Shown here piece by piece: positions 1 to 64,000 of a stretch of 64,000 nt of DNA; the first letter of the stretch is position 1; each line of letters begins with the position of its first letter. The notes beneath the pieces were generated by a model that saw only the letters and a list, made by a program, of their open reading frames with translations, made no database searches and had not been told where the DNA came from. This DNA comes from Kofleriaceae bacterium (GTDB lineage: Bacteria; Myxococcota_A; Polyangia; Haliangiales; Haliangiaceae). Where the stretch lies: the NCBI GenBank assembly GCA_035715365.1, contig DASTLB010000022.1, positions 208,242 through 272,241 of the forward strand, written 5' to 3'. A program made the translations under genes and the position numbers.

Positions 1-588
1 GCGCGACGAGATCGAACATCAGCTCGTCGTCGTCGAGCTCGGCGCCGTAGACCTTGACGAACATCGGCGCGTACTTCGCGGCGCGCACCTTCGCGATCAG
101 CGCCGCGACGCTCGGGTTGTTCATCTCGCGCGGATTGAGGAACGGCTGCTTCGCCTGATCGGCGAGCGTGTCGGCGCGGCCATCCCAGAACTGACCGCCG
201 ACGGGGACGTACTCGACGACCTCACCATCGCTGACGGTCTCGACGTGAAACGGCGGCGCGAACATCGCGTACGCGGCGGTCGGCGTGTTGCGCGTGCCGA
301 CGACGCCCCGGACCGCGCCCGCGGCGACGCCATCGACGCGCGAGCCGTCATCGCCGGCAAAGCCGGTTCGTGCGTCGTGACACGACCCGCACGCCTGACC
401 GCGCGGCTCGGACAGGTTCGTGTCCTCGAACAGCAGCTTGCCGAGCAGCTGCTCGTCGGTGAGATCGCGATCGTGGATCGACAGGTCCGCGAGGTCGCTC
501 GACTCGTCGGTCGCACACGCGACGAGCGAGGTGGTTCCGACGAGGATGGCAATCGAGGCGAACGCGAAGCGAGAGCTGGGTGTGGACA
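1..588 (-). CDS. Cytochrome c peroxidase-family (CCP/MauG-like) lipoprotein, 5' part only; the gene runs off the window start
   Basis: Manual minus-strand translation from the ATG at 588 gives MSTPSSRFAFASIAILVGTTSLVACATDE...GQACGSCHDARTGF..., with a signal peptide plus lipobox (LVAC) and a CxxCH haem motif. There is a GGAG Shine-Dalgarno sequence about 8 nt upstream and no stop codon before coordinate 1. It is absent from the ORF track because it is partial. Confidence 0.6.
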
Positions 589-798
589 TACGGGGACTCC
601 GGCCCGTGCCGCACACGTCTCCCAGCACGGGTGACCTGACGGCGATCGATCGGGCTTATCCCGACTCTCAGCAACGCGCGTGCCGGTGACAACCCGGCGA
701 ATCGCAACGCGGCCTACAGTTCGTCGATGGGCCGGGCGTGCGCGCACGCCATGGATCGTGGACGCAGCGCACGGTCGACCCGCAGTTGTCCCGGACGG

Positions 799-2082
799 CT
801 ACTGCTTCGGCCGCGTGATCATGATGTGCCAGTTGTTGTTCGAGTCGATGTAGCCGAACCGGAACGGCGCCGGTCCCTTCGAGGCCTTCCACGCGTTGCG
901 CATGTCGAGGTCCTCCTTGCCACCGACGGCGAAGTCGAGCCCGGGCTGGACGAACTTGCCGTACGTCTCCTGCTCCATGCCCGCGGGCTTCGCGTACATC
1001 GGCGGGATCCCCGTCGAGTCGGAGATCATCCACGCGAGGTGATCGAGGATGTACTTGCGCATCGTCGTGAACTCGTCGCGCCACAGCAGGTAGCTCGCGC
1101 CCTTGACGATGATCGTCACCTTGCCCTTGGCCTCGAGGTGACGCAGCACGCCCGGCTCGGACTGCAGGTGCTTGTTGTCGAGGTTCCACGCGATGTGGCG
1201 GTGCGTGCGCAGCGTCGTCTCGCCGACCTTGCGATACGTCAGCTCGACGTTGCGGTACGACTCCGCGAACGCCGGGTTGTGCCAGCGCTCGGACAGCGGC
1301 TTCGTGTTCGACGTGTCGGCGTCGATCTTTGCCTGGTCGACGTAGATCAGCTTGCCGGTGTCGTCGATGTGGAAGTACCGCATGCCGACCGGCTCGTAAC
1401 CCGCGACGTGCATCGCGAGCAGGAACGACGACACCTGCCCGGGCACCGCGTTCTTCTGCTGCGCGGACAGGTTGACACTCGTGTTCGAGCCGTACGCGAC
1501 GAGCCACTCGATCTCCTTGCGAAACGCCGCGAGGCTCTTGTCGAGGTCGCCCGGCGTCAGTGACATCCAGCGCCGCGGATCGCCCGCGAGCTCGAGCGAG
1601 ATCGTCGTGATCTCGGTCGCGTCGGGGAACGCGATCAGCGCCGACAGCAGATCGCCGCCGCCGAACGGATAGACGATCGTCTTCGGGATGTCGGCCGGCG
1701 CGTGCTCGGCCATCCACTTCTTGACGATCTCGAGATTCGCCGCGCGGAACTTCTCGACGTCGGGCGCGATCGTCTTGCAGTGCTTGTCGACGACCTTCTG
1801 GAACTTCGCGAGGTCGTCGGGCAGCGGCCCTTCACCGCCGCAGCCGACGACGCGAAACAGCCGCTGCGCGTCGGCCGAGAAGTCGACGCCATCACCGGCC
1901 GGCGGCGCCGCGGCCGTATCGCTCGGCGCGCTGGCATCCGCGGCCGCGACCGCGGCATCGATCGCGGGCGCCGCGGCAGCGTCGGCAGCGACAGGTTTCG
2001 GCGGCTCGTGCGCGGGCTCGGACTTCTTGTCCTTGCAGGCAACGAGCGCGAGGGAACACACGAGCAGGGTCAGACTTCGCAC
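799..2082 (-). CDS. Secreted lipoprotein of unknown function, paralogue 1 of a three-member family (motif IVYPFGGGDL)
   Basis: The 427 aa ORF has a signal peptide with a lipobox (LVAC). It shares conserved blocks with the ORFs at 24586-25806 and 28067-29209: HCKK-like block, VYPF(A/G)GGDL, ITT(I/L)SLE(L/P)AGD, YRHI(A/M)(W/A)NLD and FRFGY. Confidence 0.7.
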   Translation of the reverse strand: MRSLTLLVCSLALVACKDKKSEPAHEPPKPVAADAAAAPAIDAAVAAADASAPSDTAAAPPAGDGVDFSADAQRLFRVVGCGGEGPLPDDLAKFQKVVDKHCKTIAPDVEKFRAANLEIVKKWMAEHAPADIPKTIVYPFGGGDLLSALIAFPDATEITTISLELAGDPRRWMSLTPGDLDKSLAAFRKEIEWLVAYGSNTSVNLSAQQKNAVPGQVSSFLLAMHVAGYEPVGMRYFHIDDTGKLIYVDQAKIDADTSNTKPLSERWHNPAFAESYRNVELTYRKVGETTLRTHRHIAWNLDNKHLQSEPGVLRHLEAKGKVTIIVKGASYLLWRDEFTTMRKYILDHLAWMISDSTGIPPMYAKPAGMEQETYGKFVQPGLDFAVGGKEDLDMRNAWKASKGPAPFRFGYIDSNNNWHIMITRPKQ

Positions 2083-2101
2083 GCGCGGACGATACGACAG
2101 C

Positions 2102-3004
2102 TCACCGGGCGGGTATTCCCGTGACGAGCACGTAGTGCGTCCCGGTGACGAACACCTGGCGGTGATGCTGCTGCAGGTACTTGCGATAGAACGCGATGTC
2201 CTTGATCAGCAGGCCGAGCTCGGCCTGGCGGAAGTTCTTCATCCGCGCGCCCGACGAGACTTCACCATCGAGGTAGCGACAGTTCGGGACGCCGACGATC
2301 ACCGAGCCGTCGGTGGCGAGATGATCCTGGACGACGCGGCGCAGGACCTCGCGATCGTCGATCCCGGCGCTCTGCAGCGTGCCGAGCGCGAGCACGAGGT
2401 CGAATCGCCCGAGCCCGAGCGGCGCGAGCACGTGGACGTCGGCCTCGTGGAACACGGCGTCGGGGAACCGGTCGCGCGCGATCGCGAGCGCCGACGCGCT
2501 GTGATCGATCCCGACGAACGCGGCCGCGAGATCCGGCGCGAGCGCGCGGACGAGCGCGATCTCGTCACCGGTGTTGACGCCGAGGCACAGGATCCGTGCA
2601 CCGGCCGGCAGCGCGCAGCGTGCGAGCGCATCGCCGACGTCGAGCACGAAGCCCGGATCCTCGAGCTTCGAGATCCGCGCGAATCCCGATGCCGTGCCGT
2701 ACTTCTCGGCGCCATCGCCGGACCACGCGGGCGCGTCCGCAAGCCGCTCGAACCGCAGCTCGATCGCCGGCGGCTCGACGCGCTGGACGAGCACGCGCGC
2801 ACCGGCGCGATCGGCGAGCTCGACCCATGCCGCGACCGCGCGATGGACGTACGACACACCGTCGATCACGACCCGCTCGCCGGTGTAGTGGCCACGACCG
2901 AGCGCCGGATCGAGCACGCGGATCTCCGAGGCGCCCGCGGCCTCGAGCTCCGCGGTGACGTGCGCGATCACCGCGAGCAGTGGCTCGTCGGTGAAGCCCC
3001 TCAC
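2102..3004 (-). CDS. Class I SAM-dependent methyltransferase
   Basis: Only the last roughly 298 aa of the 730 aa track ORF 2102-4294 are protein-like. Methyltransferase motif-I-like segment ARILCLGVNTGDE plus FVGIDHS. The GTG start at 3002-3004 overlaps the TGA stop of the upstream gene (GTGA, 4-nt overlap). The upstream part of the track ORF is an Arg-rich alternative frame of the 3001-4377 gene. Confidence 0.7.
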   Translation of the reverse strand: MRGFTDEPLLAVIAHVTAELEAAGASEIRVLDPALGRGHYTGERVVIDGVSYVHRAVAAWVELADRAGARVLVQRVEPPAIELRFERLADAPAWSGDGAEKYGTASGFARISKLEDPGFVLDVGDALARCALPAGARILCLGVNTGDEIALVRALAPDLAAAFVGIDHSASALAIARDRFPDAVFHEADVHVLAPLGLGRFDLVLALGTLQSAGIDDREVLRRVVQDHLATDGSVIVGVPNCRYLDGEVSSGARMKNFRQAELGLLIKDIAFYRKYLQQHHRQVFVTGTHYVLVTGIPAR

Positions 3005-4341
3005 CGCCGCGCAGCAGCTGCGCGCGCCTTGTCCTTGCGCTTCTGCGCGCTCTTCGAGACGACCTTCGCCGGGGCCGGCGCGATGTCCGGTGTCTCGACG
3101 ACCGACTCGACCGGCTGCTTCGCGGCGCCGCGCGTCCACTCGGGGCGCCAGAAGCCGACGACGGCGGCCGGGATCAGCGGCCACAGCAGCGGCGCGAGCA
3201 TCGGTTGCTTCAGCACGCCGGCGAGGTTCAGCAGCCCGACGACCACGAGCATCACGACGCGGCCGCGCGCGTACAGCTGCTGCTTTCTGCCGCGCAGGAA
3301 CAGCAGCAGGATGTCGAACGGGAAGAACACCATCATCGTCTCGTTCGTCTCGACGTACGGCAGCGGGCTGATGATCGCGAGGAACCACAGCACGAAGCCG
3401 AGGATCGTCGGCGGCAGGATCGAGAACGCGAGCCCGAGGCGCTGGAACCGGCCGAACAGCCGCGACAGCCACACCGGCGCGGTCGCGAGCAGGATCACGA
3501 GCGCGAACAGCAGGCGGCCGCTCGGCCCGTCGTGCAGCGACGGTGGGCCCTTGCGCTCGTAGACCGTGATCGGCTGGATGCCCCACTTCTTCGCGACCGC
3601 CTCGCGCAGGTAGTCGGGCAGGAACATGCGCTCGTAGTACGACGGCACGCGATCGGTCGCGGCGCCCATCGCGATGTCGGTGATCAGCAGCGGCACGCGC
3701 ATGCCGTAGAAGCCCTCGCGCGCGAGATCGCGAAACGTCCGGCCGTCGGTGGGCTCGTTCATCGAGCGCAGCGCACCGCCGGTCGCGTTGTCGAGGATGT
3801 CGCGGACGCGCGTCGTGCAGTTGTCCCAGAAGTGATCGTACGCGTAGTACTTGTTCTGCTCGAGGATGTCGCTCTCGAGCTTCGCGATGACCTGCTGCTT
3901 CTGCTCGCGCGATAGCGGCAACGGCTGGACCCAGATCGATCGATCCGCGTCGCGGTAGATGTCGAGCATCGGATCGGCGGCGATCTTGCCGACCCAGAAG
4001 CTCTTCGTGCCGCGGAAGAAGCCCCACGCCATCCCGAGCGGGTGCCCGAAGTCGCCGACGCCGTAGTTGTAACAGACGTCGCGATAGCGATCGTGGAACC
4101 GCAGGCACAGCGCGATGTGACCGTGGCGCTCCCAGATCAGCGAGCCGACGCCCATCGTGACGAGCTCGATCGTCGGCTCCTCGTCGTAGAGCTTCGCGAT
4201 CTCCGGCGGGCACTGCGTCGACTCGCACGCGAGCGGCAGCGGCTCCCAGTCCGGACCGCGGCGCCGCGCGTCGGCAGACACCGCCATGCCACACACGATC
4301 GCGAGCGCCAGCACCCAGATCCGGCCGAGACCAGCAGACAT
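3001..4341 (-). CDS. Membrane protein with an N-terminal signal peptide and C-terminal multi-TM region (DUF4105-like architecture)
   Basis: ORF 3001-4377. The internal Met at 4341 gives the signal peptide MSAGLGRIWVLALAIVCGMAVSADA. There is a periplasmic domain followed by 4-5 hydrophobic helices (LLFALVILLATAPVWL, ILGFVLWFLAIISPL, VVMLVVVGLLNLAGV, LLWPLIPAAVVGF). The family assignment is from memory and has not been searched. Confidence 0.55.
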   Translation of the reverse strand: MSAGLGRIWVLALAIVCGMAVSADARRRGPDWEPLPLACESTQCPPEIAKLYDEEPTIELVTMGVGSLIWERHGHIALCLRFHDRYRDVCYNYGVGDFGHPLGMAWGFFRGTKSFWVGKIAADPMLDIYRDADRSIWVQPLPLSREQKQQVIAKLESDILEQNKYYAYDHFWDNCTTRVRDILDNATGGALRSMNEPTDGRTFRDLAREGFYGMRVPLLITDIAMGAATDRVPSYYERMFLPDYLREAVAKKWGIQPITVYERKGPPSLHDGPSGRLLFALVILLATAPVWLSRLFGRFQRLGLAFSILPPTILGFVLWFLAIISPLPYVETNETMMVFFPFDILLLFLRGRKQQLYARGRVVMLVVVGLLNLAGVLKQPMLAPLLWPLIPAAVVGFWRPEWTRGAAKQPVESVVETPDIAPAPAKVVSKSAQKRKDKARAAAARR

Positions 4342-4400
4342 CTCCGCCAGTGTGTTGTGACGGCCGATTCTTCGCAAGCGAGTCGTGCTACCAGTGCGCC

Positions 4401-6353
4401 GTGGGCTTCACCGTCGACGCCACCGCGCCGGACTCGCGCGCTCGCAGCGCGACGCTCGTCACGCCCCACGGTGCGATCGAGACGCCGGTGTTCATGCCGG
4501 TCGGGACCCGCGGCACGGTGCGGACGCAGACGCTCGCTCAGCTCGAGCAGCTCGGCGCGCCGATCCTGCTCGCGAATACCTACCACCTCTGGGTCCGTCC
4601 GGGCCGCGCGGTGTTCGAGCAGCTCGGCGGGCTGCACCGGTTCATGGGGTGGTCGCGCGCGCTGCTGACCGATTCGGGAGGCTTTCAGATCTTCTCGCTG
4701 CCCGGGACGCGCGTGGCGGAGGACGGTGCCGAGCTCGACGGTCAGTGGCTGACGCCGGAGAGCTCGATCGCGATGCAGACCGCGATCGGAGCCGACATCA
4801 TGATGGTCCTCGACCACTGCGTCGCTGCGAAGAGCTCGCACGCCGAGGCGCGCGATGCGATGGACCGCACGCATCGCTGGGCACGCCGCAGCCTCGCGGC
4901 ACGCACGACCGTGCAGCAGCTGTTCGGGATCGTGCAGGGCGCGTGTGTACCGGAGCTGCGGCGCGAGAGCGCGGCGGTCGTGACCGCGCTGCCGTTCGAC
5001 GGCTACGCGATCGGCGGGCTCGCGGTCGGCGAGACGCGCGCCGAGCGGCAGGACATGACCGAGCTCGTGACGGACCTGCTGCCGCACGACCGCCCGCGCT
5101 ACCTGATGGGCGTCGGGACGCCGCTCGATCTGCTCGAGGGCGTGCACCGCGGCGTCGATCTGTTCGATTGCATCCTGCCGACCGCGCTCGCGCAGCAAGG
5201 TGTCGCGTTCACGTCGCGTGGCCGGATCGAGCTCGATCGCGGCGTCCACCGGCTGTCCGAGGTCGCGCTCGATCCGCGGTGCGACTGCGCGGCGTGCACG
5301 CGGCACTCGCGCGCGTACCTGCATCACCTCGTCAAGTGCAAGGAGCCGCTCGCGTGGCAGCTGCTCGCGACGCACAACCTCGCATTCTATCTGCGCCTGA
5401 TGTCCGATATCCGGACCGCGATCCGCGCCGGCACGTTCGCGCGGTTCGTCGTCGAGCAGCGCCCGATCCTCGGCGCCGCCGATCTCGATCATCCGCCCGG
5501 CAAGCATCCGCGCAAGAAGCGCGGCAAGCCGACCGCGCGCGGTGCGTTCGCGCTCCACGTCGATCCGGCGCGCGAGCGCGCGAGCATCCGCCACGTCGCG
5601 TCCGGCGAGATCATGCACTCGGTCAACGATCCGGACGTCGAGGCCGAGCGGATCTACATCGATCAGTCGCGCCGGATCGCGCACGCGCTCGCGAGGGCGA
5701 CGCCGCTCGTCGTCTGGGATGTCGGGCTCGGCGCGGCGCACAACGCGATGGCGCTCGTGCGCCGGCTCGCCGGTCGCGACGTGCCGTGCACGCTCGTCAG
5801 CTTCGAGCGCGATCTCGACGCGCTCCGGCTCGCGGTCATGCACACCGGCGCGTTTCCGCACCTGCGCCACGAGGCGCCGCATCGCCTGCTGCACGCGGGC
5901 CACTACGCGCGCGACGGCCTGACGTGGGTGCTGCGCGAGGGCGACTTCCTCGACCATCTCGACGCGGCGCCGCGGCCCGACGTGATCTTCTACGATCCGT
6001 TCTCGACGAAGGTCGACGGTCCGCTGTGGTCGTTCGCGACGCTGTCGCGGCTGTACGCGGTGCTCGCGCGCGAGCCGCGGCCGTGCGAGCTGTTCACGTA
6101 CACGACGTCGACCGCGGTGCGCACCGCGCTGCTCGCGGCCGGGTTTCACGTCGCGTGCGGCGTCGCGTCGGGCCCGAAGGCGGAGACCACGATCGCGCTC
6201 GTCCATCCCGAGCCCGGCGAGCACGCGTGGCTCGGCGCGGACTGGCTCGATCGGCGCGCGCGGTCGACGGCGCGTTGGCCTGCCGACGGCGATCCGGCAC
6301 AGATCGAACGCGCGCTCGCGGCGCACGCGCAGTTCCAGGTGCCACGTGGCTGA
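4401..6353 (+). CDS. tgt: Queuine tRNA-ribosyltransferase (Tgt) fused to a C-terminal MnmC-type (DUF752) SAM-methyltransferase-like domain
   Basis: Tgt motifs are present: RARSATLVTPHGAIETPVFMPVGT, DSGGFQ, GGLAVGE and a Zn site CDCAAC...H. The C-terminal roughly 250 aa align by eye to the E. coli MnmC N-terminal domain: VVWDVGLGAAHN~ETGFGTGLN, LVSFERDLDAL~FISFEKFPL, DVIFYDPFSTKVDGPLWS~DAWFLDGFAPAKNPDMWT, ELFTYTTSTAVRTALLAAGF~[20 protein letters not shown]. The start is chosen at GTG 4401 (MGFTVDATAPDSRARS, like E. coli MKFELDTTDGRARRG). The track start at 4350 is an alternative. Confidence 0.8.
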   Translation: MGFTVDATAPDSRARSATLVTPHGAIETPVFMPVGTRGTVRTQTLAQLEQLGAPILLANTYHLWVRPGRAVFEQLGGLHRFMGWSRALLTDSGGFQIFSLPGTRVAEDGAELDGQWLTPESSIAMQTAIGADIMMVLDHCVAAKSSHAEARDAMDRTHRWARRSLAARTTVQQLFGIVQGACVPELRRESAAVVTALPFDGYAIGGLAVGETRAERQDMTELVTDLLPHDRPRYLMGVGTPLDLLEGVHRGVDLFDCILPTALAQQGVAFTSRGRIELDRGVHRLSEVALDPRCDCAACTRHSRAYLHHLVKCKEPLAWQLLATHNLAFYLRLMSDIRTAIRAGTFARFVVEQRPILGAADLDHPPGKHPRKKRGKPTARGAFALHVDPARERASIRHVASGEIMHSVNDPDVEAERIYIDQSRRIAHALARATPLVVWDVGLGAAHNAMALVRRLAGRDVPCTLVSFERDLDALRLAVMHTGAFPHLRHEAPHRLLHAGHYARDGLTWVLREGDFLDHLDAAPRPDVIFYDPFSTKVDGPLWSFATLSRLYAVLAREPRPCELFTYTTSTAVRTALLAAGFHVACGVASGPKAETTIALVHPEPGEHAWLGADWLDRRARSTARWPADGDPAQIERALAAHAQFQVPRG

Positions 6354-6735
6354 CTGTCCGTGCGGCTCGGGGCTCGCGCGCGACGCGTGCTGCCAGCGCT
6401 ACCTCGACGGCGTGCCGGCACCGACCGCGCTCGCGCTGATGCGCTCGCGCTACACGGCATATGTCGTCGGCGCGATCGATTACCTGATCGACACCCAGGA
6501 TGAATCGACGCGCGATACCGTCGATCGCGCCGCGATCACGAAGTGGTCGAAGCAGACGCTGTGGCTCGGCCTCGAGATCGTCGACACCGTCGACGGCAGC
6601 GAGCGCGACCGCCAGGGCGTCGTCGAGTTCGTCGCACGCGGCGTCACGCGCGGCGCGCCGTTCGCACAGCGCGAGCGCTCGCGGTTCCGGCGCACCGGCG
6701 GGCGCTGGTACTACGTCGATGGCAAGGTCCGCTGA
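6346..6735 (+). CDS. ychJ: YchJ family protein (SEC-C metal-binding motif, UPF0225)
   Basis: The N-terminal CPCGSG...CC SEC-C-type motif and the length are typical of YchJ. The GTG start overlaps the tgt stop by 8 nt. Confidence 0.7.
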   Translation: MADCPCGSGLARDACCQRYLDGVPAPTALALMRSRYTAYVVGAIDYLIDTQDESTRDTVDRAAITKWSKQTLWLGLEIVDTVDGSERDRQGVVEFVARGVTRGAPFAQRERSRFRRTGGRWYYVDGKVR

Positions 6736-7134
6736 CTACTCGGTCTTCTGCGTCGCCGCGCCCGGATCCGCGGTCGGCTGCGATCTGGTCTGCTTCGCGC
6801 CGAACACGCTGCACGTGTTGTTGCGGATCACCCAGTCGGCATCGTTGAGGCAGAGGTCGAGGTCGTCGAGCTCGCACGCGACGTTGTCCTGGTCGACGAG
6901 CATCGCGTCGTAGAACCCGCAGTCGACGCCGAGCGTCAGCGACTCGCCCGGGAGCAGCACGTCGCCGCGCAGCAGGTTCGGCCCCCAGGACTCGCTGACG
7001 TCGGGGGTCAGATAGATCTCGGTGATCGTGAAGTCGGAGTCGTTGACGACGCGCAGCGACGCATCGCTCGTGGTGCAGCCGGCGGCGGCGGCGAGCGCGA
7101 GGGCCAGAGCGGTCGGAAGCAGTCGAGTTCGCAT
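6736..7134 (-). CDS. Small lipoprotein, hypothetical
   Basis: Signal peptide MRTRLLPTALALALAAAAGC with a lipobox. Non-biased composition. Confidence 0.55.
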   Translation of the reverse strand: MRTRLLPTALALALAAAAGCTTSDASLRVVNDSDFTITEIYLTPDVSESWGPNLLRGDVLLPGESLTLGVDCGFYDAMLVDQDNVACELDDLDLCLNDADWVIRNNTCSVFGAKQTRSQPTADPGAATQKTE

Positions 7135-7355
7135 CCCCGACGGACGAGCAACCCGTATGCCCGCGTGATGTCACGGGGTTGCGTCGATCCTGGAGCGCCG
7201 GTCACGTGCGCCTTCGCCACGACCGGCCGCCGGCGTGCTGCTACTGCACGGGGGCTGCACCCGCGCTGCACCGGTGCACTGGCAGCGCCGGCTGAGCCAG
7301 CTCCAGCACATACGCGCTCGCCGACGTGGCATGTCGGCTGCTCGTCGGCGCCGCC

Positions 7356-7712
7356 ATGCAAAAGACCCTGTCGATCCTCCTCCTCTCCTGCGTCGCGCTG
7401 CTCGGCGCCTGCTCCAAGAACAAGGACAGCGAGCAAGCGCAGCGGCTCGGCGCGCTGTGCACCCAGGCGACCGACGATCTCAAGCGCGATGCCCAGGTCG
7501 CGGACATGAAGACGTTCCAGATGATGGTCTCGAACGCGCTGCTCGCGTGCAGCGGCGGCTGCGATGCCGGCGACGACCCGTCGTGCAAGGCGCTCGACGG
7601 TCACGTCGAGAAGCTGTGCAAGGTCAGCGCGTCGATGTGCACGGAGCTGTGCAAGACGTCCGAGGGCAAGAGCCTCAAGGACGCGACCTGTCGCCTTGCC
7701 GGAAAGAAGTGA
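7356..7712 (+). CDS. Small Cys-rich lipoprotein, hypothetical
   Basis: The internal Met of ORF 7326-7712 gives MQKTLSILLLSCVALLGAC with a lipobox. Ten Cys residues in about 118 aa. Confidence 0.5.
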   Translation: MQKTLSILLLSCVALLGACSKNKDSEQAQRLGALCTQATDDLKRDAQVADMKTFQMMVSNALLACSGGCDAGDDPSCKALDGHVEKLCKVSASMCTELCKTSEGKSLKDATCRLAGKK

Positions 7713-7760
7713 CGCACGAAACCCGTTGACCGCGAGAGCGGCGCTTCGCGAAGATGGGCT

Positions 7761-8903
7761 GTGGTGTACGACCGGTTCGGTCGATATACGGTGTTCGAGT
7801 GTCTCGGGGCCGGCGGCATGGCGTCGGTGTACCGGGCGTCGGTCGACATCGGCGGTGGCGTCGAGCGCGAGGTCGCGCTGAAGCGGTTGTTGCCGCAGCT
7901 CGCCCACGACAAGGGCTTCGTCGACGACTTCATCCGCGAGGCGAAGCTCGCCGCGCAGCTCCATCACCCGAACATCGTCCGCATCCTCGAGCTCGGACGC
8001 AGCGCGGGCACGTACTTCATCGCGATGGAGCTGGTTCGCGGCCCGTCGCTGCTGAAGCTGATGAAGCTCGCGACCGCGCGGCGCACGCAGGCTCCGATCG
8101 GGGTCGTGCTCGCGATCTTGCTCGAGGTCTGCGACGCGCTCGACTACGCCGCGAACGCGACCGACGTCGACGGCGAGCTGCTGCAGATCGTGCATCGCGA
8201 TCTGTCGCCGTCGAACCTGATCATCACCGACGAGGGCCACGTCAAGATCATCGATTTCGGCGTCGCGAAGAGCCTGTCCGGCAAGTTCATGACGAACACC
8301 GGCATGGTCAAGGGCAAGCTCGGCTACATGGCGCTCGAGGTGCTCGCGGGCAAGCCGGTCGACGTGCGCGCCGACATCTTCTCGCTCGGCGTCGTCGCGT
8401 GGGAGCTGCTGTCCGGCCGCCGGCTGTTCGCGGGCGCGAACGAGATCGAGGTGATCGCGAAGCTGCGCGACGGCGCGCAGGATCCGCCGTCGACGTTCAA
8501 CATGCTGTGCCCGCCCGAGCTCGACGAGATCGTGATGCGCGCGCTGTCGCGCGACCGCGACGATCGCTGGCCGAGCGCGCTCGTGATGCGACGGACACTG
8601 GACGCGGTGCGACGGCGCTACCGCGAGGGCACGCGCGCGATCGCGGCGTGGTCGCAGAGCCTGCTGCCGCGCATGCCCGAGGTCACCGACGAGGCGACGA
8701 CGATGGAGCTATCGATGCGCGACATCGTGATCGAGCGCATGCTCCCGGCGGCGACCGCGATCGACATCGCGCCACAGGTCGATGATCCGAACGAGCACAC
8801 CGACGAGCATCCGCTCGACACCGTCGACGAGGACGACGCGGACACCGTCGAGCCCGAGCAGACGATGTTCATGGACATGGCACCGGCGCACGAAGACGAG
8901 TGA
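7761..8903 (+). CDS. Ser/Thr protein kinase (Hanks-type)
   Basis: Gly-loop LGAGGMASVY, VALKRL, HRDLSPSNL, DFG, and APE-like MALEV. Confidence 0.85.
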   Translation: MVYDRFGRYTVFECLGAGGMASVYRASVDIGGGVEREVALKRLLPQLAHDKGFVDDFIREAKLAAQLHHPNIVRILELGRSAGTYFIAMELVRGPSLLKLMKLATARRTQAPIGVVLAILLEVCDALDYAANATDVDGELLQIVHRDLSPSNLIITDEGHVKIIDFGVAKSLSGKFMTNTGMVKGKLGYMALEVLAGKPVDVRADIFSLGVVAWELLSGRRLFAGANEIEVIAKLRDGAQDPPSTFNMLCPPELDEIVMRALSRDRDDRWPSALVMRRTLDAVRRRYREGTRAIAAWSQSLLPRMPEVTDEATTMELSMRDIVIERMLPAATAIDIAPQVDDPNEHTDEHPLDTVDEDDADTVEPEQTMFMDMAPAHEDE

Positions 8904-8935
8904 TCTGCGCGCGCGGTCGGTGGCATGATCCGGCC

Positions 8936-10078
8936 ATGCGCACAGCCGTCCTGTGTGTGCTCGCGATCGGCTGCAAGTTCGAGCCGAGCCCGGCCGGTGA
9001 TGGCGGTGCGATCGGCGATGTCCCGCGCGACCTGCCCGACACGCCCGGCGGCTGCCAGTCGTACTCGACGCAGTTCGACACCTGCACGGTCGTGCCGCCC
9101 GGTGGCCCCGGCGCCGCGCTGCTGCTGAACGGCAACAACACGTACGACACCGACAGCGGCAACCTCGTCACGCCCGCGGGCTCGGTCGCGGTCACGCATC
9201 TCCAGGTCACGTCGCCCGCCGGCAAGATCGACGTCGTGTTCGTCGATGGCTTCACGCTCGGGACCGGCGCCACGCTGCGCGTCGACGGCGGGTTGCCGTT
9301 CGGGATCGCGTCGACCGGCGAGCTACGCGTCGACGGCTTGATCGATCTGTCCGACGACGGCGCGGGTGCGCGCAGCGACACCGCGTGCGCGGGCTCCGTC
9401 GGTGCGGACGCGAGCAATCGCAGCGGCGGCGCCGGCGGTGGTGGCGGCGGTGGTTTTCAGGGCACCGGCGGCACCGGCGGTCCCGGCGACAAGGACGGCG
9501 GCCCGGTCGCGGGTGCGGCGGGCGGCGTCGCGATCGCGTTGCCCGCGGGGCTCGTCGGCGGCTGCGACGGTGGGGGCGGCGGCGATGGTCAGGGCGGCGC
9601 GAGCGGCGGCAGTGCCGGCGATGGCGGCGGCGCGGTCCTGCTCGCATCGGCAACCGCGGTGCGGATCAGCGGCGCGATCAACGTCGGCGGCGGAGGCGGC
9701 GTGCGCGGTGGCGGCAACGGCGCGAGCGGCGGCGGTGGCGGCTCGGGCGGGATGATCCTCGTCGAGTCACCGCTCGTCGAGGTCAGCGGCGTGCTCGCGG
9801 CGAACGGCGGCGGCGGCGGTGAAGGCCAGACCACCGGCCAGAGCGGTAGCGTCGGGCTCGCCTCGGATCAGCCCGCGCCCGGCGGTGCCGGTGGCGATCC
9901 CGACGGCGGCGATGCCGGCAACGGCGGCGCGGGTGCGTCGCTCGCGGGCGGCTCGCCGGCCGATCTGCAAGATGGCGGCGGCGGTGGTGGCGGCGGGGGC
10001 GTGGGCTACGTCGGCATCCACTGCCCCGCGCCGACGATCAGCGGGATCGTGTCTCCCGCGGTCACGACGATCCCCTGA
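8936..10078 (+). CDS. Glycine-rich secreted lipoprotein, hypothetical
   Basis: The internal Met gives MRTAVLCVLAIGC with a lipobox. About 35% Gly, with runs of up to 10 Gly (GGGGGGGGGVGY). Possibly a beta-helix or adhesin-like protein. Confidence 0.5.
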   Translation: MRTAVLCVLAIGCKFEPSPAGDGGAIGDVPRDLPDTPGGCQSYSTQFDTCTVVPPGGPGAALLLNGNNTYDTDSGNLVTPAGSVAVTHLQVTSPAGKIDVVFVDGFTLGTGATLRVDGGLPFGIASTGELRVDGLIDLSDDGAGARSDTACAGSVGADASNRSGGAGGGGGGGFQGTGGTGGPGDKDGGPVAGAAGGVAIALPAGLVGGCDGGGGGDGQGGASGGSAGDGGGAVLLASATAVRISGAINVGGGGGVRGGGNGASGGGGGSGGMILVESPLVEVSGVLAANGGGGGEGQTTGQSGSVGLASDQPAPGGAGGDPDGGDAGNGGAGASLAGGSPADLQDGGGGGGGGGVGYVGIHCPAPTISGIVSPAVTTIP

Positions 10079-11518
<1,440 letters not shown>

Positions 11519-11613
11519 GGTGGGGTTGTCTTTCCACCGCCGCGCAGTTGCAAGCGTCTCGGGTCGCTATCGCGCGGTCGCGCGGGCTGCGACAGCCTGG
11601 CTCACCGCCACCG

Positions 11614-11943
11614 TCACTGCTCGGTCGGCGGCGGTGCCGGCCGGGTCGCGTGCTCGAACATCCGGTTCTCGTCGAACGTGCCGTAGATCCCGACGAGCGG
11701 CGCCGCACCGCCGAGCAGCCACGACGCGATCGCGGCCGCGCTGACGCCGGCATCGACCGCCGGCCCCGACGCCGCCGGCGCACGCGTCGCCTGATGCTCG
11801 GAGTGGGGCGAGCTCGCCGGCGTCTCGACGAGCGGTCGCGTCAGATCGGGATCGCGTGGCGATTGCTGGGTCCCCATCGGCAACAGCGCGAGCTTCGCCG
11901 GTCCGCAGCCGGCCAGCACGATCGCGATCACGAGCCCGCGCAC
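11614..11943 (-). CDS. Small lipoprotein, hypothetical
   Basis: MRGLVIAIVLAGC signal peptide with a lipobox. Confidence 0.45.
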   Translation of the reverse strand: MRGLVIAIVLAGCGPAKLALLPMGTQQSPRDPDLTRPLVETPASSPHSEHQATRAPAASGPAVDAGVSAAAIASWLLGGAAPLVGIYGTFDENRMFEHATRPAPPPTEQ

Positions 11944-11960
11944 GCGCGCATGATACGCGG

Positions 11961-12449
11961 TCAGCGCGACGTGCGGCGCGCCGGCTTCTTCGACGCCCGC
12001 TTCGTCGTGACCTTCTTCACGGACGGCGACTTCTTGGCCGGCTTCTTCGCCGGCTTCTTCGCCGGTTTGTTTTCCGGCTTCGTCGCCGGCTTCGGCTTCT
12101 TCTTCTGCTTCGCCGGCAGCGTCCGTGCGTGGTCGAAGGCGCGGCGCAGCCAGTCGCGCAGCTCGGCCGGCTCGTCGAGCACGGCCTCGGGCATGAACAC
12201 GGTGTTCGACATCACGCGGCCGTTGCCCATCGGATCGAACGGCTCGGCACCGTCGAGCTGCATCGCCTCGGCGTAGTCCGCCTCGCCGAGCTTGACGATG
12301 AACGACTTGCCGAACAGCCCGCCGAACATGTTGCCGTTCACGAGCGCGGCGAGGCCGCCGAACATCTTGAGCGTCTCGACGCGCGGATCCTTCGGCAGCG
12401 CCGCCCGCAGCACGTCATGGTTCTCGGCCGGAATCTTCACCCACGCCAT
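11961..12449 (-). CDS. TfoX N-terminal-domain protein with a Lys/Pro-rich tail
   Basis: Only the last 162 aa of the track ORF 11961-12752 are protein-like. MAWVKIP...LKMFGGLAALVNGNMFGGLFGKSFIVKL is a TfoX_N-like block. The C-terminal tail is KKPAKKPAKK. Confidence 0.6.
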   Translation of the reverse strand: MAWVKIPAENHDVLRAALPKDPRVETLKMFGGLAALVNGNMFGGLFGKSFIVKLGEADYAEAMQLDGAEPFDPMGNGRVMSNTVFMPEAVLDEPAELRDWLRRAFDHARTLPAKQKKKPKPATKPENKPAKKPAKKPAKKSPSVKKVTTKRASKKPARRTSR

Positions 12450-12469
12450 GGCGGGGTTGTAACGCGCCC

Positions 12470-13795
<1,326 letters not shown>

Positions 13796-13969
13796 CGACA
13801 GGCGCGCAGGGTACCCCAGCGATCGATGTGCCGCAGCCCTTGCCCGAGCGCATCAGGCAAGTCTTGCCGTGGTCGGCAAGTGTTGCCGTCCGCAACGCGC
13901 GCTCGCGTCGTCGATTCGCGGAGTTCACGCGCAGCGTCGCGTGGTCCGCTTCGTGCTCGGCGGCACCGC

Positions 13970-15346
13970 ATGCGCAAACTGCCGAGCCTGGTCCTCGTGG
14001 TGGTCGCGGCGTGTGGCGACGGCACACCTGCACCTGCCACCGACGCGTCCCCTCCTCCTGATGTCCGCGAACCGGACGCTGCCTCGCCGACCGAGGACGA
14101 CTTCACCGCCGAGGAGCTCGCGATCCTCGCGACGCTGTCGCCGCTGCCCGCGGTCCCGGCGGATCCGACGAACGCGTTCGCCGACGATCCGAAGGCGGCC
14201 GCGCTCGGTCAGATGCTGTTCTTCGACAAGAGCTACTCCGGTGCGCTGATCGTCGGCGACGACGGCACGAACGGCGGGCTCGGCATGGTCGGCGAGACCG
14301 GCAAGGTCGCGTGCGCGAGCTGTCACTCCGCGGGCAGCGCGAACCTCGACGATCAGCGCACGATCCCGAACCACGTCTCGCTCGGCACGAACTACACGCC
14401 GCGCAACGCGCACGGCCTCGTCAACTCGGCGTTCTATCGCTGGGGCAACTGGGGCGGCCGGTTCGACTCGCAGTGGGCCCTGCCGCTCGCGGTCGCCGAG
14501 AACGCGAACCTGATGCGCAGCACGCGGCTCGACATCGCGCACATGCTGTTCAGGAAGTATCGCGCGCAGTACGACGCGACGTTCCCGGTGCCGCTCGATC
14601 CGGCGCTCGATCCGAACGCGGCCGACGCGTCGCGGTTTCCGCCGAGCGGCAAGCCGAAGGCGCTCGCGACCGATCCCGACGGCGCGTTCGAGGCGATGAC
14701 CGTCGAGGATCGCGCGATCGCGAACCGGATCTTCGTCAACTACGGCAAGGCGATCGCGGCGTACACGCGCACGCTCGTCAGCCGCGACGCCGCGTTCGAT
14801 CGCTATGTCGCCGGCGACCGGACCGCGATCTCGACGTCCGCGAAGCGCGGCCTCCACCTGTTCCTCGCGCACTGCACCGGCTGCCACACCGGGCCGAACC
14901 TCGCCGACGACGAGTTCCACGCGCTCGCGGTGCCACAGCGCGGCGATCACGTGCCGGCGACCGACCTCGGCCGGTTCCAGGACGTGCCGGGTCTGCTCGC
15001 GAGCCCGTTCAACACCGCGGGCGCATTCTCCGACGACACCACGACCGGCAAGCTCGACGGCCTCGTCCAGGCCGACGCGCAGAAGGGCCAGTTCCGCACG
15101 AAAAGCCTGCGCGGCGTGGCCCAGTCGGCGCCATACATGCACGCGGGCCAGCTCGCGACGCTCGCCGACGTGGTCGCGTTCTACAACGCGGGAGGCGGCG
15201 ATCCGGGCACGACCGGGATCGTGAAGGATCCGAAGCTCGCGCCGCTCGGGCTCACCGCCGAGCAACAGGCGGATCTCGTCGCGTTCCTGCAGACGCTGAC
15301 CGGCGAGCCGGTGCCCGCGATGCGGGTGACCGACACGTCGAAGTAG
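13970..15346 (+). CDS. Di-haem cytochrome c peroxidase family lipoprotein
   Basis: The internal Met gives MRKLPSLVLVVVAACGDG with a lipobox. Two CxxCH motifs (CASCHS, CTGCHTG). Family-typical GFRTKSLRGVAQSAPYMHAG block. The 5' 144 nt of the track ORF is treated as leader. Confidence 0.8.
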   Translation: MRKLPSLVLVVVAACGDGTPAPATDASPPPDVREPDAASPTEDDFTAEELAILATLSPLPAVPADPTNAFADDPKAAALGQMLFFDKSYSGALIVGDDGTNGGLGMVGETGKVACASCHSAGSANLDDQRTIPNHVSLGTNYTPRNAHGLVNSAFYRWGNWGGRFDSQWALPLAVAENANLMRSTRLDIAHMLFRKYRAQYDATFPVPLDPALDPNAADASRFPPSGKPKALATDPDGAFEAMTVEDRAIANRIFVNYGKAIAAYTRTLVSRDAAFDRYVAGDRTAISTSAKRGLHLFLAHCTGCHTGPNLADDEFHALAVPQRGDHVPATDLGRFQDVPGLLASPFNTAGAFSDDTTTGKLDGLVQADAQKGQFRTKSLRGVAQSAPYMHAGQLATLADVVAFYNAGGGDPGTTGIVKDPKLAPLGLTAEQQADLVAFLQTLTGEPVPAMRVTDTSK

Positions 15347-15507
15347 ACAACGTGGGTGGCGTTGTCGGGGGGTCGGGCGGCGGGACAGGGGTTTTCAGGG
15401 CTGCGTCGTGCGCCGCCGGCACAGTGTCGGCGCGACTCACGATCGCGGCACATCGCGTGAACACCGGCCAGCCATGGACCCGAGCGCGGCTCGGGATGGA
15501 GGTCGGT

Positions 15508-16887
15508 ATGAGGCTCGTGCAAGGTGGCGTGATCGTCGCGTGGATCCTCGGGGCATGCACCTCGCCGACGCGCGACGGGGTGAACGGCGTCGGCGAGGGC
15601 AGCGGTGACAGCGACGCGGGGCCTGGCCAGGATCACTGCGACGGCGGTGCGCCGGATGCGCCGCCGTCGACGTGCGCCGTGACCGGGGCGCCCGGCACGA
15701 TCGGTCCGGAGCTCGAGCTGCCGCCGAACGCGGGCGCTGCGGTCGTGGTGGCCGACCGCGATGGCAACGTGCTGTACGTCGGTCCGGACGGCGTCACGAA
15801 GCTCGATGCCGCGCTCGCGCCGGTCTACACGTATCCGCACGGCGAGGTCGTCGCGGTCGACGACGTGGGCCACGCGTTCGTCGCAGGCGCGTTCCGCGAG
15901 CCGACGGAGTTCGGCACGGGCGTGCTCGTCCCGAACGACAACGTCGACGTGTTCCTCGTCGAGCTGTCGCCGAGCGGCGAGGTCGTGTTCGCCACCCAGC
16001 TCGGCGAGTGCGGCGGCGACGGCGTGCGGAGCATCGCGGTCGCGCGCGACGGCCGGATCGCGATCTCCGGCGCCGACATGGGCACGGTCGTCACCGACGC
16101 GCATGGCGCGATCGTGTTCCGGCTCGCTCCCTCGGGCGCGCTCGCGTTCGATACCCACGGCGAGCTCGTGATCGCCGGCGCGTTCGCGGGCGAGCTCGAT
16201 CTCGGCGACGCGCACCGGCTGTCGACGACCTCGCCGAGCGACATCGACGCGTTCGTCGCGCGCTACGACGAGCACGGTTGCTTCGACTTCGGGATCCAGC
16301 TCGGCGACGCGCCGCTGCCGGTGCACATCGACGGCTACGGCGACGTCACGACGCCGCGCACGCAGGTGATCGACGGCGTCGCGACCGGGCTCGACGATTC
16401 GATCGCGATCACCGGCGCGTTCCTCTACGAGATCGATCTGTTCGGCGCGACGCTGACCGAGCAGCCATCGTTTCCGTCCGGACACCTCGCCGGGACGTTC
16501 GTCGCGAAGCTCGCGGCCGATGGCTCCGTCGTGTTCGCGCGCTCGACGTGGTCCGCGAACGAGGCGCTCCCGATCGGCGGGCTACGCATCTTCTCGGCTC
16601 CGCTCGCGCCGTCACCGGGCACCGCGATCGCCGTCGATGCGACCGGCCGCGTGGTCGTCAGCGCCAACACGCCGGGCAACACGCAGCCACCGTTCGCGTA
16701 TCCACAGCTCACGCGCTACGACGCGGTCACCGGCGCGAGCGACCTGTCGATCGGCAACACGATCGGGCCTGCGGGCTACGGCCTCGGCGTCGCGATCGAC
16801 GGCTGCGCGAACCTCGTGTGGGCACGGCTCGAGAACACGCCGAGCCTGTTCTTCCCGCACGTGTTCATCGCGAAGCTCGCGCCGTGA
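15508..16887 (+). CDS. Lipoprotein with a repetitive beta-strand-rich domain, hypothetical
   Basis: The real part of track ORF 14311-16887 begins MRLVQGGVIVAWILGAC with a lipobox. The upstream part of that ORF overlaps the peroxidase gene in another frame. Confidence 0.55.
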   Translation: MRLVQGGVIVAWILGACTSPTRDGVNGVGEGSGDSDAGPGQDHCDGGAPDAPPSTCAVTGAPGTIGPELELPPNAGAAVVVADRDGNVLYVGPDGVTKLDAALAPVYTYPHGEVVAVDDVGHAFVAGAFREPTEFGTGVLVPNDNVDVFLVELSPSGEVVFATQLGECGGDGVRSIAVARDGRIAISGADMGTVVTDAHGAIVFRLAPSGALAFDTHGELVIAGAFAGELDLGDAHRLSTTSPSDIDAFVARYDEHGCFDFGIQLGDAPLPVHIDGYGDVTTPRTQVIDGVATGLDDSIAITGAFLYEIDLFGATLTEQPSFPSGHLAGTFVAKLAADGSVVFARSTWSANEALPIGGLRIFSAPLAPSPGTAIAVDATGRVVVSANTPGNTQPPFAYPQLTRYDAVTGASDLSIGNTIGPAGYGLGVAIDGCANLVWARLENTPSLFFPHVFIAKLAP

Positions 16888-17949
16888 TCACTTGCGCGCG
16901 ACGGCGGCGAGCTTCTCCTCGACCATGATGTCGGCGACCTTGTACGTCGGCGCCGCGAGCTTCTTGCTGCGATCGCAGATGTCGTAGATCGTGTCGTAGA
17001 TCTTCATCGTCTTGTCGCGCGCGGCGGCGGCGTCGTAGCCCTTGACCTCCTGCGCGACGTTGACGAGCCCGCCCGCGTTGATCGCGTAGTCGGGCGCGTA
17101 CAGGATGCCGCGCGCGTGGAGGTCGTCGCCGTGGCGCGGCTCGGCGAGCTGGTTGTTCGCGGCGCCGGCGACGATCCGCGCCTTGAGGAACGGCACGGTC
17201 TGGTCGTTGAGGCCGGCACCGAGCGCGCACGGCGCGAACACGTCGCAGTCGACGTATGCGATCTTGTCGATGTCGACGACCGCCGCGCCGAACTCGCGCT
17301 CGGCGCGCTCGCTCTTGAGCTTGTCGACGTCGGCGACCGTGAGCTTCGCGCCCGCCTCGTGGAGCTGCTTGCACAGGTGGTAGCCGACGTGGCCGACGCC
17401 CTGGACGGCGACGTGCACGTTCTTCAGGGTGTCGCGGCCGAGCTTGAACTTGACGCACGCCTCGATGCCGCGGCGCACGCCGAGCGCGGTGAACGGCGAC
17501 GGATCGCCGGAGCCGCCGTGCGACGGATCGACGCCGGTCACGTGCTTCGTCACGGTGCGCACGATCTCCATGTCCTCGAGGCCGGTGCCGCTGTCCTCGG
17601 CGGTGATGTAGTGGCCGCGCAGATCCTCGATGAAGCGGCCGAACGCGCGGAACAGCGCGACGCGATCGAAGCGATGGCGCGGCCGGATGATCACGCTCTT
17701 GCCGCCGCCGTGCGGGAGCCCCGCGAGCGCGGCCTTGTACGTCATGCCGCGCGCGAGCCGGAGCGCGTCGATGTACGCCGCCTCGTCGGTGTCGTACTCG
17801 ATGAAGCGGCAGCCGCCGAGCGCGGGGCCGAGCCGCGAGTCGTGGATCGCGACGATCGCGCGCAGCCCGGTCGCCTTGTCGAGCCGAAAGTGGACCTCGC
17901 CGAAGTCGTAGGTCGAGAGCTTGCCAAAGACATCCATTGCCGCGGTCAT
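16888..17949 (-). CDS. Leu/Phe/Val dehydrogenase (Glu/Leu/Phe/Val dehydrogenase superfamily)
   Basis: 353 aa, a length typical of LeuDH. GGGK catalytic block (LPHGGGKSVII) and a Rossmann GVGHVG motif. Confidence 0.8.
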   Translation of the reverse strand: MTAAMDVFGKLSTYDFGEVHFRLDKATGLRAIVAIHDSRLGPALGGCRFIEYDTDEAAYIDALRLARGMTYKAALAGLPHGGGKSVIIRPRHRFDRVALFRAFGRFIEDLRGHYITAEDSGTGLEDMEIVRTVTKHVTGVDPSHGGSGDPSPFTALGVRRGIEACVKFKLGRDTLKNVHVAVQGVGHVGYHLCKQLHEAGAKLTVADVDKLKSERAEREFGAAVVDIDKIAYVDCDVFAPCALGAGLNDQTVPFLKARIVAGAANNQLAEPRHGDDLHARGILYAPDYAINAGGLVNVAQEVKGYDAAAARDKTMKIYDTIYDICDRSKKLAAPTYKVADIMVEEKLAAVARK

Positions 17950-18006
17950 AGAACCCGGGCCCGCGGTTGTCCATGCCTCGACCGGTACAGAACGATTCAG
18001 AACGAT

Positions 18007-18828
18007 TCAGTCGGCGCAGGTCTCGGGGACGTCGGCGATGCCGTGCGTCACGGGCAGCGGCGGCGCGTTGCGCGCGGACTCGCACGTCGCGCCGATCCCG
18101 AAGCCTTCGGCCGGTGCGCGGCGAACCCGGGCCTCGGTCTCGGGCCCGTACGAGCCGTCCTCGGCGATCTGATCGTCCGGCGCGTTGCGGTTCCACAGCC
18201 GCTGGAACGCGAGCACGTCCGCGCCACGGATGTCTTCGGACGCGAGGTGATCGAAGTGCACCGGATCGCCGGGCACGTCGTGCGCCCAGCCGACGTCATC
18301 GAACAGGCCGATCCAGTCGCCGTAGTTCGACAGATCGAGCGCACGCCCGCTCTCGTGGTTCGAGCGCCCCGGCTCGGCGGCCGCCGTGATCCCGCAGCGT
18401 CCGAGCTCGAACCACCGCCGCAGCAAGTACTGCTGGACGACGGTGCGAAACGCGCTGTTCACCTGCACCGTGCCGCCCCGATTCGCGGCGGCGTAGAGGT
18501 CCGCGCGCGCGCCCTCGCCGAGGTACGGCAGGACCGCCGAGCCCGAGAACTGGACGTGCGCGGTCTCGTCGAACCGCACGAGCTGCCCGGGCAGCATGCA
18601 GTTGACCTCCTCGGCGATCTGCTTCGACAGCGCGAGCACCGTCGACGTCGAGCACGACGTCGTCTCGAAGCTGCTGACCGGGGTGCCCTCGATCGACGGA
18701 TCGCCCATCGGCGGCGGATCGACTGGATCGGGATCGGGGCCGGGGTCATCGTCGCCCATCATCGAGGGCTCCCCGGCGACGCAACCGACGAGACCCACGA
18801 CGAGGAGCGAGATCCAGAGCGAGCGCAT
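18007..18828 (-). CDS. M15-family D-Ala-D-Ala carboxypeptidase-like lipoprotein (VanY-like)
   Basis: The internal Met of track ORF 18007-19239 gives MRSLWISLLVVGLVGC with a lipobox. SNHESGRALDL and VHFDH Zn-binding motifs. The upstream 137 codons are Arg/Ser/Pro junk. Confidence 0.65.
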   Translation of the reverse strand: MRSLWISLLVVGLVGCVAGEPSMMGDDDPGPDPDPVDPPPMGDPSIEGTPVSSFETTSCSTSTVLALSKQIAEEVNCMLPGQLVRFDETAHVQFSGSAVLPYLGEGARADLYAAANRGGTVQVNSAFRTVVQQYLLRRWFELGRCGITAAAEPGRSNHESGRALDLSNYGDWIGLFDDVGWAHDVPGDPVHFDHLASEDIRGADVLAFQRLWNRNAPDDQIAEDGSYGPETEARVRRAPAEGFGIGATCESARNAPPLPVTHGIADVPETCAD

Positions 18829-18965
18829 CGGGACCCGCCCTAGGAGCAATGGCCATGCCCGCGGGCACGCTCGACGTTCTCGCGACTTGCGCGGCTCCCG
18901 ACTGCGGACAGCAGGTGGCAGTGCAACTCGGGACCTGCAGCGAGGGTTGGTGATATCCAATCGAG

Positions 18966-19904
18966 GTGACGCACTCTCCCGACGGCGAGGACGTGTTCGC
19001 CGTGCTCGGCCTGCCGCGCGACGCGGAGCCGGAGACCGTGCGGCGCGTCTATGCCGACCTCGCGTTTCGCTGTCTCCCCGGGGTGAATCCGCCGGACGAG
19101 GCGGCGAGCGAGAAGCTGAAGCAGGCGACGCGCGCGTTCCAGATCTGGGCGCGCACGAACCCCGAGCGCGTCGCGGCGGTGATCGATCGCGAGACCCGCG
19201 CGATCTTCGATCTGATGGGCAACTTCTTCGGCGCGCCATCGATGCGGCGCGGCGGCGATCGCTACACGCGCGTCACGATCGCGTTCGTCGAGGCGCGCGA
19301 CGGCTGCGTGCGCACGATCGACGTGCTGCGCAAGCTGCCGTGCACGCGATGCGCGGGCACCGGCGCGCAGTACGGCGATCTGTATCCATGCGCGAGCTGC
19401 CGGCAGACCGGTCACCGCGCGCGACACGGTACGATCGGGCCGTGTCGCGATTGCGACGGCCGCGGCTGGTACGCGGATCTGCCGTGCGACTCGTGCGAAG
19501 GCGGGCTGCTCGAGGCGGTCGATCCGGTCGCGGTCCCGATCCCCGCGGGCGTCACGACCGGTCACGTGATGCGGATCCCGGGCCGTGGCGATCACGCATT
19601 TCGCGCGCCGCCCGGCGATCTGTACCTGACCGTCGAGGTCGATGCGATCGGCCACCTCGTGCGCCGCGACGACGACGTGGTGTTCGAGACGATCGTCACG
19701 CGCCGCCACCGGCTGTTCGGCGGCTCGCTCGAGGTGCTGACGCTCGACGGACCGACGACGATCCAGGTCCCGCGCGGCGTCCGCGACGGCGACACGCTCG
19801 TGCTCGCAGGCAAGGGCCACGCGCGCAGCTCGCAGCCGACCGGCGATCCATATCGCGGTGGGCCAGCGCGCGGCGATCAGATCATCGTGTTCCGCCGCCG
19901 CTGA
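18966..19904 (+). CDS. DnaJ-like protein with a degenerate J-domain (no HPD) and a four-CxxC Zn-finger domain
   Basis: J-like N-terminus VFAVLGLPRDAEPETVRRVYADLAFRCLPGVNP, where HPD is replaced by LPG. Four CxxCxGxG motifs (CTRCAGTG, CASCRQTG, CRDCDGRG, CDSCEGG). DnaJ C-terminal-like beta region. Confidence 0.7.
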   Translation: MTHSPDGEDVFAVLGLPRDAEPETVRRVYADLAFRCLPGVNPPDEAASEKLKQATRAFQIWARTNPERVAAVIDRETRAIFDLMGNFFGAPSMRRGGDRYTRVTIAFVEARDGCVRTIDVLRKLPCTRCAGTGAQYGDLYPCASCRQTGHRARHGTIGPCRDCDGRGWYADLPCDSCEGGLLEAVDPVAVPIPAGVTTGHVMRIPGRGDHAFRAPPGDLYLTVEVDAIGHLVRRDDDVVFETIVTRRHRLFGGSLEVLTLDGPTTIQVPRGVRDGDTLVLAGKGHARSSQPTGDPYRGGPARGDQIIVFRRR

Positions 19905-19978
19905 CGCGATCGCGCCAGCGGTGTCGAGAATGCGCCACGGCATGACAAACGCGTTACTCCTCGACGAGGAATCGGCTA

Positions 19979-21946
19979 GTGTCCGCCGCGATGACGAGGA
20001 CGAGTGCTCTCTGGATGGCTCTGCTGCTGGCGGCGTGCGGCGGTGGAGATCGCGAGCTCGCCACGCCGGCGCGCTGCAACCCGCTCGGCGGCACGCGCTG
20101 TGTCGCGCCATGGCCTTCGGCGATCTACGAGGTCGACGACGCGACGACCGCGAGTGGCCGCCGGGTCGCGATCCCGGATGGCGCGCTGCCGACGAACATC
20201 GACGGCATCGCGATCGATCCGGCGCGGTGGAACGGCCAGGACGGCTTCTCGTCGGCCGCACCGATGCTGATGGCGTTCCCGACCGGCATCGACGGCTCGA
20301 ACCTCGTGCACTACACGAACTACGCGGCGAGCACGACCGACGCGAGCCCGACCGTGCTGATCGACATGTCGACCGGCGAGCTCGTCCCGCACTTCGCCGA
20401 GCTCGACGCGCCCGCGGCAGACGATCCCGCGAGTCAGGCGCTGTTCATCCGCTCGGCGCAGCTGCTGAAGGGCAGCACGCGCTACGCCGTCGCGATCAGG
20501 AAGACGCTGAAGGCGAAGGACGGCAGTGACCTGCCGATCCCGGAAGGCTTCCAGGCGATCCTCGACGGCGCGCCGACGACGCACGACCTGCTCGAGGCGG
20601 TGCGGCCGCGCTACGCGGACATCTTCGCGGCGCTCGAGGCGAAGGGCATCGCGAAGACCGACCTCGTCGTCGCGTGGGACTTCACGACCGCGTCGCGCGA
20701 GTCGGTGCGCGCCGATCTGCTGAACGCGCGCGACACCGCGCTCGCGATGATGGGCACCGACGGCGCGAACCTGACGTTCAGCGTCACGAGCGACGTCCCG
20801 CAGGGCGACGTCCGGATCGCGCGCCGGATCGACGGCGAGTTCGATGCGCCGCTGTTCCTCTCCGACGGCAGCGCGATCGCACCACCGAGCGTGACGCTGC
20901 TGCGCGACGCGGCGGGCAAGCCGATGGCGAACGGCCTCTACCGCGTGCCATTCACCGCGATCATCCCGCAGTGCGCGATCGACTCGACGACGCCGGTGCC
21001 GATGATCATCTACGGCCACGGTCTGCTCGGCGATGCGGAGCAGGTCGCGAGCTCGGGCACCCGCCACGCCGCGGCCGGTGTGTGCGCGGTCGTCGTCGGC
21101 ACCGACATGCGCGGCATGAGCGACGTCGACGTGCCGAACGTCGCGCTCGCGCTCAACGACGCGAACCACGGCGGCCTGATCTTCGACGTCCTCGTCCAGG
21201 GCATGATCAACCACGTCGCGATGGTGCAGATCGCGCGCGGCCCGATGGCGCAGACGCTGTTCACGCGCACCGGCGGCGGCTCGCTCGTCGATCCGTCGAA
21301 GTTCTACTACTACGGCATCTCGCAGGGCGGGATCATGGGCACGACGGTGTGCGCGATCGATCCGGTGATCGAGAAGTGCGTCGTCCAGGTCGGCGCGATC
21401 AACTACTCGACGCTGCTCGAGCGCTCGCGCGACTGGCCGACCTATCGCACGACGCTGTCCGGCGCGTACCCGAACGCGTTCGACGACGCCCTGATCATCA
21501 ACCTGATGCAGAACCAGTGGGACCGCACCGAGCCGACCGGCGTCGCCGACGTGATCCTCGGCGAGGGCTTCCCGGGCACGCCGAAGAAGCAGGTGTTCAT
21601 GCAGATCGCGATCGCCGACGACGAGGTCTCCAACGTCGCGAGCGAGTACCAGGCGCGCACGATGGGCATCCCCGTCCTGACGCCGTCGCCGTACATCCCG
21701 TTCGGCCTCGAGTCGACCTCGACGCCGGTCGGCAGCGGCATGATCATCTACGACTTCGGCCTCGGCGCGACGATCCCGCTGACGAACGAGGCGCCGCCGG
21801 ACAACGACGTGCACTCGAACATCCGCAACAAGCAGGCCACCGTCGACATGATGAAGCGGTTCTACGAGACCGGCGAGATCGTCCAGATGTGCACGGCGCC
21901 GACCGGCTGCGACTGCACCGTCGGCGGCTGCGGCGCGCAGCTCTAA
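19979..21946 (+). CDS. Secreted lipoprotein, alpha/beta-hydrolase-like (GxSxG)
   Basis: Signal peptide with lipobox (MALLLAACGG). GISQGG nucleophile-elbow-like motif. 655 aa. Family not recognised. Confidence 0.55.
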   Translation: MSAAMTRTSALWMALLLAACGGGDRELATPARCNPLGGTRCVAPWPSAIYEVDDATTASGRRVAIPDGALPTNIDGIAIDPARWNGQDGFSSAAPMLMAFPTGIDGSNLVHYTNYAASTTDASPTVLIDMSTGELVPHFAELDAPAADDPASQALFIRSAQLLKGSTRYAVAIRKTLKAKDGSDLPIPEGFQAILDGAPTTHDLLEAVRPRYADIFAALEAKGIAKTDLVVAWDFTTASRESVRADLLNARDTALAMMGTDGANLTFSVTSDVPQGDVRIARRIDGEFDAPLFLSDGSAIAPPSVTLLRDAAGKPMANGLYRVPFTAIIPQCAIDSTTPVPMIIYGHGLLGDAEQVASSGTRHAAAGVCAVVVGTDMRGMSDVDVPNVALALNDANHGGLIFDVLVQGMINHVAMVQIARGPMAQTLFTRTGGGSLVDPSKFYYYGISQGGIMGTTVCAIDPVIEKCVVQVGAINYSTLLERSRDWPTYRTTLSGAYPNAFDDALIINLMQNQWDRTEPTGVADVILGEGFPGTPKKQVFMQIAIADDEVSNVASEYQARTMGIPVLTPSPYIPFGLESTSTPVGSGMIIYDFGLGATIPLTNEAPPDNDVHSNIRNKQATVDMMKRFYETGEIVQMCTAPTGCDCTVGGCGAQL

Positions 21947-21947
21947 C

Positions 21948-22181
21948 GGGGTCAGGCTACACTTCGTCAACCAGGCGGCGCACAACCCCCTGAAATCCTG
22001 TGCCCCATCGGGGACAGGCTACACTTCGTCAACCTGCGCGCGGCGCTATCGCAACGCCGATGCAGATGCAGATGCAGCCCGCCTGCGTCTACCAGGTTGA
22101 GCAAGTGTAGCCTGTCCCCGATCGCGTGTGCGATTTCGGCGACTTGCAGCGCGCCTGGTTGAGCAAGTGTAGCCTGACCCC
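21948..22181. repeat. Nested inverted-repeat element: two direct copies of GGG(G/T)(A/C)AGGCTACACTTCGTCAACC (21948-21972, 22010-22034) and two inverted copies (22095-22119, 22157-22181)
   Basis: Seen directly. The arms pair outer with outer and inner with inner (GTCAGG/CCTGAC versus GACAGG/CCTGTC). A (GATGCA)3 microsatellite sits at the centre. The element lies between convergent genes, 2 nt after the stop of the hydrolase gene. Confidence 0.85.
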
Positions 22182-22182
22182 A

Positions 22183-23157
22183 TTACATCGGGTGAGCGAG
22201 GAAGAACTGCATCACCTGCTCGCCCCACACGAACGAGTTCGGTAGCACGCACGGGATCGCGTACTGCGGCGCGTACGGATCGGTCGTGCTGCCCGGGATG
22301 CAGTGGCCACGGGCAGAGCCGAACGGTCCGTCGGCGACGGTCTCGTACGCGTGGTCGAAGGTCTCGATCACCGACGAGCCGGTCCATCGATCGTGGGTGT
22401 ACGTCGCGTCGCCGTCGAGCGGGGTCGGTGCGCCGGCGCCGTAGGCGGCGATCGCGGCGTCGCGGATCTGCACCATCGACGCGTAGCCGACCGACGCGTC
22501 GGTGCGGCCCATGAGGAACGCGATCGGGATCGGACGCGCCGGCGTGCGCCCCGGCGTGAAGCAGGTCTCCTCGCCGAAGCTCGCGCCGTTGCCGGCGCCG
22601 GCGGGCGCGGCGGACGCGAACAGGTCCGCGTGATCGCACAGCAGGCGCCACGTCACGAAGCCGCCGCGCGAGAACCCGGTGACGTGGATCTTCGTCGGAT
22701 CGACGCGGAACACCGCCGCGAGCTGCTGCACGAGATCGACGAGCATCGCGTCGTTCGTCGCCTCCCACGTCGAGCCCGGGAAGCCGCCGCCGAACGGCGG
22801 ACCGGTCGGCGCGGCGACGATGTAGCCGTGCTGCTCGCCAAGATCGCGCAGCCGGACGTGGCCGTCCATCAGCAGGCCGTTGCCGGTGTCGCCGTGGAGG
22901 ACGAGGATCAGGCCGCAGCCGGGCTGCTGGCAGGCCGCGGGGATCCGCGCGTCGACCGCGAGCCCGCTGCACGTGTACTGGTGATCGCCGGTCGCGACGT
23001 CGGTGATGCAGCCGGCGGGCACCGGTGGATCGACCGAGGCGCCGTCGCCGGGCGGCGGCATGTCATCGGATTCGACGGTGCCGCCGCAGCCGATCAGGAG
23101 CGCGAGCGCGAGGACGACGACGATACGCACGGCGCCAGTATCGCTCGAAGCCGCCAC
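22183..23157 (-). CDS. Esterase/PHB-depolymerase-family lipoprotein (LpqC-like)
   Basis: Signal peptide plus lipobox (LLIGCGG). GFSRGG (GxSxG) motif. LILVLHGDTGNG. Confidence 0.6.
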   Translation of the reverse strand: MAASSDTGAVRIVVVLALALLIGCGGTVESDDMPPPGDGASVDPPVPAGCITDVATGDHQYTCSGLAVDARIPAACQQPGCGLILVLHGDTGNGLLMDGHVRLRDLGEQHGYIVAAPTGPPFGGGFPGSTWEATNDAMLVDLVQQLAAVFRVDPTKIHVTGFSRGGFVTWRLLCDHADLFASAAPAGAGNGASFGEETCFTPGRTPARPIPIAFLMGRTDASVGYASMVQIRDAAIAAYGAGAPTPLDGDATYTHDRWTGSSVIETFDHAYETVADGPFGSARGHCIPGSTTDPYAPQYAIPCVLPNSFVWGEQVMQFFLAHPM

Positions 23158-23158
23158 A

Positions 23159-24355
23159 TCACGGGGTGATTCCGATCGCCCCGCCGATGTTCTCGAGGCC
23201 CATGCCGAACGCGAGCGAGCCGAGGTCGGTGACGTTGCCGTCGGGCGTGAACGCGAGGTGGCGGATCGACACGTTCTCCGAGATGAAGACGTGGCCGCGC
23301 AGCGTGCCGCGATCGATCGCGGCGAGATCGCCGGGGAGCTGCGGCCGGCCGCCGGCGTAGCTGACCTCGGTCGCCGCCCACGTGCCCGTCGCGCCGGGGG
23401 CGAGCACGAAGATCTTGTCGCCGAGCGCGCTCGTCACGATCGCCTTCGTGCCGAACGGCGAGGCGGCGATCGCCTGTGGATCCTCGACGAGGACCTGGCC
23501 GGCGGACGTCATCGTCGTGCCGGTGATGTCGACGATCTCGACCCGGTTCGGCTGATCGCCGAACGCACTGGTGTCGCCGACGAGGTAGTGCATGCCGTCC
23601 GTGGTCAGCGCGGAGCCGCCGACGATCGCCATGTCGTCGCCGAACGCGTCGACGCCGCCGACGAGCGATGGCGTGTCGCTCCAGTCGAGCAGCTGGACGT
23701 CGTCGCCGGCCTTCGCGCCGGTGAGGATGTCGCCCGCGGCGACGATCGCGCGGTTGCCAGCGAGCGCCATCCCGCCGGGCAGCTTCGCCGCGGCGACGAG
23801 CCCGCGATCGACGACCGTGCCGTCGCAGTTGATGTCGACGCGGTAGATGCCGCCGCCGTTCTCGCGCGTGTTGCCGTCGAGCACGTACGCGCGATCGCCG
23901 CGCGGATCGACGTAGATGCGCGTCGCGTAGAAGCTGCCGGCAAGCCCGGCGTCGATCACGCGTGGCATCCCGGCGGCGTCGAGCTCGAACACCGCGAGCT
24001 TGCCGTCCTCGGTCGCGACGAGGCCGATCTTGCCGTCGGGCGTGAACGCGATCTGGCCGAACGACGTCCGCGCGAGCGAGAAGATCCGGTTCGGCGTGGG
24101 CCGCGTCAGCTCGCCGGCCGCGGACAGCTCGAGCACCTCGAACGTGTCCGCGCCCTGCCCCGCGGTGTCGTACGGGTGCGAGACCACGACGTAGCGCGTG
24201 CGGTCGTCGGCCGCCGGTGCGCGCGGACAACCGCTGCCGGCGTCGGGCGAGCTGTCACTGCCGCCGTCGGGCGTGGGGTTGTTCGCGTCCGATCCACCGC
24301 ACGCGGCGAGCGCGGCGACCAGCACGTAGCAAGTCCTCATCATCCAGTCGACCAT
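23159..24355 (-). CDS. Beta-propeller lipoprotein, hypothetical
   Basis: Lipobox VAALAACGG. Repeated blade-like segments (DGKIGLVATEDGKLAVFELD, AIVAAGDILTG...). The gene starts 1 nt before the downstream esterase gene. Confidence 0.55.
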   Translation of the reverse strand: MVDWMMRTCYVLVAALAACGGSDANNPTPDGGSDSSPDAGSGCPRAPAADDRTRYVVVSHPYDTAGQGADTFEVLELSAAGELTRPTPNRIFSLARTSFGQIAFTPDGKIGLVATEDGKLAVFELDAAGMPRVIDAGLAGSFYATRIYVDPRGDRAYVLDGNTRENGGGIYRVDINCDGTVVDRGLVAAAKLPGGMALAGNRAIVAAGDILTGAKAGDDVQLLDWSDTPSLVGGVDAFGDDMAIVGGSALTTDGMHYLVGDTSAFGDQPNRVEIVDITGTTMTSAGQVLVEDPQAIAASPFGTKAIVTSALGDKIFVLAPGATGTWAATEVSYAGGRPQLPGDLAAIDRGTLRGHVFISENVSIRHLAFTPDGNVTDLGSLAFGMGLENIGGAIGITP

Positions 24356-24403
24356 CGCGGCGCATCCTGCAACAGGTCGCGGCCGCGGCGGGAGCGAAAT
24401 CGG

Positions 24404-24568
24404 TCAGGGTTTCGTCGACGAGCGCTGCTGCTTTTCGGTCTCGGCGAGCGTCTTCTCGACCTCGCGTGCGTGCTCGCTGCCGACCTTCTCGCGCATCTCA
24501 CCGAGCGCGCGGCGCGCCTCGGGAACGGTCATCGAGCCCTTCGCGATTTCGATGCAGATGAGGCACAT
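24404..24568 (-). CDS. Small hypothetical protein (54 aa)
   Basis: The last 54 codons of track ORF 24404-25609, MCLICIEIAKGSMTVPEARRALGEMREKVGSEHAREVEKTLAETEKQQRSSTKP, fill the gap between two real genes. The composition is protein-like. There is no homology evidence. Confidence 0.3.
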   Translation of the reverse strand: MCLICIEIAKGSMTVPEARRALGEMREKVGSEHAREVEKTLAETEKQQRSSTKP

Positions 24569-24585
24569 GGCCAAGCGTAGCCCGG

Positions 24586-25806
24586 TTACGCCTTCTTCGC
24601 CTTCGCCCGTCGCATGACGACGAGGTGAGGCCGCAGCTTGCCGTCGGGATAGCCGAACCGGAACGCGAGCGGCCGCGCGGGTTGCGACTTGAACAGCGCC
24701 TTCCACTGCGGCGTGACGTACTTGCCCGCGTGCATGTTCGAGCTCTCCCACGTGCCGTACGTCTCGTACTCGAACCCGGCCGGCGTGCCCTCGGCCGGCG
24801 CGAGCCCGGTCGTGTCCGACACCATCCAGTCGACGTGGTCGATCACGTAGCGTCGCATCGTCGAGAACTCGGGGAACGTCAGCAGGTAGCTCGCCGCCTT
24901 CGTCATCGCCGCGACGTGGCCCTTCGCCTCGAGGTGGAGCAGCGGCGCCTTGTACTTCGCGAGGTGCGGATCGTCGAGGTTCGCCATGATGTGGCGATAG
25001 ATCTGCTCGTGCTTGCTGCCGGGCTTCTTGAACCGCAGCTCGACGTTCGCGAACTGGCGATTGCGCCAGCCCGCATCGCTGACGCGCTCGGCGCGCGCGG
25101 CATCGGCGTCGGTCAGGTAGTGCAGCTCGCCTTTCGGCGTCAGCTGGAAGTACTTCATCCCGACGAGCTCGTAGCCGTGCATGTGCAACGCGGACAGGCT
25201 GAAGATCAGCTGCGTCGGCAGCTGGCCTCCGCGCATCGCGTTGATCATGTTCATCGTCTTCGAGAAGTTCGACGTGTAGAGCGACTCGAGCTCGGTCGCG
25301 ACGGTCGCGAGCGCCGCCGCCTTCTGCTTGTCGGCGAGGCGGCCGAGCGCGCGGGGATCGCCGGCGGGCTCGAGCGACAGCGTCGTGATCTCGTCGGCGT
25401 CGGGATACACGGTGAGCGCGGTCGACAGATCGCCGCCGGCGAACGGATACACGACGGTCTTCGGCGCATCCGCAGGCACGTGCGCCTGGAAGAACGTCCG
25501 CGCCGGCGCGAGCCACGACTTGCGGTACGCGTCCTGCGCCGCGCGTACCTTCTTGCAGTGCGCGTCGACGAGCTCCTGCTTGACCTGCGTCTGCTTGCCC
25601 TCGGCACACGCGCCGACGACGAGCAGCGTCTGCGCCTCGGCCAGAAACTCCTGCGGAACCGGCTCCGGTCGCGGCGGCTCGGCCTTCGCCTTGTCGGTCG
25701 CCTTGCCGGGCTTGCTCGGCAGGTCATCGGCGCGCACCGTCGACACGTCGCGGGACACGGCGCAGACGAGGCCCAGCGCGACCACCAGCTTTCGCATGGC
25801 CCGCAA
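24586..25806 (-). CDS. Secreted protein, paralogue 2 of the VYPFAGGDL family
   Basis: 406 aa, with a signal peptide. Strong identity to 28067-29209 and clear similarity to 799-2082. Confidence 0.7.
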   Translation of the reverse strand: MRAMRKLVVALGLVCAVSRDVSTVRADDLPSKPGKATDKAKAEPPRPEPVPQEFLAEAQTLLVVGACAEGKQTQVKQELVDAHCKKVRAAQDAYRKSWLAPARTFFQAHVPADAPKTVVYPFAGGDLSTALTVYPDADEITTLSLEPAGDPRALGRLADKQKAAALATVATELESLYTSNFSKTMNMINAMRGGQLPTQLIFSLSALHMHGYELVGMKYFQLTPKGELHYLTDADAARAERVSDAGWRNRQFANVELRFKKPGSKHEQIYRHIMANLDDPHLAKYKAPLLHLEAKGHVAAMTKAASYLLTFPEFSTMRRYVIDHVDWMVSDTTGLAPAEGTPAGFEYETYGTWESSNMHAGKYVTPQWKALFKSQPARPLAFRFGYPDGKLRPHLVVMRRAKAKKA

Positions 25807-25923
25807 TCTGCCACGCCGCGGGTCGCGGGTGCACGCGTTCGTGATGTGACCTGCGCCATCCCTCGGAGCGTTCCCGATCTTCGTGCTGGACCTGCGAAAC
25901 CGTCCTGCCTACGCTGCCGGGCG

Positions 25924-26844
25924 ATGCGCGCCGTCGGGCTCGGGTTCGCGATCGCGGTCGGCCTCGCCGGCTGCACCGTCCAGCGCGACTACGCACCGCC
26001 GGATGCGCCCGGCACCGACGGCTATCCGCCGCCGCGCACCGATCTCGTGCCGGCGATCGGCAGCCCGACGACGCTCGAAATCGCGACCTGGAACATCGAG
26101 AACTTCCCGGACACGTCGCTCACCGCGTCGTACGTCGCGGACGTGATCGCGAGCCTCGATCTCGACATCGTCGTCGTCGAGGAGATCGCGAGCGAGACCG
26201 CGTGGGCCGAGCTGCTCGAGCGGCTGCCCGAGCACGACGGCGTGCTGTCGACGCACACGTACTCGCCGACGGAGTACCAGAAGATCGGCATCGTCTATCG
26301 CAGCTCGCTCGTCACGGTCGGCGCGCCCACGCTGCTGTTCACGAACGACGCGTACGCGTTCCCGCGGCCGCCGTTCTCGATCCCGGTCACCGTCGACGGC
26401 GACACGTTCGAGGTGATCGGCGTGCACCTCAAGGCCGGCGGCGCGCTCGAGGACGCGCAGCGCCGGACGCTCGCGGTCGCCGCGCTCGACCAGCACCTGC
26501 GCGACCAGATCGACAGCGGTGGCGAATCCGAGGTGATCGTGCTCGGCGATTACAACGAGCGCGTCACCACCGACGACAGCCGCGCGGTGCTCGCGCCGCT
26601 TCTCACCGCGCCGGATCGCTACAACGTCCGCACCGAGCCGTCCGCGCTCGCCGGTGGCGTCACGTACCTCGGGTTCGGCGGCACCTGGATCGATCACATC
26701 ACGACGACGTCGGGGCTCGCGAGCTGGTTCGGCGCCGCGCGCGTCGTCGTGCCGCGGCTCGACGCGATGATCCCCGGCTACCGCTCGACGATCAGCGACC
26801 ACCTGCCGGTCGTGATGGTCGTCGATCGCCCGCCTGTCCGGTAG
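25924..26844 (+). CDS. Endonuclease/exonuclease/phosphatase (EEP)-family lipoprotein
   Basis: The real part of track ORF 24625-26844 gives MRAVGLGFAIAVGLAGC with a lipobox. ATWNIENF and SDHLPV EEP-type motifs. Confidence 0.6.
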   Translation: MRAVGLGFAIAVGLAGCTVQRDYAPPDAPGTDGYPPPRTDLVPAIGSPTTLEIATWNIENFPDTSLTASYVADVIASLDLDIVVVEEIASETAWAELLERLPEHDGVLSTHTYSPTEYQKIGIVYRSSLVTVGAPTLLFTNDAYAFPRPPFSIPVTVDGDTFEVIGVHLKAGGALEDAQRRTLAVAALDQHLRDQIDSGGESEVIVLGDYNERVTTDDSRAVLAPLLTAPDRYNVRTEPSALAGGVTYLGFGGTWIDHITTTSGLASWFGAARVVVPRLDAMIPGYRSTISDHLPVVMVVDRPPVR

Positions 26845-26858
26845 CCGCGTGTGGAATC

Positions 26859-26953
26859 GGGGACAGGCTACACTTCGTCAACGTGGCGCAGCGCAAACGC
26901 GCGATCACCCGTGGTCTGTCCCCGCGTTGGTTGACGAAGTGTAGCCTGTCCCC
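26859..26953. repeat. Second copy of the inverted-repeat element: GGGGACAGGCTACACTTCGTCAAC (26859-26882) and its exact reverse complement (26930-26953), separated by a 46-nt spacer
   Basis: Seen directly. The arms are a perfect 24-nt palindrome. The element lies between convergent genes (the EEP lipoprotein gene ends at 26844 and the GGDEF gene ends at 27007). Confidence 0.85.
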
Positions 26954-27006
26954 TGTCCGGGTTGCTCGCGCTCCGTCACGGGCGCGGGCACGGTCACGGG
27001 CACGGC

Positions 27007-27996
27007 TTAACCGCGCTTCTGCGCCTGCTTGTCCGCGGTGACCTGCGCCATCGCGCGCGCGAACAGCGAATCCGCAGTCTCCTCGGGAGCCTGTACGCCG
27101 ACGACGCCGAAGCTCGCGGTCAGCGCGCCCTTCAGCAGCTTCGCCTCGGCGATGTGCGCGCGGCAGCGCTCGGCGACGATCCGCGCACCCTCGGCGGAGG
27201 TTCCGGGCATGACGAGCGCGAAGTCCGCGGCGTTGATCCGGAAGCAGCCATCGATCGCGCGCGTGTTCTTCGCGAGGATCGCGGCGAGCATGCGCAGCGC
27301 CTCGTCGCCGGAGGCCTGGCCCATGCGATCGATCGCGGCCTCGAGCCCCGCGAGATCGAGCAGCGCGAGGCTGAACGAGTGGCCGTAGCGCCGGTTGCGC
27401 GTCAGCTCGGCCTGCATGCGCTCGTCGAACGCGCGCTTGTTCCCGAGCCCGGTCAGCGGATCGTGCTCGGTGTCCGGCTTCGGCTTGGGATACGTGTACG
27501 CGCGGTGCAGCGCGATCGCGATCGTCTGCGCGAGCAGCCGCAGCGTCTCGACATCCTCGTCGGAGAACTTCGCCTTGTCGGCCGACACGACCTCGAGCAC
27601 GCCGACCGCGCTCTCGCCGTACAGCAGCGGCACGCAGACGAGCGAGCCCGACCCGCTGCGCGCGAGCGTGTCGGCGTCGACCCGCGGATCCTTGGACGTG
27701 TCGTCGATCCGGATCGGCGCGCGCTCGGCGATGCAGCGGCTGGGTGCGCTCTGGCCGCTCGCGAGCCGGGTGCCGATCTGCAGCGTGCTCGGCCGTGCGA
27801 CCGCGCGATAGACGATGTCGTTGCCCTCCACCATCGCCACGACCCCGCCGGTCGCTCCGGTCAGCGCGGCCGCGCGCTCGACGACGATCGCCATCACCTC
27901 GTCCGCGTTCATCCCGGCGGCCGCGATCGCGTTCTGGAGCTCGATGACCGACAGCAGGCGCTCGGGGCTGGGAGTGACCGCCATTGCCTGCATCAT
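27007..27996 (-). CDS. GAF-domain protein with a degenerate GGDEF domain (GGDEF replaced by NAADF)
   Basis: N-terminal GAF-like region. HDPLTGLGNKRAF is the start of a GGDEF domain. The active-site position reads RINAADFALVMP, so it is probably not an active cyclase. Confidence 0.75.
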   Translation of the reverse strand: MMQAMAVTPSPERLLSVIELQNAIAAAGMNADEVMAIVVERAAALTGATGGVVAMVEGNDIVYRAVARPSTLQIGTRLASGQSAPSRCIAERAPIRIDDTSKDPRVDADTLARSGSGSLVCVPLLYGESAVGVLEVVSADKAKFSDEDVETLRLLAQTIAIALHRAYTYPKPKPDTEHDPLTGLGNKRAFDERMQAELTRNRRYGHSFSLALLDLAGLEAAIDRMGQASGDEALRMLAAILAKNTRAIDGCFRINAADFALVMPGTSAEGARIVAERCRAHIAEAKLLKGALTASFGVVGVQAPEETADSLFARAMAQVTADKQAQKRG

Positions 27997-28066
27997 ACAT
28001 GACGTGCGCTGGCGCGCGGGCGACGCGACCGGCGTCGACGATGCGCCACCTACACGCGGCTCCGGC

Positions 28067-29209
28067 TCAGGCCTTCTTCGACCGCCGCATGATGATCAGG
28101 TTGTGGTGGAAGTTCACGTCCGGGTAACCAAAGCGGAATTTGAGCGGCCGCTTCGGCTGCGCCTTGAACTCCGCGACCCACGACGGAGAGATCGGCGCGC
28201 CGGCATCCATCTCCGAGCGCTCGAACGTCCCGTAGGTCTCGTACTGGAAGCCCGCCGGCTTGCCCCACTTCGGCGCGAGCCCGCTCGCATCCGACACCAT
28301 CCACTCGACGTGCTCCGCGAGGTACTTGCGCATCGTCTGGAAGTCGTCGAACGACAGCAGGAAGCTCGCGGCCTTCGTCATCGCCGAGACCTGGCCCTTC
28401 TTCTCGATGTGGCGCAGCGCGGCCGGCTCCTTCTTGAGGTGCGCGTCGTCGAGGTTCGCCATGATGTGGCGATACGTCTGCTCCTTCGTCGCGCCCTTCT
28501 TGCGGAACTTGAGCTCGACGTTCGCGAGCTCCTTGTTGCGCTTCGTCGTGTCCTTGATCTGGTCGATGCGGTCGAAGTCCGCCGCCGTCAGGTAGCGAAT
28601 GTCGCCCTGGTCGGTGAGCTGGAAGTACCTGAGCGACGTCGGCTCGTAGCCGTGCAGCCACAGCGCGGACAGGCTGAAGATCAGCTGCGTCGGCAGCTGG
28701 CCCTCGCGCATCGCGCCGATCATCGCCATCGTGCGCGAGAACGTCGCCTTGTACAGCGACGACAGCTCGGTCGCGACCGTGCCGAGCGACGCCTTGATCT
28801 GCGCCTCGGATAGCTTGTCGATCGCGCGCGCGTCACCGGCCGGCTCGAGCGACAGCGTCGTGATCTCCTCGGCGTCCGGGAACACCGTCAGCGCGGTCGA
28901 TAGATCACCGCCCGCGAACGGATAGACGACGGTCTTCGGGATGTCGGTCGGGACGGCGGTCGCGAAGAACTCGCGCGCGACCGTGATCCACGACTTCTTG
29001 TACTCGTCCTGCGCCGCCTTCACCTTCTTGCAGTGGGCGGTGACGATCTTCTGGCTGACCTTCGCGGGCGTGCCATCGGCGCATGCCCCGACGACGAGCA
29101 GCTGCTTCGCCTGCTCGATGAATTCCTGCGGCGCCTGGGCCGGCGTGTCCGCGTGTGCACGCGCGACGCCGACAACCAGGCCGAGAGCAACCACCCACGA
29201 ATGACGCAT
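28067..29209 (-). CDS. Secreted protein, paralogue 3 of the VYPFAGGDL family
   Basis: 380 aa, with a signal peptide. The closest paralogue is 24586-25806. Confidence 0.7.
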   Translation of the reverse strand: MRHSWVVALGLVVGVARAHADTPAQAPQEFIEQAKQLLVVGACADGTPAKVSQKIVTAHCKKVKAAQDEYKKSWITVAREFFATAVPTDIPKTVVYPFAGGDLSTALTVFPDAEEITTLSLEPAGDARAIDKLSEAQIKASLGTVATELSSLYKATFSRTMAMIGAMREGQLPTQLIFSLSALWLHGYEPTSLRYFQLTDQGDIRYLTAADFDRIDQIKDTTKRNKELANVELKFRKKGATKEQTYRHIMANLDDAHLKKEPAALRHIEKKGQVSAMTKAASFLLSFDDFQTMRKYLAEHVEWMVSDASGLAPKWGKPAGFQYETYGTFERSEMDAGAPISPSWVAEFKAQPKRPLKFRFGYPDVNFHHNLIIMRRSKKA

Positions 29210-29287
29210 GGGGAGGAGACTGCCACGTCGGCGACGAGAGTTGAAGTTTCTCGTCGAGCGAGCGTCTACTCGTCACGCGCAAGATTG

Positions 29288-29301
29288 CGCGAAATTTCGC
29301 G
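29288..29301. terminator. Perfect 14-bp palindrome CGCGAAATTTCGCG between the minE stop and the start of paralogue 3; possible terminator hairpin or operator
   Basis: Seen directly. AT-rich centre flanked by GC arms. No T-tract. Confidence 0.25.
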
Positions 29302-29307
29302 AGCGAC

Positions 29308-29562
29308 TCAGGCGTTGCGCGGGGCGATCGGGCTCGACACGGTCAGCTGGGTCTCGCGGCTGCGCGTCTCGATCTGGATATCGACCGCCTCGGGATCGAT
29401 CGCGACGTAGCGCGCGATCACCTGCGCGATCTCCTTGCGCATCTCCTGCAGCCGCCCGCCCTCGAGGCCGGTGCGATCGTGGGCGAGCACGAGGTGCAGG
29501 CGGCCCTTCGCCACCTCGCGACTCGACTTGCCGGACAGAAACGTCTTGATGCCATTCCACAT
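29308..29562 (-). CDS. minE: Cell division topological specificity factor MinE
   Basis: The last 84 codons of track ORF 29308-30168 give MWNGIKTFLSGKSSREVAKGRLHLVLAHDR...IARYVAIDPEAVDIQ. Confidence 0.85.
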   Translation of the reverse strand: MWNGIKTFLSGKSSREVAKGRLHLVLAHDRTGLEGGRLQEMRKEIAQVIARYVAIDPEAVDIQIETRSRETQLTVSSPIAPRNA

Positions 29563-29573
29563 CGGTAGGCTCC

Positions 29574-30368
29574 TCACGCCGGCGAGGCCGACAGTCCCAG
29601 GGCGCGCGACAGCCGCGTGAAGAAGCCGACCTGCGCGCGCGGCTCGACTTCCTGGCCCGCGAGCCGCTTCGCGATCCGCGCGAGCTCCTTCGCGGCGAGC
29701 GACTTGCCCTCGAGCACGGCCGGGATGCCCTTGTTCGTGGTCGCGACGATCTGATCGTCGAGCGGGATCGTGCCGAGCAGCTCGAGCGCGAGGATCTCGA
29801 TCACGTCGGTCTGCGACAGCATGTCGCCGCGCTTCACGAGGTGCGGCGCGATCCGGTTGACGATCAGGCGCGCCGGCACGTCGGCGGCGGCGAGCAGCCC
29901 GACGACGCGGTCGGCATCGCGGATCGACGAGACTTCGGGCGTCGCGACGACGACGGCCTCGTCGGCGCCGGCGATCGCGTTCTTGAAGCCCTGCTCGATC
30001 CCGGCGGGGCAATCGATCAGCACGAAGTCGTGCGTGTGCTTGAGCTCGGAGATGAGCGTGCGCATCTCCTCGGGCGCGACCGCGTCCTTGTCGTCGGTCT
30101 GCGACGCCGGAAGCATCCACAGGTTCTCCATGCGCCGATCCTTGATCAGCGCCTTCTGGACGCCGCACTTGCCTTTGATCGCGTCGACCAGGTGATAGAC
30201 GATCCGGTTCTCCAGACCCATCACCACGTCGAGGTTGCGCAAGCCGATGTCCGCATCGACGAGCACGACCGTGTGCCCGAGCTGGGCGAGCGCGGTGCCG
30301 AGATTGGCGGTGACCGTGGTCTTCCCCACTCCACCCTTCCCTGACGTGATGACGATTGCTCGACCCAT
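29574..30368 (-). CDS. minD: Septum site-determining ATPase MinD
   Basis: Deviant Walker A GKGGVGKTT, plus the DADIGLRNLD and LIDCPAGIE blocks. Confidence 0.9.
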   Translation of the reverse strand: MGRAIVITSGKGGVGKTTVTANLGTALAQLGHTVVLVDADIGLRNLDVVMGLENRIVYHLVDAIKGKCGVQKALIKDRRMENLWMLPASQTDDKDAVAPEEMRTLISELKHTHDFVLIDCPAGIEQGFKNAIAGADEAVVVATPEVSSIRDADRVVGLLAAADVPARLIVNRIAPHLVKRGDMLSQTDVIEILALELLGTIPLDDQIVATTNKGIPAVLEGKSLAAKELARIAKRLAGQEVEPRAQVGFFTRLSRALGLSASPA

Positions 30369-30380
30369 AGAAACTTCCTC

Positions 30381-31310
30381 CTAGATGCTTTCGGCGAGGT
30401 TGCGCGGCAGCCTGCCCGAGTAGTTCTCGACGGTGATGGCGCCGCCCGTGATGTGGGCGATCTCCGGGACCGAGCCCGGCTTGTCGGTCTCGCTCGCGCG
30501 CGCGACCGACCGACTGATGCGAAGTTGCTGGGGCTCGAGCCGCAGCGCGAGGATGAACGCGTTGTCGCGGCCGATGCCGGCATGGGCGGTTCCACGCAGC
30601 CGGCCGAGCACGACGATGTTGCCCTCGGCGCGGACCTCGGCGCCGGGATTGACGTCGCCGAAGATCACGACGTTGCCGCGATGCTCGAGGATCACGCCCG
30701 AGCGCACCGGCCCGAGCACCGTGCGCGTGCTCGGCGCCTCGACGACCGGGATGACCTCGGCCGGCGCGGCCGCGACCGGCGCCGACGGCGTGGCCTCGGC
30801 GTGGATGATCTCGATCGTCGGCGCCGACGGTTCGAGCGCGGCGATCGAAGACGACGGGGCGGGTGCCGAGGCCGCGGCCGAACCAGCCGCCAGATCGATG
30901 CTCGGCACGCCGCCGGAGGCGTGGGTGGGTGCGGACAGATCCGGCTTCTTCGCGGCGCCTACCTCGACGATCCGCATCTCGAGCTCGCTCACGATCGCGT
31001 CGAGCTTCGCGAGGCAGCCGGCGGGCAGCGGCCCGTCCTCGACGCGGATCCGCACGTCACTGCCGCGAAAGAACCCGGGCGCCTCCGCGAGCCGGCGGGT
31101 CACCGCCGCTGCGATCGCGGGCGTGCCGGCGCAGCTGTCGACGACGATCTCGAGCCCGCGCGCGCTGCCACGCAGGATCGCGGCCGGCTTGCCGGGATCA
31201 GCGGCCTCGCCGGTGGTCTCCACGATCGGAGGCGCGGCCTCCGGTGCAGAGACGTCGGAGCTCGCTTCGTTCGGTGGAGTGCTCGAAGTGCTCATATAGC
31301 CCGCTTGCAT
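30381..31310 (-). CDS. minC: Septum site-determining protein MinC
   Basis: C-terminal beta-helix block GNVVIFGDVNPGAEVRAEGNIVVLGRLRGTAHAG. Position immediately upstream of minD. The N-terminal half is Ala/Pro-rich. Confidence 0.75.
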   Translation of the reverse strand: MQAGYMSTSSTPPNEASSDVSAPEAAPPIVETTGEAADPGKPAAILRGSARGLEIVVDSCAGTPAIAAAVTRRLAEAPGFFRGSDVRIRVEDGPLPAGCLAKLDAIVSELEMRIVEVGAAKKPDLSAPTHASGGVPSIDLAAGSAAASAPAPSSSIAALEPSAPTIEIIHAEATPSAPVAAAPAEVIPVVEAPSTRTVLGPVRSGVILEHRGNVVIFGDVNPGAEVRAEGNIVVLGRLRGTAHAGIGRDNAFILALRLEPQQLRISRSVARASETDKPGSVPEIAHITGGAITVENYSGRLPRNLAESI

Positions 31311-31471
31311 AAATGGCTAGAGCACTCCGCATGGAGTGGGCAACTTTTCGGCCGGCGCGCGTGCCGATCTACCGCGCGCGGATCAGCAGGACGGCGCGAG
31401 GTACGACCTCGTCGCCCGCGTGCGGGGATCGACGACGTCGAGCCGCAGCTGGTCGTTCGCCCACTGGCTGA

Positions 31472-32137
31472 TCACGAGCGTCGTGGGGTCGACCGCGGCA
31501 GCTTCGCGCGCAGCCGCAGCGTCTGCAGATCCCACAGATCGATGTGCGCGGTGCCGGGCTCGCTGCCGCTGATCATGACCGCGGCATTGCGGTACGCGAC
31601 GTCGGTCGTGACCTCGTCGATCGTCTGGCCGTCCGGCAGCGCCGGCATCAGCTTCAGGCACGCGCGATCCGGCGGGCAGATCTCGACCGAGTTGTCGGTC
31701 TGCGTGATCCGCTCGTCGTCGTCGCTGTCAGTGTGGAACGCCGGCGCGTCCGGCGTCGCCTCGACGTTGAACACCGGCTCGACGCCGACGAGCTTGCCCG
31801 AGCCGCGCTGCCAGCGCGCGCACGCGTCGAGCGTGCCGTCCTGATCGCCGTCGACACACGCACGGAGCTCGCCCGCCTTGACGAACACCGTGAGCTCCGA
31901 GTCGCTCGCGAGACAGCCGGACTTCGGCGCCGGCGTGGTGTGCCGGGGCGACGGATCGTCGGGGATCTGGATGTCGCGATCGCTGCGCGTGTGGGCGGCC
32001 TCGCCGCGATCGAAGTCGCGCTGGATCGAGCGCAGCGCCTCCTCGATCTGGCGCTCCTTCTCGCGCTCGGCGGCGCGCGGATCGCCACACGCGCCCGCAC
32101 CCGCGACCATCGCCACGACCATCCAGGACTTCCGCAT
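31472..32137 (-). CDS. Lipoprotein, hypothetical
   Basis: The internal Met gives MRKSWMVVAMVAGAGAC with a lipobox. Confidence 0.5.
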   Translation of the reverse strand: MRKSWMVVAMVAGAGACGDPRAAEREKERQIEEALRSIQRDFDRGEAAHTRSDRDIQIPDDPSPRHTTPAPKSGCLASDSELTVFVKAGELRACVDGDQDGTLDACARWQRGSGKLVGVEPVFNVEATPDAPAFHTDSDDDERITQTDNSVEICPPDRACLKLMPALPDGQTIDEVTTDVAYRNAAVMISGSEPGTAHIDLWDLQTLRLRAKLPRSTPRRS

Positions 32138-32238
32138 GGCGGCGAGAATGCGCGAGAACCCTCGCACGTGCCATCACGAACGCGAACCTCACGACGCGAT
32201 TCGTGACGAATCCACCGACCTCGTGTAACAGTCGGGCC

Positions 32239-32925
32239 GTGTTGGAACGCTTCGATCGACTTGCCGCGCTTCGTGGCGATTCTGTCAAAGGCCTCCCCAC
32301 GTCCGCCTGGGCGACGAACCTCGACGATCTCGATCGCGACATGCTGATGCGTGCGGTGATCGAGGCGACGCGCACGCTGATCCTCGGCGAATGGGAGAGC
32401 AAGCGTCCCGACGATCGCCGCCCGCAGCAGGCGCTCGAGGCGACGGAGGCCTGGCTCGCGACGAAGAGCGACGAGGCCGCGCAGCAGGCGAAGGCCGCCG
32501 CGAAGGAATGCACCGCCGCCCGCAACGAGACGTTCGGCACCGACCACCGGATCCCCGAGGCCGCCCGCGCGGTCGCCTGGGCCGTGACCGCGAAGGACAA
32601 CTCGAACCTGTGGGAGGCGCTCGCCGCGATCGAGGGCGAGCTGCTCGCGCGCGTCAACCTGGTCGCCGAGTACCACCGGATTCCCGAGCAGCGACGAGCG
32701 CTCCTCGCGGTGCTGCGCAAGATGTTCGAGCCCAAGCCCGAGCCCGAGACGCCGGTCCACACCGGCCCGGTGCCGTACTCGGCGAGCGGCAACTTCGCGG
32801 TCGGCCAGCAGCTGACGCACGCGAAGTTCGGCGACCTCGTCGTCACCGCCGCGGGCGACAAGTGGATCGACGTCCAGCTCACCGACGGCACGACGAAGCG
32901 GCTCGCGCAGAAGCCGAAGGCCTAG
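32239..32925 (+). CDS. Hypothetical cytoplasmic protein
   Basis: Track ORF 32203-32925. The composition is protein-like. GTG at 32239 is a plausible start. No recognised domain. Confidence 0.45.
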   Translation: MLERFDRLAALRGDSVKGLPTSAWATNLDDLDRDMLMRAVIEATRTLILGEWESKRPDDRRPQQALEATEAWLATKSDEAAQQAKAAAKECTAARNETFGTDHRIPEAARAVAWAVTAKDNSNLWEALAAIEGELLARVNLVAEYHRIPEQRRALLAVLRKMFEPKPEPETPVHTGPVPYSASGNFAVGQQLTHAKFGDLVVTAAGDKWIDVQLTDGTTKRLAQKPKA

Positions 32926-33692
32926 AAGCCGAGCTTCGCGACGTTCTCGAGGTGATGGTCGCGCATGCCGACCACGTCTCGTGCACGCGGCAGCTCGATC
33001 GCCTCGGCAGCGTCGCGCGTCGTCGCCGCCTGCAGGCGGTCGAGGTACTCGACATCGGCGCGAGCGATCGCGAGCGCCTCGGCGGCGGGCATGCGGGGAC
33101 CGTGGCCGGGGATGACGTCGCGGACCTCGCCGAGCACGTCGATCAGCCGGTCGAGCGTGCGGCGATACGCGCGGGCGTCGTCGACGAACGGGATCTCGCA
33201 CGGCGACAGGTAGTCGCCGACGAGCAGCGTGCCGGTGTCCTCGACGACGAGCGCGAGATCGTCGGGGCTGTGGCCCGGCAGCTGGAGCGCGCGGACGCGG
33301 ATGCCGGCGAGGTCGCGCGTGGTCTCGTCGATCGGCGCGAGCGCGGCGGGCCAGCGATGGCCGTGGGGGCGCGGGACATACCACCGCGAGTCGAACTCGC
33401 GCGCGTCCTCGAGGTAGCGCGCGGCGCGCGGATCACCGGCGGCGATCGCGTCCGCGAGCGTGCGGTTGACGTGGACCGGCGCGCCGGGCAGCGCGGTGTG
33501 GCCCATCACGTGGTCCCAGTGGCCGTGCGTGAACACGACGGTGGCGGCGTGGCCGAGCTCGCGGACGCGCGCGGCGATCGCGTCGAGCTCGCGCGGGAAG
33601 TACGCCGGATCGACGACGATGCAGGCGCCGCGATGCTCGACGATCGTCGACGTCGTCTGCCAGATGCCGCTCGTGAAGACGACGAGCTGCAC
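32922..33692 (-). CDS. MBL-fold metallo-hydrolase
   Basis: The real part of track ORF 32922-34169 is about 256 aa from the GTG at 33692. HxHxDH motif (FTHGHWDHV). It overlaps the downstream gene by 4 nt. Confidence 0.75.
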   Translation of the reverse strand: MQLVVFTSGIWQTTSTIVEHRGACIVVDPAYFPRELDAIAARVRELGHAATVVFTHGHWDHVMGHTALPGAPVHVNRTLADAIAAGDPRAARYLEDAREFDSRWYVPRPHGHRWPAALAPIDETTRDLAGIRVRALQLPGHSPDDLALVVEDTGTLLVGDYLSPCEIPFVDDARAYRRTLDRLIDVLGEVRDVIPGHGPRMPAAEALAIARADVEYLDRLQAATTRDAAEAIELPRARDVVGMRDHHLENVAKLGF

Positions 33693-33697
33693 GCGGA

Positions 33698-34222
33698 TTA
33701 GCCCTCGACGTGGAGCTCGATCATCACGGTGCCGTCGTCCTTGCGCGACCACCGCACCGCGGTGAGCGCGAGGTCCTCGAGGTCGTGCCCCCAGATCCCG
33801 TACGCGCCGTCGGTGCGGTTGCGGCTGCGGATCTCGCCGCGCTCCGACGGTGGCACGGTCTTCGTGTGCGCGGTGCCTTCCTCGGCCTCGTAGACCGCGG
33901 CGTACTCGTCGCAGATCGCGCGCACGAGCTCGGCGCGCGTGAACCCGATCGGATACGACGCGGAAAGCTTCACCGTCGCGGGATGGGTCAGCGGGTAGTC
34001 GATGACGAGCGTCGCGTGCTCGAACGGGATCACGATCTCGTCGGGATGCGTGAGCTGCGCGACGGCGAGGTTCGCGTCGGCGAGCTTGAGGCCGCCGGGG
34101 AACGCGATCCGCTGGACCATCATCGCGACCTTCTTCTCGGTCACCGGGACGCGCGCGATCCACATCCACATCACCGCGATGCCGATCGCGACGAAGAGCA
34201 AGCTCACCGTGACGTACGTCAT
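33698..34222 (-). CDS. Membrane-anchored hypothetical protein
   Basis: N-terminal TM helix (TVSLLFVAIGIAVMWMWIA). Confidence 0.5.
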   Translation of the reverse strand: MTYVTVSLLFVAIGIAVMWMWIARVPVTEKKVAMMVQRIAFPGGLKLADANLAVAQLTHPDEIVIPFEHATLVIDYPLTHPATVKLSASYPIGFTRAELVRAICDEYAAVYEAEEGTAHTKTVPPSERGEIRSRNRTDGAYGIWGHDLEDLALTAVRWSRKDDGTVMIELHVEG

Positions 34223-34238
34223 CCGAGGCAACCCTAGC

Positions 34239-34883
34239 TCAGTTCGCGCCCTCGATCATCGCCCGCACGGCCGCGACCGCCCAGGCGCGATCGATCTGCA
34301 GCTCGTCGGGCCCCGGTGCCGCGCGTGAGACGAGCTTCTCGTACTGGGCGATCGGGCTGGCCTGCGCGCGTGGCTCGCGGCCCTGCTCGTCGAACAGCAC
34401 CCAGTGGATCAGCGCGGGGTGCGTGTCGTTCGCAGGCTCGATGCGATCGAACAGCAGCACGCGCGCCAGCTCGCCGTCGCCGAGCGATGCGAGCAGCAGC
34501 ACCTTCATCATCTCGATCGCCCAGTCGGCGAGCCCGGCGTCGAGGATCTTCACCTTCTCGAGCAGCGCGTTCTGCGTCGGCACGAGCCGCCGCGTCGACG
34601 TGCCCGGCCCGAGCGTCGCCTGCAGCAGCTCGCCCGCCTTCGCCATCTCGTCGGGGCCGCCGGGCACGACCTGCGCGTAGAAGTCCGCGTCCGGATCGTG
34701 GAACACGAGCGTCGCGACGAGCTGCGTACGCTTGCCGCACGCGCACGCGAGGATGTTGAGCTCGCCGGCGACCAGGCGCTGCTTCGCATCGCGATCGGTC
34801 CGCGTGTTGATGCTCTGGACGAGCGCGACGTCCTGCTCGGTGCCGCAGCCCGGACAGCGCACGCGCGCGGTGCCCTTGATCAT
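34239..34883 (-). CDS. CpXC-domain protein
   Basis: CPGCG...CACG spacing typical of the CpXC family. Start at the internal Met (MIKGT). Confidence 0.6.
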   Translation of the reverse strand: MIKGTARVRCPGCGTEQDVALVQSINTRTDRDAKQRLVAGELNILACACGKRTQLVATLVFHDPDADFYAQVVPGGPDEMAKAGELLQATLGPGTSTRRLVPTQNALLEKVKILDAGLADWAIEMMKVLLLASLGDGELARVLLFDRIEPANDTHPALIHWVLFDEQGREPRAQASPIAQYEKLVSRAAPGPDELQIDRAWAVAAVRAMIEGAN

Positions 34884-35122
34884 GGAGCGCACCCTACCGC
34901 GGGCGCGCGGCTACGAGCCAGCCGTGCGATCGGATCGCACGCCGTGTACTGACTGTGAGTCAACTGTGATCTCGCACGCGGTTGCCACCTCGCGGAATCG
35001 CTCCGTTGCTCGGAGTCGACAAAAGTGCCCGCGGCGGCGACGGCGTTTCGCGCAGATCGCGCGGGCATACCGGCTGCACATGGGACTTCTTGACTTCAAC
35101 CCAACAGCCAAGGGAACCACAG

Positions 35123-35443
35123 ATGAACGATGCACTCTTGACGATCGATCTCGCGAACCTCGAATGTGTCCACGGCGGCCAGCAGGGCGGCTCGTGGATC
35201 AACCGTGACAACTGGGCGGGTGCCGGTCGCCAGGTCGGCCAGTACGGCGGCGCGGCAGCGGGGGCTGCGGCGGGCGCTGCGACCGTGCCTGGCACCGGCC
35301 CCGGAGCGGCGGCGGCGGCCGGCGTCGGTGGCGCGGCTGGCTACAACCTCGGCGGCTGGCTCGGCAGCAAGGTCGGCGGTGCGCTGTACGACGCCGGCTC
35401 GGCGATCGGCGACAAGGTCGGCGGCTGGATCTACGGCAAGTGA
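35123..35443 (+). CDS. Bacteriocin-like precursor: double-glycine leader peptide plus Gly-rich (Gly-zipper) core
   Basis: The real part of track ORF 34982-35443. The ATG at 35123 is preceded by AAGGGA. The leader MNDALLTIDLANLECVHGG has hydrophobic residues at -4, -7, -12 and -15 relative to GG. The core QQGGSWINRDNWAGAGRQVGQYGGAAAGAAAGAATVPG...GGWLGSKVGGALYDAGSAIGDKVGGWIYGK has GxxxG repeats. Confidence 0.65.
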   Translation: MNDALLTIDLANLECVHGGQQGGSWINRDNWAGAGRQVGQYGGAAAGAAAGAATVPGTGPGAAAAAGVGGAAGYNLGGWLGSKVGGALYDAGSAIGDKVGGWIYGK

Positions 35444-35456
35444 GCGGAGGTCGCGG

Positions 35457-35472
35457 CCGGCGTTCGCGCCGG
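35457..35472 (+). terminator. GC hairpin (CCGGCG-TTCG-CGCCGG) 13 nt after the stop of the GG-leader peptide gene
   Basis: Seen directly. No U-tract. Confidence 0.3.
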
Positions 35473-35557
35473 TCGACGACGCTCTCGCTCGCTGCCCGAG
35501 CTGGATGGCACGTGGATGGTGCAGGTCATCTGGATCGGGTGGCGAGCCAGCGCGTCG

Positions 35558-36624
35558 TCACGGGACGAGCACGAGCTTGCCGACGGTGCGACCGGACTCG
35601 ATGTCCGCGTGCGCCCGCGCGACGTCGGCGAGCGGATAGGTCTGGATCGGCGGCGGCACGACCTTGCCGGCTTCGATCCAGCCGATCAGCTCGGCCATCG
35701 CCTCGTGCATCAGCTCGACGCGATCGAACAGGTAGCTCAGGTTGAACGCGAGCACGCTCTTGCTCGCGTCGGTCATGTCGAGCGGCGAGAACCGCGGCGT
35801 GCGCAGCCAGTCGATCGCGAGCTTGCCCCACTGCGGCTTGCCGCCCGCTTTCGGCAGCATCGAGTGAAAGCCGTAGACGACGAGCTTGCCGGCGCGCCGC
35901 AGGTGATCGTAGCTCGCGCGCAGCGTCGCCACGCCGTTCGCGTCGAGGATCACGTCGTAGCCATCGGGTGCGAGCCGCTCGGCCTCGCGCCACAGCTCGT
36001 GCTTCGACTTGTCGATCACGTGATCGGCGCCGAGTGCCTTCGCGCTCGCGACCTTGTCGCTGCGCCCGACGACGCCGACGACCTCGCAGCCGCGCAGCTT
36101 CGCGAGCTGGATCAGCGCGCCGCCGACACCACCGGCGGCCGAGTGCACGAGCAGCTTCTGACCGCGCCGCGGATGCGCGAGCTCGAACAGCGCCCACCAC
36201 GCGGTCAGGTACACGGCCGGCATCGCCGCCGCCTGCTCGAACGACAGCGCGCGCGGCTTGCGGAACACCTGGTGCTGCGGCACGACGAGCGTCGAGCTGT
36301 AGCCGCCGAACCGCGTCACCGCGATCACCTCGTCGCCGATCGCGAGCCCCGTGACGCCGTCGCCGATCGCATCGATCGTCCCGGCGACCTCGAACCCCGG
36401 GGTGATCGGCCAGCCGACGTACTGCTTCGCCGACGAGTACAGCCCCATCCGCACGACGACGTCCGCGTAGTTGACGCCGATCGCGCGCACCGCGATCCGG
36501 ACCTCGCCGCGTTTCGGTGACGGGGTTGGTGTGGTGACGAGCTCGAGCTTGTCGTGGCCGCCGGCGGAGCGGATCACGATCTGGCGGGTCGGTGCGAGCG
36601 AGCTGCGTGCGGCGGGGACGGTCA
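35558..36624 (-). CDS. Zn-dependent/MDR-family NAD(P)H quinone oxidoreductase
   Basis: The real part of track ORF 35558-36937 starts at MQAMTV. GVNYADV, AAGGVGGA Rossmann motif. About 355 aa. Confidence 0.8.
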
Positions 36625-36668
36625 TGGCTTGCATCCGGCGGATGTAGATCGGCGCGTCGCGGCCGGCA

Positions 36669-37385
36669 GTGACCGCGCGCGCCAGCGCGGTGACCGTAGC
36701 ACTCGGGTATGGTGGGGCGGTGATCCCGACCGTGGTCCTCGACCGGGTGCAGACGCCGATGGGCGAGCTGCGGCTCGCGCGGCGCGGCGACGAGTTCTCG
36801 ATCCGGGTCGCCGGCGTCGAGCTGATGAACAGCCGGAACCACGCATCCGAGGACGAATTCGGCCGGCTCGCGGGCGCGCTCGTCGCGGGCGTCGCGACAC
36901 CCCGCGTGCTGATCGGCGGGCTCGGCATGGGATTCACGCTGCGCGCGGCGCTCGACGCGCTCGGCGATCGCGCGCGCGTCGATGTCGTCGAGCTCGTGCC
37001 GGCGGTCGTGCGGTGGAATCGCGAGCTCTATGGCCACCTCGCGGGCGCGCCGCTCGGCGATTCGCGCGTCCACGTGATCGAGGCCGATGTCGTCGCGGTC
37101 GTCCGCGAGTCGACCGCCCGCTACGACGCGATCGTGCTCGACGTCGACAACGGCCCGGACGGGATCTCCGAGGCGAACGGCAGGCTGTACGGCGCACGCG
37201 GGCTCGCCGAGCTGCACGCGGCGCTCGCGCCCGGTGGCGCGCTCGCGATCTGGTCGGCGTTCGAGGCACCGGCGTTCACGAAGCGCGTCACGAAGGCCGG
37301 CTTCGGCGTCGAGGTCCGCAGGGTGCGGACCCAGCACGGCGGCAACCCGGTGCACTTCTTCTGGGTGGCGCGGCGTCGCGGTTGA
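36669..37385 (+). CDS. Spermidine-synthase-like SAM-methyltransferase-fold protein
   Basis: VLIGGLGMGFTLRAAL corresponds to the PABS GGGDGG block, and VIEADV is present. Assignment is moderate. Confidence 0.55.
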   Translation: MTARASAVTVALGYGGAVIPTVVLDRVQTPMGELRLARRGDEFSIRVAGVELMNSRNHASEDEFGRLAGALVAGVATPRVLIGGLGMGFTLRAALDALGDRARVDVVELVPAVVRWNRELYGHLAGAPLGDSRVHVIEADVVAVVRESTARYDAIVLDVDNGPDGISEANGRLYGARGLAELHAALAPGGALAIWSAFEAPAFTKRVTKAGFGVEVRRVRTQHGGNPVHFFWVARRRG

Positions 37386-37401
37386 CGTATGGTGGGCCGT
37401 C

Positions 37402-38352
37402 GTGATCGCCCGCCTGCTCGCAGACCAGCCGTGCATCCTCGCCCCGATGGAGGATGTCAGCGACGCCGTGTTCCGTCGCGTCTGCCGCACGGTCGGCGCC
37501 GAGCTGTGCGTCACCGAGTTCGTGCAGGCCGAGCAGATCGTGCGCGATGCGAAGATCGCGCGCCGCAAGCTGACGCTGGCCGCCGACGATCGGCCGACCG
37601 CGATCCAGATCTACGGCGCGAGCCCCGAGCTGTTGCGCGAGGCCGCGCGGGTCGCCGAGCGTAGCGAGCCCGCATTCGTCGACGTCAACTGCGGCTGCTG
37701 GATCCCGAAGATCGCGCGCCGCGGTGCCGGTGCCGGCTGGCTGCGCGAGCCGGCCGCGATGGTCGCGATGGCCGGCGAGCTCGTGCGCGCGATCGGACTG
37801 CCGGTCACGGTCAAGACACGGATCGGGCTCGGCCCGGAGTCGGACATGCCGATCGTCGACCTCGCGCGCCGGCTCGAGGACGTCGGCGTCGCCGCGCTCG
37901 CGATCCACTGCCGCACCGCGATGATGCGGCACGACGGCGCCGCGGACTGGAGCTGGGCGCGCAAGGCGCGCGAGGTCGTCGCGATCCCGGTGATCGTCAA
38001 CGGTGACATTCGCACCGCCGACGATGTCGTACGCGCGTTGCGCGACACCGGGTGCGCCGGCGCGATGATCGGCCGCGGCGCGATCGATCATCCCTGGGTG
38101 TTTCGCGAGGCGCGCGCCGCGCTCGCCGGCCAGCCGGTCGTGCCGCCGAGCGCCGACGAGCGGATCGCGATGTACCGCACGCTGCTCGAGGCGAACGTCG
38201 CGACGCGCGGCGAGGCACGCGGGGTCGCGGTGACGCGGCGCCACGTCAAGGTGCTCGGCGAGCTCGCGGCGAGCCTGCGGCCGGCGCTGTTTGCCGCGAC
38301 GACGCTCGCCGACAACCTCGCCGTGCTCGACGGCGTGCGCGCCGCCGCCTGA
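37402..38352 (+). CDS. tRNA-dihydrouridine synthase
   Basis: The real part of track ORF 37087-38352, from the GTG at 37402 (17 nt after the upstream stop). LAPMEDVSDAVFR, VDVNCGCW and IVNGDI Dus motifs. Confidence 0.8.
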   Translation: MIARLLADQPCILAPMEDVSDAVFRRVCRTVGAELCVTEFVQAEQIVRDAKIARRKLTLAADDRPTAIQIYGASPELLREAARVAERSEPAFVDVNCGCWIPKIARRGAGAGWLREPAAMVAMAGELVRAIGLPVTVKTRIGLGPESDMPIVDLARRLEDVGVAALAIHCRTAMMRHDGAADWSWARKAREVVAIPVIVNGDIRTADDVVRALRDTGCAGAMIGRGAIDHPWVFREARAALAGQPVVPPSADERIAMYRTLLEANVATRGEARGVAVTRRHVKVLGELAASLRPALFAATTLADNLAVLDGVRAAA

Positions 38353-38370
38353 TCGACGTACGATCGGCGG

Positions 38371-40221
38371 ATGGGCGATGACCGGATCCCAACGCCGCGC
38401 ACCGTCGTCGAGGGTGGCGCGCGCACCGCGGCGACGAGCCCGGACTCGCACGTCGCGACGACCTCGGATGCGACCGAGCCAACGCTGCGGCCCGACGACT
38501 CGCGCGACGTGATCGCGACGAGCGACTCGCAGGCCGGCATCGCGATCCCGGCGGTCGAGTACCAGCTCGGCGAGCGGATCGGCAAGGGCGGCATGGGCGA
38601 GGTGATCGCGGCGCACGATCGCCGGATGGGCCGCGACGTCGCGATCAAGCGCATGCACGGCTCGCAGTCGGCGCGCGCGGTGTCGCGGTTCCTGCGCGAG
38701 GCGCGGATCCAGGCGCGGCTCGATCACCCGGCGATCGTGCCGGTGCACGAGCTCGGCGTCGACTCCGAGGGCTGCCCGTACTTCACGATGAAGCGGCTCG
38801 CCGGCGTGACGCTCGCGTCGCGGATCGCCGGCGGCGCGCCGATGATGCCGCTGCTGCGCGCCTTCGTCGACGTCTGCCTCGCGATCGATCTCGCGCACGC
38901 GCGCGGCATCGTGCATCGCGATCTCAAGCCCGCGAACATCATGCTCGGCGACTACGGCGAGGTCTACGTGATCGACTGGGGGCTCGCGCGCGTCATCGCG
39001 GAGCCGGCCGAGACCGACGCTGCGATCGACGCCGAGCCGACGCGCGACAGCCTGCCGACGTTGACCCGCGCCGGCGCCGTGCTCGGCACGCCGGGCTACA
39101 TGCCGCCGGAGCAGGTGCGCGGTGACGTCGTCGGGCCGGCGGCCGACATCTACGCGCTCGGCGCGATCCTGTTCGAGATCCTGACCGGGGAGACGCTGCA
39201 TCCGCCGGGCGACGAGGCGCTCGTGTCGACGCTGACCGGCGCGGCGGACTCACCGTCGCAGCGCGCACCGGATCGCGGCATCGCGCCCGAGCTCGACGCG
39301 ACGTGCAGCGCGATGCTCGCGCTCGAGCCCGAGCGCAGACCGACAGCGCGCGAGGTCGCCGATCGGGTGCGCGCGTACCTCGACGGCGATCGCGATCTCG
39401 AGCGCCGCCGCGCGCTCGCGCACGACTACCTCGCGGCCGCGCGCGTCGCGCTCGCGACCGGCGACACCGCCGCCGCGCTCGGCGAGGCCGGCCGCGCGCT
39501 CGCTCTCGCGCCCGACTCGCTCGACGCCGCGGGGCTGGTCTCGCAGCTGCTGCTCGAGCCGCCGAAGCAGCTACCGCCGCCGCTCGTCGCGAGCCTGCGC
39601 GAGCTCGATCGCGAGGCGCTGCGCAAGCGGTCGCGCCGCGCCACGTTCTCGTACGGGATGGTGTTCGCGTTCCTCGCGCTCGTCCCGGTGCTGCGGATCC
39701 AGAGCTGGAGCTGGCTCGCGGCGTTCTACGGCGTGCTCGCCGCGCTCGTCGGCTTCGCGTGGCACGGCACGCGCCGTGGCGATGTCTCGCCATACCTGTC
39801 GATGGCCGGCAACTTCGCGCTCGCCCTCGTGTGGACGCGGGTCGCGAGCCCGTTCGTGCTGACGCCGGTGATGATCTGCGGCGCGCTGATCGCGGTCGCG
39901 TCGCATCCGTGGAACCAGCAGCGGCCGTGGACGATCTTCGCGTGGATCGCCGTCACGGTGATGACGCCGTTCGCGCTCGAGGCCGCGGGCGTCCTCGAGC
40001 CGACGTGGAACATCGTCCCGGGCGCGCTGCAGATCTCGTCGACGATCTACGCGATCGACGGCTGGCGCGAGGCCGCGGCCGTGATCGGCGCGAACCTCGT
40101 GTTCATCCTGCTCGTCGGTTACTTCGCGTTCACGATGGCGCGGATCGCGCGCGAGGCGCAGCGCGAGGTGCACATCCAGGCGTGGCACCTCCGTCACCTG
40201 ATCCCGACCGTGCGCGCGTAG
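38371..40221 (+). CDS. Ser/Thr protein kinase with a C-terminal polytopic membrane domain (about 6 TM)
   Basis: GKGGMGEV, VAIKRM, HRDLKPANI, DWG and PGYMPPE motifs. The C-terminal 200 aa contain 5-6 hydrophobic helices. Confidence 0.85.
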   Translation: MGDDRIPTPRTVVEGGARTAATSPDSHVATTSDATEPTLRPDDSRDVIATSDSQAGIAIPAVEYQLGERIGKGGMGEVIAAHDRRMGRDVAIKRMHGSQSARAVSRFLREARIQARLDHPAIVPVHELGVDSEGCPYFTMKRLAGVTLASRIAGGAPMMPLLRAFVDVCLAIDLAHARGIVHRDLKPANIMLGDYGEVYVIDWGLARVIAEPAETDAAIDAEPTRDSLPTLTRAGAVLGTPGYMPPEQVRGDVVGPAADIYALGAILFEILTGETLHPPGDEALVSTLTGAADSPSQRAPDRGIAPELDATCSAMLALEPERRPTAREVADRVRAYLDGDRDLERRRALAHDYLAAARVALATGDTAAALGEAGRALALAPDSLDAAGLVSQLLLEPPKQLPPPLVASLRELDREALRKRSRRATFSYGMVFAFLALVPVLRIQSWSWLAAFYGVLAALVGFAWHGTRRGDVSPYLSMAGNFALALVWTRVASPFVLTPVMICGALIAVASHPWNQQRPWTIFAWIAVTVMTPFALEAAGVLEPTWNIVPGALQISSTIYAIDGWREAAAVIGANLVFILLVGYFAFTMARIAREAQREVHIQAWHLRHLIPTVRA

Positions 40222-42174
40222 CTACTCGAGCTGCCATTGATAGACGCCCGCGAGACCGGCCGCCGCGACGATGCGGCCCGGCAGCGGAACGTCGATCGCA
40301 CGCACGCTGTACGCGGTGTCCTGGCGCGCGAGCTCGGTCGGCGCCGCCGGGTTCGCGAGATCGATCACGATGATCCCGCGATCGTGACCGAGCACGGCGT
40401 GACCGGGCCACGTCGCGACCGACCACGTCGACGCGAGGTCCGGCTGGCGGACGATCGACAGCCGCGCCGGCGCCGCCGGATTCGAGACGTCGACGAGGTG
40501 GAACCCGTCCTGCGCGCACGCGACCACCGCGACGTTGCCATCGATTGCAACGTCCAGCGCATTCGCGCAATCCTGGTCGTACTTGCCGACGAGCACCGGC
40601 GTCGCGTTCGACACGTCGTAGATCTTGAGGCCGCCGGGCTCGAACAGCTGCTCGTCCGCAACGTACGCCGTCGTGCCGATGACCTTGACGTTGCTCGCCT
40701 TGCTCGTCTCGACCGAGCCGATGACCGCGGGCGCGGCCGGGTTGCTGATGTCGACGACGCGCAGGAAGCCGCCGCCGGTGCCCTCGGCGATGTATGCGCG
40801 ATCGCCCTCGATCGCGAGGCCGCCGGGCGCACCACCGGTCTGTACCGAGCCGAGCTCGACGAGCGCGGCCGGATCGGTCGTGTCGTAGATCCGCAAGCCG
40901 TACATCCAGTCGGCGACGTACGCGCGCGTACCGGCGACGCGGACGTCCTCGAACACGAGCGCCAGGCCATCCGGCGTCGGCGTCACGGTCGGCTCCGGCG
41001 AGCGGCCGAGCGACGCGAGATCGGAGAGGTTCGCCGAGCGCACGCCACCGACGATGTCCGCGGCGTAGATCGTCGAGCCCGCGGTCGCGATGCCGACGCA
41101 ATCGGCGCACAGCGAGACGTCGATCGTCTGCGGCGTCGGCGCGGTCGGCGCGGTGAGGTCGAGCGCGATCATCCGCCCGCGGTCGGTGACGATCGCGGCC
41201 GCGCTGCCGCCGACCGCCGCCGCGTTCGCGCCCTTCGTCGGTAGATCCAGCGGGCCGAGCTTCTTGATCGCGCTCAGCGTCGTGAGATCGAGGATGTACA
41301 GGCCATCGATCGCCGGGATGTACGCGATGCGGCCCGACACCGTGACCGCGCGCGCGAACGGTCCGCCGTCGGGCAGCCCGAGGTGGAACCGCTGGACCGG
41401 CGTCGCGATCGTCGTGACGTCGTACACGAAGATGCCGTCGATCCCGGCGGTGATCGCGAGGTTGCCGGTGATCGCGACGCCCTCGCTGCTGCCGAGGCTG
41501 CCCTCGCCGATCCGCGTCAGGCCCTTCGAGATGTTGAGCGCGCCGATGCCGGTCGAGCCGATGAAGCCGCGCGACCAGTAATAGAGGCGATTGCCGGAGA
41601 CCGTGAGGTTCGCGACGCCGAACTGGGTCACGGTGCGCGTGAGCGTCGGTGCGTCGGGATCGGCGAGCGACAGCTCGAGGATGCCCTGCTCCTGATCGGC
41701 GACGTACAGCACGCCGGTGCCGGGCTCGAGATCGTTGATCACCGAGCCACCGCCGGGCGGCGCGAGATCGATCACCTTGGTCTCGACGGGCGCGGCCGGA
41801 TTCGAGATGTCGAGCACGTGGATCACGGCGTCGAGATCGGTGCGCTCGGCGACGTACGCGCGCTCGCCGACGACCGCGACCGCGTTGACGACACCGCGCA
41901 GCGGCGCGCTCTCACCGACGAGCGTGCCGGCGGCGAGATCCCAGATCGCGAGCCGCGGCCCGACGCCGACGAACGCGCGACCATCGACGACCGTGACCGC
42001 GGTCGGTGCGCCACCGGACTGCGCGCGATCGAGCGGCACGACGGTGCTGCCGTCGGGCGGCGGCGGCGGATTCGCGTCGGGCTCGGGCTGCACGCGAAGG
42101 TTATCGCCACACCCGGCGATCCCGCCGGCCACCACCAACGCCAGGGACAGAACGAAGCGAGGATTGGCTGACAT
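40222..42174 (-). CDS. LVIVD-repeat beta-propeller lipoprotein
   Basis: Lipobox GGIAGC. Repeated (V/I)(L/V)D(I/V)SNPAAP blocks. Confidence 0.75.
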   Translation of the reverse strand: MSANPRFVLSLALVVAGGIAGCGDNLRVQPEPDANPPPPPDGSTVVPLDRAQSGGAPTAVTVVDGRAFVGVGPRLAIWDLAAGTLVGESAPLRGVVNAVAVVGERAYVAERTDLDAVIHVLDISNPAAPVETKVIDLAPPGGGSVINDLEPGTGVLYVADQEQGILELSLADPDAPTLTRTVTQFGVANLTVSGNRLYYWSRGFIGSTGIGALNISKGLTRIGEGSLGSSEGVAITGNLAITAGIDGIFVYDVTTIATPVQRFHLGLPDGGPFARAVTVSGRIAYIPAIDGLYILDLTTLSAIKKLGPLDLPTKGANAAAVGGSAAAIVTDRGRMIALDLTAPTAPTPQTIDVSLCADCVGIATAGSTIYAADIVGGVRSANLSDLASLGRSPEPTVTPTPDGLALVFEDVRVAGTRAYVADWMYGLRIYDTTDPAALVELGSVQTGGAPGGLAIEGDRAYIAEGTGGGFLRVVDISNPAAPAVIGSVETSKASNVKVIGTTAYVADEQLFEPGGLKIYDVSNATPVLVGKYDQDCANALDVAIDGNVAVVACAQDGFHLVDVSNPAAPARLSIVRQPDLASTWSVATWPGHAVLGHDRGIIVIDLANPAAPTELARQDTAYSVRAIDVPLPGRIVAAAGLAGVYQWQLE

Positions 42175-42273
42175 CGCGCGCCGTATAGCAGTCCGTGCGC
42201 GCGCCGTCATCGCGACGAGGCTGCGAGTATTTGCATCACCCGATGTCGCAGACGTGTCGCGGTGTCGCTCGAC

Positions 42274-43032
42274 TCACCGAGTCATCGCATCGGGTGCGCG
42301 CACGAGCTCGCGCGGGATCCGTCGCCACGTCGCGCCGCCGGTTGCCGCCGACGTCTTCTCGATCTTCAGCGTGTAGTTGCCGGTCGAGTTGCCGATGTTG
42401 CGCACGACGACGAACACGTGGCCGCCGATCTGCTGGACGTCGGTCTGCAGTGCCTCCGGCATGCTCTCGCCGGCGTTGTTCGCGACCGCGAGCGGCTCGC
42501 CGATCTGGCCGTACGCCTCGAGCTTGACATCGATCGTCGCGGTCGGCGTCGCCGTGAACGTGATCGTGCCGAGCGTGTTGAGCTGGACGAGGAACAGGTC
42601 CGCGTCCGCGAGTGGCGTCAGCGCACGCGTCACGCTGTCACCGACGGTGACGATCGCGTCGTCCGGATCGTTGCCGGTGTCGATCGTGCCGAAGCACGCG
42701 TTCTGACCGCCGTTGATCGGCACGCAGAACGCATCGACGTCCTTGCAGTCGTTCGCGACCGCGAGCGAGCACAGCCGCGAGCACTTGAACTGTCCGGCGG
42801 TCTCTCCGACGCACACGCCGCTCGCACATTCATTGCCGGCGACGCAGGACTCGCCGAAATCCTTGAGCGGCGGCGGCGGCGGCGGTGGCGGCGGCGGTGG
42901 TGCATCGGGCGGCGGCGGCGGCGGCGGTGGCGCGGCGTCGGGCGACGGCGTCTGACCGCCTCCGCCATCGCACGCGACGACGGCAGAGACCAGGGAGAGG
43001 GCGAGAGCAGACAGGACGAACGAACGAAGCAT
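42274..43032 (-). CDS. Pro-rich, Cys-rich lipoprotein, hypothetical
   Basis: Lipobox SAVVAC. PPPPPPPPPDAPPPPPPPPPPP linker. Nine Cys in the following domain. Confidence 0.55.
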   Translation of the reverse strand: MLRSFVLSALALSLVSAVVACDGGGGQTPSPDAAPPPPPPPPDAPPPPPPPPPPPLKDFGESCVAGNECASGVCVGETAGQFKCSRLCSLAVANDCKDVDAFCVPINGGQNACFGTIDTGNDPDDAIVTVGDSVTRALTPLADADLFLVQLNTLGTITFTATPTATIDVKLEAYGQIGEPLAVANNAGESMPEALQTDVQQIGGHVFVVVRNIGNSTGNYTLKIEKTSAATGGATWRRIPRELVRAPDAMTR

Positions 43033-43331
43033 GGTGGGATCCTCGACGGTGACGGCGCCGCAGATACGTGCGAGCCGGGTCGCGCTTACGCTCGATCGCG
43101 ATCACCGCGATCAACAGCAACGTGATGCGCGCGCCTCGCGAGGAGCAATCACCGCACCAGCCGCGACGGTCGCGAACTGCCGAGAACCGCTGCATGCCGA
43201 CGATGGCCACGCGGCAGGTGCACCGCTGCACCCGGTGGTGCACCCGAGGTGCAGTCGACGAGCGCGACGTTGCGACTGTAAGCCCGCCCGCAGCTGTGAC
43301 GTTGTCGGGGCTCTCGCGCTATGAACGCGGC

Positions 43332-44834
43332 ATGCAGACGCGCGCCGAGGCCACGAACTATCGCGAAACGTCTCTCCATGCCGACGTCATGCGGTACCTC
43401 ACAGCGCTCGCGGGTCGCGATGCGCGGTTCCACCTGACCTCGTTCGGCGCGAGCCCGGAGGGCCGCGAGCTGCCGCTCGTCGTGATGTCCGCGCACGGTG
43501 TCCGGACGCCGGACGAGGCGCGGGCGAAGCGGCTGCCGGTCGTGCTGATCATCAACGGCATCCACGCCGGCGAGGTCGAGGGCAAGGAGGCCGCGATGAT
43601 GCTGATGCGTGACCTGCTCGACAACCGCCTCGGCGATCTGCTCGCGCACCTGACGCTCGTGATCGTTCCGCTGTTCAACCCGGACGGCAACGACGCGGTC
43701 GATCCCGCGAACCGCAAGCTCGATCTCGCGAAGCTCGAGGGCCAGATCGGCCCGGCGCTCGTCGGCACGCGCGTCAACAAGTCCGGCATCAACCTCAACC
43801 GCGACTACATGCGGCAGGCCGCGCTCGAGATGCGGCTCCTGCAATCGCGGGTCGCGCAGGTCTGGCAGCCCGATCTGACGATCGATACGCACGCGACGAA
43901 CGGCTCGGTGCATCGCTTCGCGATGACGTACGACATCCCGCACACCGTGCCAAGCGGCCGCCCCGAGCCGATCGCGTTCATGCGCACGCAGATGATGCCG
44001 GCGGTCACCGCGGCGCTCGCGCAGAACCACCAGCTGCTCGCCGGCTGGTACGGCAACTTCGTCGAGGACGAGCGCAGCCTCGACGCGCGGCGCGACGCCG
44101 ATCCGCACGCACCGGTGCGCGAGGGCTGGATGACGTATCCGCACCACCCGCGATTCGGCAGCAACTACCGCGGCCTCACGAACCGGCTCGATCTGCTGCT
44201 CGAGTGCTACTCGTACCTGACGTTCGAGGAGCGCGTGCGCACCACCTACGCGACGCTGCTCGAGGCGATGACCTACGTCGCCGCGCACTCCGACGACGTG
44301 CTCGAGGTCGTGGCGAAGAGCCGGATGCCGCGCGACGAGATCGCGGTGCGCAGCAAGCTCGAGGCATTCGCCGAGCCGATCGAGATCGCGACGCGCACGC
44401 CGCGCACGCTCGACGGCGCGCCGTCGACCGTGCAGATCCAGTACTTCGCGAACTTCGTCGGCACGACCGTCGTCCGCCGCCCCGCCGGCTACGCCGTCCC
44501 GGCGAACGTCGCCGAGCACCTCGAGCGTCACGGCCTCGCGGTCGATCCCGCACCGACCGTGCCGTGCGGCGTCGACATCGCGAAGGTCGCCGGCTACGGC
44601 AGCGAGGGCGGCCGCAAGATCCTCGAGGCCGCGCAGGTCGGCGAGCTCGCGGTCGAATGGCGCACCGAGCAGCGCGCGGTTCCGGACGGCTACCGGCTCG
44701 TGCGCTGCGATCAGCCGCTCGGCGCGATCGCGGTCTATCTCTGCGAGCCCGAGAGCGACGACGGTGCGATCGAGAACGGGCTCGTCACCGCGCCCGCGCT
44801 CGGCGACGACTTTCCGATCTATCGGCTCGCGTGA
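43332..44834 (+). CDS. M14-family zinc carboxypeptidase
   Basis: The real part of track ORF 43068-44834, from the ATG at 43332. INGIHAGEVEG (HxxE Zn site). Confidence 0.75.
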   Translation: MQTRAEATNYRETSLHADVMRYLTALAGRDARFHLTSFGASPEGRELPLVVMSAHGVRTPDEARAKRLPVVLIINGIHAGEVEGKEAAMMLMRDLLDNRLGDLLAHLTLVIVPLFNPDGNDAVDPANRKLDLAKLEGQIGPALVGTRVNKSGINLNRDYMRQAALEMRLLQSRVAQVWQPDLTIDTHATNGSVHRFAMTYDIPHTVPSGRPEPIAFMRTQMMPAVTAALAQNHQLLAGWYGNFVEDERSLDARRDADPHAPVREGWMTYPHHPRFGSNYRGLTNRLDLLLECYSYLTFEERVRTTYATLLEAMTYVAAHSDDVLEVVAKSRMPRDEIAVRSKLEAFAEPIEIATRTPRTLDGAPSTVQIQYFANFVGTTVVRRPAGYAVPANVAEHLERHGLAVDPAPTVPCGVDIAKVAGYGSEGGRKILEAAQVGELAVEWRTEQRAVPDGYRLVRCDQPLGAIAVYLCEPESDDGAIENGLVTAPALGDDFPIYRLA

Positions 44835-45371
44835 TCAGGGCAGCCAGCGGCTGCGCACCGAGAACCGGCCGGACTTGTTGCCCTCCATCGCGAGCACCGC
44901 GGTCACGGCACCGATGCCGATGTTGCTCGCGAGGTTCGCGAGGCCGAGCGTGCCGACGACGCGGCGCAGCCGATCCGCATTCTCGCGCTCGGCCTTCGTC
45001 GCACGCGCGCCTTGCTCGGTCGTCCGCTTGCCGAGGATCCGGCCCGCGATCACGCTCGTGATCCCGGTCGCGAGGCTCGCGATCACGAGCGCGTCCTTGA
45101 CCCTCGTGAGCGTGCGCGCGGTGCCGCTGACCTCGCGGCCGCTCAGCATCGATCGCCCGACGAACCACGTCGCGGCGACGACGCCGTGCGCGGCGAGGTT
45201 GACCCACGAGAACCGGCGCCAGGCCGCGTCGGAGACCTGGTAGCGCGTCTGATCGTCGTCGATCTCGCGAATCGCGGGCTGGAACGCTTGCCGTCCGAAC
45301 AGCGTTCCTCCGAGTGCCGTCGCGAGCCCCACTTCGTGAGCGATCCATGCAGACGTAGACAGAGTGGCCAT
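44835..45371 (-). CDS. Hypothetical membrane protein
   Basis: The internal Met gives MATLSTSAWIAHEVGLATALGGTLFG. Several hydrophobic segments. Confidence 0.45.
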   Translation of the reverse strand: MATLSTSAWIAHEVGLATALGGTLFGRQAFQPAIREIDDDQTRYQVSDAAWRRFSWVNLAAHGVVAATWFVGRSMLSGREVSGTARTLTRVKDALVIASLATGITSVIAGRILGKRTTEQGARATKAERENADRLRRVVGTLGLANLASNIGIGAVTAVLAMEGNKSGRFSVRSRWLP

Positions 45372-45573
45372 GATCAATCCTCCTCGCCGCCGCTTTGCAA
45401 ACCGTGCTCCACGCGGCGAACTCCGCACGCGCGTCGTGGCGGTGATCGATCGTGCTCGTGGCGTAGCACCGCGACACCAGCGCTCGCTCGCTCCCGCACG
45501 CTGCCTCCGCGAGATCCGGATCGACGACTTTCATGTAACCGCGGTCAATGATCGATCAACGCGCGATCTCCCG

Positions 45574-46755
45574 TCAGCGCCGGCGGCCCTGCGCGATCCA
45601 GGTGTCGACGAGCTGGATGTCCTCGATCGAGAGCGGCGGCAACCCGAGCGGCATGCCGCGCACGCCTTCGACCGGATGCCCCGCCTCCTCCGCGTGACGC
45701 GCGAGCAGGTGCGCGACGACGCGTGGCGTGCCATCGGCCAGCGGCGCGAAGATGCTCCGCCGCTCGCCGCGATCATCGAGCGACCCCGACGCCGCACCCG
45801 TGTACGACGACAGATCGAGCCCGCGCGGCGCGAACCCGAAGCCGCCGCTGTTGCCCGGCCCGCCGTCGGCGCGCGCGAAGTCCGGCACCGCATGACAGTG
45901 CCAGCACATGTTGCGGAACACGCGCCGCTCGACCTCGTCCCACGTCACGACGCGCGCGAGGTGCGGCGGACGGTTCACGATCGGCCGCGGTGCGAGCGGT
46001 TGCAGCGGCGTCGCCGCGACGAATGCCGCGAGCGCCTCGGCTTGCGCGCGCGTGACGCCGAGCGCCGGCATCGCGCCGCGCGGCTGCTCGATCCACGCCG
46101 CGAGCCGCGACGGCTGGACGCGATCGCGCGCGAACCGCAGATCGGGCGCCAGTGCCCACGGCTCGCTGATCGGCGTGCCGGCGCGCGCGTGCACCGCCGG
46201 ATCGTCGACGGTCGCGCCGGTGAACCGATGGCAGCGCGCGCACCCGAGCCCGCGATACAGCGCCTCGCCGTACGCGAGCTGATCCGGTCGCGCGTCGACC
46301 ATCGACGCACGGTCGTCACGCGGCACGAGCGCGCGCGCGAGCTGCTCGGCCTCGGCCTCGGCGATCGCGAGGCGCGGCATCTCGGCGACGAGCCCCGGGC
46401 GGACGTCGTGCGGTGCGCGCAGGAACGCCGCCACCCACGCGCGCCGCAACCGATCCGACGCCGCGAGCGACGGCGCGTACGGCAGGCTATGGATGCGTTG
46501 CTGCCAGCCCGCGAGCGCGTCCGGGTCGACGTCGAAGTGGCCATCGAGGATGTCGCGATGACACTGCACGCAGTGCTTGTCGCGCGGCGCGGCCGCGACG
46601 CCGGGCACCTCGTGGCAGCGCGTGCACTGGAACTTCGCGACGACCGCGCTCGCATCGACGCGCGGCTCGACCGCTGCGCTCGCCAGCGCTCCGGATCGCG
46701 TCGGCTCCGGATCGCACGCGGTCCCCACGACGAGCCACCACACGAGCGCGCGCAT
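45574..46755 (-). CDS. Tetrahaem c-type cytochrome, secreted
   Basis: The real part of track ORF 45574-47103 starts at MRALVWWLVVGTAC. Four CxxCH motifs (CTRCHE, CVQCHR, CARCHR, CWHCHA). Confidence 0.75.
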   Translation of the reverse strand: MRALVWWLVVGTACDPEPTRSGALASAAVEPRVDASAVVAKFQCTRCHEVPGVAAAPRDKHCVQCHRDILDGHFDVDPDALAGWQQRIHSLPYAPSLAASDRLRRAWVAAFLRAPHDVRPGLVAEMPRLAIAEAEAEQLARALVPRDDRASMVDARPDQLAYGEALYRGLGCARCHRFTGATVDDPAVHARAGTPISEPWALAPDLRFARDRVQPSRLAAWIEQPRGAMPALGVTRAQAEALAAFVAATPLQPLAPRPIVNRPPHLARVVTWDEVERRVFRNMCWHCHAVPDFARADGGPGNSGGFGFAPRGLDLSSYTGAASGSLDDRGERRSIFAPLADGTPRVVAHLLARHAEEAGHPVEGVRGMPLGLPPLSIEDIQLVDTWIAQGRRR

Positions 46756-46769
46756 GATCGGCGCTGGCG

Positions 46770-47339
46770 TCACCGCTTCGTGGTGACCTTGCCCGGCAGC
46801 GCGCACGCCGACGTGTGGCGGACGCGCGCCTCGCACGCGCGCAGCGCGACCGCACGGTCTTCGCCGTCGCCGAGCGCCGCGAGTGTCAGGTACGCGTAGC
46901 CATCCGGCATCAGATCGCGCCGCTTCAGATCGACGAGAATCGCGCGTGCCGCCGCATCGTCGCCGGCCGCGACATACGCCTCCGCGAGCCACGCCTGAAA
47001 GCGCACGTCCGCCTGCCCGACCTCGGCGACGCGCCGCTTGAAGTAGGCGACCATGATCGGCCCGTTCGTCTCGTCCACGCGATGCGTGCGCGTTCGCATC
47101 CACACGAGCTTGCGGACGTCCATCGCGCGCGCCGCGAGCTTGTCGTCACGGATCCGCGTGCGGCCGAGCAAGCTGCCTGCCCGCGTCAGCTGTCCGGCCT
47201 CGAGTGCCTTCTCCGCGCGCGCGACCAGCCGGATCGCCTCGTCGCGCGTGAGCTCGACGACGTTACCGCACGGATACGCGACCGGCGGCGCGGCCACGCT
47301 CGCCGCGATCACGGCCGCCACGACTTGCAACCGCCGCAT
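46770..47339 (-). CDS. Secreted hypothetical protein, tandem paralogue B
   Basis: Signal peptide. Shares the (Y/W)PC(G/D)N(V/A)VELTRD...DVRF(Q/R)AWLAEAY...ILVDL(K/H)(R/K)RDLMPDGYAYL blocks with 47341-47904. Confidence 0.65.
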   Translation of the reverse strand: MRRLQVVAAVIAASVAAPPVAYPCGNVVELTRDEAIRLVARAEKALEAGQLTRAGSLLGRTRIRDDKLAARAMDVRKLVWMRTRTHRVDETNGPIMVAYFKRRVAEVGQADVRFQAWLAEAYVAAGDDAAARAILVDLKRRDLMPDGYAYLTLAALGDGEDRAVALRACEARVRHTSACALPGKVTTKR

Positions 47340-47340
47340 G

Positions 47341-47904
47341 TCAGCTCTTCGTCTGCAGCGAGACCTTCTTGGCCGGCAGCGTGCACATCGCCTTGACCTT
47401 CATGCGTGTCTCGCACGCGGTCAGCGCGAGCGCGCGCTGCTCGCCGGTCGATAGCTTCGCGAGCGCGAGGTACGCGTACCCGTCCGGCATGAGGTCGCGC
47501 TTGTGAAGATCGACGAGGATCTCGCGCGCCGAGGCCTCGTTGCCGGTCGCGAGGTACGCCTCCGCGAGCCACGCGCGGAACCGGACGTCGGTCTTGCCGT
47601 CGTCCGATTCGCTGCGCTGCTTGAAGTGCTCTACGACGGTCTTGAGATCGTCCTTCGGTTTCGGCGCGCGCAGCCGGATCAACGCGCGCAGGTCCTTCGC
47701 GCGACGCTCGAGCTTCGCATCGCCAAACCGCGCTGCGATCTGGCGCTCGGCGCGTCGGTAGTCGCCGGCCTCGATCAGCTTCTCGGCGCGAATCACCATC
47801 CGCACGTAGTCATCGCGCGTGAGCTCGACGGCGTTGTCGCACGGCCATGCAGTCGATGGCACGGCTGCCATCATCGCAACCGCGATCGCGAGTGGTCGCA
47901 ACAT
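47341..47904 (-). CDS. Secreted hypothetical protein, tandem paralogue A
   Basis: The internal Met gives MLRPLAIAVAMMAAVPSTAWPC. 1-nt gap to paralogue B. Confidence 0.65.
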   Translation of the reverse strand: MLRPLAIAVAMMAAVPSTAWPCDNAVELTRDDYVRMVIRAEKLIEAGDYRRAERQIAARFGDAKLERRAKDLRALIRLRAPKPKDDLKTVVEHFKQRSESDDGKTDVRFRAWLAEAYLATGNEASAREILVDLHKRDLMPDGYAYLALAKLSTGEQRALALTACETRMKVKAMCTLPAKKVSLQTKS

Positions 47905-48000
47905 GAGGTGACCTCCTGGGCCAACGACACCTGTTGCGGACAAAAGTTTCGCGAATGATCTGTCCGCGTGCTGTCATCGATGCGCGGACCGCGCCATCGG

Positions 48001-48660
48001 TCACGCGGCCGCGCGCGGCTCTCGTCGCTTGCGGACCTGACGTTTCGCGACCTTCGCCAGCGCGATCGCCGCATCCCGCCAGCTCGCGCGGTGCGGGGGT
48101 CGCTGCGCGCGCCCGTCGCCCACCACCGCCGCCGGCTGCCCCGACATCGCCGCCCGCGCGCGCTCGATCATGCGCGGCCGGTCCGCGAGCTCCTTCTCGG
48201 TGCCGACGAACGGTACGCGCGTGCCGCGAAGCTTGTCGTACCACTGGAACGTCACGCCCCAGTTCTTGTGCTGGTCGGGGCCCATATGATGGTCGTAGTG
48301 CCACGGCAGGTGCGCGCGCCCCCACGCCGGATCGATGTGCGCCCGGCGATGGACGCGCCGATAGCGGCCGAGCAGGTACCAGGTCGTCAGCGTGTAGAAC
48401 GGCGCGATCGGCAGCAGCGGCGCATGCGCGAGCCCGATCACCGCGAGCCCGACCGCCTCGCCTGCCTGCGTCGGCGTGCTCCACACCGGACCCTCGAAGT
48501 CCGGATCGTAGCCGCCGTGCCGCCGCACCTTCTGATGATGCGTGTGAAAGTGAAACGCGAAGATGCTCTTCTTGTCTCGACCGCGCCAGTGCAGCAGATA
48601 GCGATGAGCCGCCCACTCGCCATACGCGAACGTGGCGACCGCCAGCGGGATCCCGATCAT
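48001..48660 (-). CDS. Fatty-acid hydroxylase / sterol desaturase family membrane protein
   Basis: His boxes HRYLLH, HFHTHH and HYDHH. Confidence 0.7.
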   Translation of the reverse strand: MIGIPLAVATFAYGEWAAHRYLLHWRGRDKKSIFAFHFHTHHQKVRRHGGYDPDFEGPVWSTPTQAGEAVGLAVIGLAHAPLLPIAPFYTLTTWYLLGRYRRVHRRAHIDPAWGRAHLPWHYDHHMGPDQHKNWGVTFQWYDKLRGTRVPFVGTEKELADRPRMIERARAAMSGQPAAVVGDGRAQRPPHRASWRDAAIALAKVAKRQVRKRREPRAAA

Positions 48661-48766
48661 CGCGATGATCGTCGAGCGGACCGACCTGTCGACACAAGTT
48701 ACAGCTGCGAGTCATCGGCGCCCGCCGCGGGACCGCTCGCGACCCGATCTGATCTAGGCTGCGCGC

Positions 48767-49273
48767 ATGGCAGACCCCGTCGTCGAAGTCGCGACCAACC
48801 ACGGCACCTTCGTCATCACGCTCGATCCCGCGCACGCACCGAAGTCCGTCGAGAACTTCCTGCGCTACGTCGACGCCAAGCACTACGACGGCACCGTCTT
48901 CCACCGCGTCATCCCGACGTTCATGATCCAGGGCGGCGGCTTCGACCAGCAGCTCGAGAAGCGACCCACCCAGCCGCCGATCCAGAACGAGGCCGACAAT
49001 GGCCTCAAGAACACGCGGGGCACGGTCGCGATGGCGCGGACCGGCGATCCGCACTCCGCCACCGCGCAGTTCTTCGTCAACGTCGTCGACAACAAGTTCC
49101 TCGATCATCAGGCGAAGGACGAGCGCGGCTGGGGCTACGCCGTGTTCGGCCGCGTCACCGAGGGCATGGACGTCGTCGACAAGATCAAGGACGTCCGCAC
49201 CGGCGCCGCCGGCCCGTTCTCCAAGGATGCTCCGCAGCAGCCCGTCGTGATCCAGCACATCCGCCGCCGCTGA
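48767..49273 (+). CDS. Cyclophilin-type peptidyl-prolyl cis-trans isomerase
   Basis: FHRVIPTFMIQGGGF, MARTGDPHSATAQFF. Confidence 0.9.
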   Translation: MADPVVEVATNHGTFVITLDPAHAPKSVENFLRYVDAKHYDGTVFHRVIPTFMIQGGGFDQQLEKRPTQPPIQNEADNGLKNTRGTVAMARTGDPHSATAQFFVNVVDNKFLDHQAKDERGWGYAVFGRVTEGMDVVDKIKDVRTGAAGPFSKDAPQQPVVIQHIRRR

Positions 49274-49328
49274 TCGCGCGTCCGCACCGCCGCGGATTGC
49301 CACACCCCGCCGCATCGCCCGGGCTACG

Positions 49329-49916
49329 ATGGTCGCGATGGCACTCGCGCCGGGGCACAAGCGACGTCACCGTTACCTCACCGTCCCCGCCGGCGTGGTG
49401 CTGTTCGTCTGCCTGTTCCTGCCCGCCGTGAAGGGCTGCAGCGAGCCGGTCTACCCGATCGTCGTCCCGCCGGTCTATCCGCCGTACGTGCTCGGCCTGC
49501 TGGTCACGCTCACCGCGCTCGCGAGGCCCTCGGTCGTCCGCAAGCTCGTCATCGCCTCGCGCGTGATCCTGTGGCTGACGTGCATCGCCGCAGCGTTCTG
49601 CCTCGCGGGCATCCTGGTCGTCGAGGAGCCGAGCAGCTGGATGGGCTACGCGGTCTTCGCGGCCTGCGTCCTCGTCTTCGTCGTCACCGGCTGGGGCGAA
49701 CGCGACGAGCTCGCCGCTGCGCGCGCTGCGCTCGCGACCGGCCTGCTCGGCGTCATCTGGTTCGGTGCCTGGCTGTTGCCCCGCGACGAAGGCGTCCTGT
49801 TCGGCATGTACGTCTCGTTCGGATCCTCGCTCGCGCTGCTGCTCGGCGCGGCGGAATGGCGTCGCGAGATCCACCGCGATCACAACCCCGAGATCGCGAC
49901 CGCAAAGATCCTCTGA
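49329..49916 (+). CDS. Hypothetical polytopic membrane protein
   Basis: 4-5 hydrophobic helices. Confidence 0.5.
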   Translation: MVAMALAPGHKRRHRYLTVPAGVVLFVCLFLPAVKGCSEPVYPIVVPPVYPPYVLGLLVTLTALARPSVVRKLVIASRVILWLTCIAAAFCLAGILVVEEPSSWMGYAVFAACVLVFVVTGWGERDELAAARAALATGLLGVIWFGAWLLPRDEGVLFGMYVSFGSSLALLLGAAEWRREIHRDHNPEIATAKIL

Positions 49917-49997
49917 CCGCTCGCGCGGCGTCCTCGCGCAAGCCGTGCGCGGATCGCACCGATCTCCGGCGGTACGCGCGATGCACGGCCTTCGATC

Positions 49998-50654
49998 ATG
50001 ACGGTCGTCGCCATCGTCGTCGTCACGCTCCTGGCCGCTGGCGTGCTCGCGTACGTCGGCTATCCGTGGTGGTGCCGGCGCGTCGTGACGCGTGCCGAAG
50101 CAGGCGCGGTCTTGCCCGGCGACGAGCTCGTGCCGGACCCGACCACCGGCTACACGCTCGCGACCACGATCGCAGCGCCGCCCTCGGCGATCTGGCCGTG
50201 GCTCGTCCAGATCGGACAGGGGCGCGGCGGCTTCTACACGCACGAGTGGGTCGAGCGCGCGCTCGAGGCCGACATCCACAACGTCGATTACCTCGTCTCC
50301 GAGCTCCAGCACCTCGAGGTCGGCGACCGCATCCGCCTGACGCCCGATCCGTACCTCGGCCGGCCGGGACAATCGCTCGTCGTCGCACGCGCCGATCGCA
50401 ACCGTGCCCTCGTGCTCGCACAACAGCTGCCCAGTGGCGGGACCGGCACGTGGGCGTTCGTCCTCGAGCCGATCGCGAACAACGCCACGCGTCTGGTCTT
50501 CCGTCGCCGCGGCACGCAGCCGTCGCGCTTCGATCGGATCGCCCTGCCCGGCTACTACTACATGGATCGCGGCATGCTCGCCGGCCTTCGCAAGCGCGCC
50601 GAGCACGCCTCCGCCAGGCCGCCGCCGCAACGCGCGACCACGGTGCACGCCTGA
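49998..50654 (+). CDS. SRPBCC (polyketide-cyclase-like) family protein with an N-terminal TM anchor
   Basis: TIAAPPSAIWPWL block typical of SRPBCC. Assignment from memory. Confidence 0.5.
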   Translation: MTVVAIVVVTLLAAGVLAYVGYPWWCRRVVTRAEAGAVLPGDELVPDPTTGYTLATTIAAPPSAIWPWLVQIGQGRGGFYTHEWVERALEADIHNVDYLVSELQHLEVGDRIRLTPDPYLGRPGQSLVVARADRNRALVLAQQLPSGGTGTWAFVLEPIANNATRLVFRRRGTQPSRFDRIALPGYYYMDRGMLAGLRKRAEHASARPPPQRATTVHA

Positions 50655-50770
50655 CCCGCGCAGACCCGGCGCACGACCGAGATCGGGTGCGCCTGGACCC
50701 AATCCTCGTCGTCGACACACGGCAGATCGCGCGCTTGCATGCGGCCCGACGCTTGAAGAGAGCGCGCCCC

Positions 50771-51349
50771 ATGAAACGCACGCTCCTCGTCGCCACCCTC
50801 GCTGTCCTTCCGCTGTTCGCAGCCTGCAAGAAGAAGGACGACAACGCCGGTACTGCCGGCCAGAAGACCGCCGACAAGGCTGCCGATCCGACGAAGCCGG
50901 CGCAGCCGGACAAGCCGATCGAGCTCACCGATACCGCGGATCTCGGCGCGGCGATCACCGATCCGGATGTCACCGGGTACAAGGGCCTCAAGGCGAAGGT
51001 GCCGGCGGGCACGAAGCTCGAGGCCGGCATGACGGGTGTGGTCGTGCGCATCGGCGAGAGCCAGGCGTACGAGCTGTCGAAGGCGTTCGAGCCCGGTCAG
51101 TTCGTGGCGAAGAACAAGGGCGAAGCGCAGAGCGACTCGCTCGACAAGCTCGTGAAGTTCCACGTCGACACGCCAGAGGCGATCCTGTGGGAGAGCAAGT
51201 CCGAGCTCGGCGGCGACAACAACTTTCACTTCGCGGCCGAGGTGAAGGTCGGCAACGACAGCTTCAAGTGCTTCAACAAGGGCTACGGGCACTTCACGAA
51301 GGCCCAGGCCGAAGCGCTGCTGAAGAGCTGCCAGTCGCTGACGAAGTAG
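50771..51349 (+). CDS. Lipoprotein, hypothetical
   Basis: The real part of track ORF 49571-51349 gives MKRTLLVATLAVLPLFAAC with a lipobox. Lys-rich. Confidence 0.6.
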   Translation: MKRTLLVATLAVLPLFAACKKKDDNAGTAGQKTADKAADPTKPAQPDKPIELTDTADLGAAITDPDVTGYKGLKAKVPAGTKLEAGMTGVVVRIGESQAYELSKAFEPGQFVAKNKGEAQSDSLDKLVKFHVDTPEAILWESKSELGGDNNFHFAAEVKVGNDSFKCFNKGYGHFTKAQAEALLKSCQSLTK

Positions 51350-51394
51350 CGCTGCTACCGGCGGCTGCGAACGCCCGGCGCGGTGCGGCGCCGA

Positions 51395-51828
51395 TCAGAA
51401 CGGCAGATCGTCGTCGCGGCCCATGCCGAGATCGGTCGGGCGCGGCTCGTAGTCACGCGCCGGCGGCGCGTCGCGTGCGTCGTAGCCGCCGCCTCCGCCG
51501 CCGCGCTGGTTGCCGCGCGAGCGGTTCGCGCGAGCGGGCTGGATCTTCCAGACGTCGAGCGTGTTGAAGTACTTCACCTCACCGGACGGGCTGCGCCACT
51601 CGCGGCCGCGCAGGCTGAACTCGATCGCGACCTCGTCGCCGACGTTCATGCCGTCGAGCTGCGAGCAGCGGTCGCCCGTGAGCTGGAACAGCACCACCTG
51701 CGGGTACTTCGGGTTGTCCGTCAGCTCGACGACGAACTCGCGCTTGGAAAATCGCTCCGACACCTGCTTGGTGTCGAAGATCGTGTGCAGCCTGCCGATC
51801 GCTTCGATGCCCATGGGGATCACCATAG
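51395..51828 (-). CDS. DUF3127-like protein with a Gly/Arg-rich tail
   Basis: MVIPMGIEAIGRLHTIFDTKQVSERFSKREFVV...NTLDVWKIQ. Family assignment from memory. Confidence 0.5.
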
Positions 51829-51902
51829 ATCGCCCCTCCGACATCGAGCGCAACTGCCTGATGCTTGGTAGCTTCCGGCGCGTGGCGAGCTCGCAACGCA
51901 AC

Positions 51903-52259
51903 ATGCTGGGATTGCCGATCGAGCCGTGCTCGATGGCACCGATCACCGGGTGGTTCCGGACCGGCTGCTGCGAGACCGACGACAACGACGTCGGCCGCCA
52001 CGTCGTGTGCGTCCAGCTGACCGCGGAATTCCTCGCATTCTCGAAGCGGCGCGGCAATGATCTGTCGACCCCGCAGCCCGGATTTCCGGGGCTGTCGCCG
52101 GGCGATCGCTGGTGCATCTGCGCGGCGCGCTGGCACGAAGCATACGTCGCGAACGTCGCGCCACCGGTCTATCTCGCCGGCACGCACGAGTCGGCGACCG
52201 AGGTCATCGATCGTGCGGCGCTGATCGCGCACGCGCTCGACGCCCACCACCTCAACTGA
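51903..52259 (+). CDS. DUF2237 family protein
   Basis: MLGLPIEPCS...TGWFRTGCC...VGRHVVCVQLTAEFL...GNDLSTP...GDRWCICAARW. Confidence 0.55.
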   Translation: MLGLPIEPCSMAPITGWFRTGCCETDDNDVGRHVVCVQLTAEFLAFSKRRGNDLSTPQPGFPGLSPGDRWCICAARWHEAYVANVAPPVYLAGTHESATEVIDRAALIAHALDAHHLN

Positions 52260-52921
52260 TGCCACGAACGGTGTCGAAGCCGCGCGCGAAAGCCGTGCGT
52301 CCGGGCGGGCGCACGAAACCAACCGCGACCGCCGACGGACCGATCTACTTCGAGCGCGCCGACGCCTTCGGCGCCTGGCTCGCGGCGCATCATGGAGATC
52401 GCGACGAGCTGGTCGTCGGGTTTCACAAGCGCGGCAGTGGCACACCGAGCATGACGTGGCCCGAGTCCGTCGAGCAGGCGCTGATCTATGGCTGGATCGA
52501 TGGCGTCCGCCGCAGCATCGACGCGAACCGCTACACGATCCGGTTCACGCCGCGCCGGCCCCGCAGCATCTGGAGCGCGAAGAACATCGCGACCGCGACC
52601 GCGCTCGTCGCGAGCGGCCGCATGCAGCCGGCGGGGCTCCGCGCATTCGAAGCGCGCAGCGCGAACCGCTCCCGCGTGTACTCGTTCGAGCGTGCGCAGG
52701 CGGCGACGCTGGCACCCGCCGACGAGCTGCGGTTTCAGGCGAACGCGAAGGCGTGGTCGTACTTCCAGGACCAGCCGCCGTGGTACCGCCGCACCGCGTT
52801 TCACTGGGTGATCAGCGCGAAGCGAGCCGAGACCCGCGAGTCCCGGCTCGCGACGCTGATCGCCGACTCCGCCGCCGGCCGCTGGATCAAGCCGCTGCGC
52901 GCCCGCCCCGGAAAGCGCTGA
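52259..52921 (+). CDS. YdeI/OmpD-associated family protein
   Basis: Starts at the ATG overlapping the upstream TGA (TGATG). YFQDQPPWYRRTAFHWVISAKRAETRESRL C-terminal block. Confidence 0.5.
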   Translation: MPRTVSKPRAKAVRPGGRTKPTATADGPIYFERADAFGAWLAAHHGDRDELVVGFHKRGSGTPSMTWPESVEQALIYGWIDGVRRSIDANRYTIRFTPRRPRSIWSAKNIATATALVASGRMQPAGLRAFEARSANRSRVYSFERAQAATLAPADELRFQANAKAWSYFQDQPPWYRRTAFHWVISAKRAETRESRLATLIADSAAGRWIKPLRARPGKR

Positions 52922-53098
52922 TCAGTGGAGACGCGGTGGGCGGCGAGCAGCGCTTGTCGCGGTCGTGTCGCAGGGTGCAACCACGCGGCACTCCAACCGA
53001 CTTCGGTCCGGCGACGGCGACGCGACAAAATATGCGCGGCGATGTCGAAACGAGACCTCCTCGTTCGTCTTCCAAGTGCAGCCCGGGAGCCGTTGGTC

Positions 53099-53350
53099 AT
53101 GGAATCGCTCGCCCTGTCCGTCGTTTGCGTGCTCGCCGCCGTCGCCGCGTTCGCGGTCGCGTGGCGACGCGGGCATCATGCGATCGCCGAGGCGGTCGAG
53201 CCGGCCGGCGAGGAGCCCTCCCCGTGCCCCGCGAGCTCGGCGGCATTCGCGCAGACGTGGCTCGCGCTCCAGGCGCAGATCGCCGCCGCGGATGCGATGG
53301 CGATCGGCCACCCGCCCCTGATCACGCGCGTCGAGTGGTCGTCGCCGTGA
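53099..53350 (+). CDS. Small hypothetical membrane protein
   Basis: The internal Met of track ORF 52925-53350 is followed by a hydrophobic helix LALSVVCVLAAVAAFAVAW. Weak support. Confidence 0.3.
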   Translation: MESLALSVVCVLAAVAAFAVAWRRGHHAIAEAVEPAGEEPSPCPASSAAFAQTWLALQAQIAAADAMAIGHPPLITRVEWSSP

Positions 53351-53354
53351 ACGC

Positions 53355-53663
53355 TTACTGCCGCGCGCCGGCGCACACCTCGGCCGCGCGATCGGCTCCG
53401 ATGTTCTCCGCACCGACGAGCAGGCAGTTCTTCGCGCCGGGCTCGCACTGCTTCGCGCACGTGTGCTTGTCGATGTCCCACTGACACGACGCCGCGATGC
53501 AGCCCTGGCAATCCTTCGCCGCGCACGGCTCCGGCGCCGGCGCCGGCTCGGTCGTCACCGGCGTCGCGCTCTGATTCGACGGTGGCGTCGCGGTCGGCGC
53601 GGACTTGCCGCCGCACGCCGCAACGAACGCGATCCCCCACAGCGCTGCACGAAGCGTTCGCAT
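53355..53663 (-). CDS. Small Cys-rich lipoprotein
   Basis: The internal Met gives MRTLRAALWGIAFVAACGG with a lipobox. Nine Cys in the mature ~85-aa region (CAAKDCQGCIAASCQW...). Confidence 0.5.
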   Translation of the reverse strand: MRTLRAALWGIAFVAACGGKSAPTATPPSNQSATPVTTEPAPAPEPCAAKDCQGCIAASCQWDIDKHTCAKQCEPGAKNCLLVGAENIGADRAAEVCAGARQ

Positions 53664-53758
53664 CGCCGGGGACGCTATCACGAGTATCCACGATGCCCGT
53701 GTTCGCACGCGCTGCGGTTTTCCGCGCGGGTGTCGTGGATCGACGTAAACTGGTCGTG

Positions 53759-54271
53759 ATGCAGCGTGGTTGGTTGGGGGCTCTGCTGATCGTCGGCGCG
53801 TGCGGCCCTGACCGCGTCGACGACTTCATCGGCCGCTGGGCGTTCTCGCGCGACGCGACGACGCGGACCGCGAACTGCACGAACGGGATGGAGGATCGGA
53901 CGCGGGCGATCGGCGGCGTCGAGCTCGAGATCGAGTACGGCATGGATGCCGACCTCGTCGTCCACGGCGGCTGGTACGACGAGACCTGCATGGTGCGGTT
54001 CGATGTCGACGGCAGCTCCGCGGACGTGCTCGTCGGCGAGCAGTGCAGCTGGACGATCGACACCCGCAGCGCGACGACGACCGGCACGCTCACCTACGTT
54101 CGGTTCCAGCTCGACCTCACCGACACGCAGCTCCTGAGCTTGCATGGCGGAGGCACCTCGACCGTCGAGGCGACCGAAGGCGGGGGTCAAGGATCCGATC
54201 GCGCTTCCGTACCGACCGTGCAGTGCGACGAATCGCTGCGCGGCAGTGCGACCTGGGTCAGCTACTTCTGA
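53759..54271 (+). CDS. Lipoprotein, hypothetical
   Basis: The internal Met of track ORF 53582-54271 gives MQRGWLGALLIVGAC with a lipobox. Confidence 0.5.
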   Translation: MQRGWLGALLIVGACGPDRVDDFIGRWAFSRDATTRTANCTNGMEDRTRAIGGVELEIEYGMDADLVVHGGWYDETCMVRFDVDGSSADVLVGEQCSWTIDTRSATTTGTLTYVRFQLDLTDTQLLSLHGGGTSTVEATEGGGQGSDRASVPTVQCDESLRGSATWVSYF

Positions 54272-54278
54272 TCGCCCG

Positions 54279-54668
54279 CTAGCGACGCAGCTGGACGTCC
54301 GCGTGGTCCGGCAAGCTGTGGTCGAAGCCGCGCGGCTGATACAGATCGGCGCGCATGTCGCGCTCGGGTGCGCGGTCGTCGATCCGGCGATGGATCACGC
54401 CGCCGCCACCACGCGGCCGGATCTCGACCCAGAACGGCGAGCTTCGCACCTGCTGGCGCGACAGCCCGAGCGCGCGCAGCCCCGAATCCGTCATCGCGAC
54501 CGACTCGTCGCGGACGAGCGGGTGATACGCACCGTGACCCTTGCGCGTCTCCGAGTCACCGTACGGATCGTTGGGATAGCCGTACTGCGTGAGCTTCATG
54601 TTGACGCCGCCCCATGCACGCTGGAGCTGATCGATCGACAGACCCTCGAGCTGGTTCTCGTTCGACAT
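54279..54668 (-). CDS. Double-glycine-leader protein with a DPBB/3D-like (RlpA/MltA-type) core; candidate exported cell-wall-active bacteriocin
   Basis: The leader MSNENQLEGLSIDQLQRAWGG fits the LSxx(E/D)LxxIxGG double-glycine consensus. The core (about 108 aa, TQYGYPNDPYGDSETRKGHGA...AMTDSGLRALGL...FWVEIRPRGGGGVIHRRIDDRAPE..RADLYQP) resembles the 3D/RlpA double-psi beta-barrel pattern (V.V.N..G.S..VR.NDRGP...IDLS). The domain assignment is by eye. Confidence 0.55.
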   Translation of the reverse strand: MSNENQLEGLSIDQLQRAWGGVNMKLTQYGYPNDPYGDSETRKGHGAYHPLVRDESVAMTDSGLRALGLSRQQVRSSPFWVEIRPRGGGGVIHRRIDDRAPERDMRADLYQPRGFDHSLPDHADVQLRR

Positions 54669-54671
54669 GGC

Positions 54672-54923
54672 TCACCGCCCCCTCGGAAAGTAGGCGTCGA
54701 GTTGGCCCTTGAACATGCCGAGCCCCGCCTCGTCGAGGCAGCGCTCCGCGATCGGCCGCGTGATCGGCCGGCTCTTGTTCGCGGCAGCGGTCTGCGGGCA
54801 GTACTGCTGCGCGAGTGCGCGCAGCTCGGCGGGACTCTTCGTCGCCGCCTGTCCGCCGCACACGCCGGCAAGGAGGTGGGGAGATACGTCGGTGAACGGT
54901 TCGGGATGGCTCGGCATGTCCAT
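54672..54923 (-). CDS. Small Cys-containing hypothetical protein, tightly coupled upstream partner of the GG-leader gene
   Basis: The last 84 codons of track ORF 54672-54992 (MDMPSHPEPFTDVSPHLLAGVCGG...) lie 3 nt upstream of the next start. No signal peptide. Confidence 0.4.
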   Translation of the reverse strand: MDMPSHPEPFTDVSPHLLAGVCGGQAATKSPAELRALAQQYCPQTAAANKSRPITRPIAERCLDEAGLGMFKGQLDAYFPRGR

Positions 54924-55080
54924 CCCCTCGAGCACATCGGATGCCGCGACCGTCGCGTCCTCGAGGAGACACCACCGACGGCATGACTTCACGCGGTTGT
55001 GCCGCGGGTGTCATGCGTGGTCGGCAACGATCGAGGGGCAATGCCCCAGCCGCGGCCAGGCCGTTAGCCGGCGGGCGCCG

Positions 55081-58002
<2,922 letters not shown>

Positions 58003-58671
58003 GACCCCTCCTTGAACTGGTGCTGCGGTGAAATGGTGCAATGCGGGTATGATCTCGAGCGCGAGATCGCAGCCACCGAAGGCACGGCTCCGCCTGCAGC
58101 GTCCGGTGTCGGACCGGACGTGCGGAGCCCCTTAGGTGGATGACGAGATTCGCGAGCGAGAGCGGCGGTGATTCCGCGATGGCCTGCTTGGGAGAGCCGT
58201 GTACCGGATGCCTATGACAACTGCCGTGGACGAGCGGGACTGCCGGGACTGCCAGGACTGCGTTGCGTCAAAACGGCGAATAGACTTCCGAACGAGGGGG
58301 CGTGATCCAAGTGGGATATCGCGGCGTGGGTCTTTCTTAACGAGGTGAGCCGCGGAGGGCAAGAAAAAGAGCCACTAGATTTGGGGGGTCCAGCGGGAGT
58401 CAATCCTACATATAGTGTGTGGCCGTGTGAGATATTCACGTGGGCATCCTGTGGATTGACAGTGAATTGTGGATGCCTGTGGACGGGTTTCCGCAGCGAT
58501 TCCCGCCCGTTGATATGTCCTGTGGATAACCCTGTGGGTAGGACAAAAAGCGTGAATTGACGCGACGAGTTACGGGCAGATCCCCACTTGAAAAAAATTT
58601 GCGACGCGATCGCCGATGCGGTGGAAAGGGAGTTTCGGCCGCGCGCCCAACCGCGCGATCGCGACGCGGCC
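58003..58671 (-). promoter_or_regulatory. Long lower-GC leader/promoter region of nrdJ with direct repeats and NrdR-box-like palindromes
   Basis: (GGACTGCC)x3 at 58236-58262. CCTGTGG(A/G) x4 at 58448, 58476, 58519 and 58531. AT-rich palindromes ACATATAGTGT (58408-58418) and GTGAGATATTCAC (58427-58439). The GC content is visibly lower than in flanking DNA. Confidence 0.5.
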
Positions 58672-60621
58672 TCAGGGATAGCGGCGCAGCTCGGACGCGG
58701 CGCGCTCGCGGAGGTACTGCTTGGGGTGCGTCTGCGCGGTCTCTTCGAGGAACGGCTTGGCCGCCGGTCCGATGTCGTTGCGCAGGAACCCGGCGATCGC
58801 CGGGTTGTAGTCCTCGTCCAGCAGGAAGCCGCGCAGCACCGTCTTGATCAGCTCGGGATCCGATTTGTAGGCCGGCTCGAGCTTGATCGCGTCGCGGAAC
58901 TGCTTGAGCCCCGCGCTCCAGTACATCCGGCCGAAGTAGAGCTTGCCGGCCTCGTAGGCGATCCGCGCGTCCTCGGGGAACACCTTGCGGGTCGCGACGA
59001 GCAGATCGATCGCCTCGTCGGTCTTGCCGGCGCTCACGAGGTCGGCCGCGCGTGCGAGCTGCGCATCCGCGCGGTCATTGCCGGCGTGCTGTGCCGGTGC
59101 CACCGGCTTGCTGTCCGGCGCCGTCGTGCTGCGCTTGCCACCGGTCGCGCTCGCGATGATCGCGATCACGACGACCAGGCCGAGCACGCTCGCGCCGCCG
59201 ATCACGAGCTGGCGCTTCGTCAACGGTAGCGACCGCGCCCCCGGCGCGTCCGGCGGCGGCACGAACGCGGGCGGCGGCACCGGCGCCGCATCGCGGATCG
59301 AGAGTGGAGACGGTCCCGCGGGCGGCGCGCCGAGAAACGCGACGGTCGGGTTGCGCACCTCGGTGTCGTGCGCCGCGGCCGGCGGCGGTCCCGACGGGAT
59401 CGTGTCCGGCATCTGGATCGAGGCGTCGGTAACGACGACGTCGGTCGCCTGCGGGATCGCGAGCGATAGATCGAAGCCCGGCGCGAGGCTCGGCTGCGCG
59501 CTCGCCGGCGTCGCGACCGCCGCTCTCGCCGGCGCGGCCGGGGTGCCCGGCGTCGTGCTCGGCTGCTTCTTGTCGATCGGCTTGTCGATCATCGGCTCGG
59601 CCGGCTTCGCGATCGCCGGCTCGGCCGACTTCGCGACGACCGCGTCGGCCGGCAGCGACCAGCCGCTCGGCGTCGCGACCGGCGGCTCGGCCGGGATCGC
59701 CGACGGGAACAGCGCACCGGGCGTCGCGGCGTGCGGCGTGATCGGCACGCCGGAGATCGGCGTCGCGGTGCGCATGCGCGGCACGAACTCGTCGAGCGCG
59801 GCGGCGAACTCCTCGGCGGTGTCGAACCGATCGGCGGGATTCTTCGCGAGCGCGCGCGCGACGACCGCCTCGAGCGGGCCGAACTCGATGCCGGGCAGCT
59901 TGTCCGCGAGCTTCGGCGGCGGCTGCTTGAGGTGCATCGAACAGACCTCGACCGGGTCGTCCTTCTCGGAGTGAAACGGCTTGTGCGCGGTCAGCAGCTC
60001 GAACAGCAGGATGCCGCACGCGTAGATATCGGCGCGATGATCGATCTTCGAGCCGCGGATCTGCTCGGGCGCCATGTACGAGGGCGTGCCGACGACGATC
60101 CCGGTCGTCAGGTTCGAGACGTCGTTGAGGCGCGCGAGCCCGAAGTCGAGGATCTTGACGTGATCGCCGAGCCCGGCCTTCTGCGACAGCATGATGTTCG
60201 CGGGCTTGACGTCGCGATGGATGATGCCGTGCTCGTGTGCGTGCGCGAGCCCGGACAGCACCTGGCGCACGATCTCGACCGCGCGCGGGATCGGCATCGG
60301 CCCTCTCGCGATCAGCTCGCGCAGGTTGTCGCCGCTGACGAAGTCCATGACGACGTAGGGCCGCTCGTCGTGGACGCCGACGTCGAGCACGGCCGCGCAG
60401 TGCGGATGCTCGAGCTTCGCCATCGCGGTCGCCTCGATCTCGAACCGCTTGCGGCTCGCGAGCTCGCTCGGCAGCTCCTCGTGCAGCACCTTGACCGCGA
60501 CGATGCGGCCGAGCTTGACGCGCTCGGCGCGGTACACGACGCCCATCGCACCTTCGGCGATCGCCTCGATGACGCGGTACCGGCCGTCGAGCACGGCGCC
60601 GCTGAGATCGGCGTGACCCAC
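58672..60621 (-). CDS. Ser/Thr protein kinase with a Pro/Ala-rich linker, a TM segment and a C-terminal TPR-like domain
   Basis: GAMGVVYRAE, VAVKVL, HRDVKPANI, DFG, GTPSYMAPE. TM LVIGGASVLGLVVVIAIIA. C-terminal TPR-like helices. Start taken at the GTG at 60621; the track ORF extends to 60768. Confidence 0.8.
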   Translation of the reverse strand: MGHADLSGAVLDGRYRVIEAIAEGAMGVVYRAERVKLGRIVAVKVLHEELPSELASRKRFEIEATAMAKLEHPHCAAVLDVGVHDERPYVVMDFVSGDNLRELIARGPMPIPRAVEIVRQVLSGLAHAHEHGIIHRDVKPANIMLSQKAGLGDHVKILDFGLARLNDVSNLTTGIVVGTPSYMAPEQIRGSKIDHRADIYACGILLFELLTAHKPFHSEKDDPVEVCSMHLKQPPPKLADKLPGIEFGPLEAVVARALAKNPADRFDTAEEFAAALDEFVPRMRTATPISGVPITPHAATPGALFPSAIPAEPPVATPSGWSLPADAVVAKSAEPAIAKPAEPMIDKPIDKKQPSTTPGTPAAPARAAVATPASAQPSLAPGFDLSLAIPQATDVVVTDASIQMPDTIPSGPPPAAAHDTEVRNPTVAFLGAPPAGPSPLSIRDAAPVPPPAFVPPPDAPGARSLPLTKRQLVIGGASVLGLVVVIAIIASATGGKRSTTAPDSKPVAPAQHAGNDRADAQLARAADLVSAGKTDEAIDLLVATRKVFPEDARIAYEAGKLYFGRMYWSAGLKQFRDAIKLEPAYKSDPELIKTVLRGFLLDEDYNPAIAGFLRNDIGPAAKPFLEETAQTHPKQYLRERAASELRRYP

Positions 60622-60700
60622 GGTCGATACAATACCGCAGGTCGTCGCGCGGTTCCGGGCCTGGTGGCCTGCAGATGTACGTGCGTGGTACGCAGCGTAC

Positions 60701-61546
60701 GTGCGCTGGCTCGCGACGCGCTTCGTGCTCGGAATCGTGCTCGCGTTCGTGCTGCCGGCGTGCAGCAAGAGCGAGCCCGCCTCGGGTGCGCCGAGCCGCG
60801 AGCTCCGGCTCGTCTCGCTGACCCCGTCGGCGACCGAGGTCGTCGCGGCGCTCGGCGCGACCGATCAGCTCGTCGGGGTCGACGAGTACTCGACGTATCC
60901 GCCGTCGGTGAAGGCGCTGCCGAAGGTCGGAAGTTTTCTGTCTCCGAACCTCGAGGTGATCGTCGGGCTGCGGCCGTCGGTCGTGATCGTCGACGACGTC
61001 CATGGCTCGACCGCGGGTGCGCTGCGCGATGCGAAGATCGAGACGCTCGCGGTCGCGATCCACGGGCTGCCCGACGTCAAGCGGGCCCTGAAGGAGGTCG
61101 GCGCGCGGATCGGCCGCACCGCCGAGGCCGACCGCGCGATCGCCGAGATCGACGGCGCGCTCGACGCGATGGCCGCGAGCCGACCCGCGAAGCGGCCGCG
61201 CGTGCTCGCGATCATCGACCGCGAGGCCGGCGGGCTCGGCAACCTCGTCGCCGCCGGCCCCGGCAGCTGGCTCGACGAGCTGCTCGCGGTCGTCGGCGCC
61301 GAGAACGTGCTCGCGGCGTCCGGCGTGCGGTATCCGAAACTGTCGCTCGAGGAGGTGCTGCGCGGCGAGCCGGACGTGATCCTCGATCTGTCGTACGGCG
61401 CGACCGCCGATCCCTGGCGGACGCTCGCGATCCCGGCCGCAAAGACCGGGAGAATCGTGACGTTGGCCGAGCCATACCTCGTCGCGCCGTCGCCGCGGGT
61501 CAAGCAGGCGCTCGACGCGCTCGCGGCGGCCGTGCGCGGCCCATGA
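60701..61546 (+). CDS. ABC-transporter periplasmic substrate-binding lipoprotein, BtuF/TroA-like (cobalamin or Fe-siderophore type)
   Basis: Lipobox VLPAC. RLVSLTPSATEVVAALGATDQLVGVDEYSTYP is typical of cluster A/BtuF-like binding proteins. Confidence 0.7.
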   Translation: MRWLATRFVLGIVLAFVLPACSKSEPASGAPSRELRLVSLTPSATEVVAALGATDQLVGVDEYSTYPPSVKALPKVGSFLSPNLEVIVGLRPSVVIVDDVHGSTAGALRDAKIETLAVAIHGLPDVKRALKEVGARIGRTAEADRAIAEIDGALDAMAASRPAKRPRVLAIIDREAGGLGNLVAAGPGSWLDELLAVVGAENVLAASGVRYPKLSLEEVLRGEPDVILDLSYGATADPWRTLAIPAAKTGRIVTLAEPYLVAPSPRVKQALDALAAAVRGP

Positions 61547-61567
61547 CGTTCGTGTACATTTGACACC

Positions 61568-62038
61568 ATGTTCACGTTCTTCTTCACGGAGGCGTCGCCG
61601 TTCTCGCAGTGGTACCGCTGCGCGTTCACCGCGGACGGACACGCGTTCGGCTGCGCCGAGCAGTACATGATGCATGGCAAGGCGCTGCTGTTCGGCGATC
61701 CGGAGGTCGCCGCGAAGATCCTCGCCGCCGATCACCCTCGCCAGCACAAGGCGCTCGGCCGCAAGGTGAAGAACTTCGACGACGCGGTGTGGAAGCGCGA
61801 GCGCGAGGCGATCGTGCGCGCGGGCAATCGCGCCAAGTTCACGCAGAACGCGGAGCTGCGCGCGCTGCTGCTCGCGACGGCCGGCACGACGCTCGTCGAG
61901 GCGAGCCCGTACGATCGGATCTGGGGGATCGGGCTCGCCGCGAGCGATCCGCGCGCGCAGGATCCGGCGCAGTGGCGCGGCCAGAACCTGCTCGGCAAGA
62001 TCTTGACCGCGCTGCGCGACGAGCTCGCCGCCGCCTGA
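61568..62038 (+). CDS. NADAR (YbiA-like) family protein
   Basis: FSNF-like start (FSQWY), EQYMMHGKALLFGD, RIWGIGL. Confidence 0.7.
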   Translation: MFTFFFTEASPFSQWYRCAFTADGHAFGCAEQYMMHGKALLFGDPEVAAKILAADHPRQHKALGRKVKNFDDAVWKREREAIVRAGNRAKFTQNAELRALLLATAGTTLVEASPYDRIWGIGLAASDPRAQDPAQWRGQNLLGKILTALRDELAAA

Positions 62039-62123
62039 TCGCGGTGCGACATCGCCCGCGACGCGCGCGCGACGTCACGACATCACCCGCCAACACGCCG
62101 CGATCGCGTGCGCCCGCTGCGCC

Positions 62124-63635
62124 GTGTCAGATCGTCGGATGCGAATCGCCGCGTCGCTCGTGCTCGTGCTCGGATGCAGCGAGCCCGCACCGCCGACGAC
62201 GCTCGTCGACGCGGCGCCCGACGCCGGCGCGATCGACGACCCGTTCACCGGCAGGTTCGACGATCCGGCCGACTTTCCGCGCACGAGCTGCCGCGCCGGC
62301 GCGCTGGCCGGGTTCGCGCACGCCGAGCTCTACCCGGCGCTCGCGATGCGCACGACGGTCGACGGCGCGCTCGCCACGTACGTCGCGCGCTCCCTCGACG
62401 ACGTCCTCGTCCCGCACCAGCTGACCGCGGATGACCTGTTCGTCCGCCACGTCGAGCTCTACCCGCAGCATGCCGAGCTGATCGCGATCGACGTCTGCGA
62501 TGTCGATGCCGACGGCACGCTGCGCGGCGCGATCGCGCGCTGTCTCGAGGACGCGTCGTCGACGTTCCCGTGCACCGCGTCGGAGTTCGTCGCGTCGCCG
62601 CTGCACCGGATCGCCGGCGAGTCCGACGGCGAGCACCTGTCGCTCGTCGGCGAGCTCGGCGGCGACTGGCCGCGCGGGTCGTCGAACGTCCGCGTCGTCG
62701 GCGATCTCGCGTACCTGTCGCGGCTCGAGGACGGGCTGCGGATCGTCTCGATCGCGAACGCCGCGGCGCCGGTCGAGCTCGGCCACCTCGCCGTGCCGAA
62801 CGACTTCGCGAACGACCTCGCGATCGTCAGCAGCAGCGATGGCCGGCGCTACGCGGTCGTCGCGTCGACGTTCGCGAACATCATCGATGTCACCGATCCG
62901 CGCGATCCCCAGCTCGTCGCGCAGCTGCCGTTCAACCCGCACACCGTGTTCGTCGAGGGCACGACCGCGTACTTCGTGACCGGTGGCAATGCGGTCGTGT
63001 CGATCTGGGACCTGTCCGCGCCGCGCACGCCAAAGCGGCTCGCGCAGTGGACCGCGCCGGACTCGCCGACCGGGATCCCGCCCGCGTGGCACGACGTCTA
63101 CGTCACCGGCGGCATCGCGTATCTGTCGGACATGTTCGGCGTCGGCATGGTCGTCGTCGACTTTCGCGACCCGACGCAGCCGATCGTGCTCGGCGGCGAG
63201 ACCGGCGCGTCCGATCACCTGTGGCACACGCCATGGCTGACCACGGTCGGCGGCAAGCGGCTCGCGCTCGACGGCGACGAGTCGACGGTGACCGGGTTTC
63301 GCATCCTCGACGGCGATCCCGCGTCGCCGACGCTGCTCGCGACGCGCGGCGAGTGGAAGCTGCGCGACGAGGTCCCGGCGCACGATCTGATGGCGATCGG
63401 CGCGCGCGTCTACCTCGCGCACTATCGCGACGGCGTGCGCGTCGTCGACATCTCGAACCCGGCGAGCCCGCAGCAGATCGCGTACTACAACACGTGGATC
63501 GAAGGCACCGGGACGGCATCGGGGTTCGAGGCCGCGTTCGGGATCGATCTCGATCCGGCGCGCAAGCGCATCTATGTCGCGGACGCGACGCGCGGCCTCC
63601 TGATCCTGCAAGGCGACACGACGGTGTTTCCGTAG
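62124..63635 (+). CDS. LVIVD-repeat beta-propeller lipoprotein (paralogue of 40222-42174)
   Basis: Lipobox LVLGC. VVDISNPASP, VVVDFRDPTQP repeats. Confidence 0.7.
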   Translation: MSDRRMRIAASLVLVLGCSEPAPPTTLVDAAPDAGAIDDPFTGRFDDPADFPRTSCRAGALAGFAHAELYPALAMRTTVDGALATYVARSLDDVLVPHQLTADDLFVRHVELYPQHAELIAIDVCDVDADGTLRGAIARCLEDASSTFPCTASEFVASPLHRIAGESDGEHLSLVGELGGDWPRGSSNVRVVGDLAYLSRLEDGLRIVSIANAAAPVELGHLAVPNDFANDLAIVSSSDGRRYAVVASTFANIIDVTDPRDPQLVAQLPFNPHTVFVEGTTAYFVTGGNAVVSIWDLSAPRTPKRLAQWTAPDSPTGIPPAWHDVYVTGGIAYLSDMFGVGMVVVDFRDPTQPIVLGGETGASDHLWHTPWLTTVGGKRLALDGDESTVTGFRILDGDPASPTLLATRGEWKLRDEVPAHDLMAIGARVYLAHYRDGVRVVDISNPASPQQIAYYNTWIEGTGTASGFEAAFGIDLDPARKRIYVADATRGLLILQGDTTVFP

Positions 63636-63662
63636 CGCACCGTCTGCGCGTTTCGCGGCGCG

Positions 63663-64000
63663 ATGCCGGGTACGCGCGCTGCAATGCATCCGGGCGTGAC
63701 GCTTCCGGAGCTCTATCGCCAGATGCTGCGCGCGCGCACGTTCGAGCTCGCGATCGCCGAGCTCTGGCAGCGTGGGCGGATCTCGGGCGAGCTTCACCTC
63801 GGGACCGGCGAGGAGGCGATCGTCGCCGGCGTGGTCACGCACCTGCGCGACGACGACAGCGTTTCGCTGACCCATCGCTGCACCCCGGCGCTCGTCGTTC
63901 GCGGTGTACCGCTCGTGCCGATCTTGCGCGAGCTGCTCGGCGAGCCGGACGGGCTGTGCGGTGGCATCGCCGGCCACATGCACCTCGCGTCGCGCGAGTA
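63663..64000 (+). CDS. Thiamine-diphosphate-dependent 2-oxoacid dehydrogenase E1 alpha subunit, 5' part only (runs off the window end)
   Basis: Manual translation: MPGTRAAMHPGVTLPELYRQMLRARTFELAIAELWQRGRISGELHLGTGEEA... No stop before position 64000. Confidence 0.65.
   Translation, partial: MPGTRAAMHPGVTLPELYRQMLRARTFELAIAELWQRGRISGELHLGTGEEAIVAGVVTHLRDDDSVSLTHRCTPALVVRGVPLVPILRELLGEPDGLCGGIAGHMHLASRE

Follow-up and report, generated by a model that had tools for sequence, protein, structure and literature searches.

In-frame fusion of tRNA-guanine transglycosylase and an MnmC2-like methyltransferase in Kofleriaceae and other bacteria: a candidate route to N-methylated preQ1 in RNA

The analysed window, a 64,000-nucleotide stretch of a Kofleriaceae genome, carries at positions 4401..6353 of the forward strand a single open reading frame that starts with GTG and encodes 650 amino acids plus a stop. 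In the ORF list of the window the frame opens at 4350/4401 and runs uninterrupted until it ends with the stop (6353), and the product starting at 4401 matches HEU0030694.1 exactly (100%; MAG TPA, Kofleriaceae bacterium, 620-kb contig), a protein that NCBI names solely "tRNA guanosine(34) transglycosylase Tgt". An earlier note, made from the letters of the DNA, had described the gene as an in-frame fusion of Tgt with an MnmC2-type (DUF752) methyltransferase domain, and this description is borne out by HMM, fold and comparative evidence, with a domain search matching both PF01702 (aa 13-352) and PF05430 (aa 515-599). The gene overlaps by 8 nt with a downstream ychJ-like gene on the same strand (6346..6735; HEU0030695.1; PF17775, E 2.6e-30), and this overlap, also reported earlier, is real according to the ORF coordinates. 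The adjacency is, however, not conserved, even at other Kofleriaceae loci, and we reject it as an operon signature and regard it as a local accident, with the YchJ-like gene being a neighbour outside the system. Further, clustering of 995 ORFs around 81 fusion loci yielded no family common to more than seven loci, and no queA, que or mnm genes adjoined the fusions or their stand-alone relatives at the loci inspected. A tblastn search for QueA in 1.37 Mb of fusion-flanking DNA plus the window gave no match, a weak negative given that the E. coli query was approximate and that few chance matches would be expected, and within the window there were no queuosine genes, mnm genes, tRNA genes or Rfam families such as a preQ1 riboswitch. 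With no conserved neighbourhood, the gene context thus offers no functional clue.

The N-terminal half of the protein (4437..5456, + strand; aa 13-352) is a bacterial preQ1-type tRNA-guanine(34) transglycosylase domain. It matches the Pfam family TGT (PF01702) with an E value of 1.6e-132, scores 402.3 bits on the NCBIfam Tgt equivalog TIGR00430 (cut-off 306.75), and finds the Tgt enzymes of Thermotoga maritima, Escherichia coli and Zymomonas mobilis as its best PDB sequence matches. The N-terminal 360 residues match these bacterial enzymes over their full length, while the fusion adds a C-terminal extension of 290 residues. For assessing conservation we used a set of 75 fusions, i.e. the window protein and 74 further full-length fusions of 627-767 aa, and numbered the Tgt residues after Z. 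mobilis via alignment to 1enu. Asp102 of the DSGGFQ motif (Asp91 in the window protein; 4671..4673, + strand), Asp156, the GGLAVGE motif of the preQ1 pocket (aa 205-211, corresponding to Gly229-Glu235 with Val233 kept; 5013..5033, + strand) and the catalytic nucleophile Asp280 of the FDC motif (Asp256; 5166..5168, + strand) are conserved in 75/75 fusions, and GGLAVGE is the same in E. coli Tgt. When the pocket residues Cys158, Gly230-Leu231-Ala232-Val233 and Met260 are counted together with the three catalytic aspartates, the window protein has the complete set, and each residue recurs in 74-75 of the 75 fusions. The zinc site (Cys294, Cys296, Cys299 and His325, corresponding to C318, C320, C323 and H349; 5280..5375, + strand) falls in invariant columns of the full-length alignment, which was aligned to solved Tgt structures.

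The fused Tgt domains differ from canonical Tgt in the PTRxARxG motif. Arg286 and Arg289 are both present in the E. coli, T. maritima and Z. mobilis enzymes, whereas Ala262...Gln265 occupy these sites in the window protein (5184..5195, + strand), which reads PTALAQQG; the form typical of the fusion clade is P(T/S)(Q/A)LAQ(R/Q)G. Both arginines are missing throughout the clade, with arginine found in 0/75 fusions at the first site and in 1/75 at the second. These residues contact RNA, as we presume from the Z. mobilis Tgt-RNA complex. At the level of sequence their loss marks the fused Tgt domains as an apparently derived paralogue and suggests altered RNA handling; because of this loss they may also serve other targets than the housekeeping Tgt does.

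The C-terminal half (5541..6350, + strand; aa 381-650) is predicted to be an MnmC2-like class I SAM-dependent N-methyltransferase. It matches PF05430 (Methyltransf_30, aa 515-599) with an E value of 1.9e-10 and 41.1 bits (gathering cut-off 22), and a profile search aligns it with Aquifex aeolicus MnmC2 (3vyw) over almost the full length (E 7e-22), followed by E. coli and Yersinia pestis MnmC. On the NCBIfam MnmC2 equivalog NF033855 the domain (aa 401-593) scores 57 bits, within the 55-75 bits seen across the methyltransferase clade and under the cut-off of 136, which is a strict one since the experimentally validated A. aeolicus enzyme, as a partial sequence, scores 113. AlphaFold2 models the domain with a pLDDT of 94.4, the closest folds in the PDB by Foldseek are 3vyw (E 1.4e-13, TM about 0.65), 2qy6, 3ps9 and 3awi, and each of the first nine matches is an MnmC2 or MnmC. 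HMM and fold searches hence agree on a DUF752/MnmC-like assignment, and the motif pairing proposed earlier was right, the HMM alignment placing VWDVGLGAA on the MnmC2 GxGxG and PDVIFYDPFS...W on DAWFLDGFAPAKNPDMW.

The catalytic apparatus of MnmC2 is retained in the fusions. Motif I (WDVGLGAAHNA, pattern GxGxxxN; 5715..5747, + strand), which in MnmC2 binds the carboxyl/methionine part of SAM (PMC3527978), keeps its D, G, G and N without exception across the 75 fusions, and in the catalytic DxF motif IV (Asp532-Pro-Phe534; 5994..6002, + strand; Asp532 corresponding to E. coli Asp178 and A. aeolicus Asp193) the D is found in 75/75, P in 73/75 and F in 74/75. Overall, SAM motifs I-III and motif IV (DVGLGA..N, SFE, GDF and D532-P-F534) vary little or not at all, with D-V-G-L-G, N, SFE and D532 constant throughout the 75. 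The roles of these motifs are known from MnmC2 (PMC3527978, PMC3648344), in which a narrow channel leads to SAM, the aminomethyl group is methylated with the DxF aspartate as base, and the D178A substitution abolishes activity (PMC3527978). As the catalytic residues of both domains are unchanged in 75/75 fusions, neither domain is a decayed passenger, and the alignments indicate that both halves are under strong purifying selection.

Compared with MnmC2 (A. aeolicus 3vyw; N-terminal domain of E. coli MnmC, 3awi and 3ps9), the fused domain shares the fold, the motif I GxGxxxN, the motif II Glu, the motif III Asp, the catalytic DxF Asp and Phe, a conserved Arg and Lys in the C-terminal half and an N-terminal E-x-[MY]-H-S element, and by homology the chemistry would also be alike, namely N-methylation of an aminomethyl group. 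On the other hand, identity is about 19%, a long branch divides the methyltransferase clade from A. aeolicus and E. coli MnmC2, the clade has an additional conserved C-terminal extension of about 50 residues (WLxRxxRS...HxQF), and the partner is Tgt and not the MnmC1 oxidase of E. coli MnmC. A further difference lies in the loop after motif IV, (S/A)PxKNP(E/D)(L/M)W in MnmC2 (with E. coli Pro182), where Asn200 and Glu202 of the A. aeolicus enzyme bind the SAM adenine (PMC3527978). The window protein has STKVDGPLW at this place, and most fusions replace SPxKNPE[LM]W by S-x-K-[TV]-D-x-x-L-W. All four marker residues of the loop are lost in 69 of 91 fused domains, three or four are kept in 27/75 stand-alone relatives, and a few fusions have the canonical SPxKNPE[LM]W, such that the active-site motifs form a continuous gradient from canonical MnmC2 through stand-alone forms to fusions. 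A clean specificity switch in the methyltransferase was accordingly considered and rejected, and the loop, being graded through the stand-alone relatives, is not counted as evidence for a new substrate.

The two domains are connected by a Pro-rich, basic linker (DLDHPPGKHPRKKRGKPTAR; 5481..5540, + strand; aa 361-380), which across the 75 fusions is 14-23 aa long (median 20) with a median net charge of +2. In the full-length AlphaFold model both domains are confidently predicted, while the linker has the lowest pLDDT (about 68-72) and appears as a flexible tether; the pTM of the model is 0.60, and no reliable inter-domain geometry can therefore be taken from it.

Relatives of the methyltransferase domain occur in at least 584 species genomes. 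Among the 80 best species-level loci, 79 encode Tgt and methyltransferase in one unbroken reading frame; they span at least six phyla, with hosts in Myxococcota, Verrucomicrobiota, Bdellovibrionota, Binatia, Leptospiraceae and others, and the best 120 full-length matches in two protein searches were fusions without exception. Tgt is the sole recurrent fusion partner in this methyltransferase clade. In two clade representatives the N-terminus is longer by about 200 residues that do not belong to Tgt; one of them has a weak AMIN domain match that probably reflects a miscalled start. The fusion is also found in cultured strains with closed genomes, Lacunisphaera limnophila IG16b (CP016094.1) and Nibricoccus aquaticus HZ-65, and the 680-aa L. 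limnophila protein was among the full-length fusion matches of a search seeded with the fusion of a Lacunisphaera MAG.

This distribution makes it very improbable that the junction is an artefact, such as a misassembly, missed stop or frameshift, or that the C-terminal half is a catalytically dead RNA-binding appendage. Such concerns could be raised because the source is a metagenome-assembled genome and because two related loci (L003 and L041) have frameshifts within the Tgt part. However, a stop or frameshift between the domains is argued against by the single ORF and by the 74 further uninterrupted fusions from independent genomes, including the closed genome of IG16b, and for the same reason the fused frame is not an accident of assembly. 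A dead appendage is contradicted by the invariant SAM-binding and catalytic residues and the confidently predicted fold, and both ideas are in effect refuted.

The domain is not confined to fusions, since about 75 of 168 complete clade domains are stand-alone, positioned both basal to and interspersed among the fusions. These stand-alone members lie in housekeeping contexts (pth-prs-ychF, leuS), with no queuosine genes near them at the loci inspected, and they would most simply be taken for ordinary MnmC2.

The architecture itself has been listed before. A preprint on mnm5s2U synthesis (bioRxiv 10.1101/2023.12.21.572861, 2023) gives TGT+MnmC2 for three Verrucomicrobia, L. limnophila IG16b (WP_069963108.1), IMCC26134 and HZ-65, in one sentence and table rows without functional analysis, and its authors filed the fusion among MnmC2 variants. 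The listed fusions resemble the gene described here in architecture and clade (PF01702 followed by an in-frame MnmC2 domain, about 650-700 aa), whereas the present gene comes from Myxococcota (Kofleriaceae). The preprint (10.1101/2023.12.21.572861) described neither the scale seen here, with hundreds of species in several phyla, nor that the fusion goes along with an additional tgt gene. The earlier description of the fusion as unusual thus stands only against model organisms, and not in view of the hundreds of species that have it or its listing in 2023.

Published genome tables place the fusion alongside a complete queuosine pathway. The three listed genomes (IG16b, IMCC26134 and HZ-65) have 3, 2 and 2 tgt genes, respectively, and one queA and one queG/H each, whereas four fusion-less Verrucomicrobia have one tgt (PMC10570037 Data S4). 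In the same three genomes the fusion is the sole COG4121 (MnmC family) protein, accompanied by MnmA, MnmE and MnmG but by neither MnmC1 nor MnmL (10.1101/2023.12.21.572861 supplements); an MnmC family gene is absent from the fusion-less Opitutus, Akkermansia, Coraliomargarita and Haliangium in the published tables. Because queA, queG/H and two to three tgt-family genes are tabulated in each of the three, the fusion, coexisting with another tgt-family gene in a way that sets it apart from other bacterial Tgt, looks like an extra, specialised Tgt paralogue that does not substitute for the normal fate of preQ1-tRNA. The idea that the fusion replaces QueA was dropped on these grounds.

Queuosine biosynthesis is regarded as solved and linear, proceeding from Tgt to QueA and QueG/H, and QueA is the canonical SAM-using enzyme that modifies the aminomethyl nitrogen of preQ1-34 right after Tgt. 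The earlier note left open whether the polypeptide combines both activities or a repurposed DUF752 domain acts on the queuosine pathway, and this is still the question at issue. The reading that we favour, tentatively, is insertion of preQ1 by the fused Tgt, followed by N-methylation of its 7-aminomethyl group by the MnmC2-like domain tethered to it. The Tgt domain would first exchange guanine in RNA, by homology G34 of GUN-anticodon tRNAs, for preQ1 (7-aminomethyl-7-deazaguanine), while the flexible, basic linker of about 20 residues would hold the MnmC2-like domain close by; SAM-dependent methylation of the primary amine would then give 7-(methylaminomethyl)-7-deazaguanosine ("methyl-preQ1"). 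This second step would be chemically the MnmC2 reaction on 5-aminomethyl-(2-thio)uridine, and pyrimidine C5 and 7-deazapurine C7 are equivalent major-groove positions, equally many bonds away from the glycosidic nitrogen. What we infer is which group accepts the methyl, in which order the steps run and which RNA is the target, the acceptor from the logic of the fusion and from this chemical analogy. In support, the fusions keep the DxF Asp and Phe and the SAM motifs of MnmC2, and a catalytically intact extra Tgt is otherwise hard to explain, which suggests that it works with its fused partner. The wide conservation of the fusion, the constancy of the catalytic residues in both halves, the loss of Arg286 and Arg289 and the long branch that sets the methyltransferase clade apart from MnmC2 speak for this reading as well.

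The fused domain would then compete with or parallel the QueA step, although the two are unrelated in sequence and reaction, QueA transferring a ribosyl and the fused domain a methyl group. A parallel, specialised branch seems likelier than QueA replacement because the tabulated genomes have, besides the fusion, the whole queuosine pathway and another tgt-family gene; such a branch may serve a subset of tRNAs, particular conditions or an altered RNA target. Put more fully, and still more cautiously, the fusion might make an undescribed RNA nucleoside, 7-(methylaminomethyl)-7-deazaguanosine, in parallel to QueA/QueG in hundreds of environmental species of Verrucomicrobiota, Myxococcota, Bdellovibrionota and others, maybe on targets other than those of the housekeeping Tgt. 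This nucleoside would be the RNA counterpart of phage mdPreQ1. Methyl-preQ1 is natural in phage DNA, where it is made by the unrelated DpdM (DUF3109), the dPreQ1 N-methyltransferase (PMC10516641), and in both cases the same net reaction would follow insertion by a Tgt-family enzyme. DpdM, however, is a metal-binding protein of a different fold that acts on DNA (PMC10516641), whereas the fused domain has the Rossmann fold of a SAM methyltransferase and its Tgt partner is of the tRNA type, not DpdA. The window protein gave no Pfam match to DUF3109 or its CxxxCxxCC metal-binding fold, and a relationship to DpdM was rejected as the family is different (PMC10516641).

Several considerations count against methylation of inserted preQ1. 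Apart from the indirect grounds for the acceptor, many clade members are stand-alone and most simply read as ordinary MnmC2, no clean specificity switch coincides with fusion in the alignments, the AlphaFold prediction shows no fixed inter-domain geometry, the gene neighbourhood is unconserved, and with queA and queG/H in the three tabulated genomes preQ1-tRNA keeps its normal fate. Additionally, the second COG0343 gene of those genomes, known from tables alone, could be DpdA-like, in which case the fusion itself would serve as the housekeeping Tgt.

The main rival reading, which we hold to be less likely, is that one chain carries two independent canonical activities, with Tgt leading to Q34 in tRNA Asp, Asn, His and Tyr and MnmC2 leading to mnm5(s2)U34 in tRNA Glu, Lys and Gln. 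The ammonium route of MnmEG would supply the nm5 substrate, as in A. aeolicus, and the fusion would merely balance expression of two modifications that tune split-box decoding (NAY, NAR). Q34 tRNAs and mnm5s2U34 tRNAs differ but read the two halves (NAY and NAR) of shared split codon boxes, and the two-activity reading therefore has a rationale of its own; the earlier statement that the modifications sit on different tRNA sets was right as to the tRNAs, but the sets are not unrelated. The closest characterised relative of the fused domain is the stand-alone A. aeolicus MnmC2, proven for nm5(s2)U34 (PMC3527978), every SAM-binding and catalytic motif is kept, stand-alone clade members are common in housekeeping contexts, and, to judge from the flexible linker and the pTM of 0.60, the domains could act independently. 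The placement among MnmC2 variants (10.1101/2023.12.21.572861) points the same way, as does the presence of MnmA, MnmE and MnmG in the three tabulated genomes, where absence of any other MnmC family protein, MnmC1 and MnmL would make the fused domain the only mnm5s2U route.

Several points stand against two independent activities. Tgt needs a U33-G34-U35 loop, so tethering to Tgt brings MnmC2 no nearer to its U34 tRNAs, and for co-expression an operon would suffice. Given the extra tgt-family gene, a fused Tgt with only a housekeeping role would be redundant, and nevertheless its catalytic residues do not vary. The MnmC family is absent from fusion-less relatives, so that in these lineages the domain is seen only together with Tgt. 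Moreover, the domain is known from one other characterised fusion, MnmC, in which the joined parts carry out consecutive steps of one pathway (PMC3648344).

The logic of the fusion that speaks for methylation of preQ1 in tRNA would apply equally if the methyltransferase belonged to the queuosine pathway but acted elsewhere, which we consider improbable. In this case free preQ1 could be methylated and then inserted, the secondary amine of Q or epoxy-Q or another atom could be modified on the tRNA, or the fused Tgt could have moved to another RNA or position. Bacterial Tgt reportedly takes azido-propyl-preQ1, a derivative alkylated at the aminomethyl nitrogen (PMC9561289), Q-tRNA would be available as a substrate where queA and queG/H coexist with the fusion, and the Arg286/Arg289 loss is suggestive of changed RNA handling. 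However, characterised MnmC2 enzymes use tRNA and not free bases (PMC3527978, PMC3648344), the Tgt base pocket (D102, D156, C158, GGLAVGE, M260) is as in preQ1-type enzymes, the Tgt half lies above the G34-transglycosylase equivalog threshold, and the data do not favour any of these variants over methylation of preQ1-34.

The public label "Tgt" given to all these proteins hides a second activity. If insertion of preQ1 followed by methylation is true, the fusion would add a branch to the queuosine pathway, with a new wobble nucleoside possible in several phyla that are abundant in soil and fresh water. If the two activities are instead independent, the fusion is the sole mnm5s2U route in these lineages and the first physical coupling of Q34 and xm5U34 enzymes, a coupling that, if real, bears on the balance of NAY versus NAR codon decoding. 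The question is directly testable, since the cultured, closed-genome strains IG16b and HZ-65 carry the gene.

The gene at window 4401-6353 (+) encodes a 650-aa protein for which a complete preQ1-type Tgt (preQ1 being 7-aminomethyl-7-deazaguanine) and a complete MnmC2-type N-methyltransferase are established, as are the strong purifying selection on both halves and the flexible linker that joins them in hundreds of species from different phyla. According to the six-frame ORF list, a single open frame ends at the stop codon at 6351-6353, with candidate GTG starts at 4350 and 4401, and the product from 4401 is identical to the NCBI protein HEU0030694.1, which derives from a 620-kb contig of a Kofleriaceae (Myxococcota) MAG and bears no annotation beyond 'tRNA guanosine(34) transglycosylase Tgt'. 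In the Pfam search, both expected families matched above threshold on the one polypeptide, PF01702 (TGT) at aa 13-352 (E = 1.6e-132) and PF05430 (Methyltransf_30) at aa 515-599 (E = 1.9e-10, exceeding the gathering score). The in-frame fusion that the earlier note had read from the sequence is thus borne out, and so is the 8-nt overlap that it described with a ychJ-like gene, since the ORF list, Pfam and the NCBI record all place a YchJ-family gene directly downstream at 6346-6735. In NCBIfam, the N-terminal half passes the bacterial Tgt equivalog cut-off (402 bits against 306.75), and the MnmC2 model aligned to aa 401-593 with 57 bits, far under its equivalog cut-off of 136 bits. G+C content is 65-73% across the window, and the fusion gene shows no compositional break.

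Although divergent, the C-terminal half is a true MnmC2-type methyltransferase. A profile of this domain and its relatives covers the Aquifex aeolicus MnmC2 (PDB 3vyw) almost end to end (E = 7e-22), followed by the MnmC2 domains of Escherichia coli and Yersinia pestis MnmC, and for an AlphaFold2 model of aa 364-650 (pLDDT 94.4, pTM 0.91) all nine best PDB fold matches are MnmC2 or MnmC entries, the top one with E = 1.4e-13, a TM-score of about 0.65 and 19% identity. Shared with the A. aeolicus and E. coli domains are GxGxxxN of motif I, the Glu of motif II, the Asp of motif III and, in the DxF motif, the catalytic Asp together with the Phe. The functional roles of these residues were defined by the structures of the two enzymes, and replacement of the DxF Asp in E. 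coli MnmC (D178A) abolishes activity (PMC3527978, PMC3648344); they are invariant or almost so among 75 full-length fusions. Two features set the domain apart. The loop after motif IV, canonically (S/A)PxKNP(E/D)(L/M)W, reads S-x-K-(T/V)-D-x-x-L-W in most fusions, a stretch in which Asn200 and Glu202 of A. aeolicus MnmC2 bind the SAM adenine (PMC3527978). Further, about 50 conserved residues (WLxRWxRS...HPQF) extend the C-terminus in the clade of fused and stand-alone relatives; the solved MnmC2 structures lack them. Members of the clade reach 55-75 bits on the MnmC2 equivalog model (cut-off 136), on which the validated A. aeolicus enzyme, represented by a partial sequence, reaches 113.

Judged by its residue content, the Tgt half is complete as an enzyme, with a single derived feature. 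With Zymomonas mobilis numbering set by alignment, Asp102, Asp156, Asp280, Cys158 and Met260, the bacterial, preQ1-type signature of a GGLAVGE pocket containing Val233, and the zinc site CxCxxC...H are all kept in the window protein and in 74-75 of the 75 fusions. The derived feature lies in the PTRxARxG motif, where the Tgt enzymes of E. coli, Thermotoga maritima and Z. mobilis have Arg at positions 286 and 289, whereas in the fusions position 286 is Gln, Ala or Ser, with Arg in none of the 75, and 71 of 75 carry Gln at 289. In the complex of Z. mobilis Tgt with RNA we take these two arginines to contact the backbone, and we read their loss only as the mark of a derived paralogue. The linker between the domains is Pro-rich and basic, with 14-23 residues (median 20) and a median net charge of +2 in the 75 fusions. 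In a full-length AlphaFold model the domains are confident (mean pLDDT 90), the linker has low confidence and pTM is 0.60, a picture suggesting two rigid domains on a flexible tether and lending no support to a fixed inter-domain arrangement.

The fusion is widely distributed. Searching one genome for each of 185,579 species with the C-terminal profile yielded at least 584 stretches encoding a relative of the domain, and the best 80 of these represent Verrucomicrobiota (Opitutaceae and others), Kofleriaceae/Haliangiales, Bdellovibrionota/Oligoflexia, Binatia, Kiritimatiellia, Leptospiraceae and Riflebacteria. At 79 of these 80 loci the two domain matches, Tgt and methyltransferase, adjoin within a single reading frame, the remaining one being interrupted by a contig end, and 74 of the 80 give uninterrupted products of 627-767 aa. 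Among 1.84 billion protein representatives clustered at 50% identity, the domain profile matched 533 clusters at E <= 1e-30, 1,858 at E <= 1e-10 and 5,171 at E <= 1e-3, and in two full-length protein searches all 120 top matches were fusions, almost all named just 'Tgt' or 'queuine tRNA-ribosyltransferase'. The closed genome of the cultured Lacunisphaera limnophila IG16b (CP016094.1) also carries the fusion, at 3640483-3642525. Because of the species scan, the uninterrupted products, the full-length searches and this closed genome, the fusion is neither an assembly artefact nor rare; the earlier note had called it unusual, which applies only in comparison with model organisms, and as explanations an artefact and a dead domain can in effect be set aside. 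At two loci (L003:7217-9266 and L041:8841-10837) a frameshift splits the Tgt part, with the consequence that gene callers report a 421-aa 'MFDC...' protein, and many entries of about 420-430 aa that begin with MFDC probably reflect this truncation as well, not an architecture of their own. Additionally, two contigs of one Candidatus Udaeobacter MAG (DASQUN01; loci L049 and L083) each encode the fusion, and these copies may be genuine paralogues or stem from strain heterogeneity or contamination of the bin.

Many other members of the clade, about 270-300 aa long, contain nothing but the methyltransferase domain. In a crude neighbour-joining tree of 168 complete domains, the clade sits on a long branch apart from A. 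aeolicus and E. coli MnmC2, with stand-alone forms both basal and interspersed with fusions. Three or four of the four SPxKNPE(L/M)W marker residues are kept in 27 of 75 stand-alone forms and also in the fusions P0174, P0218 and P0223, which implies that the loop changed gradually and not at the fusion event. A 1.38-Mb contig of the Bdellovibrionota MAG GCA_040384145.1 encodes both a fusion (L001:987-3008), directly downstream of the anticodon-arm tRNA modification gene truA, and, 5 kb away, a stand-alone paralogue (L001:8001-8837); their methyltransferase domains are 55% identical and the two copies may differ in substrate. When 995 ORFs from 81 loci were clustered, no neighbour of the fusion was shared by more than 7 loci, and the ychJ adjacency is missing at the other Kofleriaceae loci. 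Stand-alone relatives adjoin housekeeping genes (pth, prs, ychF, leuS, rpoBC). Their abundance in such contexts, together with active-site motifs continuous with canonical MnmC2, speaks for halves that work independently, Tgt towards Q34 on NAY-reading tRNAs and the methyltransferase towards mnm5s2U34 on NAR-reading tRNAs, with the nm5 substrate supplied by the MnmEG ammonium route as in A. aeolicus; we consider this main rival rather unlikely. Stand-alone members from two unrelated samples (L089:2776-10858 and L090:6170-10423) have a common ychF-pth-prs block a few kb upstream, one of them is abutted by a rhodanese gene, and no queuosine genes were found near either. Two further proteins, P0217 (504 aa) and P0261 (505 aa), have about 200 additional N-terminal residues that are not Tgt, with a weak AMIN domain match in one, and could represent a different fusion or a miscalled start.

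Published genome tables bear on both the independent and a coupled role. A preprint on alternate routes to mnm5s2U synthesis in Gram-positive bacteria lists TGT+MnmC2 in 3 of 968 benchmark genomes: those of the Verrucomicrobia IMCC26134 and HZ-65 (Nibricoccus aquaticus) and of L. limnophila IG16b. All three encode MnmA, MnmE and MnmG but not YtqA/MnmL, and their sole COG4121 (MnmC family) protein is the fusion (bioRxiv 10.1101/2023.12.21.572861 and supplement). That these genomes have no other MnmC-type gene again favours independent halves; an MnmC family gene is absent altogether from Opitutus terrae, Akkermansia, Coraliomargarita, Opitutaceae TAV5 and Haliangium ochraceum (same supplement). 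Independent queuosine-gene counts for the same genome set, with tgt as COG0343, give one each of queF, queA and queG/H in all three fusion genomes, with two tgt genes in HZ-65 and IMCC26134 and three in L. limnophila (PMC10570037 Data S4). Among genomes without the fusion, O. terrae, Akkermansia and Coraliomargarita have one of each including tgt, Methylacidiphilum has the same but no queF, and TAV5 has two tgt and two queC next to single queF, queA and queG/H; among the first approximately 100 rows, tgt exceeds one in one genome only (PMC10570037 Data S4). By these published COG counts, the fusion seems to come on top of another tgt-family gene and not to be the sole one, and a role as replacement for QueA was rejected because the three organisms hold a full de novo Q pathway.

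Our preferred reading, advanced tentatively and at a little short of even confidence, is that one nucleotide is processed by both halves in turn: the Tgt half would insert preQ1, and the tethered domain would then methylate the 7-aminomethyl nitrogen of the inserted base. It is proposed because the fusion is conserved and exclusive, with MnmC2-type domains of Verrucomicrobia appearing only fused; because nm5U and preQ1 are exactly analogous in chemistry and geometry, each bearing an aminomethyl group on a major-groove carbon two bonds from the glycosidic nitrogen; because an apparently redundant Tgt copy keeps all catalytic residues with a derived PTRxARxG motif; and because the proposed product occurs naturally in DNA. 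In phage DNA, N-methyl-preQ1 occurs as a natural base that DpdM forms once DpdA has carried out the insertion; DpdM belongs to DUF3109 and is not related to MnmC2 (PMC10516641). Variants with methylation of free preQ1 or of mature Q, or with a Tgt half redirected to a new RNA target, seem improbable even when taken jointly.

The architecture is not new as an object, being already catalogued in InterPro-style domain data and one preprint sentence (10.1101/2023.12.21.572861), and would as such be no great surprise to a specialist; the window gene adds a member from another phylum. Full-text literature searches on the fusion, on PF05430 and on methylated preQ1 in RNA returned no functional study, and neither the scale of the fusion's distribution, the invariance of both active sites, the loss of Arg286/Arg289, the preQ1-methylation hypothesis nor its occurrence alongside a complete Q pathway and one more tgt copy was found in the searched literature. 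The fusion poses a concrete, possibly pathway-extending question that is directly testable in cultured strains.

Within the 64-kb window, no queuosine genes, mnm genes, tRNA genes or Rfam families were found, and the fusion gene is effectively monocistronic and self-contained. A gene for an Lnb-N-domain membrane protein at 3001-4377 (-) diverges from it with 23 nt between the start codons, so that the promoters must sit within the adjoining coding regions; there is no room upstream of the fusion for a riboswitch or leader. A G+C spike (0.80, with a GC skew of +0.20) at 9501-10000 corresponds to a 392-aa Gly-rich ORF with poly-Gly and Gly-Ala runs at 8900-10078 (+). A class II (B12-dependent) ribonucleotide reductase with a TSCPD domain (55081-58131, -) has a weak C-terminal zinc-ribbon match to a Cas12f1-like TNB domain (E = 3.9e-4, under the cut-off). 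The window also contains three Ser/Thr protein kinase genes (7761-8903 (+), 38353-40221 (+) and 58672-60864 (-)), a number typical of Myxococcota for 64 kb, two LVIVD-repeat proteins (40222-42273 and 62007-63635) and two di-haem cytochrome c peroxidase/MauG-like genes (2-655 and 13793-15346).

Follow-up and report, generated by a model that had tools for sequence, protein, structure and literature searches.

Long hairpin DNA built from one 25-nt module in two convergent-gene gaps of an uncultured Kofleriaceae myxobacterium

Introduction

Many bacteria carry small palindromic repeat elements, and the transcribed stems of REP, ERIC and Correia elements are known as barriers to read-through and to 3' exonucleases. 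Correia elements, the MITEs of Neisseria, measure about 100-155 bp, carry 26-bp terminal inverted repeats and duplicate TA. A REP within ~15 nt of a stop codon can reportedly impede terminating ribosomes, an effect ascribed to work of Liang et al. from 2015. By definition, each 20-40-nt REP unit is an imperfect palindrome with a GTAG or CGTC tag at one end (PMC3733652). REPs and REP doublets prefer convergent and unidirectional gene junctions, and many of them are plausibly transcribed (PMC3733652; PMC5581495). The passages of PMC5581495 on their function cite roles in transcription termination and translation regulation, and REPs are cited as gyrase targets in passages of both papers.

Here we report that two convergent-gene gaps in an uncultured soil Kofleriaceae myxobacterium carry long hairpin DNA made from one module, which is a fairly ordinary example of the small palindromic repeats. 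The study follows up an original prediction, made from the DNA letters of one of these junctions, and covers a window of 64 kb (by which we mean the whole stretch of DNA that was analysed; G+C 70%) together with nine orthologous loci of relatives (L010-L018, 135.6 kb).

Results

The four module copies that had been predicted within 21948-22181, two direct and then two inverted, are present as described and constitute element E1 (Table 1). A second element, E2, is a single hairpin whose arms are the perfect 24-nt inverted pair already noticed 4.7 kb away, at 26859-26953. Altogether three hairpins are built from six module copies, with the inner E1 hairpin at the apex of the outer one; the elements measure 95, 110 and 234 nt and their arms 24-25 nt. 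E1 starts 1 nt past a stop codon (21944-21946) and ends 1 nt short of the convergent stop (22183-22185), so that it occupies the entire 236-nt intergenic region and adjoins coding sequence on both sides; the position directly after a stop codon at a convergent junction had been foreseen for one end, and a stop lies equally near at the other. The two genes next to E1 share the register in which they end (TAAY/GGGG), and four of the six TAA stops among 44 window genes lie around E1 and E2 (21944-27009); this clustering and register may reflect an AT-rich target preference or chance.

Table 1. Elements, modules and neighbouring genes, in window coordinates
Feature	Position	Strand	Remarks
Upstream gene, locus 1	20015..21946	+	643-aa conserved hypothetical protein; TAA, 1 nt before E1
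E1	21948..22181		nested double hairpin of four modules; fills convergent gap
U1	21948..21972	+	left arm of outer hairpin, GGGGTCAGGCTACACTTCGTCAACC
Spacer s1	21973..22009		37 nt; 21/37 positions complementary in register to s1'
U2	22010..22034	+	left arm of inner hairpin, GGGGACAGGCTACACTTCGTCAACC
Inner-hairpin loop	22035..22094		60 nt; holds (GATGCA)3.2
U3	22095..22119	-	right arm of inner hairpin; GC at positions 18-19
Spacer s1'	22120..22156		37 nt; diverged inverted partner of s1
U4	22157..22181	-	right arm of outer hairpin; T at position 5, GC at 18-19
Convergent gene, locus 1	22183..23157	-	alpha/beta hydrolase; TAA, 1 nt from E1
Upstream gene, locus 2	25883..26844 (start approximate)	+	endonuclease/exonuclease/phosphatase-family protein; TAG, 14 nt before E2
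E2	26859..26953		single hairpin, 46-nt loop; second convergent junction
E2L	26859..26883	+	module
Partial extra module end	26916..26923		CTGTCCCC, in E2 loop
E2R	26929..26953	-	module, same sequence as U2
Convergent gene, locus 2	27007..27996	-	GAF-GGDEF diguanylate cyclase; TAA, 53 nt after E2

The equal length of the two E1 spacers places the inner hairpin precisely at the apex (ATC/GAT) of the outer one, and since the spacers are complementary in register (shuffle p = 1e-4) the outer arms are really 62 nt long. Taken as a whole, E1 forms a palindrome whose 93-nt arms are 77% complementary, and the central microsatellite of the original prediction, (GATGCA)3.2 at 22059-22077, lies on its symmetry centre, within an inner loop that is not palindromic and does not align to the other loops. 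Immediately before U2, spacer s1 also carries CCTGTGCCCC, a degenerate and inverted copy of the module end, and a further TGTCC follows E2 directly at 26954-26958.

The proposed RNA folding returned extreme values for both strands of E1 (z about -13.5), each folding into one long nested hairpin: -153.1 kcal/mol with z = -13.5 for the plus strand and -167.5 kcal/mol with z = -13.7 for the minus strand. The whole 162-nt gap at E2 reached z = -5.5 as RNA, and as single-stranded DNA the inner E1 hairpin and E2 scored between -8.5 and -10.3 (E2 hairpin alone: -8.7 and -10.3). For a lone module the folding energy is 0 to -0.3 kcal/mol, a value that shuffles reach as well, and it forms no hairpin by itself. 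Between E2 and the GGDEF stop, at 26964-26989 and within a CACGG repeat run, there is an additional, unrelated hairpin rich in GC, GCTCGCGCTCCGTCACGGGCGCGGGC, which could represent the 3' structure native to that gene.

An ordinary long bidirectional intrinsic terminator would likewise offer a highly stable hairpin on either strand and a position between convergent genes. However, such a terminator consists of a short GC-rich hairpin and a T/U run behind it, and here no T-run follows the E1 or E2 stems; terminator-like sites number 0 in 21000-28000, and canonical ones are enriched nowhere in the window. The same junction in 8 of 9 relatives has overlapping genes or at most 34 nt, and a 230-nt nested stem that reuses the module of another locus exceeds a terminator's needs. 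We therefore hold this explanation to be very unlikely, in line with the earlier view that E1 is not a simple terminator.

Since the source is a metagenome-assembled genome represented by a single assembly, a false palindrome produced in short-read assembly had also to be weighed. Against it, E1 is internal to a 620-kb contig and intact syntenic genes end exactly at its borders, its arms are imperfect with patterned differences, and the module recurs in a second, differently built hairpin, all of which makes an artefact scarcely credible.

The 25-nt module can be written as GGGG[A/T]CAGGCTACACTT[CG/GC]TCAACC, and its extended consensus, ATCGGGGACAGGCTACACTTCGTCAACC, is asymmetric and 25-28 nt long. 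Scanning the window with the 25-mer GGGGACAGGCTACACTTCGTCAACC as reference at up to 3 mismatches gave the six copies against 0.00 expected from 100 dinucleotide shuffles, and a 12-nt core of the module gave the same outcome; a sensitive blastn-short search found no seventh copy or fragment in the 64 kb. When the six modules are aligned with their flanks, the 25 nt and an invariant A at -3 are kept and conservation fades beyond them. Any two modules differ at 0-4 of 25 positions, and U2 and E2R, which belong to different loci, are identical.

The covarying arm position of the original prediction is confirmed: the two outer arms of E1 have T at position 5 and the other four modules have A, so that pairing is kept. 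A second difference had been overlooked, namely GC at positions 18-19 in both right arms of E1 (U3 and U4) where the rest have CG, which leaves a 2-nt mismatch in each E1 stem. On a simple duplication tree position 5 conflicts with positions 18-19, and reconciling them takes gene conversion, a template switch or a compensatory change at least once.

Everything around the modules is far less stable. Within the outer hairpin the modules differ at 2 of 25 positions and the adjacent spacers at 16 of 37 (Fisher p = 0.004), and this much smaller divergence of modules than of spacers and loops indicates that the modules are constrained. The flanks and interiors of the two loci are unrelated, and the modules alone are common to both. 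Ten of the 12 comparisons between loops or spacers fall at shuffle p 0.08-0.94; the remaining two, at p = 0.002 and 0.04 before any correction for 12 tests, come without a usable alignment.

Constraint of this kind could also come from the host. Gyrase and IHF binding to the BIMEs of E. coli provides the model for it: asymmetric 25-nt sites in inverted pairs would attract, at convergent junctions, a DNA-binding factor that is nucleoid-associated or manages topology, and the hairpin would be secondary. It would be consistent with a module sequence that is kept while its surroundings drift, with the lack of structure in a lone module, with the spacing of module centres in E1 (62, 85 and 62 nt, or ~6, 8 and 6 helical turns), and with REPs being known gyrase targets, as cited in passages of PMC3733652 and PMC5581495. 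However, at position 5 it is pairing that the change maintains, not a single fixed sequence, the module is not present at the six other convergent junctions of the window, the relatives have no such site at the conserved genes, and no candidate binding protein was identified. Taken together, we judge a host-selected binding module to be unlikely.

Comparison with relatives suggests how E1 came into its gap. The module is absent from all nine relatives' loci, even at 7-8 mismatches, and in 8 of the 9 the stop of the upstream ortholog overlaps the next gene or lies at most 34 nt from it, which points to insertion of E1 where only a few nucleotides had separated the genes. Neither flanking gene has lost its C-terminus; the stop of the upstream gene is at the same position as in its orthologs, and the C-terminus of the hydrolase is conserved as well. 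On this evidence, E1 is a lineage-specific insertion that damaged neither neighbour. The 643-aa product of the upstream gene is 100% identical to the Kofleriaceae MAG protein VFQ53_08750, the next best match being 80%, and a search for conspecific fragments with its C-terminal 119 aa found none above 85% identity in the collections searched.

At both sites the nearest long relative, L010, has an additional gene, a paralog of a 380-aa protein at the E1 site and a 738-aa gene at the E2 site, so that both elements lie at synteny breakpoints. Three paralogs of a ~380-470-aa protein without a Pfam domain lie in the window, all on the minus strand (799-2205, 24586-25806 and 28067-29209), with 65-81% nucleotide identity in parts; L010 and L014 have two copies each. 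In relatives one of these paralogs is usually convergent with the 650-aa gene, and in the window it is relocated.

Breakpoints at both loci make a local, non-mobile origin possible. Fold-back or template-switch replication together with slippage would have built the array at one junction, and the module would have been moved to the second by ectopic duplication or gene conversion while genes were rearranged within this 7-kb region, with no genome-wide family. It fits that the only two loci in 64 kb lie 4.7 kb apart and that each is where L010 has an extra gene. Template-switch 'quasipalindrome correction' is an established process, and it would give the complementary T/A change without selection. 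Locus-specific arrays of relatives, described below, are made of quite different units, which suggests that arrays can grow in place. On the other hand, the two loci share no alignable sequence beyond the modules, and U2 equals E2R across loci while the spacers of one hairpin are down to 57%, a combination that is difficult to explain unless some sequence-specific maintenance operates. Extra events are required here too to reconcile position 5 with positions 18-19. A purely local origin is a serious alternative that we nevertheless consider somewhat unlikely.

The arrays in question show that complex hairpin arrays at convergent junctions recur in this bacterial family, each with its own unit. 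The clearest is in L015 (GCA_028287135.1, JAQBQE010000019.1, 11950-12330), where a nested hairpin array (RNA fold z = -7.3) separates the ortholog of the locus 1 upstream gene from a YjbR gene convergent with it. Like E1 it has direct and then inverted copies of a ~25-nt unit and a perfect inner hairpin; unlike E1 it has longer arms, a 109-nt tandem duplication on its left side (95% identity) and a unit, AACCGCCAAGGCGCCGCGGACGCCA, that is unrelated to the window module. In L013 (GCA_033612695.1) an M14 peptidase gene and a P-family gene converge on a 258-nt palindrome at 19087-19344, which is made up of tandem GTGATCGTGGAC-like units of 12-18 nt and has 105-nt arms with 86% complementarity, and L012 (GCA_030155825.1) has another large hairpin at a convergent junction (2583-2712). 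Large palindromes at convergent junctions of these relatives indicate that such elements recur in the family.

Several observations belong beside these loci. A 40-aa gene had been called within the L013 palindrome. L012 has at 2460-2712 three direct copies of GGCGCCTGAAGGCTC, which repeat the stop-codon region of the upstream VWA gene and are followed by the hairpin, with 33-nt arms of CGCCAAG sub-repeats. L015 contains, at 4680-6000 in a ~2 kb non-coding stretch, 4-5 copies of a ~58-nt repeat (GCTGCACGCGCGAGCGGCCTGACGCAGAACGCGAGC...) and a recurring palindrome, TGTGCACACGTGTGCA. The hairpin units of L012 and L015 have CCGCCAAGG in common, a marginal likeness, as both strands of 340 kb would be expected to contain it ~5 times; it is unrelated to the window module.

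Searches for a wider family and for an enzyme gave little. When 185,579 species genomes, the JGI metagenomes and IMG/VR were scanned with the 19-nt exact core CAGGCTACACTTSSTCAAC, the only matches were isolated chance ones in low-GC DNA without the GGGG prefix, and blastn of E1 against PLSDB plasmids gave microsatellite and low-complexity matches only. No autonomous insertion sequence with module ends was found in the window, and the module was unmatched in PLSDB, the genomes, the metagenomes and the viral contigs. Pfam scans of ~45 window ORFs found no transposase (Y1_Tnp included), RAYT or integrase; these ORFs are ordinary chromosomal genes (TGT, PFK, GDH, DnaJ, MinCD, Dus, RNR, Ser/Thr kinases). 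The curated covariance models of Rfam 15 had no hit with E up to 1 across 21000-28000, nor did any reach gathering score over the full window, and tRNA genes are absent. Target-site duplications, which the original prediction had suggested as a sign of mobility, were looked for and found at none of the three hairpins at lengths of 2-9 nt, TA, TWA and 5-bp Tn3-like duplications included; the flanks read CTAAC/ATTAC, CCATC/GATCG and GAATC/TGTCC. A limited full-text literature search on REP/RAYT in Myxococcota yielded nothing relevant.

Elsewhere in the window, ~2 kb at 52260-54280 are without any ORF of the high third-position G+C typical of the genome, a weak OmdA-domain ORF (52112-52921) being the sole one recognised around it, and long GGC-rich (Gly-rich) coding repeats at 9420-10020 and 42865-42950 are common to two distant genes.

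Discussion

From our analysis it would be reasonable to suggest, with a probability of roughly 0.5, that E1 and E2 together represent three copies of a REPIN/MITE-type element, a lineage-specific inverted repeat that forms hairpins and the ends of which may be recognised by an enzyme. Each copy would be a pair of asymmetric 25-28-nt end modules (ATCGGGGACAGGCTACACTTCGTCAACC) around a variable interior, and the modules would serve as recognition sites for a transposase- or recombinase-like enzyme that acts in trans and is encoded elsewhere in the genome. Such an enzyme would spread or maintain the modules without target duplications, with a preference for gaps at gene 3' ends and for hairpin tips. 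The constancy of the module ends is most simply explained by recognition through a trans-acting, sequence-specific enzyme. In favour of this reading are the six modules where shuffles predict none, their constancy amid diverged spacers and loops, the relatives' junctions that lack them between intact genes, the central place of the inner E1 hairpin between equal spacers, the extreme folds on both strands, the other large palindromes at convergent junctions of relatives and the known placement of REPs. Against this stand the restriction to two loci only, 4.7 kb apart within 64 kb and both at synteny breakpoints relative to L010, the lack of a target-site duplication, the lack of a transposase, RAYT or integrase gene in the 64 kb, interiors that are unrelated, unlike those of a recently copied MITE, and a module that is unmatched in the public collections scanned.

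One may go further and suppose that the module is the substrate of a new mobilisation system of the Kofleriaceae lineage, which places hairpin pairs precisely into the small gaps between convergent stop codons and into hairpin tips (and hence into itself) without target duplication, keeps the ends constant while the interior turns over, and has counterparts with other modules in related lineages, as in L015. We mention this as a speculative extension that is improbable in its full form.

The possible effect on the neighbouring genes follows from position. As E1 is 1 nt from both stops, both mRNAs would be expected to run into it. Once transcribed, E1 may form a perfect-to-near-perfect RNA stem of about 110 bp, which by analogy with the palindromic repeats named at the outset could act as a U-tract-independent barrier to read-through and 3' exonucleases, and it may also hinder ribosomes that terminate at the adjacent stops. 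Such elements mark transcript 3' ends, can alter the expression of both neighbours, and are recombination and assembly break points in large GC-rich genomes. If the module turned out to be dispersed through the whole genome as a family, Kofleriaceae (Myxococcota) would have their first described interspersed hairpin repeat; our limited full-text literature search brought up no other. The family would also be unusual, with only the asymmetric 25-nt ends conserved and no target duplication, a combination that would point to a trans-acting enzyme. At present E1 and E2 are a small lineage-restricted repeat with three copies known, the function of which we infer by analogy.

How far the likeness to REPs and MITEs goes can be seen class by class. 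The REP/MITE-like character assigned to E1 by the original prediction stands as regards hairpin doublets, terminal inverted repeats and size, and falls as regards a palindromic unit, target duplication and a shared interior. The closest resemblance is to REPINs: two inverted ~25-nt repeats around a short spacer form a hairpin, they are extragenic and lie at gene 3' ends and convergent junctions without target-site duplication, the repeat sequence is lineage-specific, and GTAG occurs on one module strand (GTGTAGCC) and CGTC on the other. All three pairs form the larger hairpin of inverted REP doublets (z -5.5 to -13.7). In contrast to REPINs, the module is not a palindrome by itself (MFE 0), its GTAG/CGTC is internal and not at the foot of the stem, the window has no RAYT, and spacers are wholly different between copies. 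A palindromic single unit with terminal GTAG or CGTC is thus missing, and strict REP membership fails on the first of these counts. A 'GTAG + stem' can be read at U2 (CCTGTGCCCC-ATC-GGGGACAGG) and is absent at the other five modules, for which reason we did not adopt a GTAG-REP reading.

MITEs are matched in terminal inverted repeats and small size, and Correia elements in particular are resembled in that 95-234-nt elements with 24-25-nt terminal inverted repeats are intergenic, form hairpins, lie within transcripts and can have nested copies. The differences are that target-site duplications are lacking, that interiors are unrelated and not conserved from one progenitor, and that no parent insertion sequence is known; the first two exclude strict MITE membership. 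The outer end of E1 (GGGG) and its size of ~230 nt presumably resemble the ends of Tn3-family transposons and TIMEs, but conservation here ends at 25 nt and not at 38, there is no inner TAAG, and the 5-bp flanks (CTAAC/ATTAC and GAATC/TGTCC) are not duplicated. An integron attC site is recognised by RYYYAAC ... GTTRRRY core sites at its outer ends, by arrays that all point one way and by an integrase nearby; in E1 and E2 the GTCAAC/GTTGAC lies on the loop side of the arms and not at the outer ends, and the window has no integrase, so this assignment was rejected. A 5-kb composite transposon bounded by E1 and E2 was rejected as well, because L010 has the same four-gene block without the elements.

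With ERIC/IRU sequences E1 and E2 have in common that they are imperfect palindromes of large size, lie in intergenic DNA that is transcribed and lack a known transposase, and with BIMEs and NIMEs the mosaic of short conserved modules and variable linkers. They differ from all of these in module order, which is direct-direct-inverted-inverted and not alternating, in having no sequence similarity to them, and in coming from another phylum, the Myxococcota. E1 and E2 are therefore best filed as a new family within the known class of bacterial intergenic palindromic repeats.

Follow-up and report, generated by a model that had tools for sequence, protein, structure and literature searches.

Glycine-zipper peptides with double-glycine leaders in Kofleriaceae: an orphan precursor gene and its relatives

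What does a small, solitary gene for a glycine-rich protein make in a Kofleriaceae genome, and is its product sent out of the cell? The gene lies in a window of 64,000 nucleotides – the whole stretch of DNA analysed here – from a bacterium placed in the Kofleriaceae (Myxococcota, Polyangia, Haliangiales). A first-pass annotation had read it as the precursor of a bacteriocin-like peptide with a canonical double-glycine leader, and translation of the open reading frame at 35123-35443 (+) reproduces the 106-aa precursor it described. The features around which the discussion turns are the following:

34239-34892, minus strand: CpXC protein, upstream of and divergent from the peptide gene
35110-35115, plus strand: Shine–Dalgarno-like AAGGGA, 7 nt before the ATG, as read from the sequence
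35123-35179, plus strand: double-glycine leader, residues 1-19 (MNDALLTIDLANLECVHGG), with predicted cleavage after G19
35180-35440, plus strand: predicted mature peptide, residues 20-106 (87 aa), conserved in relatives
35237-35275, plus strand: glycine zipper 1, G39-x3-G43-x3-G47-x3-G51, reaching G35 across R36 (register analysis)
35282-35305, plus strand: Pro/Gly turn TVPGTGPG, residues 54-61, between the zippers
35303-35377, plus strand: glycine zipper 2, G61, (A65), G69, G73, G77, G81 and G85 in one i+4 register
35375-35434, plus strand: polar C-terminal motif, conserved in the family: GGALYDAGSAIGDKVGGWIY (consensus GGxhYDAGSWhGxKVGNWLY)
35441-35443, plus strand: stop codon of the peptide gene
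35435-35496, plus strand: GC-rich stem-loop overlapping the stop codon, between the convergent genes
35558-36625, minus strand: Zn-dependent medium-chain dehydrogenase, downstream of and convergent with the peptide gene

The gene and its relatives

Both signals that had been claimed for the gene, a Shine–Dalgarno sequence and a downstream GC hairpin, are present in the DNA. The stem-loop (-51.6 kcal/mol; z = -3.5 versus shuffles) is probably a terminator, though one with no T-tract – which is why a simple terminator scan skips it – and a scan of the peptide locus for consensus promoters and terminators made no call. A longer ORF with a TTG start (34982-35443, 153 aa) is ruled out by GC3 together with the Met positions in relatives: in-frame GC3 is 0.84 in the peptide ORF and 0.64 in the upstream TTG extension, the whole window being 70% GC. 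That translation might start elsewhere, a weakness foreseen when the gene was first described, is contradicted by the relatives, since every one of them keeps a Met 15-29 residues ahead of the conserved GG motif. An RNA explanation for the locus was also considered and dropped, as Rfam gave sub-threshold noise only.

A word-indexed search of 5.8 billion proteins returned only four relatives (51-78% identity); a profile search of 1.84 billion representatives gave 23 proteins at E <= 1e-3, to which a second profile search added more. The family comprises about 45 distinct proteins, nearly all of 100-120 aa. Every one stems from a metagenome or a MAG, and informative source names are limited to Kofleriaceae and one 'Proteobacteria bacterium' MAG. 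Searches for loci contributed one from 185,579 species genomes and four from metagenome contigs.

Across the unsaturated pairs of relatives for which DNA is available, dN/dS lies between 0.17 and 0.37. Individual values (L numbers denote loci) are 0.165 for L019 versus L020, 0.166 for L018 versus L006, 0.19 for the L021 paralogues, 0.24 for the L014 paralogues and 0.37 for L001 versus L005, while L009 and L013 are separated by four synonymous and no non-synonymous differences. Two loci, L003 and L004, are 100% identical to the window in DNA and therefore say nothing about variation. Two other assemblies were gene-called independently, and both yield the identical 106-aa product with the same surroundings. 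The peptide gene is real, and its protein is under purifying selection.

Part of this region can be matched to existing GenBank records. Entries HEU0030723, 724, 726 and 727 (VFQ53_08820, 08840, 08945) match the neighbours or the second GG-leader protein of the window; for two of them, protein P0048 and the CpXC protein, GenBank has entries at 100% identity, and the other neighbours fall into the same 90%-identity clusters. By this numbering the slot of the peptide would be HEU0030725 / VFQ53_08830, which is probably annotated with another start and as a hypothetical protein.

The double-glycine leader

The hydrophobic residues claimed for the leader can be read from the translation: V16, L13, I8 and L5 stand at -4, -7, -12 and -15 relative to G18-G19, in a segment that is acidic overall (pI 4.05). 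By itself this motif is weak evidence, since the bare leader regex matches nine times in the six-frame translation of the window. It also matches at 7515-7559 (+) (FQMMVSNALLACSGG/CDAGDD), where the sequence has the look of a lipoprotein signal peptide, lipobox included, and not of a GG leader, a sign of how unspecific the bare motif is. The weight for the leader lies instead with GC3, with dN/dS and with the retention of the pattern in 39 of 40 relatives.

What these 39 share is the canonical arrangement h(-15)xxh(-12)xxxxL(-7)xxV/I(-4)xGG, which in this family takes the form [FL]-x-T-[IL]-x4-L-x2-[VI]-x-G-G, in leaders of 15-29 residues when counted from the nearest upstream Met. Position -15 is F, L, I or M in 39/39 and position -12 is I or L in 39/39; L at -7 and G at -2 are equally without exception (39/39 each). 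V or I occupies -4 in 38/39, G occupies -1 in 37/39 (the remaining two have one S and one A), and T is found at -13 in 29/39. The glycine-zipper peptide family does not conserve the Glu(-8) that belongs to the ComA consensus. In the LahT–leader co-crystal, leader residues -12, -7 and -4 and the GG dock into the C39 protease domain (PMC6363468), and it is these C39-contacting positions that are the most tightly constrained here. A leader of 15-30 residues ending in GG, GA or GS, with hydrophobic residues at -4, -7, -12 and -15, is the mark of double-glycine-leader peptides (PCAT/AMS substrates), and the 19-residue leader of the window peptide and the leaders of its relatives show these features.

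It had been recognised from the start that orthologues might turn out to be conserved lipoproteins or structural glycine-zipper membrane proteins. This fails, because no relative has a lipobox or a Sec signal peptide; the window N-terminus is acidic and has no basic n-region. From their sequences, the relatives are well supported as a genuine family of double-glycine-leader precursors, and selection on the leader at the positions read by a C39 peptidase is likewise well supported.

The same evidence bears on the idea that the protein is never cleaved, but stays in the inner membrane or cytoplasm as a glycine-zipper protein like the SlyB/Rick_17kDa-type 2TM domain, its N-terminus mimicking a GG leader without PCAT export. 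We consider this unlikely. Against Pfam, the sole match of the window peptide is Gly-zipper_Omp at E 4.7; this match, that of a relative to the same model (E 0.075) and a weak one to YiaD_Gzip_OmpA (E 0.054) lean towards an uncleaved protein but are weak and composition-driven, and the lack of a transporter nearby leans the same way. Against it, pattern constraint in the family is strongest over the first 19 residues and falls exactly where a C39 domain reads; neither signal peptide nor lipobox is present; the family profile aligns significantly with genuine GG leaders; and the core has too much polar character to form a stable hairpin across the membrane. Glycine-zipper outer-membrane lipoproteins of the PF13488, PF05433, YiaD or SlyB type carry, in front of the zipper, a Sec/lipoprotein signal peptide with a lipobox Cys, and the window peptide has none.

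The core and known peptide families

The description of the mature peptide as some 87 aa long and about 30% Gly, with repeated GxxxG motifs, holds in each particular: the core has 87 aa, 26 Gly (29.9%), 20 Ala (23%) and 12 overlapping GxxxG motifs. It has a mass of 8,050 Da, is basic (pI 9.2) and contains no Cys. Next to the GG, the core opens with [IVLQ]-[DT]-R-x-x-[YFW] across the family, and then follows a common layout – two glycine-zipper stretches with a Pro-containing turn between them, and a conserved tail. Within this layout, P60 of the TVPGTGPG turn is nearly invariant among relatives, G77 and G81 of the second zipper are invariant or nearly so, and in the C-terminal motif D90 is nearly invariant and G96 invariant. 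Core GRAVY is 0.00, and since no 19-residue window exceeds 0.75, the core is not a classical transmembrane segment. AF2, run on a 25-sequence alignment, proposes a helix-turn-helix hairpin with a helix at 28-53, in a model that is unreliable (pLDDT 50.6).

Matches to curated models are few. The window peptide has no match in NCBIfam, and the suggested check with TIGR01847-type models did not bear out: it returned nothing for the window peptide and one weak match (E 0.021) among 23 relatives. PF10439 (Bacteriocin_IIc) is matched by nine of those 23 relatives at 22-26 bits, with a best E of 8.3e-6 and alignments that span almost the whole 59-position model; relatives' scores for this model range from 15 to 26 bits, all below the gathering cut-off of 27.1. 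Among the same 23, four match ComC and two match MccV (best E 0.033). A PDB sequence search with the family profile gave compositional noise (E >= 0.09).

Profile comparison reaches further. With hhalign, the family profile aligns to a provisional sequence of colicin V at 90.9% and E 1.1e-6 over the leader and about 26 core residues; in BLASTP with the window peptide the leader alone aligns (E 0.09), and the relationship is thus visible only by comparing profiles. A Cdz-like profile, built from 19 published peptides (supplementary file 1, PMC5380434), aligns at 92.4%, limited to 18 leader columns with the cores unaligned. The family HMM scores CdzD at 17 bits over its full length, and family member P0019 scores 39.6 bits with the Cdz HMM, values to both of which Gly/Ala composition may contribute. 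At the level of the core, similarity to colicin V and to Cdz peptides is weak, and the same composition could inflate it. As far as sequence statistics go, the family is related to colicin V, to Bacteriocin_IIc and to Cdz leaders, and the label 'bacteriocin-like' finds support in the nine sub-threshold PF10439 matches among 23 relatives and in the colicin V and Cdz alignments.

The closest counterpart in overall build is colicin V/microcin V (CvaC; PF17508, PF10439). Both are unmodified peptides of Gram-negative producers (for the window family, as judged from the genes) with a double-glycine leader carrying hydrophobics at -4, -7, -12 and -15; the precursors have about 100 aa (103 in CvaC, 106 here), the cores have 88 aa with a GRAVY of -0.00 and 87 aa with one of 0.00, and the N-terminal half of the core is Gly/Ala-rich. 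By eye, we take GGAIYDYAS of colicin V to resemble GGALYDAGS of the window peptide. The two differ in that the window gene has no adjoining cvaA/cvaB-type exporter or immunity gene, and its core has no C-terminal disulfide domain and is richer in Gly (30% versus 17%); the host belongs to the Myxococcota and not to the Enterobacteriaceae, and the family remains below Pfam thresholds. Measured against class II microcins as a whole, the window peptide has a core below 10 kDa, no Cys and no modification gene nearby, and comes from a Kofleriaceae MAG. What it does not have is a cluster of PCAT, membrane-fusion protein and adjacent small membrane immunity gene, or an above-threshold match to PF10439, PF17508 or TIGR01847.

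Cdz-like proteins are defined by four features of their sequence: a length of 60-151 aa; a leader that ends in G[GAS]; a single glycine zipper or two, which Pro or charge may flank but never interrupt; and a short polar or charged C-terminus (Garcia-Bayona, Guo and Laub 2017, PMC5380434). All four features are found in the window peptide – 106 aa, a GG leader, zippers at G39-G51 and G61-G81 (bounded by R36, P56/P60 and K83) and a tail from S82 to K106. With CdzC/CdzD (PMC5380434) the family further shares the leader-level profile match and, in some relatives, tandem pairs; it differs in that type I secretion genes of the CdzAB type are missing from the 10 kb around its loci, and in a much less hydrophobic core (GRAVY 0.00 versus 0.8-1.05; G+A+V+I+L 66% versus 75-80%). 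None of the 239 published Cdz-like proteins is from Myxococcota (PMC5380434).

Class IIb two-peptide bacteriocins also combine a GG leader with GxxxG motifs, and tandem paralogous peptides and, in L014, a small downstream membrane gene of the immunity type occur in relatives too. In contrast, the window gene is single-copy, its core is 2-3 times longer, class IIb producers are Gram-positive whereas the envelope here is of Gram-negative type, and the match to TIGR03949 is single and very weak (E 0.21).

Lanthipeptides and Nif11/NHLP-type RiPPs use GG-type leaders as well, which counts for reading the gene as a RiPP precursor whose core would be modified post-translationally before GG-dependent export. 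That reading strikes us as highly improbable, given a core with neither Cys nor a Ser/Thr/Cys pattern, a leader of only 19 aa and, across 8 distinct genomic contexts, no modification enzyme conserved beside the family genes.

Genomic setting and possible function

The flanking genes are those named at the outset, a CpXC protein and an oxidoreductase (the Zn-dependent medium-chain dehydrogenase), and the peptide gene is monocistronic. The CpXC gene apparently heads a minus-strand run with two more genes, at 33698-34231 (-) and 32922-33692 (-), divergent from the peptide gene; they encode a 174-177-aa protein with one N-terminal hydrophobic helix and no Pfam match, and a metallo-beta-lactamase-fold protein. 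Further upstream, 2.2 kb from the peptide gene, a 240-aa protein (32203-32925, +) matches Pfam Imm5_like (E 4.8e-6; 26.9 bits, cut-off 25), a putative polymorphic-toxin immunity family; the 240-aa protein is cytoplasmic in type.

The gene was also described as an orphan, and so it appears. Regex and Pfam searches find no C39, PCAT or HlyD-type gene in the 64-kb window, and none of these lies beside the relatives in 21 loci (8 distinct contexts) with flanks of up to 10 kb. The only Walker A motif in the window is the unrelated P-loop of MinD; the MinD-like gene (29574-30368, -) belongs to a Min region (29574-31310, -) with a MinE-like ORF downstream and a MinC-like ORF upstream (30381-31310; names given by eye), an ordinary housekeeping context. 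The only ABC genes seen at the loci of relatives, a pair in L019 and L020, proved to encode a generic heterodimeric exporter without a C39 domain.

No small membrane-protein or immunity gene adjoins the window peptide gene, and a 182-aa 'gene' downstream of the peptide in L001, considered as an immunity candidate, is an Arg-rich out-of-frame artefact. The picture is different in L014, the locus of a distant relative, where a 130-aa multi-helix membrane protein follows a tandem peptide pair by 38 bp. The pair is flanked as follows:

L014:1079-1471, plus strand: small multi-helix membrane protein, no Pfam match
L014:1860-2351, minus strand: small multi-helix membrane protein, no Pfam match

The two proteins are paralogous (39% identical) and are candidate immunity proteins, in an arrangement that looks like a bacteriocin with its immunity; the window has no homologue of the 130-aa protein. 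Tandem paralogue pairs occur in four contexts altogether (L006-L008, L014-L017, L018 and L021). The family loci sit among housekeeping genes, with neighbours that differ between contexts, and the L001 and L005 loci are syntenic across MAGs. Such loci are unlike typical mobile bacteriocin islands.

A second GG-leader gene had been reported for the window at 54279-54668, and it exists, on the minus strand. Its 129-aa product (MSNENQLEGLSIDQLQRAWGG/VNMKLTQYGYPNDPYGD...) is unrelated to the glycine-zipper family and has no match in Pfam; the family to which it belongs is large and well conserved. The best 120 of its 389 matches are 67-100% identical, the named relatives among the matches listed being mostly Kofleriaceae MAGs; in this family the GG is invariant and the leader pattern L(-15), L/I(-12), L(-7), A(-4) is conserved. 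An AF2 model (pLDDT 66.8) shows a weak likeness to double-psi beta-barrels (E ~1e-2, TM ~0.43), with matches to FwdD, the p97 N-domain, a designed DPBB, PA4485, cerato-platanin and barwin; a secreted DPBB protein that carries a GG leader is a possible reading. Directly upstream lies an 82-aa ORF (54672-54917, -; MPSHPEPFTDVSPHLLAGVCGG/QAATKSPAELRALAQQYCP...CLDEAGLGMFKGQLDAYFPRGR) whose product combines two conserved Cys with a leader of the GG type (LVIDPSLLSTVCGG); in other genomes (L022-L025) a 78-81-aa partner precedes a 128-aa gene in the same way. The window thus holds three GG-leader genes, of which the 82-aa and 129-aa pair forms a conserved operon, adjoined by a class II (B12-type) ribonucleotide reductase (55081-58041, -).

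With the leader family genuine and selected at the positions that C39 reads, the most likely mechanism is that a type I system of the PCAT kind, with its genes elsewhere, exports the precursor and cuts it after G19, and the presence of two other conserved GG-leader genes in the window suggests that the organism has a GG-dependent exporter. We read the gene as probably encoding the ribosomally made precursor of a double-glycine-leader peptide that stays unmodified, and put the chance that this peptide kills in the manner of a microcin or Cdz toxin at about even. What we infer – export, cleavage site, hairpin fold, oligomerisation and killing – would run as follows. A transporter encoded elsewhere in the genome would act together with two partners, a membrane-fusion protein and a channel in the outer membrane, and would remove the leader after G19 as the precursor is exported. 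Once free, the basic peptide of 87 residues (8 kDa) would adopt a hairpin fold, with the TVPGTGPG turn linking its two glycine-zipper helices. Copies of it would then pack against one another by their GxxxG motifs, within or upon the envelopes of competitors, and damage membranes in the way of a microcin-like or Cdz-like toxin.

In favour of a killing peptide are a core with the size and hydropathy of colicin V, the lack of Cys and of a modification enzyme nearby, and the bacteriocin-style look of loci with tandem paralogues and, in L014, a downstream membrane protein. Against it stand the lack of a PCAT nearby, of an adjoining immunity gene and of a curated-model match for the window peptide, the low hydrophobicity relative to CdzC/D, the unreliable AF2 model and the housekeeping, syntenic loci.

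Several of these points feed a different view, namely that the peptide is exported and cleaved without being an antibiotic: its Gly/Ala-rich core might self-assemble as a surface or matrix fibril, or serve as a cell–cell cue. This is possible, though we would not expect it to be the case. It is kept alive by the missing immunity gene – as would fit a peptide harmless to its producer – by the housekeeping and syntenic contexts and by the modest hydrophobicity, and it suits myxobacteria, which are social and build matrices. A glycine-zipper, Ala-rich composition is moreover typical of aggregating proteins (PMC5380434), and GG-motif proteins without an antibiotic role are known (PMC4997328; PMC13188072), with precedents in the EbfG proteins that enable Synechococcus biofilm and in self-assembling microcins of Acinetobacter. 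EbfG1-4 of Synechococcus elongatus, which are paired with the PteB transporter, are like the window peptide small proteins with a microcin-type GG secretion motif, have cores unrelated to it in sequence – the glycine-zipper family is not known to have a tie to biofilm – and illustrate that a GG leader alone does not imply a bacteriocin (PMC4997328). Weighing against this view, the closest statistical matches are bacteriocin families, an immunity-like membrane protein lies directly downstream of the peptides in L014, and the basic, microcin-sized core is like colicin V in size and hydropathy.

A broader and slightly more tentative proposal takes in all three conserved GG-leader genes of the window, which belong to two unrelated families and of which none is near a transporter. 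In Kofleriaceae the GG leader might mark proteins for secretion more generally, beyond its role as the signal of a bacteriocin cluster, with the genes dispersed over the genome and a single distant PCAT, or a few, serving this scattered 'GG secretome'; within it the glycine-zipper family might be a chromosomally fixed, vertically inherited weapon of contact or predation, or a kin-recognition factor, of these social myxobacteria.

Secreted peptides of this kind – unmodified, glycine-rich and with a GG leader – are known. The microcin and Cdz literature searched describes neither this family nor such a lineage for it, in the Kofleriaceae (Myxococcota), nor its consistently orphan position, and gene searches that demand a neighbouring PCAT would miss it. 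With it come some 45 natural variants of an unmodified peptide of 8 kDa, open to direct testing in CvaAB secretion screens already in use. Nearly all validated class II microcins and Cdz-type glycine-zipper toxins are from Proteobacteria, and this family would extend GG-leader peptide warfare, or GG-dependent secretion, to the predatory, social myxobacteria.
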